From Chitinophagaceae bacterium (GTDB taxonomy: Bacteria; Bacteroidota; Bacteroidia; Chitinophagales; Chitinophagaceae): a stretch of 64,000 nucleotides of DNA. Below, one piece after another: positions 1-64,000 of the stretch. Position 1 is the first letter of the stretch. Every line of letters begins with the position of its first letter. The stretch spans positions 32,931-96,930 of the forward strand of contig JAVBJN010000016.1 in assembly GCA_031546985.1 (NCBI GenBank). The letters are read 5' to 3'. Position numbers and translations under genes: made by a program. Under the pieces are notes generated by a model that searched no databases, was not told the origin of the DNA, and worked only from the letters and a program-made list of their open reading frames with translations.

Positions 1-3000
1 AGTCCGTTGCCCCAGCACAGCCGTGCGCCCCTGCAATACATCGACCTCATGGGTGGCAAAAAGCCCCACCTGATGCGCAGTTACAACAATGGCATGGGCA
101 AAACAGTAGCGGTTACCTATAAAACCTCCACGCAATTTTATTTAGCCGATAAAAAGGAAGGCATCCACTGGGCCACCAAACTACCTTTTCCGGTGCATTG
201 CATCCACACCATTACCACCAGCGATAGCGTAAGCGGCACCAGTTATACCCAAAGCTATACATACCGCCACGGCTATTACGACCATGAAGAACGAGAGTTT
301 CGCGGCTTTGGTTATGTAGAAACGCTGGACATAGAAAGGGCCCAAATTAGTACATTGGCACATTCATCCATTGGCACATTGGAAACATTGGATCAGCCCC
401 CCGTCCTCACCAAAACCTGGTACCATACCGGCGCCTGCACCCGCGAAGGAGGATTGCTCAAACAGTACAAAAAAGAGTACTTCCCCGTAGCCGGCTGGGA
501 CGATAGCATGCCCATTGCCACATTCCCCGCAGGGATGGATGCAGCGGAGTTCTTCGAAGCGCACCGTGCGCTCAAGGGCTTACCACTGCGCCAGGAAGTC
601 TATGCCCAGGACGGCGACGATCTGGCCTATATTCCGTATGCCGTTACCGCCAGTGCTTATACTGTAAAACTGGTACAGGAAAAAAGGAAGAATCGCTACG
701 CGTCTTTTCTCACGCAGCCGCAGCAAAGCATGGTGTTCAGTTGCGAGCGTGATGCGGAAGATCCCCGCATTATGCAGGAACTTACCTTGCAAACTGATAC
801 ATATGGTAATGTGCTGCAAAGCGCACAGGTCGCTTATCCCCGCAAAACGGTAGATGCGAATGCGCCGCAAAAAGTAAAAGACGAGCAGGCCAAAATGCAT
901 ATCACCTGCACGCAAAACAGTTTTACCAACGATGCCATAACAGTAGCGCAATACCGCCTGCGTGTACCTTATGAAGCACAAAGTTTTGAAGCGCTGGGCC
1001 TTACCCAGCCCACAGGCTTATGGACGGTAGATAGCTTTAACGCAGCGCTTAATGCTGCTACGGAAATTGATTTTTCCGCTACGGCTAGCGGAGCCGAAGA
1101 AAAACGCCTGTTAAGCCATACCCGGACCCTGTTTAAAGACAATAATGCAGCCGCAACACCATTGGCTTTAGGCACCATAGAAACCCTGGCCATACCGCAT
1201 GAGCAATACCAGTTGGTTTCTACACTTGCTACCCGAAACTATTGTTACGGCAGCAAAATCCAGCCGGGCATGAAAGAAGAAGGTGGTTTTACAGACCTGG
1301 ATAATGACCAAAACTGGTGGTTATCCTCTGGTACCGCGCAGTATGTTGCACCTGCAACTCATTTTTACAACCCGGTATCCTTTACCGATCCCTGGGGTAA
1401 AACCACCACCATCAGCTATTGGGGTAGTTATCACTTACTGCCACAAACCGTAACCAATGCCCTGGGCCTCATCAGTAGTATAGCAGCCTACCACTGGCGC
1501 AACCTGCAACCGGTACGCATGAAGGATGCCAATAACAACATCAGTGAAATGCTGTACGATGCCCTGGGATTGCCTGTGGCTATGGCCGTAAAAGGCAAAG
1601 GGACTGAAGGCGACGAACTGGATATTGATTTATACAGTACCACAGACGAGGCGGCACAAACCGCGTTCTTCAACAGCCCAACCAGCAATGCCAACACCTT
1701 GTTGCAAGGCGCTACCTGGCGTTGTGTGTACGATCTGCACAGCACACCAGTGAGCGTGGGCATGATAGCCCGTCAGAAACATGTGCACGATGCCACACCA
1801 TCCGTAACAGGGCAAAACACCGACCACTTGGTACGCCTCAGCTATACCGATGGTATGGGCCGCATCATCATGCATAAAGCCCAATGCGAGCCCAATGCTG
1901 AGAATAGCAATAAAGCCTGGATCGGCAGCGGCCGCACCATTTACAACAACAAGGGCAATGCCGTCATGCAGTTTGAGCCCTACTTCAGCGATAGCCATCT
2001 TTGCGATACCGCCGAGCAAGCGGCTAACCTGGGTGTGAGTCCTAAATTGTATTACGATGCACTGGGACGCGTGTTCAAGACAGAGCTACCCGATGGCACC
2101 TTCACTAAAACCGAATGGACCGCCTGGGAACAATTGGCTTACGATAACAACGATACCGTAAAGGATAACCAATGGTATACCGATCGCATTAACGGGCAAT
2201 TGGGCACCGAAGAAAAAGATGCCGCCACCAAAGCCGCACTACATTACAACACCCCAACGGTGCAGTACACCGATAGCATGGCGAGGCCGTTTTATACCAG
2301 ACAGTATCTGAAGGATAAAACAACCGCTACATCCAGTGACTATATCGATAGCTATGCCCAATTAGACATCATTGGCAATCGCATAGCGGTGATAGACGGC
2401 CGTGGCAATACGCCGCTGCAATACCGCTACAACCTGCTCAAACAACCGTGTTACCAAACCAGCATCGACAGTGGCGAAGGTTTTACCCTTACCGATGCAG
2501 CTGGTCAGCCGCTCTATGCCTGGGATGCCGACAACCGAAGGTTTGCGATGGTGTATGACGGATTAAGAAGGCCAACCAGCAAAACCGTTGCTTTTTACAA
2601 TGCACCCAACTGGACCAATGCCAAATTGCTGGAAACCTTTACTTATGGCGAAGGACAGACCAACGCCGCTGCTAAAAACTTCAACGGGCAACTGTATGCG
2701 CATTGCGATGCCTCCGGCAAACAGTCTATCCCTGATGGGTACGATTTTAAAGGCAATCCTAAAAAGGTGCAGCAACAACTATTGGAAGATAAAACCGCTA
2801 CCGATACAGATTGGAATACCAGCCCGGTATTGTCTGCCCTGGATCTGTTTGAAAGCACAACCCTTGCCGATGCATTGGGCCGCCCGGTGCGCAGTACCGA
2901 TCCCGGTGGTAACATTACCGAGCATGTGTACGACAAAGGTGGCGCGTTAAAATCGGTGATCCTCAATGGCAGCAGTTATGTGAGCGATATCCACTACGAT

Positions 3001-5142
3001 GCCAAAGGCCAGCGCTCTGCCATCTGGTATGGCAATGGTACCAAAACGGGGTATACCTATAATGCGAATACTTATCGCCTTACCCGTTTACTGACGGTGA
3101 ATGTGAACACCGCCAGTCCCAGTTATAATGAAGTGTTGCAGGATCTCAACTATTGGTACGATCCGGTGGGCAATATCACACAGATCAAAGATGCTGCCCA
3201 GCAAACGATTTTCTTCAACAATGGTGCGATTAATCCCGACCAGCTGTTTACCTACGATGCCCTGTACAGGCTTAGCGTCGCCGAGGGGCGGGAAAAGATC
3301 GGTTTGGCCAGTTTTGGCGCTGCCGACAATACAGCCGATAGCGCCTGGAAAACCACCCACAAAGGCGACAGTAGTATGGTGCAGCGTTATACCCAACGGT
3401 ACACCTATGATGCGGTGGGCAATATCACACAACTGAAGCACGAAGCTGCTAACGGAAGTTATACCCGTAATTATGCTTATGCAACCAGCCACAGCCAATT
3501 GTTGGGCACCACCGTGGGTAGCGATACTTACACCTACACCCACGATACCCGGGGCAATATGCTCACGATGCCACACCTGGGCGCGATGGATTGGAACGTA
3601 AACAATGAGTTGCAGCATATCATCTGGGGTACTACCAACCAGGCATATTACCAATACTCAGGCGGGCAAAGAATCCGTAAATATGTAGACAAGGGCACGG
3701 TAAAAGAGGAACGCATCTACCTGGGTGGTTTTGAAATTTATCGTAAATTCAACGGTAGTTCTTTGATCGTAAAACGTACCACTATTCATGTGAGTGATGA
3801 TACCGGCCGCATTGCTATGCAGGAAGCCCGCATCAGTGGCAATGCCAGCGATGACAATAATACCGCTGCATTACTGACCCGCTATATTTACAGCAACCAC
3901 CTGCAATCTGCCTCCCTGGAGCTGGACGAAACGGCACAGGTCATTTCTTACGAAGAGTATCATCCGTACGGTACCACATCTTACCAGGCGATGAGCGCGA
4001 GCATTAACGCTACTGCTAAGCGTTACTGTTATACGGGTAAGGAGCGCGATGAGGAATCTGGTTTGTATTATCATGGCGCCAGGTATTATGTGCCGTGGTT
4101 GTGTAGATGGGCGGCTTGTGACCCCATCAATAGTGAGTGGTATAATCAGCAAAAAGGAAATTCCAACAAAAACCTCAAAAGGCAATTTGTTGAATTGACG
4201 GCAAGTCCATATGAATACTGTTATGATAATCCTGTAAGATTTACAGACCCTACTGGTGAACAAGTGCCTAGTAATTTATATGCTGGTCAACAATTGTCAG
4301 AAGTCGTAGTTAAAGAGAAAATTAGTTTTTGGGATAAAGCAGGAGCTTTTCTTAAAGGAGCCGCAAAAGGTGTAGTAATTGCCGCTGCCGTAGTTTCTAT
4401 TATTGCTTTTACTGGTGGGCTTGGGTTGGCTGGATTAGCAACAGCGATGACTTATACAGCTTTAACAGTTGGAGTTGCAGCAACAATTAAGACAGGTGTT
4501 GAATTAGTTACTGGCAAAGAGATGCTTAGCGGTCGCGAGTTAGGAAGTTTGGAAAAATATTCAATGGGAGGAGAATTGATCGGAGGAATAATAGGAGGAG
4601 GCCGTATGACAAGTGGAAAAGCAAATGTTAATGTTGAAAGATCGCCAAGTAAAAATGTAGAGTTACAGTCATCTGGGTTTTCTACAAAAACAGAAACCCC
4701 TGTTTTTTCTAAACCTACAACAACCCAGCCATCAATTTTCTCGGAACCTACCAAAACTTCCGTTTTGGAATTTAATAAGTCAATCCTTAATAGCGAAAAA
4801 CTATCTGGGCATTATGAAAAAACAATAGATGTAGAGGCGGCTAGCCAGCAATACAGCTATAACAAAGTTCAAGATCCAACATATGACTGTAGTGAAATAG
4901 CTGAATGGATTTACAGAGATGTCCCAGACGGAAATATTTTGAATATCACTCCAAAGGAAGGAAAATGGCTGAATGGAATAGAATATGGAGCAAAAGAAGA
5001 ATTTATGTACCACCGTGTTTTTATGAAAAATGGATATATTTATGATCCTATGTATGGAGATACTCCAATTGATGCGGATATTTATTTTGATTCATATAAT
5101 AAAATGAACCCTAAAGGATTAAATATTGAAATTTATGAATAA
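1..5142 (+). CDS. TcB-TcC-like fusion toxin (TcdB mid-N/mid-C region followed by RHS/YD repeats, RHS core and C-terminal toxin tip); 5' end outside window
   Basis: Frame is open from base 1. The N-terminal part contains an REFRGFGYVE-type TcdB mid-N signature. Many YD repeats follow (YDALGR, YDAVGNIT, YTYDTRGN and similar). The Rhs core end reads GARYYVPWLCRWAACDP. A variable C-terminal tip follows. Confidence 0.85.
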   Translation, partial: SPLPQHSRAPLQYIDLMGGKKPHLMRSYNNGMGKTVAVTYKTSTQFYLADKKEGIHWATKLPFPVHCIHTITTSDSVSGTSYTQSYTYRHGYYDHEEREFRGFGYVETLDIERAQISTLAHSSIGTLETLDQPPVLTKTWYHTGACTREGGLLKQYKKEYFPVAGWDDSMPIATFPAGMDAAEFFEAHRALKGLPLRQEVYAQDGDDLAYIPYAVTASAYTVKLVQEKRKNRYASFLTQPQQSMVFSCERDAEDPRIMQELTLQTDTYGNVLQSAQVAYPRKTVDANAPQKVKDEQAKMHITCTQNSFTNDAITVAQYRLRVPYEAQSFEALGLTQPTGLWTVDSFNAALNAATEIDFSATASGAEEKRLLSHTRTLFKDNNAAATPLALGTIETLAIPHEQYQLVSTLATRNYCYGSKIQPGMKEEGGFTDLDNDQNWWLSSGTAQYVAPATHFYNPVSFTDPWGKTTTISYWGSYHLLPQTVTNALGLISSIAAYHWRNLQPVRMKDANNNISEMLYDALGLPVAMAVKGKGTEGDELDIDLYSTTDEAAQTAFFNSPTSNANTLLQGATWRCVYDLHSTPVSVGMIARQKHVHDATPSVTGQNTDHLVRLSYTDGMGRIIMHKAQCEPNAENSNKAWIGSGRTIYNNKGNAVMQFEPYFSDSHLCDTAEQAANLGVSPKLYYDALGRVFKTELPDGTFTKTEWTAWEQLAYDNNDTVKDNQWYTDRINGQLGTEEKDAATKAALHYNTPTVQYTDSMARPFYTRQYLKDKTTATSSDYIDSYAQLDIIGNRIAVIDGRGNTPLQYRYNLLKQPCYQTSIDSGEGFTLTDAAGQPLYAWDADNRRFAMVYDGLRRPTSKTVAFYNAPNWTNAKLLETFTYGEGQTNAAAKNFNGQLYAHCDASGKQSIPDGYDFKGNPKKVQQQLLEDKTATDTDWNTSPVLSALDLFESTTLADALGRPVRSTDPGGNITEHVYDKGGALKSVILNGSSYVSDIHYDAKGQRSAIWYGNGTKTGYTYNANTYRLTRLLTVNVNTASPSYNEVLQDLNYWYDPVGNITQIKDAAQQTIFFNNGAINPDQLFTYDALYRLSVAEGREKIGLASFGAADNTADSAWKTTHKGDSSMVQRYTQRYTYDAVGNITQLKHEAANGSYTRNYAYATSHSQLLGTTVGSDTYTYTHDTRGNMLTMPHLGAMDWNVNNELQHIIWGTTNQAYYQYSGGQRIRKYVDKGTVKEERIYLGGFEIYRKFNGSSLIVKRTTIHVSDDTGRIAMQEARISGNASDDNNTAALLTRYIYSNHLQSASLELDETAQVISYEEYHPYGTTSYQAMSASINATAKRYCYTGKERDEESGLYYHGARYYVPWLCRWAACDPINSEWYNQQKGNSNKNLKRQFVELTASPYEYCYDNPVRFTDPTGEQVPSNLYAGQQLSEVVVKEKISFWDKAGAFLKGAAKGVVIAAAVVSIIAFTGGLGLAGLATAMTYTALTVGVAATIKTGVELVTGKEMLSGRELGSLEKYSMGGELIGGIIGGGRMTSGKANVNVERSPSKNVELQSSGFSTKTETPVFSKPTTTQPSIFSEPTKTSVLEFNKSILNSEKLSGHYEKTIDVEAASQQYSYNKVQDPTYDCSEIAEWIYRDVPDGNILNITPKEGKWLNGIEYGAKEEFMYHRVFMKNGYIYDPMYGDTPIDADIYFDSYNKMNPKGLNIEIYE
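3211..4118 (+). repeat. copy A of ~908-bp direct repeat (Rhs core 3' region)
   Basis: About 95% identical to 5900..6807 by eye. Same reading frame. Confidence 0.85.
4119..5139 (+). other. C-terminal polymorphic toxin module of the Rhs protein (PT-TG-like NPVRFTDPTGE motif, Gly-zipper hydrophobic segment, C-terminal Cys/His domain)
   Basis: Sequence diverges from the orphan copy immediately after the RHS core. Composition turns AT-rich. GxxxG-rich hydrophobic stretch reads GVVIAAAVVSIIAFTGGLGLAGLATAMTYTALTVGVAA. C-terminal ~110 aa carry YDCSEIAEW ... MYHRVF ... YDPMYGD, a Cys-His-Asp-like arrangement. Confidence 0.5.
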
Positions 5143-5557
5143 CATAAAGAATAAAGAGCTAAGTACAATTGTATGCGAAGCATTTTTAAGTCTAAATTAT
5201 CCTTTTGATATTTCGAAAGCTTCAATGTGGTCATTAGAAGATCCCTACATACATCCACCCTTTTTTAGATTTAAGATAGGGGGAGATAAACCAGATTTGG
5301 TTTTTGAGAAACTCAAAAATATCATCACAAATTTTAATGGTGGATTAGTATGGGGCCTTTATAAGAATGAATATACTTGCCTTTTATTACCTGAGATTTT
5401 CTCTATTCATATTGATAGTAATCTTTATGATAAGAAATTCATGATACAACATTATGGAGGTGAGAGATACAAGGATTTAGTTGATATGGCTATCACTGAT
5501 ACTATTGCCTTGGCGACCCTAATCAGAAAGGGAGAATTTCTTGATTCGGATTCGTAG
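5135..5557 (+). CDS. putative cognate immunity protein for Rhs toxin tip 1
   Basis: ATG overlaps the Rhs stop (ATGAATAA). Small (140 aa), AT-rich, no signal peptide, in the classic position immediately 3' of an Rhs C-terminal tip. Confidence 0.5.
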   Translation: MNNIKNKELSTIVCEAFLSLNYPFDISKASMWSLEDPYIHPPFFRFKIGGDKPDLVFEKLKNIITNFNGGLVWGLYKNEYTCLLLPEIFSIHIDSNLYDKKFMIQHYGGERYKDLVDMAITDTIALATLIRKGEFLDSDS

Positions 5558-5578
5558 TTTCAACAGACACTTTTTATT

Positions 5579-5613
5579 CCCGGAAGGGTAGCCGTTAAAG
5601 CTACCTTTCCGGG
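5579..5613. other. 14-bp stem hairpin (cccggaagggtagc/gctacctttccggg); possible terminator or IS-remnant end
   Basis: Inverted repeat with 7-nt loop between the immunity gene and the transposase remnant. No clean U-tract on either strand. Confidence 0.25.
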
Positions 5614-5688
5614 ATTTAACCATAAACTGAATTTGTAGACTTCCCCGAAAATATTATTTCTTTTAGGTATAAATCACTAAGATCCTGT

Positions 5689-5910
5689 TTAAAATTTATT
5701 GATTAGAAGTTTTATGGCAGATAATTTGACGATTTCTTCAGCAGCAGATTCCATCAGGAGTTCATAATTTCTACAGAGTCTCCGATCATTATCAAACCAG
5801 GAGAATGTTCTTTCAATAACCCATCTTTGGGGTATTGGTAGGAACCCATTTTCCTGTTTACCTGTCTTTAAAACAACCTTAATCACATAACCCAACTTCT
5901 TCTTCAACAA
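5689..5910 (-). mobile_element. IS5-family (DDE_Tnp_1) transposase C-terminal remnant (~70 aa only)
   Basis: RWVIERTFSWFDNDRRLCRNYE matches the conserved C-terminal motif of IS5/IS4-superfamily transposases. The upstream ~230 aa are absent, replaced by the orphan rhs repeat that starts at 5900. Confidence 0.6.
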
Positions 5911-6807
5911 TGGTGCGATTAATCCCGACCAGCTGTTTACCTACGATGCGCTGTACAGGCTTAGCGTCGCCGAGGGGCGGGAAAAGATCGGTTTGGCCAG
6001 TTTTGGCGCTGCTGACAATACAGCCGATAGCGCCTGGAAAACCAACCAAAAAGGCGACAGTAGTATGGTGCAGCGTTATACCCAACGGTATACCTATGAT
6101 GCGGTGGGCAATATCACACAACTGAAGCACGAAGCTGCTAACGGAAGTTATACCCGTAATTATGCTTATGCAACCAGCAACAGCCAATTGTTGGGCACCA
6201 CCGTGGGTAGCGATACGTATGCCTATACCTACGACAGTCGGGGCAATATGCTCACGATGCCACACCTGGGCGCTATGGATTGGAATGTGAGCAATGAGTT
6301 GCAACATATTATCTGGGGTACTACCAACCAGGCGCATTACCAATACTCCGGAGGCCAACGCATTCGTAAATATGTAGACAAAGGCACGGTAAAAGAGGAA
6401 CGCATCTACCTGGGTGGTTTTGAAATTTATCGTAAATTCAACGGTAGTTCTTTGATCGTAAAACGTACCACTATTCATGTGAGTGATGATACCGGCCGCA
6501 TAGCCATGCTGGAAGCCCGCATCAGTGGCAATGCCAGCGATGACAATAATACTGCTGCATTACTGACCCGCTATATCTACAGCAACCACCTGCAATCTGC
6601 ATCCCTGGAGCTGGACGAAACGGCGCAGGTGATCTCTTACGAGGAATACCATCCGTACGGTACCACATCCTACCAGGCTAACAATGCTGCCATTAACGCA
6701 ACTGCCAAACGTTACCGGTATACGGGCAAGGAGCGCGATGAGGAATCTGGGTTGTATTATCATGGAGCCAGGTATTATGTGCCTTGGTTGTGTAGATGGT
6801 CGGCGGG
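5900..6807 (+). repeat. copy B of ~908-bp direct repeat (orphan Rhs core fragment)
   Basis: Begins abruptly at the IS5 remnant junction. Encodes FFNNGAINPDQLFTYDALYRLSVAEGREKIG..., near-identical to residues ~1070-1370 of the main Rhs ORF. Confidence 0.85.
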
Positions 6808-7831
6808 GGATCCGTTGGAAAATAAACGAGCTGGTTTATCACCCTATGATTATTGCTCCAATAATCCAATAATCCGTATAGATGACGATGGGATGGAGGA
6901 CGAAAACAAAATTGCTCCGGTTCCATATCCAAGTGGGAAAAATAATGCTGGTAGTATTTGGTACTATGAAAACAATAAAAATCGCTCTGAAGGAACTGCA
7001 ATGAATGGTGTGGATAATGTTGAAATACCAGCGGGATCGAAAATGCTATTTGTAAACACAGGAAAAGATGATGGCAAAAATTCCGGATGGCTATTGTTTG
7101 GATTTGAGGACAAAAGCGGCGAATCTTATACTTGGAACGATAAAGCAAAATGGTATATAACCCAAAGCGGTAAGGAACATGATAATCCTTGGTATAATGA
7201 TTTGATGAATGCAGGGCTGAAAATAGTCGCGCCGGCAATAGAAGTTTCAGGGCTACAAGATTTTGGGATTGGAAAGGGATTGAAGGATGAGTACAATAAA
7301 TATGATGGTGGCATTGCTTCGTTTGCGATGCATAAAATGAAAGAAGGAATAAAAGATATTGTTTCCGACATTGGATATGGAGGAAATCGTAGAAGCCAAG
7401 CCGCTTTGGGCTTGTGGATGGGAGCTAATACTAGTTATATGCCAGTTGCTCCAAGTGTTTTGAATGCTTATAGTTGGTTAGGTAAAAACATGACAACTGC
7501 AGATGGATTTTTGTTCGGCTCTATTGGTTTCAAAACTCCCATAAATTTGAATGTCGGGTTGTATGCATCAGAAAATACTCTAAAATATGGCACATTCAAA
7601 TGGAGCACTATGGCCCCTTCATTTCTTTCAAATACTGAATGGTTTGGTAGGCGAATGTTGCAAATTTCACCTGAATTTCAACCAAAATTGGGTACATGGA
7701 GTAAACAAGTCATACCTAAAGGGACCTATTTAAAAATTGGGTTCGTTGGGCCTCAAAAAGGATTAGGATTTCATACCGGTTCATGGCTTCAACTTTATGC
7801 ACCACAAGGGGTGAAATTTATTAAGCCATAA
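5900..7831 (+). CDS. orphan Rhs C-terminal cassette: RHS core fragment plus distinct toxin tip 2 (no cognate N-terminus; first ATG at 5993)
   Basis: Homologous frame is open from 5900 with no start codon. RHS core end reads YVPWLCRWSAGDP. A ~340-aa unrelated C-terminal domain follows (…DDDGMEDENK… to FIKP), AT-rich. Confidence 0.7.
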   Translation, partial: FFNNGAINPDQLFTYDALYRLSVAEGREKIGLASFGAADNTADSAWKTNQKGDSSMVQRYTQRYTYDAVGNITQLKHEAANGSYTRNYAYATSNSQLLGTTVGSDTYAYTYDSRGNMLTMPHLGAMDWNVSNELQHIIWGTTNQAHYQYSGGQRIRKYVDKGTVKEERIYLGGFEIYRKFNGSSLIVKRTTIHVSDDTGRIAMLEARISGNASDDNNTAALLTRYIYSNHLQSASLELDETAQVISYEEYHPYGTTSYQANNAAINATAKRYRYTGKERDEESGLYYHGARYYVPWLCRWSAGDPLENKRAGLSPYDYCSNNPIIRIDDDGMEDENKIAPVPYPSGKNNAGSIWYYENNKNRSEGTAMNGVDNVEIPAGSKMLFVNTGKDDGKNSGWLLFGFEDKSGESYTWNDKAKWYITQSGKEHDNPWYNDLMNAGLKIVAPAIEVSGLQDFGIGKGLKDEYNKYDGGIASFAMHKMKEGIKDIVSDIGYGGNRRSQAALGLWMGANTSYMPVAPSVLNAYSWLGKNMTTADGFLFGSIGFKTPINLNVGLYASENTLKYGTFKWSTMAPSFLSNTEWFGRRMLQISPEFQPKLGTWSKQVIPKGTYLKIGFVGPQKGLGFHTGSWLQLYAPQGVKFIKP

Positions 7832-7858
7832 AAAATGATGGAATCCTAATTTAATAAA

Positions 7859-7904
7859 ATAGCTCATCATTGTTTAACTTGCCATTAAACGATGATGAGC
7901 TATT
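7859..7904. other. 19-bp stem hairpin between orphan toxin tip and its immunity candidate
   Basis: atagctcatcattgtttaa / ttaaacgatgatgagctat with 8-nt loop and one mismatch. Confidence 0.4.
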
Positions 7905-7927
7905 AAATACATAAAATATACTAGCAC

Positions 7928-8308
7928 ATGAATAATGAATGCCATTTTGAGAATCCAACTCAGGTTATAAATATGGGAGGCCCTTGGATTGGAGATTTAT
8001 ACATAGGAGATCTCTTCATTTCACAAAAAATAATACTTGATAATATTATATATTCCCCTGATAGATCAGTGATTTATTTTATTCGATATTACCAGCTTGG
8101 GAACACGGTAAAGGATATTTTTTTGAAATTATGCTATTGGGATTTTAAGGAACATAAATTGTTTGAATCTTCCCAGAGCTTTGACAAACTTTATTTGAAA
8201 GGATTTGTTGAAAAAAATATAATGACTATTTGTAGAGCATTTCATAGCGAATTGCCAGAAACCTGTTACGATCTTAACCTTAGTGTAGAAAGTTTTCTAC
8301 CTGCTTAA
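7928..8308 (+). CDS. putative immunity protein for orphan toxin tip 2
   Basis: 126-aa AT-rich ORF directly 3' of the orphan tip with no signal peptide. Positional inference only. Confidence 0.4.
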   Translation: MNNECHFENPTQVINMGGPWIGDLYIGDLFISQKIILDNIIYSPDRSVIYFIRYYQLGNTVKDIFLKLCYWDFKEHKLFESSQSFDKLYLKGFVEKNIMTICRAFHSELPETCYDLNLSVESFLPA

Positions 8309-8361
8309 TTTACAATTTGTTTAACCCGTACTGAAAATGGGCAAACTACAATAAAGGGAGA

Positions 8362-9272
8362 CTAAATTACACATAGTTGGTTGTTTATTGCTCTCCGGGG
8401 CGTAGTGGAGCGAAGGCGTAGCCGAAGCGGAACGGAGCGGAGCCCCGGAAAGCAGCTTTTTTCTTTATACATTTTAGGCGATAGCCCCCCTAATGCATCA
8501 TGTGGCCTATGGTGATTATAGTCGTGCACAAAGGCATCGGTCACTTCCCTTACTTCATCCAGATTGTCAAATAGGTACTGATCCAGTACACTTTCCCGGT
8601 AGGTTTTATTGAACCGTTCTATATATTCATTCTGCATGGGCTTGCCTGGCTGTATGTACTTAAATTCTATTTCATTGGCTTCGCTCCACAACTGCGCCAG
8701 CCTGGCTACAAACTCCGGCCCGTTATACATCCGTATCCGTTGTGGTTTGCCATAACGGGAGATCAGGTGTTTGAGCACCCAAATCACCCGGTTGCTTTTA
8801 AGGGAATAATCTGTTTCAATAAATAATACTTCACGGTTATAATCATCTATTACATTAAATGTTCTGAACTTGCTGCCGTTACTCAATGCATCGCTCATAA
8901 AATCTATGCTCCAGGTTTGTGTAAACCTGTCAGGTATAACCAATGGCTCTTTTACTCTGGCCGGCAGCCGCTTTTTTACCTTACGGCGCAAGGGAAGCTT
9001 CATTTGCTTGTATACACGGTATAGTCGCTTATGGTTAACATGTTCTCCGGCATTACGTAAACGATAATAACACTTCCAAAAGCCTTCCGTAGGATTTACC
9101 TGTGAATGTCTTTCCAGGTTGCTTATAAGGCTGCTGTCATCCTTTACGGATCGGTAATGAAGACTACTTCGGCTTAACCTTAATAGGCGACATGCCTTGC
9201 CTATGTCTTTGGGCCGCTCTTCTTTTAACTGGCAAACGATGGAGCGCTTGCTGCAAGGCTTTAAAGCTTTTT
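8362..9272 (-). CDS. IS3 family transposase OrfB (integrase core), expressed by -1 frameshift from OrfA
   Basis: Frame is open upstream of the annotated Met through the orfA overlap (…[36 protein letters not shown]…). WSIDFMSD … [13 protein letters not shown] is the rve DDE core. Confidence 0.8.
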
Positions 9273-9527
9273 TTCGATGATGTATTTCGCTACATCGAGC
9301 TCCATTGCCAGATTCGAATACATGCGTTTTAACCGCGCATTCTCTTCTTCCAACTCTTTAATGCGTTTCAGTTCGCTCGCTTCCATACCGCCATAACGCT
9401 GCCGCCATTTATACAAGCTGGCTTTGCTAACACCGTATGCACGGGTGATTTCTTCTGCTGTTTTACCCCCTTCAAACTCCTTTAGTATGTTCGCGATCTG
9501 AACAGGGCTGAATTGACTCTTTTTCAT
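9261..9527 (-). CDS. IS3 family transposase OrfA (HTH)
   Basis: [11 protein letters not shown] and a leucine-zipper-like C-terminus typical of IS3/IS911 OrfA. Confidence 0.85.
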
Positions 9528-9564
9528 CTTTTACGAGTTTAAAATTAAAACTTTTTGTCGCCTT

Positions 9565-19007: not shown

Positions 19008-19364
19008 TTGATACTGATGGAAAATGCCAACAAAAACATAGATGCTTTTAGTGATGCGGCTTTGTTGGATAAAATAGGCACATTTATCCGTACTATCCGG
19101 TTACAGCAGAATAAAACCCAACAAGATATTGCCGATGCAGCAGGCGTTAACCGCTCTACGCTGGTCAATATTGAGAATGGCGGTGGCGGCACTATGCTCT
19201 CACTGGTACAGGTGCTGCGCGCGCTCAACCAGTTGCATGTGCTGGAGGTGTTTACCAGCACTGCACCAATAAGTCCGCTGGAACTGGCTAAGGCAGCACA
19301 AAAACAAAGACTGCGTGCCCGGGGCAACCGGCCTTCTGATACCCAACCCGAATCTGACTGGTAA
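19008..19364 (+). CDS. hipB: XRE-family HTH antitoxin (HipB-like)
   Basis: TQQDIADAAGVNRSTLVNIENG is an HTH_XRE motif. Stop overlaps the hipA start (TAATGA). Confidence 0.7.
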   Translation: MILMENANKNIDAFSDAALLDKIGTFIRTIRLQQNKTQQDIADAAGVNRSTLVNIENGGGGTMLSLVQVLRALNQLHVLEVFTSTAPISPLELAKAAQKQRLRARGNRPSDTQPESDW

Positions 19365-20659
19365 TGATTACAACCGCATTCATTCACATCTGGAATAAAA
19401 CAGTAGGCGCCATAGCCTGGGACGAAAACACCGGGCTGGGCTCTTTTGAATATGAACCTGCTTTCCTGGAACATAACCTGGACCTGGCGCCGCTCAAAAT
19501 GCCCATCGCCAACGCGCGTGGCAGGGTCTTCTCGTTTCCCGAATTGCGCGATACAGCTACGTTTAAAGGGCTACCTGGGCTGGTGGCCGATGTGCTGCCC
19601 GACCGGTACGGCAATGCGTTGATCAATACCTGGCTGGCCCGCCATGGTCGCGCGCAAAACAGTATGAACCCAGTAGAGATGCTGTGTTTTATAGGCAAAC
19701 GGGGCATGGGCGCGCTGGAGTTTGACCCGGTACAACCCAAGGGCGCCAATACGGCCACACCCATTGAGATCAGCAGCCTGATAGAAGTGGCCGAAAAAAT
19801 ACTGAATGGCCGGGCTGGTTTTGAAACCGACTTGTCTACCAACGAAGAAAAAGCCCTGCTCGATATTCTTAAAATAGGCACCTCTGCCGGAGGGGCAAGG
19901 GCCAAAGCCGTTATTGCCTACAACCCGGCAACCGGAGCGGTAAGAAGCGGACAGGCCGCCGCGCCCGAAGGCTTTAGCCACTGGCTTATTAAGTTTGATG
20001 GCGTAACCGATGCGCAGTTTGGTGCTGCCAGCGGCTACGGAAGGGTAGAAATGGCTTACCACCTGATGGCCCGTGAAGCTGGCATCGATATGATGGAATG
20101 CCGCCTGCTGGAAGAGCATGGCCGGGCACATTTTATGACCCGCCGGTTTGATAGGCCGGGCAATAAAAGCAAGTTGCATGTGCAGAGTTTTTGCGCTATG
20201 CAGCATTACGATTTTGGGCAGGTAACATATTACAGCTACGAGCAGTTGTTCGAAACCATGCGTATGCTGCGGCTGCCTTACCCGCAGGCAGAGCAATTGT
20301 ACCGCAGAATGGTGTTTAATGTGCTGGCCCGCAACTGCGACGACCATACCAAGAACTTCGCCTTTATTATGGATGATGGCGGACAATGGCGCCTGGCTCC
20401 GGCTTTTGATGTGTGCCATGCCTACCGGCCCGATAGTCCGTGGGTAAGCCAGCAATCGTTAAGTGTAAACGGAAAACGAACCGGTATTACCCGCGCCGAT
20501 CTTGAAACAGTAGCGAAGCAAATGAATGTAAAGAAAGCGGGCATCATCATAACCGAGATTAGCGGCATTGTAGCCCGCTGGCCCAAATTTGCAGAGCAAA
20601 CCCATACCGATCCTGCACTGAGAGATGCCATAACGGCAACGCTGCTCAACCTGCCATAG
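19364..20659 (+). CDS. hipA: HipA-family serine/threonine kinase toxin
   Basis: N-terminal HipA_N signature IWNKTVGAIAWDE. GTSAGGARAKA. Catalytic region NCDDHTKNFAF. Confidence 0.85.
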   Translation: MITTAFIHIWNKTVGAIAWDENTGLGSFEYEPAFLEHNLDLAPLKMPIANARGRVFSFPELRDTATFKGLPGLVADVLPDRYGNALINTWLARHGRAQNSMNPVEMLCFIGKRGMGALEFDPVQPKGANTATPIEISSLIEVAEKILNGRAGFETDLSTNEEKALLDILKIGTSAGGARAKAVIAYNPATGAVRSGQAAAPEGFSHWLIKFDGVTDAQFGAASGYGRVEMAYHLMAREAGIDMMECRLLEEHGRAHFMTRRFDRPGNKSKLHVQSFCAMQHYDFGQVTYYSYEQLFETMRMLRLPYPQAEQLYRRMVFNVLARNCDDHTKNFAFIMDDGGQWRLAPAFDVCHAYRPDSPWVSQQSLSVNGKRTGITRADLETVAKQMNVKKAGIIITEISGIVARWPKFAEQTHTDPALRDAITATLLNLP

Positions 20660-20702
20660 CCTGTTCCGCCCATGCGGGGTGCGCAGTTCCTGTCTAGTTA
20701 CA

Positions 20703-20730
20703 ATAAAAAAGCGGCCTACTGGCCGCCTTT
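20703..20730. terminator. bidirectional terminator (hipA / helicase)
   Basis: aaaaaGCGGCCtactGGCCGCcttt. Confidence 0.5.
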
Positions 20731-22020
20731 ATTAGCATTATGATTGGGTTTGGGCCCGTTGTTGTTTCGATTGTTGCCCGATGAGGGTTTGCGGGGACCG
20801 CCTTTGCCCTTAAAATTACGGTTGCCTCCACCTCCGTGGCCACCACCGCTACCCGGTTTGCGCAGGTGTGGTGTGTATTCCGGCACAGGACCAAAAGATT
20901 CCGGCAAAACCACTTTGGTTACCGCATGGCCCAGCAGCTCTTCGATGCGGGCAAATTTATTTTGCTCTTTTTCGCCGATAATGGTCCAGGCTACACCTTC
21001 GCTGGCAGCACGCGCAGTACGGCCAATGCGGTGTACATAGTCTTCGCCATCGCCGGGCACGTCATAGTTTACTACCAGGTCTATATCTTCAATATCAATA
21101 CCACGGCTCAATACGTCGGTGGCTACTAATATTTTCAGTTTCTTGTTGCGGAAGTCGAGCAATACCTGCTCGCGTTGTTGCTGGTCCAGATCGGAGTGAA
21201 TTTCTTCTACCGATAGTTTGGCTCTTTTAAGCTCCTGGGTCAGTCTTTTTACTTCCTGTTTGCGGCTGCAGAAAACAATTACGCTTTGCAGGTTTTTCTG
21301 TTGCAGCAGGTGTTTTACCAGCGGCAGTTTTTGCGCTTCGTGCACCACAAATGCTTCCTGCACAATTTTTTCGGGCGGTTTAGACACCGCAATGTTTACC
21401 TGAACCGGGTTGTGCAGCAGTTTGCGCGCCAGCTCGTTGATGCGTGGCGGGTAAGTAGCCGAAAACAGCAGGTTCTGGCGCTTGGCAGGCAGTTTTTCAA
21501 TGATTTTAAGGATATCGTCCTTAAAGCCCATATCCAGCATACGGTCGGCCTCATCCAGCACCAGGTATTTCAACCCATCCAGTTTTACATACCCCATGTT
21601 GAGGTGTGCAATCATACGGCCGGGTGTACAAATCACCACATCCGCACCCTGGCTCAGCGCTTTCTTTTCGGCGGCAAACAGGCTGCCATCGCCACCACCG
21701 TAAACGGCAATGGAACTGATGGAGGTGAAGTAAGAGATGCCTTCCAGCGTTTGCGCAATCTGCACGGCCAGTTCCCTGGTAGGTACAATAATAAGCGCGT
21801 TAATCTGGTGGTGATCGTGAGGCTCGGTAATCAGTTTGTTCAGCAGTGGCAGCAGGAAAGCGGCCGTTTTGCCCGTACCCGTCTGGGCCGAAGCTATAAT
21901 GTCTCTTCCGTCGAGAATCGAGGGAATAACTTGTTCCTGTATAGGGGTGGCGTTGCGGTAGCCCATGGCATCAATACCATCGAGCAAAGCGTCCTCAAAG
22001 CCAAAATCGTAGAAGTGCAC
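20716..22020 (-). CDS. DEAD-box ATP-dependent RNA helicase with Gly/Arg/Asn-rich C-terminal tail
   Basis: Q motif ATPIQ. Motif I AQTGTGKT. Motif II DEAD. Motif III SAT. Motif VI HRIGRTAR. Confidence 0.9.
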   Translation of the reverse strand: MHFYDFGFEDALLDGIDAMGYRNATPIQEQVIPSILDGRDIIASAQTGTGKTAAFLLPLLNKLITEPHDHHQINALIIVPTRELAVQIAQTLEGISYFTSISSIAVYGGGDGSLFAAEKKALSQGADVVICTPGRMIAHLNMGYVKLDGLKYLVLDEADRMLDMGFKDDILKIIEKLPAKRQNLLFSATYPPRINELARKLLHNPVQVNIAVSKPPEKIVQEAFVVHEAQKLPLVKHLLQQKNLQSVIVFCSRKQEVKRLTQELKRAKLSVEEIHSDLDQQQREQVLLDFRNKKLKILVATDVLSRGIDIEDIDLVVNYDVPGDGEDYVHRIGRTARAASEGVAWTIIGEKEQNKFARIEELLGHAVTKVVLPESFGPVPEYTPHLRKPGSGGGHGGGGNRNFKGKGGPRKPSSGNNRNNNGPKPNHNANKGGQ

Positions 22021-22246
22021 GTGTGTCAGTTTAATAATATATGACCGTATCGGTCGTCATAAAAGTAACGAATTAGGTTTGCATCTATCTTATTTACCTT
22101 GATATATGCCAAAGGGCAGGTGCTTTTGCATACCATTTTGGGGCATTATGGTGTATGTCAATTTATTTTATGCAACAGAATGGGGCTGCATTTATGCTAC
22201 ATTGAATAGCCTGTCTTAATATTGTGTGCACGATGTGGTGTAATGT

Positions 22247-25200
22247 TTGCAGCACATCCGATACAATTATAAATACATGTCGGGCATACCCTATACAGAT
22301 ACCGCCGGCAGGTTGCAGGAAGACCGTAAATTCCTGCTGGAGCTGAGCGGCCTAAACCCATTATTAAACTACCGTACCCCTAAAGCAAAAGGTCTCGAAA
22401 CCGTTTTGCCGGATATTCCAACCTTGCTGCGGCAAATGCTGGAAGGCCAGCCGGTGCGTTTTATTACCAGTGCCGAAGAAAATGCCGCGGCCAAAAACAG
22501 CCGTGTGGTGGTACCGGATACCGATCTGAAACAGTTGAGCCTCCGGTTGCAGAAAACAATGAAAGAGGCCGAGAGTCATATTGAGGAGCAGGGCGTAAAC
22601 GTATTGTTCCTGGCGCTGGGCATGCTGGAATGGAAAGAGCAGGACGCCGCCGAAAAAAACTGGCGCTCGCCGCTGCTGTTGTTGCCGGTAGAGCTAAGCC
22701 GCTCCCGCAAATTCGATGCGGAGGGCAACGAAACATTTGAGCTTTCGTTTAACGAAGAAGATATTGAGCCCAACTATTCGCTCATTGCAGCATTGAAAGA
22801 CCGCTACGGACTGGATTTGCCACCTATGCCCGATTTTGAGGCCAGCGAAACGCTGTTGTCGGTGCAGCAGCAATGGCAGGTTTGGATGAACGAAACAGGC
22901 CTCATGGTGGGCAATCGCCCGGGTTGGAGCGTGCAGCGCAATGTAGTGGCATTGGGTTTCTTTGCGTTTTCCAAATATTGGATGTACCGCGATCTGGCTC
23001 CCGAAAAATGGTTTACCACGCAGCATCCCGAAGGGCCTGCTTTGCTTACGCATATCCTTACCAAAGGTTTTGATGAAGGACCTTCTCCGGTGGCGGGAGA
23101 TTTTCACTTTGATGCGCAAACCGATATGGAGCAGCCCGCCACCATTCTCGATTTGGACAGCAGCCAGGCCCGTGTGGTGCTGGAAGCCCGCTCTGGTCGC
23201 AACCTGGTGGTGCAGGGCCCGCCCGGTACCGGTAAGTCGCAGACGATTGCCAACCTGATAGCCGATGCGGTGTACAATGGCAAGAAAATATTGTTCGTGG
23301 CCGAAAAAATGGCCGCGCTGGAAGTGGTAAAGAACAGGCTCACCGCCGCCGGTTTGGGGCATGTATGCCTGGAGCTGCATGGCGCTAAGGCGAGAAAGAG
23401 CCAGTTTGTGCAGGAGTTGAAACAAACCATGGAGCAGCCGGTACAAGCCCGCTTATCCGAGCCGATGGATCTTGCCCGCCTGCGCGATGCCCGTAGTGTG
23501 CTGCGCAAATGGAGCGATGCCATGCATTTGCCACTGGCCAGCGGATACACGCCTTATGAACTGATGGGTTTGCTGCAATGGGTACAGGAGCGGTTAAACG
23601 GTGTAGCACTGCCCCTGCCAGGCGTTGCAGAGGCAGGGTTGCAACAATCATTTACCAGCTATCTTGGCAACCTTACCAAAACACAGGTAGGCACTCATTT
23701 GCAACCTGGAGAGGAGGCATTGGCCGTTCAGTTGCTGGAACAATTATCTGGCGATGTGGGCCAGCCAGACCAGCACCCGTTGCGTGGTGTAGCGCTGGAG
23801 CAGGCACCCCCGCCATCGCGCATCGATGCTTTGCAAAAAGAACTGGATGCCGTGCTGCAAAAACTATTGGCATTGCAAAAGACCCTGGCAGAACAGGCAT
23901 CGGCTATTGCGCAATGGCCCGTAAATACGATACAGGAAACCGAAAGGTTGCTCGATAAATTATTGCTGGCAGTAGCATTGCCCGACCCCTGGTTTGCTAC
24001 GGCATTAAAAGAAGCGTGGACTGGCCAGGAAGCGGTGCTGAAGCAATGGATACAACAAGGCAAAAACACCGCTTCTGTTAAGGAGGCGGCCTTGCAGCAG
24101 GTGAAAGAACCTGCACTGGATGCAGATCTCGCTACTGTTCGCGAAACATTATATGCCAAGTCCGACAATATCTGGAACTGCTGGTTCAATGGCGCCTACA
24201 AGCAGGCACGCCGTACCATGCAAAGCTGGATGGTCGAAGAGGAGGTAAAAGATATTAACCTGCTGCGGCAGGCTGCCGATGCGGTGCTGGAATACCAGTC
24301 GGCGCTTCACCAATTGGAGAAGGGATGGCCCGTGGTGCAACCTTTCTTTGGTACGTTTGGCCAGTTGGAGCAGAGCAATTTTACGCTGCTGGAGCAAGGG
24401 CTTCAATGGTGTATAACCGTGCAGCAGAAACAACAGCAAGGTTTGCTGCCCATCGATTTTGGGACACAATTGGCCCAGCTGGCTGGCAAAACCCCGCTGC
24501 TTGATACAATAAGGCAGGAGGTGCAGGCCGCTTACGACCAGGCATGGCAAGCCCTGCAAGAAATGCAAACGGCGCTGGCCGTTCAGCAATCGCGGCAGGA
24601 ATCTTTCCGGGTACTTACATTTGACCAATTGCAACAACAACTATTGCAGATCAAAACCAGTTTGCCCGGCATCGCTACCTGGGTGCAGTGGTTCAGGCTA
24701 AGTGAGCAGGCCAGAAAAGCGGGCAAAGATCTGCTGGTACATTATGCTACTACCTGGCCTGCGGCAGGCACACACCTGCTCGATTATTACCGCCTCAAAG
24801 TGTGGGAAACCTTATTGCAGCAAGCCATTTCCGAAAGGCCATTGCTACAGCAGGAGCACGGCAAAAGCCTGGACCAGTGGCGGCAGACCTTTATCCAGCT
24901 CGATCAGCAACTTAAACAACATTACCGGGTAGAGATCATGAACCGCCATGCCGCTTCTACCGCGCAATTGGGTAGCAATGGCCAGGCGGGTTTTCTTCGC
25001 AGCAATGTGCAGAAAAAAAGAAACATTCCCCCCGTACGTACGTTTTTGCAGCAAAGTTTTGAAGCTATCGCATTGCTCAAGCCGGTATTTATGATGAGCC
25101 CCTTATCGGTGGCTGCTTACCTGGAAGACAAACCCGGTATGTTTGACCTGGTTATTTTCGATGAGGCCAGCCAGGTAGAGCCGGTAGATGCGTATGGTTC

Positions 25201-27025
25201 CATCATCAGAGGCAAACAAGTATTGGTAGTGGGCGATACCCGCCAGATGCCACCTACCCATTTCTTTAAAAAGATGCTGGCAGAGGATATGCCGCAGGCA
25301 GAAAGCGCAGGCGATAACCTCTCTGGCAGTGTAGATAGTATTATGGAAGTAATGCTGGGCCGCAATGCGCCTTCCAGAACATTACAATGGCATTACCGCA
25401 GCCAGCACGATTCATTGATCAAAGTATCGAACCAGCATTTTTATGAAGGCCAATTGGTGGTATTCCCCAGCGCCCGCCCGGCGGGACCATTACTGGGCCT
25501 TACGCTGCACCAGCTCGATTACCATACCCATCCTTACGAAGGGCAGGGTGTAAACCGCTCAGAGGCTAAAGTGGTAGCCCTGGAAGTGCTGCGTTTTGCC
25601 AAAGAACATCCCGGTAAAACATTGGGCGTGGTGGCTTTTAACATCCGCCAGCGCGATGCCATAGACCAGGAGCTGACGGTTTTGATGCGTGATAATCCGG
25701 AACTGGCCGCGTTTATGAATAAGACCGGTAAGACAGAACCTTTCTTCGTTAAAAACCTGGAGAACGTGCAGGGCGATGAGCGCGATGTTATTTTCATTTC
25801 TGTAGGATATGGCAAAACAGAACATGGTACGCTGGTGCATAATTTTGGTGCCCTCAACCAGGATGGAGGCGAGCGCCGGTTGAATGTATTAATTACCCGT
25901 GCCCGCCGCGCCAATTATATCTTCAGCAATTTTGGGTTTACAGATCTCGATTTGTCGCGTACCCGTGCCAAAGCCATGATGGTACTGCGCGATTACCTGC
26001 AATATGCCGGTGCAGCCGAAGCAGCAACACCTTTGCAGTCAGATCAAGAAGCAGAAGGCTTGCTGGAAACAGAAGTGGCCAATGCCTTGCGCAGTAAAGG
26101 TTATGAAGTGCTGATCAAAGTGGGTAGCTCAGGCTATAAGCTGGACCTGGCGGTACTGCATCCGCAACAGCCAGGAACCATGGTGCTGGGTATCGAATGC
26201 GATGGCATGGCTTACCATAAATCCCGCAGCTCCAGAGACCGCGACAGGTTACGCCAGGCCGTGCTCGAAGGTTTGGGCTGGAATCTCTACCGTTTATGGA
26301 GCACAGACTGGTTTTACAATAAGGAGCAGGCACTGAACAAGATTGTAGCGACAATAGAATCGATTATAGATAAGTCTGCAAACGAAGTAACATCTGGCAA
26401 AGAGCCAGACGCGCCACAGCCGGTGCTGCCCCAGGCGATTGCCGAACCGCGCATTATTGTAGAAACCGCAAAGAGTGTTACGATAGATGATTTTCCGGCA
26501 TGTAAGATAGCAGATACCAGCAAATGGACGAAGGTGCAGGAGTTTAAACAATTGCCGGATGCGATGCTGGAGCGGTATATGCTACAGATTGTAACGGCAG
26601 AAGCTCCGGTGGCGGTAGAACAGGTATGCAGGAGAATTGCCGATGCCATGAACCTGATTCTGGGTAGCCGGGTACGGTCGCGGATCGAAGATCATGTGCA
26701 GCAGGCGGTTCAGCGAGGACAACTAGCGCAGCAAGATGGTTTCATTATAATAACCGGAAGTGCCGCAACTCCGCCACGTGACTTTAGCGAGCATCCGTAT
26801 AAACACATCGATATGGTAGCGCCGCAGGAGCAGCAGGAAGCTCTGTTGTTGCTGGTAAAAAGCGCTTTGAGCATTACCGCAGCGGAATTGCTTCCGGAGG
26901 CCGCCGCAAGGCTGGGGTTCCGGTATACGGCTCCGGTGCAGCAGGCGTTGGCCAGGGCGCTCGAAAGTTTATTACAATCGCAGCGCATAGCGCAGCAAGG
27001 AATGTATCTTGTGCCAGTAAAATAA
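22247..27025 (+). CDS. giant Upf1/Dna2-family SF1 helicase with DUF4011-like N-terminus, DUF559/Vsr-like PD-(D/E)xK endonuclease domain and DUF3320-like C-terminus (Hhe-like)
   Basis: LLELSGLNPLLNYRTPKA is DUF4011-like. Motif I GPPGTGKSQT. Motif II DLVIFDEASQ. Motif VI-like VLITRARR. IECDGMAYHKS…GWNLYRLWSTDW is DUF559/Vsr-like. Confidence 0.8.
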   Translation: MQHIRYNYKYMSGIPYTDTAGRLQEDRKFLLELSGLNPLLNYRTPKAKGLETVLPDIPTLLRQMLEGQPVRFITSAEENAAAKNSRVVVPDTDLKQLSLRLQKTMKEAESHIEEQGVNVLFLALGMLEWKEQDAAEKNWRSPLLLLPVELSRSRKFDAEGNETFELSFNEEDIEPNYSLIAALKDRYGLDLPPMPDFEASETLLSVQQQWQVWMNETGLMVGNRPGWSVQRNVVALGFFAFSKYWMYRDLAPEKWFTTQHPEGPALLTHILTKGFDEGPSPVAGDFHFDAQTDMEQPATILDLDSSQARVVLEARSGRNLVVQGPPGTGKSQTIANLIADAVYNGKKILFVAEKMAALEVVKNRLTAAGLGHVCLELHGAKARKSQFVQELKQTMEQPVQARLSEPMDLARLRDARSVLRKWSDAMHLPLASGYTPYELMGLLQWVQERLNGVALPLPGVAEAGLQQSFTSYLGNLTKTQVGTHLQPGEEALAVQLLEQLSGDVGQPDQHPLRGVALEQAPPPSRIDALQKELDAVLQKLLALQKTLAEQASAIAQWPVNTIQETERLLDKLLLAVALPDPWFATALKEAWTGQEAVLKQWIQQGKNTASVKEAALQQVKEPALDADLATVRETLYAKSDNIWNCWFNGAYKQARRTMQSWMVEEEVKDINLLRQAADAVLEYQSALHQLEKGWPVVQPFFGTFGQLEQSNFTLLEQGLQWCITVQQKQQQGLLPIDFGTQLAQLAGKTPLLDTIRQEVQAAYDQAWQALQEMQTALAVQQSRQESFRVLTFDQLQQQLLQIKTSLPGIATWVQWFRLSEQARKAGKDLLVHYATTWPAAGTHLLDYYRLKVWETLLQQAISERPLLQQEHGKSLDQWRQTFIQLDQQLKQHYRVEIMNRHAASTAQLGSNGQAGFLRSNVQKKRNIPPVRTFLQQSFEAIALLKPVFMMSPLSVAAYLEDKPGMFDLVIFDEASQVEPVDAYGSIIRGKQVLVVGDTRQMPPTHFFKKMLAEDMPQAESAGDNLSGSVDSIMEVMLGRNAPSRTLQWHYRSQHDSLIKVSNQHFYEGQLVVFPSARPAGPLLGLTLHQLDYHTHPYEGQGVNRSEAKVVALEVLRFAKEHPGKTLGVVAFNIRQRDAIDQELTVLMRDNPELAAFMNKTGKTEPFFVKNLENVQGDERDVIFISVGYGKTEHGTLVHNFGALNQDGGERRLNVLITRARRANYIFSNFGFTDLDLSRTRAKAMMVLRDYLQYAGAAEAATPLQSDQEAEGLLETEVANALRSKGYEVLIKVGSSGYKLDLAVLHPQQPGTMVLGIECDGMAYHKSRSSRDRDRLRQAVLEGLGWNLYRLWSTDWFYNKEQALNKIVATIESIIDKSANEVTSGKEPDAPQPVLPQAIAEPRIIVETAKSVTIDDFPACKIADTSKWTKVQEFKQLPDAMLERYMLQIVTAEAPVAVEQVCRRIADAMNLILGSRVRSRIEDHVQQAVQRGQLAQQDGFIIITGSAATPPRDFSEHPYKHIDMVAPQEQQEALLLLVKSALSITAAELLPEAAARLGFRYTAPVQQALARALESLLQSQRIAQQGMYLVPVK

Positions 27026-27074
27026 TCAGAACGATGCCAGGTTTTCCGGCATCCTTTTTTAATGAACGGTAAGC

Positions 27075-30000
27075 ATGGACCCATTAACCGCATCGTTGTT
27101 GTATAGTGAGATAGAAAATTACCTGGAAGATCCATCCTCCGACGCCAGGCGATTTATAAAAAGGCTGATGGAAAAGTTGTTCCGGCAACTGGTTTCAGAT
27201 TCCGGAAAGAGTTTTACTTCCCTTACCGCCAATATGGCTTTTGTATTGCCCAATACCTTGCTGCAACCCGATTTGCACCATGCATTAATGGCATTGCGCA
27301 AACTGGTGGTGATGCACAAGGGCCGTTCATGGACTGATGGCCGCACCGTTTGGGGCATTAAAGTACTTGCAGAAACTATTGCGGTAACAACCGGAGCGCC
27401 CATGCCGGAAACACTCCTGCTTAAGCTGGATGGTATTGCATTGCAGGTATCTGAAACAGCTGATATTGCTGAAGAACCAAATGTGCTGGCAGAAATGCGT
27501 TGCTGTATACTCGAAAAAGGACCATTGCAACAAAATGCGGAGGCGCATAAGTTTTGTGTGCTCAAAGTAGATACACCAGAGCTGGGCATCGTGTTTATGC
27601 AACTTTGGGAAAACACATCTGGCCACCTGGCTATGCTATACCCATTGCTGGCGCCCTACCAGCATTTGCAGGTATTGCATTGCAGCAAAACGAATGAACC
27701 GCATACCTGGACCACCGTTGCCGATTCTCAGTTGGTGCTGGAACCGGATGTGCTCATGGATATTAGTGATCTGGCAGAATGCTGCCAGTTTAAAGGCGAT
27801 CTGCCGCTGCTGTACCTCGTAAAAAAATTGATGCCACAGCAATACAATGATGCGGCATTAAAGGGAAACCTGGTGAATGCCTTGCTGGATGCGGTACTGC
27901 GGGATGTGGAAACACCATTTAAATCCTGCTTTCGCGAGGTGGTGGCAGACAATGTATTGCAAGCATCGGCCTATGGCAAAGAAAAACTGAACGGCATTTA
28001 CCGCGATATTGCCGCCACACACTGGCCCAATCTGCACCGCGCAGCTTCTTCCTTGCAAAACAAACCGGTTCGTATAGAGCCTACTTTTTTCTCGGCCCGT
28101 TATGGCTTGCAAGGACGTTTGGATGTGCTTACCGAAGATCTGCAAAACCCCGATCATAAAGAAATTCTTGAACTCAAGAGTGGCCGCGCGCCCGATTACC
28201 AAACCTGGCGCAACAATGAAATGCAGGTAGTGGGCTATAACCTGCTGCTTAAATCATCGTTTGGCGAGCAGCGTACCGGCGGTTCTGCTATTTTATATTC
28301 TGCGGCTTCGTATGAGCCAATGCGCACGGTGCGCAACAGTGTAAAGCTGGAAAGTGAATTGCTTTCGGTGCGCAACCAGGTGGTAGGTTACCTGATGCAG
28401 ATTGCTTCGGGCGATTATACCATTTTGGGGCAAATTACGCCCGCTATGGCAGAGGGCCTGCCCGGCTTTTTAAGCACCGGGTTCTCGAAATATGCCGAAG
28501 GCTGGCAACAGGCATCGCCATTAGCCAAAGCGTATTACCAGCAGTTCCTGTCGTTTATTATCAGAGAATGGTTGCAGGCCAAATGCGGCCTGTACTCTGG
28601 TATGGAACGGGAGGAAGATGCAGATGGTTTTGCTGCATTGTGGTTGCAGGAAGAGCAGGATAAACGAGATGCCTTTAGCCTCATTGCCGGTTTGCAATTT
28701 ATGGCACTGAACGAAGAAACCGGTGTACTAACCTTTTCGATCACCGAAAAACAGAGCCATAATTTCCGCAGCGGCGATACGGCTATTTTATATGCCCGCA
28801 GGGATGGTTCGTTAAACCCGTTGCAGCAACAGGTACTCAAAGGGCGTATTGATGTGCTGACGGATAACCGTGTTCTTTTCTCGCTCAATAACCGGCAGTT
28901 GTCGGCGTCTTTTTTCTCGGCAGCGGAAAGCTGGGTGCTGGAGCACGATATGTACGAAAGCAATTACTGGGTATCGGCTTCGGCATTGTGGTATGTGCTG
29001 GACCCTGCTTATGCATCACGCCTGGCTTGTATTTTAGGCCAGCAGGAACCCGCAGTGCAGGAGCTTGAAGTGCAAAAACCAGAAGGCTTTAACGACAATC
29101 AGTACAGCTTATTGCGGTACGCGCTCGAAGCCAAAGATTATTACCTCATACAAGGGCCTCCCGGCACGGGCAAGACCTCTACCGTGCTTACGGCATTGGT
29201 ACGCGAATTGCTGCAACGAAAACAACAGGTGGTGGTGGTAGCATTTACCAACCGTGCGGTTGAAGAGATATGCAGGAAACTGAAAGATACGGGTGTGGAT
29301 TTTTTGCGGTTGGGCAGCAGGCGTTCGGAGTCGGAGCAGCAGCTTCGCAAATACTGTATGGACGGGCAAATTGAGGAAGCCAGAAACTTCATTACAGGTC
29401 AGCAGGTTTTTGTGGCTACAGTAGCTACAATGGCCGCCAGACTCGATTTGCTGGAAATGCTGAAGATTAAACCCGATACACTGATTGTGGATGAGGCATC
29501 ACAATTGACCGAACCGCAATTGCTGGGGCTGTTGATGCATTTTAAAAAATTTGTACTCATTGGCGATCAAAACCAATTACCTCCGGTGGTGGCGCAGCAC
29601 GAACAATACTGTGCGGTTCCCGAAGGCGTATTGACGCAAGCGGGGTTAAGGGATATGCGGGTATCGGTATTTGAACGGTTGATGCAGCAATGCCGTGAAA
29701 AGGGCTGGTACCATGCTTTTGGTATGCTTACTACCCACTTCAGGATGCACGATACCATTGCAGATCTTATTAATCCTTACTATGCCGGGCGGTTGAAATC
29801 GGGCCGGGCGGTGCAGCAGGAATTATTTGCGCCGGAACCTGTTTCTGATAATGTGTGGACAAATATGCTGGCCAGGGGGCGTAAAGTGTTTATGCCTTCT
29901 CCCAAAGAATCGGTTTCCAAGCTTAACAAAGAGGAAGCCCGTAGGGTAGTATCGTTACTGAAACATTTGAAAGATAGTATGGGCGAGCAGTTTAGTCCAG

Positions 30001-30368
30001 ATGCGGTAGGCGTGGTTACACCCTGGCGCACGCAGATCAGTTACATTCGTGAGCTGATTGGCGATGATGCCGTTTTGCAGGCAGTGAATATTGATACGGT
30101 AGAGCGTTTCCAGGGATCGGAGAACGATATTATTATTGTTTCGCTGGCAGTGAACCACCCGGCACAGTTGCGGCAATTGCAGAGCGACGGGCAGTTTGAT
30201 GATGGCAAGCAATTGATTGCGGTAGACCGTAAATTACTGGTTACACTAAGCCGCGCAAGGCAGCAGGTGATATTGATGGGCTATGAACCCGTACTGAGGG
30301 TTTCTGTGCATTACAGCCGTGTGCTGGACCAGATGAATTATACAGAGCAGATATTTACAGAACAATAA
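27075..30368 (+). CDS. nuclease-helicase: N-terminal RecB/Cas4-like PD-(D/E)xK nuclease plus C-terminal Upf1/Dna2-family SF1 helicase (Nhi/Dna2-like)
   Basis: RLDVL … ILELKSGR … QVVGY form the D-ExK-QxxxY nuclease motifs. Motif I GPPGTGKTST. Motif II LIVDEASQ. LLVTLSRARQQ. Confidence 0.8.
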   Translation: MDPLTASLLYSEIENYLEDPSSDARRFIKRLMEKLFRQLVSDSGKSFTSLTANMAFVLPNTLLQPDLHHALMALRKLVVMHKGRSWTDGRTVWGIKVLAETIAVTTGAPMPETLLLKLDGIALQVSETADIAEEPNVLAEMRCCILEKGPLQQNAEAHKFCVLKVDTPELGIVFMQLWENTSGHLAMLYPLLAPYQHLQVLHCSKTNEPHTWTTVADSQLVLEPDVLMDISDLAECCQFKGDLPLLYLVKKLMPQQYNDAALKGNLVNALLDAVLRDVETPFKSCFREVVADNVLQASAYGKEKLNGIYRDIAATHWPNLHRAASSLQNKPVRIEPTFFSARYGLQGRLDVLTEDLQNPDHKEILELKSGRAPDYQTWRNNEMQVVGYNLLLKSSFGEQRTGGSAILYSAASYEPMRTVRNSVKLESELLSVRNQVVGYLMQIASGDYTILGQITPAMAEGLPGFLSTGFSKYAEGWQQASPLAKAYYQQFLSFIIREWLQAKCGLYSGMEREEDADGFAALWLQEEQDKRDAFSLIAGLQFMALNEETGVLTFSITEKQSHNFRSGDTAILYARRDGSLNPLQQQVLKGRIDVLTDNRVLFSLNNRQLSASFFSAAESWVLEHDMYESNYWVSASALWYVLDPAYASRLACILGQQEPAVQELEVQKPEGFNDNQYSLLRYALEAKDYYLIQGPPGTGKTSTVLTALVRELLQRKQQVVVVAFTNRAVEEICRKLKDTGVDFLRLGSRRSESEQQLRKYCMDGQIEEARNFITGQQVFVATVATMAARLDLLEMLKIKPDTLIVDEASQLTEPQLLGLLMHFKKFVLIGDQNQLPPVVAQHEQYCAVPEGVLTQAGLRDMRVSVFERLMQQCREKGWYHAFGMLTTHFRMHDTIADLINPYYAGRLKSGRAVQQELFAPEPVSDNVWTNMLARGRKVFMPSPKESVSKLNKEEARRVVSLLKHLKDSMGEQFSPDAVGVVTPWRTQISYIRELIGDDAVLQAVNIDTVERFQGSENDIIIVSLAVNHPAQLRQLQSDGQFDDGKQLIAVDRKLLVTLSRARQQVILMGYEPVLRVSVHYSRVLDQMNYTEQIFTEQ

Positions 30369-30881
30369 ATGAGATTGAAGATGAAACAAGGATGGCATAG
30401 GTTGGGTTTGATGATGGCATTGCTGGTACTTACCCCGGTAGTATGGGCAGCTCAGAAAAAGGTAACCGGTAAGGTAGTAAAGGTGGTAGATGGCGACACG
30501 TTTGATGTGCTGGAAGGTAAAACTACTTACCGCATTCGTATGTATGGTATAGACGCGCCAGAGAAGAAACAGGACTTTGGTAACCGGAGCAAACAGGCGC
30601 TGGGCGATGCTTGTATGCAACAACCCATTACGGTAATTCTTAAAAAGAAAGACCGGTACCAGCGCTGGGTGGGAGATGCTTATGATGTAAATGGCAGGCA
30701 CATTAACCTGTTGATGGTAAAGCAAGGGTATGCCTGGCATTACGCAAAATTTGCGAAGAAGAGCCAGGACCTGGCGGAGGCGCAGGAATATGCCCAAACG
30801 CATAAGCTGGGCTTATGGCAACAACCGCACCCGGTAGCGCCCTGGGATTGGCGTAAGAAAAAGGCACAGGCACCAGAGTAG
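30369..30881 (+). CDS. secreted thermonuclease (staphylococcal nuclease / SNase-like)
   Basis: Signal peptide. KVVDGDTF…RIRMYGIDAPE…GRHINLLMVKQGYAW is the SNase fold signature. ATG immediately follows the upstream stop. Confidence 0.8.
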   Translation: MRLKMKQGWHRLGLMMALLVLTPVVWAAQKKVTGKVVKVVDGDTFDVLEGKTTYRIRMYGIDAPEKKQDFGNRSKQALGDACMQQPITVILKKKDRYQRWVGDAYDVNGRHINLLMVKQGYAWHYAKFAKKSQDLAEAQEYAQTHKLGLWQQPHPVAPWDWRKKKAQAPE

Positions 30882-30974
30882 CATTTATTACAGAAATATC
30901 ATTCCTGCAAAGTGCGTATGATTTCTTAGCAGAAGATACTGCTCAGGGCAGCATGACAATCATTATCAGGATAT

Positions 30975-31008
30975 TAAAAAAGCAGCCCCCAACAGGCTGC
31001 TTTTTGCT
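30975..31008. terminator. bidirectional terminator
   Basis: aaaaaGCAGCCcccaacaGGCTGCttttt. Confidence 0.6.
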
Positions 31009-31039
31009 TTTCATGATGATAGTCGGGGAGGCGTGGCGC

Positions 31040-32962
31040 TTATACAGGGTTGTTTGTGTTGTTATTGGTATCGGGTTTCGGCTTTTGGTCCATCATTTCC
31101 ATCAGTTTCATGCCCAGCAGGCCGCTGATAGGGCCATCGGAGCCATTACCGCCGCTGATGAGTACTTCGGGAATCACCTTGATTTGGTTTTTACCAATTT
31201 CTTCGGTGATTTTATAACGGGTAAAGTTGTCGCCACCCATCGCCTTAACCTGCAATTCATACGCTTCTGCCGTACTCTGGCCAATAGCGAGGATCTTCTC
31301 TGCCTCCGCAATACCGGTTTTGGCAATCCGCTCCGCCTCTGCAGATGCGTTTAGTCGTGTACTTTCAGCTTGTGCACCTGCGCGCATTTTGGTGGCTTCC
31401 GCCTCTGCATTGGCGCGCATTTTAGTCGCTTCTGCTTCGGCATTTACCTGTAGTTTAAGACTGGTAGCATCACCTTCTGCTTTCTTAACCGTAGCGTCTG
31501 CCGTGCGTTGCGAGATCTCTACGCTTTGTTGCGCTTTTACGATCTCTTTTTGCATATCTGCAATGGCGGTTTCTTTTTCTACACCCTGGCGTTTTTCCTG
31601 CGCCATTCTTTGGGTTTCATAGGTCTTTTCTTCTTCCTGCGCAATCTTACGATCGGTAAGGGTTTTCATCAGCGCTTCGGGTGGCACAATGTCGCCAATG
31701 AGCGTATCTACCGCGTTTACATTGTATTCTTCCAGCACCTTACGGATATGGTCTTTGGCAGAGTCCTGCCTTTCTTTACGCGAGGTGAGGAAGGTGATCA
31801 CATCGCTATCCTGCGCCGAGTTTCTAAAATAGTTACCAATGGTAGGTTCCAGCACCTGGCTCACCAGGTTGTTCATACTACCGAAACGCGCAATCACTTT
31901 TGGAGCCTCGTTAGCAGGCACGTGAATGATTTGTGCCACATCCAGGTTAAAAGGGAAACCATCTTTAGACCGCACGGTGATGGTGCTCAGGTTTTTATCC
32001 AGCGCGTGTGCTTCGCTGCGGGCATTGGCCCAGTTCAGCACCAGGTTGGTGGTGGGCACCAGTTCTACCTTCATGGTGTAGATATTAACCGGGTATTTAC
32101 CAGGGCCTAATGGCTCCATCCAAACCCCGCGAAATCCTTTGCTCACAATGTTTCCGTGGCGGAAGGTATCACCGGTTACATCTTTGCCATCTTCACCAAT
32201 ATAACTGATCACTACACCTACATGCCCGATGGGTACTTCCGTCATTACACGTTCTTCGATTTGCACGGCCCAGGGGTTGATATAATAGGAACCTGCCAGT
32301 ATCACCTGCGGTTGAAGACCACGGGTACCGCCATTGTTCAGGAAGGTGTCGATATCCTGGAAGTTGTTGTGGCCCGTAACATCTTTACCCGCGATCTGCC
32401 CTTGTGGTAGCGGCTCACCATCCAGTGTGGTAATAATGCCTACGCGGTTTTCGTGGATAATGGTTTGGTCTACTATGGTTACTTCAAACAAGTAGGTGTT
32501 GATGCGGTACGAACCCGCGGTTATAAACGCCGTTTGCCGGCCCCGTTGTCCGCTGTTGAACAGGAACTTTTCTGCATCCTGGAAATTGTCGCAGTTTACG
32601 CGTCTTGCCAGAATACGTCCGGTGGGAATCTCGCTACCATCTTTGGACAGCACTAATCCGATTTTGCCTTCAGGAATGATGGTAAAGGAAACCATATCGA
32701 TTTCGAACTGCCAGGGCCACATAAACCAATACAGGCCAGGAGCAAGGGTTTGGGCCTGTAAGCCTGCTTCTCCCTGGGTAGCGATAATGCGCCCGTCCGG
32801 CAAAGAACGGTTGCCGCCAAACAACACGAATTTTTTGGTTACCAGCCCTATTTTGTCTTCGGGAACGATAACCATTCCAAAGAGGGCACGCAAAAGGATT
32901 TTGTACAGTACAGCAGCGAGTACCACCACAGGTACCCACCACCACATGAGCAGTGTAGTCAT
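31040..32962 (-). CDS. flotillin / SPFH (band 7) domain membrane protein with C-terminal coiled coil
   Basis: N-terminal transmembrane helix, SPFH region, and repeated AEAEATKMRA coiled-coil segments (YqiK-like). Confidence 0.8.
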   Translation of the reverse strand: MTTLLMWWWVPVVVLAAVLYKILLRALFGMVIVPEDKIGLVTKKFVLFGGNRSLPDGRIIATQGEAGLQAQTLAPGLYWFMWPWQFEIDMVSFTIIPEGKIGLVLSKDGSEIPTGRILARRVNCDNFQDAEKFLFNSGQRGRQTAFITAGSYRINTYLFEVTIVDQTIIHENRVGIITTLDGEPLPQGQIAGKDVTGHNNFQDIDTFLNNGGTRGLQPQVILAGSYYINPWAVQIEERVMTEVPIGHVGVVISYIGEDGKDVTGDTFRHGNIVSKGFRGVWMEPLGPGKYPVNIYTMKVELVPTTNLVLNWANARSEAHALDKNLSTITVRSKDGFPFNLDVAQIIHVPANEAPKVIARFGSMNNLVSQVLEPTIGNYFRNSAQDSDVITFLTSRKERQDSAKDHIRKVLEEYNVNAVDTLIGDIVPPEALMKTLTDRKIAQEEEKTYETQRMAQEKRQGVEKETAIADMQKEIVKAQQSVEISQRTADATVKKAEGDATSLKLQVNAEAEATKMRANAEAEATKMRAGAQAESTRLNASAEAERIAKTGIAEAEKILAIGQSTAEAYELQVKAMGGDNFTRYKITEEIGKNQIKVIPEVLISGGNGSDGPISGLLGMKLMEMMDQKPKPDTNNNTNNPV

Positions 32963-33391
32963 AATAATTACAATTATGGATTTAGGAAATAAATAAGAGA
33001 GAAGAGGACATTACAAGACCAATCCGTTTGGTAAACCAAACAGGCATGCGTTGTTCAAAGTCCTTTTAGGGCTGTTTACAGACGGCAGGGTGGGTGAACC
33101 ATTTTCTTATGGTTAACCATGTTTTCGGCCAGGTAAAAAAACTGGGAGTTCAGTGGAGAAGTTTTTCTGGACTGAATAGTGCTAAATGTATGTTGAGCCA
33201 AATGCTCGTCCTCAGATGAGGGTATCATATCGTAGTAGATTACAGGAACAAATGTATCTCTTTTTTTGAAATCGCAAATAAAAACCGGAAAAAGTTTTGA
33301 AAGGGTATTTGGCTAATCTCTGAAAGAAGTTTGCTTTAATTATACAAATGAAATTGGTGTGTTTTGATGAGTTTGCTAAAATAATTAGCAA

Positions 33392-33410
33392 TGCGTAAAT
33401 AGGTTACACA
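33392..33410 (+). promoter_or_regulatory. locus motif copy R1 (TGCGTAAATAGGTTACACA)
   Basis: Member of a 5-copy motif family. Followed ~55 nt later by hairpin GCGGACGCCGTAACGTCC (33464..33481). Lies 234 nt upstream of the 307-aa gene. Confidence 0.6.
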
Positions 33411-33643
33411 GTGCCACAAGATCTTTGCTTTATCAAACACAAACAACCGGCGGGCAGTGCAGAGCGGACGCCGTAACGTCCTGGTCCTGAGCAGGATTTT
33501 GCCACCGCCGGTTTACATACATTCTAAGGTCCACAGGTTGACAGCCGGCGTCGCCTGTGGTTTTATAAACTTTTAGAATTACCCTTAACCAATTACCTGC
33601 ACAGGCTATTGCAATAAAGTCTGTGCCTATCAAACAGTAAATT

Positions 33644-34567
33644 ATGGCTATTAAAGACAGGGATGATCTTAACCAGGTTTTTGTAACCGGTGCAAGACCT
33701 AAAGAAGAAGATTTTCATGATTGGCAGGATAGCTATTTGCATGTGAATGATTCGGTATTGAATATTTCGCGCGATACGAATGCCAATTTCGGAGGTATTA
33801 AACTCGACAATACCTGGAATGCAGGCATGGTGCCTGCCACTTATCAGTATGGAATTTCCAGGGTTTCAGACAATAAAATTTTTTATACGCTTGATCCCAA
33901 TACCAGTGTATTTCAGTTTGGTGTTCCGGCAGTACTTACGAATTGGACCACACCGCCAGCACCAGCTTACCCTGGTATGTTGGGCTTTAACCAAACTATA
34001 AATAAGGCTCAGGTTTCTCTGGGCGGTAACTGGCAAAACATTGCCACAGAAAGCTCATCAATTCAAAATCAGAATACCAACTACCAGAATGCAGATATTA
34101 GAATACAAGGGCGCGTTGAAGCAACCCGTGGTATTACTGCGGGGTTTCTTTCTGCCAATGATGTGAATGTGTTTTATGGTGTTCAGAATATTATAGCTAA
34201 CCAATCTAAACCAACACTGCTGTTTACCAAAGGCGGCAATAGTATTGGCACAACAATGGAATACGATGGTAGCACCTATTCTTTTGTTCAGAAGCTGAAT
34301 GAAAACCGGGCCGCTTTTCCTCCTTTTGGTGCTATAAAAGTAACCAGCCAGGTAATGGCAGATGATGCAGTGTTTGCGGTGAACGTTAATAATATTGATT
34401 CCCTGCGTGTAAATAAGCAAGGTATTGCCACTGTGCAACCCTCTGCCAGTGGTGCTGGCACATGGAAATTGGGTAAAAAGAAAAATGCTTCCGTAGCATT
34501 GGCAACAGACCAATTCATTGAAGTGGAGATTGACGGCACAATAGTTAAACTGGCGATTGTTCAATAA
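33644..34567 (+). CDS. hypothetical N/Q/T-rich beta-rich protein (307 aa), no signal peptide
   Basis: Long ORF under motif R1. No family recognised. Composition resembles tail-fibre or adhesin proteins. Confidence 0.5.
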   Translation: MAIKDRDDLNQVFVTGARPKEEDFHDWQDSYLHVNDSVLNISRDTNANFGGIKLDNTWNAGMVPATYQYGISRVSDNKIFYTLDPNTSVFQFGVPAVLTNWTTPPAPAYPGMLGFNQTINKAQVSLGGNWQNIATESSSIQNQNTNYQNADIRIQGRVEATRGITAGFLSANDVNVFYGVQNIIANQSKPTLLFTKGGNSIGTTMEYDGSTYSFVQKLNENRAAFPPFGAIKVTSQVMADDAVFAVNVNNIDSLRVNKQGIATVQPSASGAGTWKLGKKKNASVALATDQFIEVEIDGTIVKLAIVQ

Positions 34568-34588
34568 TTATTTTCAGGAAATTACCAC

Positions 34589-34607
34589 TGTGTAAATAGG
34601 TTGCACA
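34589..34607 (+). promoter_or_regulatory. locus motif copy R2 (TGTGTAAATAGGTTGCACA)
   Basis: Followed by hairpin GCGGACGCCGTAACGTC (34661..34677), a short ORF (34765..34869) and a terminator. Confidence 0.6.
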
Positions 34608-34788
34608 CCAGCACATGATCTTTACAATATCAACCATAACCAGCAAGGTTAATGCACCAAGCGGACGCCGTAACGTCTCACCTTTGCTGGTTTAAACAAA
34701 TAGTTGTAAACACGTTTTACGCCTAACCAAATCAATTTTCAAATCGCTAAACCTACATCAACCTATGACAAAACTAACTGTTTTCAAA

Positions 34789-34835
34789 AAGCGCATTCTG
34801 AATGTAATCCAGTCACAGAATGCGCTTTATTCTCC
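34789..34835 (+). terminator. terminator closing the R2 mini-unit
   Basis: Perfect 12-bp stem aagcgcattctg/cagaatgcgctt followed by a T-rich tail. Confidence 0.6.
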
Positions 34836-34858
34836 TTCTATTTCTTACATAAAAGCAA

Positions 34859-34877
34859 TGCGCAAATAGCTTACACA
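34859..34877 (+). promoter_or_regulatory. locus motif copy R3 (TGCGCAAATAGCTTACACA)
   Basis: Followed by hairpin GCGGACGCCGTAACGTCC (34928..34945). Lies 165-200 nt upstream of the TcA-like gene. Confidence 0.6.
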
Positions 34878-35041
34878 CGCGCGCAACAATTTTGTAATAC
34901 AATAATGCCGGAAGAGGTTCGCATGTAGCGGACGCCGTAACGTCCTTGCCTTTTCTCAAAGGCATTGCGCCTCTCCCGGTTTTTTACGATATCCTACATA
35001 CGCAGTCCGGTAGCCGGCACTGGCTGCGCTTTTAATGAATC

Positions 35042-38000
35042 GTGAATAAAATTGATAACCAATCAATCCAATCAGATATGAACTCAACCAGTAACATTTA
35101 TGGCTACGTGCGTTCTACGCAAACGAAGCTCCCTGTAGAAGGGATGAAAGTATTGCTTTTTTTTGGCGGCGACTATCTCGTAGCGCAAACGCAATCAAAA
35201 GCAGAGGGATTCTTTCAATTGATAGTGAGTGGTGCTACACTCGACACTCTTTTTCCAAGCGGCAATGTAATGCTGACTTTTGAAGTCAGAGATGCTGCGA
35301 ACCATCTGCTGCTCAGTCAATCCAGTTGCCCTATATGGACCCCCGAACTGAAATCGGATATAAACCTTTGGGTAAATGCCGACCTGGTCGCGAAAACCAT
35401 TGCAGTACAAGGCCGGGTGGTTAATGCCAATGGCTTGCCAGCGGTGGGCACACCTGTACGCATCCGTGAAAAGGCATTTCGCCTGGATAACCTGTTGACC
35501 GAAGGAATTACCAATGCCGAAGGGTATTACAATTTATCGGTAAATACGCGCAACATACTTACCGCTACTGCAGACAAACCAGCTACGGGTGTAGTGGAGG
35601 TTATGTCAAAAGCCGGAGTTGCGGGCAAAGTGATCGCTATCTCTGACGATTTAGCACTGAGCGGCGATACACTAGCAGTAAACTTTAACCTGCTTGGTAG
35701 CGTTTCAAGGGCAACCGAAGAGTACGCCGATCTGAAAAATACCATCATTGCCAAAGTGGGCGACATTGACCTGTCTGGTGTGGGAGTAGAAGATACTTCA
35801 GAAGTACAGCAACTCTCTGCTGCTACCGGCTTTGCCTCAAATGAAGTGCAGTCTATAGTTACTGCCCATAAGCTTAGTACCGATCTTCAACTCGATACGG
35901 ATGCCGTGTATGCACTGGTGCGTAACAGCGATCCTTCTGGCAGTGAGTTGATTAACCTGGACAGCAATAAGGTGGAGGCACTGGTTACGAATGCCATTGA
36001 AACAGGCATTGTAAGGCCAGATATGGCTCCGGATATTCCGGAGGTGCAGGGAAAAGTTGCAGATTACCAGATCAAGGAAATTCTGAAGAACAAACTCGGG
36101 AACGAGAAGTTTACATTGAAAGACGGACTGGATGTAATTTTCAACAATAGCACCTTCGCAGAAGGTTTCATTGCCAAAATCCAGGATTTTGATGGGCAGG
36201 ATATCAATGGTTTCTGGGCTAAATATGCACTGGACAATGGTGCCGCCAATAAGAGTAAAGCACAGGCCACTCTTCAGTTGATGGCGGTAACCGGTAACCA
36301 ACCCGTGCTTTCTAAAAGGATCTACGATAACACTTCCGGCAGCATTGCTAAAATGGCGAAGTGGGACGATACCCAATGGGTTGCGCATATTAATGCGGCG
36401 GCTGTTGGTGCAACAGTGCCTATTGTACCGGTTGCGATCGGCGAAGATACTACCCTGGGTCGTGCTAAATATGCCAGCAAACTAAAGGCTATTGCCCAGG
36501 AACTGTATCCATTAACAACCCTCGCAGGCAAATTGGAAACCTCCGGTTATACAGGGCTGGTTTCGGACAATGCTGTGGCGCAGGATATGATTAAATTCAT
36601 TAACCAGAATCCACAGTTCGATTTCCGTACACAAAGTGTACATGATATTAAAACCGGAAGCGTTGATCTGACTGGCATTGCTGATGTAGCAAAACTGAAA
36701 GGAGAGATCGCTCCGTTTCAGCGTCTTACCCGTATTGCTGGTGCAAAACCAGATGCTATTGAACAATTGAAACGTGCTGGTATTACAACTGCGCAACAAA
36801 TCGCTGCAATGCCTTCCAGCAAGTTTGTGGCCGATTATAGTGCTGCCCTGGGTGGTATGCAGGAAGCCATGAATGCCTTTGGCCGTGCCGTACAGGTTGC
36901 ACAGTTATCCGCACAAGCTGTGGTCGACATTCAAACCGCATCCGGCGCGGTAATCGACAGTACCCTGGTATTGCCCGATATTTATGCGCAGCCAGAGATC
37001 GGTGCAGATCCTGATCTGGCTACTTTATTTGGCAGCCTGGACCAGTGCGGTTGCGAGTATTGCATGTCGGTGTACAGTCCGTCTGCTTACTTCGTAGATG
37101 TGATGAATTTTATCAAAACCCATTCTACAACCAACTCAGCGTTCGATGAATTGATGTGGCGCAGGCCCGATCTGAAAGCGATTGACCTCACTTGTAAAAA
37201 TGCCAATACACCACTGCCTTACATTGACCTGGTAAATGAACTGCTGGAAAGAGAAATCCTGAAAACTGCCGCTATTCCGGGGCTTGTTATTCCTGTCTCT
37301 TTCCAAACCAGCGGTACTGCTGCCGATCTTGCAGCGCACCCCGAACATGTGTCCAGAAAAGCAGGAACGACAGATTATGAAGATTATAAAGAAACCAACA
37401 GGGTATACGATACGGTACTGAAATCTGCAGTATACCCGTTCAACCTGCCGTTTAACCGTGCCATGGAAGAAGCGCGTGTGTACCTGAAACACCTGGGCTT
37501 TACCCGTTACGAACTGGTGAACCTGTTCCGCCCCATTACCGCGTTAGACAATATGGCTGGTAGCAATACCAGTAACGAAATTACGGCTTACAACCTGGCC
37601 AGCGAATCGCTGGGCATCAGCAAAGAAGCTGCAGATGTCATTATTGGTAAGGGCAGTGCCGCTGCCTGGAACTATTTTGGTTTCGCCAATGCTGCTGTTA
37701 CAGGCTATGTTAGTCCTTCTGATTCGGCTGTGTTACTGAATGGTCATTGGACAGAACTGCTTGCCGGTACCGCTAAAAAAGATGCGGCAGAGTATGGCGG
37801 TCTGGATGTGGTGCTGCAGCAAACAGGATTATCGTATAAAGAATTCCTGATGCTGCTGGATACCTACTCGCTTAACCCTGTTTACCAGGCCGATGACCGC
37901 CGTATCAAAATCGTTTCGCGCGATAATATGCCTGTAGATACCTGTGTGCTTAAGAACCTGAAGCTGGAAGCAACATTGCCGGCAGGTGTAACAGACATCA

Positions 38001-64000: not shown

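Follow-up and report, generated by a model that had tools for sequence, protein, structure and literature searches.

Two tandem helicase-nuclease genes and an exported nuclease gene as probable separate units in a Chitinophagaceae genome

The three tandem genes analyzed here, located in a window of 64,000 nucleotides (the whole stretch of DNA under analysis), are of known kinds brought together in one lineage-specific juxtaposition, and they probably represent separate units rather than one system. Unit A (gene 1) would be a single-protein helicase-nuclease from the PDC-S37 branch of the DUF4011/Hhe family that has spread horizontally, unit B (gene 2) the vertically inherited Dna2 homologue of the lineage, and unit C (gene 3) a staphylococcal-nuclease-fold (SNase) enzyme with a signal peptide, predicted to act outside the cytoplasm. 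Gene 3 is probably co-transcribed with gene 2. Gene 1 most likely arrived in front of gene 2, near hipBA, in an ancestor of this genus-level lineage. Tandem giant helicase-nucleases look like a system, but their genomic context shows that one is mobile and the other a stable chromosomal gene, which calls for caution in reading such loci as defence islands.

Organization of the locus

All three open reading frames (ORFs) are on the forward strand, at 22247-27025 (1592 aa from a TTG codon), 27075-30368 (1097 aa) and 30369-30881 (170 aa), and the motifs quoted for them in a previous sequence-only reading were all found in the translations. Two database proteins start at internal ATG codons, namely P0121 (100% identical to gene 1; start at 22277, 1582 aa) and P0241 (identical to gene 3; start at 30381, 166 aa). 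Thus, gene 3 probably begins 12 nt past the stop codon of gene 2 and not on the following base, as had been described. The gaps are 49 nt between genes 1 and 2 and 0-12 nt between genes 2 and 3. Homologue names and T9SS sorting domains both point to a Chitinophagaceae-like source. The features of the locus are collected in Table 1.

The stop codon of hipB and the start codon of hipA share base 19364, so that an HTH antitoxin gene overlaps a HipA kinase gene, as in a toxin-antitoxin pair. This pair, which is 85% identical in the close relative L001, is context only. The reported proximity of hipBA holds insofar as the pair is present 1.6 kb upstream of gene 1, but an oppositely oriented DEAD-box RNA helicase gene separates hipA from gene 1. 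The latter (91% identical in L001) has only generic SF2 helicase matches in PADLOC; it is a housekeeping-type gene outside the feature. Ten flanking proteins had no specific match to PADLOC models, and besides gene 1 (a candidate) and hipBA no defence neighbour was identified, which argues against the defence island proposed for this region.

The gap between genes 1 and 2 contains a hairpin followed by a U6 tract that may act as a terminator. The respective gap in L001 (29 nt) has no hairpin, and for this reason we rejected the signal as firm proof of separate transcription. The strong hairpin downstream of gene 3 lies between this gene and a convergent Band-7 gene on the reverse strand, and it marks the predicted end of a gene 2-gene 3 unit. 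A scan for sigma-70 promoters, which is ill-suited to those of Bacteroidota, remained at background (9 found versus 10.9 expected).

Table 1. Features of the locus, with positions in the window
Feature	Position	Strand	Evidence
hipB	19008-19364	+	Pfam HTH_3
hipA	19364-20659	+	Pfam Couple_hipA and HipA_C (9e-52)
DEAD-box RNA helicase gene, between hipA and gene 1	20716..22020	-	Pfam DEAD, Helicase_C
Gene 1, 1582 aa	22277..27025	+	PADLOC PDC-S37 full-length match; ORF open from TTG 22247
Gene 1, DUF4011, N-terminal	22334..22795	+	Pfam PF13195, E ~1e-29 to 7e-29, residues 30-183 (22247 numbering)
Gene 1, SF1 (Upf1-like) helicase core	23153..25927	+	Pfam AAA_11 (303-413), AAA_12 (1031-1227)
Gene 1, Vsr-fold endonuclease, MTES_1575/DUF559	26066..26356	+	Pfam PF18741, 4.9e-33; DUF559 also matched
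Gene 1, DUF3320 (winged-HTH region)	26552..26674	+	Pfam PF11784, 2e-5, 24.9 bits versus cut-off 25
Hairpin with U6 tract, possible terminator, in gene 1/gene 2 gap	27033..27061	+	MFE -11.9 kcal/mol, z -2.96
Gene 2, Dna2-like, 1097 aa	27075..30368	+	AlphaFold model, Foldseek, profile versus PDB
Gene 2, RecB/Cas4-type PD-(D/E)xK nuclease domain	27732..28409	+	D350, E366, K368, Q384, Y388
Gene 2, SF1B (Dna2/Upf1-type) helicase domains 1A, 2A	29082..30344	+	Pfam AAA_11, AAA_12, each ~5e-30
Gene 3, staphylococcal-nuclease-fold enzyme, 166 aa, predicted exported	30381..30881	+	Pfam SNase 6e-23
Gene 3, signal peptide	30381-30449	+	Hydrophobic N-terminus
Gene 3, SNase domain	30531-30824	+	Pfam PF00565
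Strong hairpin with T tracts	30977..31005	.	11-bp stem, MFE -16.8 kcal/mol, z -4.66

Domain composition of the three proteins

Gene 1 matched the PADLOC model PDC-S37 with 1405.7 bits (E = 0), its residues 20-1586 aligning to positions 7-1543 of the 1550 in the model, and this profile match assigns it to a family catalogued as candidate defence genes and related to Hhe. Its translation includes LLELSGLNPLLNYR, GPPGTGKS (Walker A), FDEASQ (motif II, ~25154-25171), LITRARR and IECDGMAYH...GWNLYRLW, and the helicase core is interrupted by an insertion of ~550 aa. The helicase motifs and the CDG, RDR and GW residues of the Vsr-fold domain are invariant among 13 homologues. This nuclease domain, MTES_1575, was defined in a previous study, in which the DUF3320 region is described as overlapping winged-HTH (wHTH) domains (PMC3710099). 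What the sequence-only reading called a long C-terminal extension corresponds to the predicted DUF3320 region. As judged from the sequence, the SF1 ATPase core and the Vsr-fold endonuclease are intact, and the C-terminal wHTH region is present. Gene 1 would act alone: it may load on foreign or aberrant nucleic acid via DUF4011 and the wHTH region, translocate with ATP and cut DNA by its Vsr-fold domain, and the outcome would be restriction of phage or other mobile DNA. A literature search on PDC-S37 retrieved no experimental report, and the searches on ProA and PLuB likewise gave nothing usable. The GC content of gene 1 (0.527 versus 0.49-0.51 in its neighbours) is not distinctive, and we discarded base composition as a sign of recent transfer.

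The AlphaFold model of gene 2 (pLDDT 87.4, pTM 0.88) was aligned by Foldseek to mouse DNA2 (5EAN) over its full length (E 6.5e-46, TM 0.63/0.66, 1104 columns), and a profile search against the PDB also retrieved DNA2 (E 1.2e-58), with both the nuclease and the helicase stretches matched. The predicted fold and the profile match identify gene 2 as a bacterial Dna2 homologue. The motifs GRLDV...ELKSG...QVVGYNLL are followed in the translation by GPPGTGKT, DEASQ and TLSRAR. All five nuclease residues listed in Table 1, which form the pattern D, E-x-K, Q-x3-Y, are invariant in 19 homologues; the nuclease region is collinear with residues 258-367 of the DNA2 nuclease core and has weak matches to PADLOC Cas4 models. 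For the helicase, the best PDB sequence match is to DNA2 residues 625-1037, and AAA_11 and AAA_12 are the only Pfam domains found in gene 2. If it works like DNA2 and Geobacillus Bad, the protein would pass a free 5' single-stranded end through its RecB-type nuclease, its SF1B motor would run 5'->3', and it may trim flaps or ends in repair or recombination. Matches of gene 2 to PADLOC models reflected generic helicase or Cas4-fold similarity and included no specific defence model. Its assignment as a component of Mokosh or PLuB was rejected, as the helicase half alone matches.

Gene 3 matched Pfam PF00565 with 81.8 bits (cut-off 21), and its hydrophobic N-terminus ends in VWA/AQ and is followed by the SNase domain, in agreement with its earlier description as an SNase-fold nuclease with a signal peptide. 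Signal peptides are present in every SNase homologue adjacent to gene 2 homologues. WYL/WCX regulators occur near both the SNase and the Dna2-like homologues.

Genomic context in relatives and readings of the locus

The five nearest independent relatives of gene 1 (L082, L084, L086, L105 and L107; 37-43% identity) are all solitary, none of them having a conserved partner gene, which agrees with the single-gene ('S' class) occurrence of PDC-S37. The 43%-identical relative (L082) abuts a Thoeris/TIR island, and those in L086 and L107 have one stable site in common, between housekeeping genes and adjoining radA. The family of gene 1 counts more than 7000 matches with a patchy distribution over phyla, and the identity drops from 75% to 43% and then to ~35%. 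For the wider DUF4011/Hhe family, matches were found in 491 plasmid records. Of these plasmids 211 are conjugative, and just seven of the matches cover at least 80% of the length.

The context of gene 2 was analyzed in two scans. The first, of a genome collection, used the full gene 2 alignment and generic helicase peptides, and at least two Chitinophaga genomes were among the matches listed; the second, of metagenome contigs, used a nuclease-only alignment for family-specific patterns. In all 14 Chitinophaga-type loci gene 2 is found at the same position, with proC on one side and an HNH/Dus gene pair on the other, within an identical block up615-up166-proC-[SNase present or absent]-gene2-HNH-Dus. 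Since this housekeeping block is the same in the 14 loci, we infer that gene 2 is inherited vertically. The gene was also found in at least 19 named Chitinophaga entries, and its distribution is that of a lineage-core gene, which argues against its proposed role as a defence-island gene. Synteny is kept within Cloacimonadota as well, one relative adjoins the repair genes recC, recD and xseAB, and only three plasmid matches have near-full length. The gene that borders gene 2 in Chitinophaga is of HNH/NUMOD4 type. An exported SNase adjoins the Dna2-like gene in three arrangements: it lies upstream of this gene in Chitinophaga, and downstream of it both in the lineage of the window and in a MAG of Cloacimonadota. 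It is missing from 6 of the 14 Chitinophaga-type loci, and among the other sampled phyla it accompanies gene 2 in one only. Two SNase homologues were viewed from the SNase side, and neither adjoins a Dna2-like gene.

The complete trio recurs in one close relative only (L001/L087; 75-79% identity), in which synteny is kept throughout the region. Among the matches listed, 31 other loci of the genome collection carry a gene 2 homologue of near-full length, and none of them has a neighbour of the gene 1 type. The other Chitinophaga-type metagenome loci had no gene 1 homologue. In a separate and distant lineage (L097/L102, 64.5% GC), where gene 2 is 38-40% identical to that of the window, a PDC-S37-type gene lies one small gene away from the Dna2-like gene and is divergently transcribed. 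This proximity exceeds what simple chance predicts.

The sequence-only reading regarded the three genes as one composite system, and in its strict form genes 1 and 2, possibly with gene 3, would cooperate in defence, one sensing or opening the invading DNA and the other degrading it. The tandem order on one strand with very short gaps, the persistence of this order in L001 despite 21-25% protein divergence, the lack of a gene 1/gene 2 terminator there, the nearby hipBA and the independent neighbourhood in L097/L102 are all consistent with such cooperation. We nevertheless consider it unlikely, as genes 2 and 3 are missing beside the five nearest gene 1 relatives, gene 1 is missing from the other gene 2 loci described above, the orientation is tandem in one lineage and divergent in the other, and gene 2 has housekeeping surroundings and vertical inheritance. 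In addition, the window has a hairpin with a U6 tract 3' of gene 1, and an exported gene 3 product cannot meet cytoplasmic enzymes. On the whole, the genes occur independently in relatives, the trio of L001/L087 being the exception. In a broader proposal, the Dna2-like nuclease-helicase found in Bacteroidota and Cloacimonadota would be the centre of a hitherto undescribed module for DNA processing or as a DNA barrier. Its recurrent partners would be the exported SNase in its three arrangements and a gene of the PDC-S37 type, the latter in two or more unrelated lineages. We assign it a low probability; if it were true, the trio in the window would be one fully assembled version, and the proximity of WYL/WCX regulators would suggest a shared regulon that responds to ssDNA or DNA damage. 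Should the recurrence of SNase beside the Dna2-like gene and the second neighbourhood with a PDC-S37-type gene prove significant, they would connect a repair-type enzyme with the control of foreign DNA.

It is very unlikely that genes 2 and 3 form an Nhi-like module for defence or as a barrier to foreign DNA. This module would combine a nuclease and SF1 helicase architecture resembling Nhi, Hna and similar systems (PMC10732053) with a recurrent SNase neighbour, and in Chitinophaga gene 2 is bordered by a variable SNase slot and the HNH/NUMOD4 gene; yet gene 2 keeps a fixed chromosomal position in every Chitinophaga-type locus sampled, has only generic matches to defence models and in one relative is found among recCD and xseAB, while the SNase is often absent and its two examined homologues lie elsewhere. 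The accompanying scheme, with the SNase degrading incoming DNA outside and the Dna2-like enzyme destroying single-stranded or replicating foreign DNA inside, appears just as improbable. Gene 1 could also be a genome-maintenance helicase-nuclease with no immune role, the whole stretch being devoted to housekeeping DNA/RNA metabolism. A large DUF4011 gene is indeed core in all Pseudomonas aeruginosa isolates, where it merely borders a defence hotspot (PMC10250203), two relatives of gene 1 share the stable site beside radA, and PDC-S37 is an unvalidated candidate family. However, the anti-phage names that NCBIfam gives to ProA and Hhe, the curated families closest to gene 1, the frequent Hhe copies on Klebsiella plasmids, the relative directly beside the Thoeris island and the patchy spread over phyla make this quite unlikely. 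The juxtaposition of separate units, which we prefer, has observations of its own against it: the short-gapped tandem surviving divergence in L001, the L097/L102 neighbourhood and the three SNase arrangements. For the immune role that it gives to gene 1, the candidate status of PDC-S37 and the core gene of P. aeruginosa count against it, and for gene 2, what Dna2-like proteins do in the bacterial cell is described as unknown (PMC7430649).

Comparison with known systems

Gene 1 has the same order of parts as PDC-S37, that is, DUF4011, a split SF1 helicase, an MTES_1575 Vsr-fold nuclease and the DUF3320 wHTH region, and no structural difference from this family, a computational candidate whose proteins are named 'DUF3320 domain-containing protein' by NCBI. 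With Hhe (HheA; NCBIfam NF042953) and ProA (NF058533) it has in common a single polypeptide with DUF4011, an Upf1-like SF1 helicase and a Vsr-fold nuclease, all three parts being detected by Pfam, and the helicase-nuclease half is strongly alike. The scores are below the cut-offs for both families, at 853.5 bits versus 2000 for Hhe (in two stretches, the best covering residues 750-1380 only) and 1191.3 bits versus 1500 for ProA. Moreover, the match begins at position 355 of the 1903 in the ProA model, and thus the first ~354 positions, an N-terminal module, are absent from gene 1. The plasmid copies of Hhe align with only ~58% of gene 1, without its C-terminal region.

As in DNA2 and Bad, the nuclease motifs of gene 2 are of the RecB family and precede an SF1B helicase. 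The fold of gene 2 is collinear with mouse DNA2 (5EAN) over the full length, at a sequence identity of ~20%. Bad of Geobacillus stearothermophilus is a monomer with 5'->3' ssDNA translocase and endonuclease activities, and the DNA2/AddB/Cas4/Bad nuclease class is defined by four conserved cysteines that coordinate an Fe-S cluster (PMC7430649). In contrast, gene 2 lacks these four cysteines: C236 is the sole invariant cysteine of its nuclease domain, which hence has no four-Cys Fe-S signature, and none of the other cysteines in the nuclease region reaches 50% conservation. The family of gene 2 also differs from DNA2 and Bad in being lineage-core in Chitinophaga, not sporadic. It defines a well-populated clade without Fe-S cysteines, which gives a handle on bacterial Dna2-like proteins. 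Nhi of Staphylococcus has the same general layout, a single protein that begins with a nuclease and ends with an SF1 helicase, but gene 2 lacks an island-like variable distribution and behaves vertically. From the 'Nhi/Dna2-like' description the Dna2 part was retained. For the Nhi part, no Nhi-named PADLOC model was among the listed full-length matches, nor among those of the N-terminal 660 aa, residues 400-690 and residues 840-1097, in a model set whose inclusion of Nhi is unconfirmed.

Gene 3 falls below the NCBIfam equivalog cut-offs of both EcnA and NucI. It resembles the secreted thermonucleases of the staphylococcal nuclease family (PF00565) in that a signal peptide precedes a complete SNase domain.

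Gene content of the locus and classification of gene 1

Three open reading frames lie on one strand where the sequence-only reading had placed them (22247-27025, 27075-30368 and 30369-30881), and every motif it quoted was found in their translations. Its domain calls were borne out by Pfam for genes 1 and 3, and the gene 2 helicase corresponds to AAA_11/AAA_12. Database copies identical to the window's gene 1 and gene 3 use internal ATG starts, so gene 3 probably does not begin, as had been proposed, on the base after the gene 2 stop. The hipB and hipA genes described as adjacent to gene 1 are real, but a DEAD-box helicase gene in the opposite orientation lies between. Judged by the names of homologues, the organism is close to Chitinophaga. 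Elsewhere in the window are T9SS-sorted proteins, an IS transposase and Tc-toxin genes. The latter, of the Tc (ABC) insecticidal type, occur on both flanks of the region, a TcB/TcC-type Rhs protein at the window's left edge and a TcA-type protein about 30 kb off, with the transposase and T9SS-sorted proteases between them.

Coordinates of features in the window and in the comparison loci (L numbers)
Locus	Feature	Position	Strand	Remarks
Window	Tc gene	7-5142	+	
Window	IS transposase	8362-9003		rve
Window	Gene 1	22277-27025	+	1582 aa; internal ATG start per identical database protein P0121
Window	Gene 2	27075-30368	+	AAA_11/AAA_12
Window	Gene 3	30381-30881	+	166 aa; internal ATG start per identical database protein P0241; SNase domain (Pfam)
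Window	Hairpin	30977-31005		
Window	Tc gene	35042-46582	+	TcA-type, 3846 aa
L082	Gene 1 relative at the end of a Thoeris-type island	244-5743		
L011	SNase	9304-9891		beside Dna2-like gene
L093	SNase	8732-9256		beside Dna2-like gene
L015	SNase	12914-13378		beside Dna2-like gene
L090, L095, L099, L100, L101	SNase			beside Dna2-like gene
L097	PDC-S37-type gene	2495-8572	-	
L097	Dna2-like gene	9338-12670	+	
L102	PDC-S37-type gene	3184-8991	-	
L102	Dna2-like gene	10001-13336	+	
L011	HNH_3/NUMOD4/HTH_7 gene	13279-13848	-	189 aa
L002, L011	Dus	~13.9-15.0 kb	-	
L015; L024; L025	Dus	4080-5042; 6300-7355; 5006-5956	-	
L108	WYL/WCX regulator	6568-7584	-	
L109	WYL/WCX regulator	6583-7599	-	
L104	WYL/WCX regulator	11836-12837	-	

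Gene 1 comprises DUF4011, a split AAA_11/AAA_12 SF1 helicase, an MTES_1575/DUF559 Vsr-fold nuclease and DUF3320, and its match to the PADLOC candidate defence family PDC-S37 runs the full length, from model position 7 to 1543 of 1550 (1405.7 bits). The label 'Hhe-like' stands as a statement of kinship but not of membership, as the Hhe match (853.5 bits against a cut-off of 2000) is confined to the helicase-nuclease half; the anti-phage family ProA also scores below its cut-off (1191.3 against 1500), and its first ~354 model positions have no counterpart in gene 1. The 'long C-terminal extension' noticed earlier is present and is explained by the DUF3320 region, which Anantharaman et al. assigned to winged-HTH domains, with MTES_1575 as a Vsr-fold REase (PMC3710099). 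Neither the helicase motifs (GPPGTGKS, FDEASQ, QGDERD, RRLNV..TRA) nor the Vsr-fold residues (CDG, RDR, GW) vary between gene 1 and the 12 homologues aligned with it, on which sequence evidence the enzyme appears active.

The gene 1 family is very large and patchy (more than 7000 matches). One close relative is 75% identical; identity then falls to 43% and further to about 35%, the last level spanning Proteobacteria, Firmicutes, Actinomycetota and Bacteroidota. The DUF4011/Hhe family in the wider sense has matches in 491 plasmid records (211 conjugative); just seven of them cover 80% or more of gene 1, and most others are true Hhe from Klebsiella plasmids.

Gene 2 as a DNA2 homologue

Mouse DNA2 was the best solved relative of gene 2 by sequence (helicase half, E 8e-29), and the nuclease core (IEPTFFSARYGLQGRLDV...LELKSG...QVVGYNLL) matched it weakly but collinearly. 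A profile of 19 gene 2 sequences matched DNA2 with E 1.2e-58, both nuclease and helicase stretches being significant, and ranked it well above Upf1, Sen1 and Ighmbp2. The AlphaFold model built from the same alignment is confident (pLDDT 87.4, pTM 0.88) and superposes along its entire length on DNA2 (5EAN; E 6.5e-46, TM 0.63/0.66, 1104 columns), and the remaining Upf1-like helicases align with its C-terminal half only. The nuclease residues D350, E366, K368, Q384 and Y388 are invariant. There is no conservation of the four Fe-S-binding cysteines of DNA2, AddB, Cas4 and Bad, C236 being the sole invariant cysteine of the nuclease region. Geobacillus Bad, the one characterised bacterial relative, is a monomeric, Fe-S-containing 5'->3' ssDNA translocase and endonuclease (PMC7430649). 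PADLOC returned generic helicase matches (Mokosh MkoA/MkoC, DpdJ, GajB) and weak Cas4-fold matches only, with no model named Nhi among the matches listed for the whole protein or among those to three sub-regions.

The chromosomal setting was analyzed in 31 genome-collection loci with near-full-length homologues from Bacteroidota, Cloacimonadota, Ignavibacteria, Ktedonobacteria and others, and in 15 metagenome loci from a further scan based on patterns specific to the nuclease. All 14 Chitinophaga-type loci share the order up615 - up166 - proC(-) - [SNase +/-] - gene 2 - HNH_3/NUMOD4(-) - Dus(-), and synteny is also conserved in Cloacimonadota. Gene 2 is present in at least 19 named Chitinophaga entries, and near-full-length copies were found on three plasmid records only. 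One relative adjoins recC, recD, xseA and xseB. On this evidence gene 2 behaves as a vertically inherited chromosomal gene.

The 189-aa homing-endonuclease-type HNH protein lies directly downstream in all Chitinophaga-type loci reaching past gene 2 (e.g. L002, L088-L091, L093, L094) and is 88-100% identical among them, exceeding the conservation of the Dna2-like gene. Chitinophaga and Cloacimonadota each have a tRNA-dihydrouridine synthase (Dus) gene not more than a few kb away from the Dna2-like gene, on opposite sides in the two phyla, which could be chance.

Separate genes or one system

The three genes had been proposed as a composite defence system. Beyond the window, only a single contig, from a soil metagenome (L001/L087), carries the trio, again accompanied by the hipBA, DEAD-box and convergent Band-7 genes; it is a close relative syntenic throughout (gene 1 75%, gene 2 79% and gene 3 62.5% identical). 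None of the 31 gene 2 loci has a gene-1-type neighbour by tblastn with gene 1, all matches falling within the gene 2 homologue itself, and the five nearest independent gene 1 relatives (37-43% identity) are all solitary. Two of these occupy a common stable site adjoining radA; another is flanked by RND pump and sugar-nucleotide genes, and a further one has neither a defence gene nor a Dna2-like gene among its neighbours. The 43%-identical relative in L082 ends a Thoeris-type island (SIR2/STALD, two ThsB-TIR genes, MazG, HMUDK_hel, Nmad2), a position that supports a defence association of the PDC-S37 branch. The 49-nt gap after gene 1 holds a hairpin followed by U6 (-11.9 kcal/mol, z -2.96), but the 29-nt gap in L001 has no hairpin, so that separate transcription of genes 1 and 2 is only possible; a strong hairpin closes the gene 2-gene 3 unit.

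Two recurrent neighbourhoods may nevertheless point to a functional link, from few independent events. A signal-peptide SNase directly adjoins the Dna2-like gene in three distinct arrangements. In the window lineage it is downstream. Of the 14 Chitinophaga-type loci, 8, representing two or three species clusters, have it upstream in the proC/gene 2 interval, and the other six lack it in this slot. In a Cloacimonadota MAG it follows downstream, beyond a DUF3467 gene. An HMM search of 104 loci gave no further SNases, and neither of two homologues inspected from the SNase side adjoins a Dna2-like gene. The second, independent neighbourhood is that of the PDC-S37 and Dna2-like families in L097 and L102 (64.5% GC, distant lineage; gene 2 73% identical between them), where the genes are divergent with one small gene between, and the PDC-S37-type protein (1199 bits, 1935-2025 aa) has an additional N-terminal extension of ~450 aa.

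A WYL/WCX-domain regulator gene adjoins SNase homologues in Lacibacter-type genomes (L108, L109), and one lies two genes from a Dna2-like homologue near recC, recD, xseA and xseB (L104), a possible sign of a common regulon responsive to DNA damage or ssDNA.

The best-supported reading of the locus is a juxtaposition of separate genes, not one system. We documented the domain content, intact motifs, fold, distribution and synteny of the trio genes, and we infer that they do not cooperate. Gene 1, a mobile, single-protein candidate anti-phage helicase-nuclease, would have inserted beside gene 2 in an accessory stretch also carrying hipBA, and may couple ATP-driven translocation to Vsr-type cleavage of foreign DNA. 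Gene 2 would be a lineage-core Dna2-like repair-type enzyme, with the exported SNase as its occasional neighbour, and by analogy with DNA2 and Bad it may thread 5' ends and trim flaps or ends. The chief value of the analysis is a corrected reading of the locus and two testable neighbourhood leads. The trio is lineage-specific, and each gene is of a known kind, belonging to the PDC-S37 candidate family, the bacterial DNA2-like proteins and SNase, respectively; the Dna2-like clade departs mildly from its kind in lacking the Fe-S cysteines.
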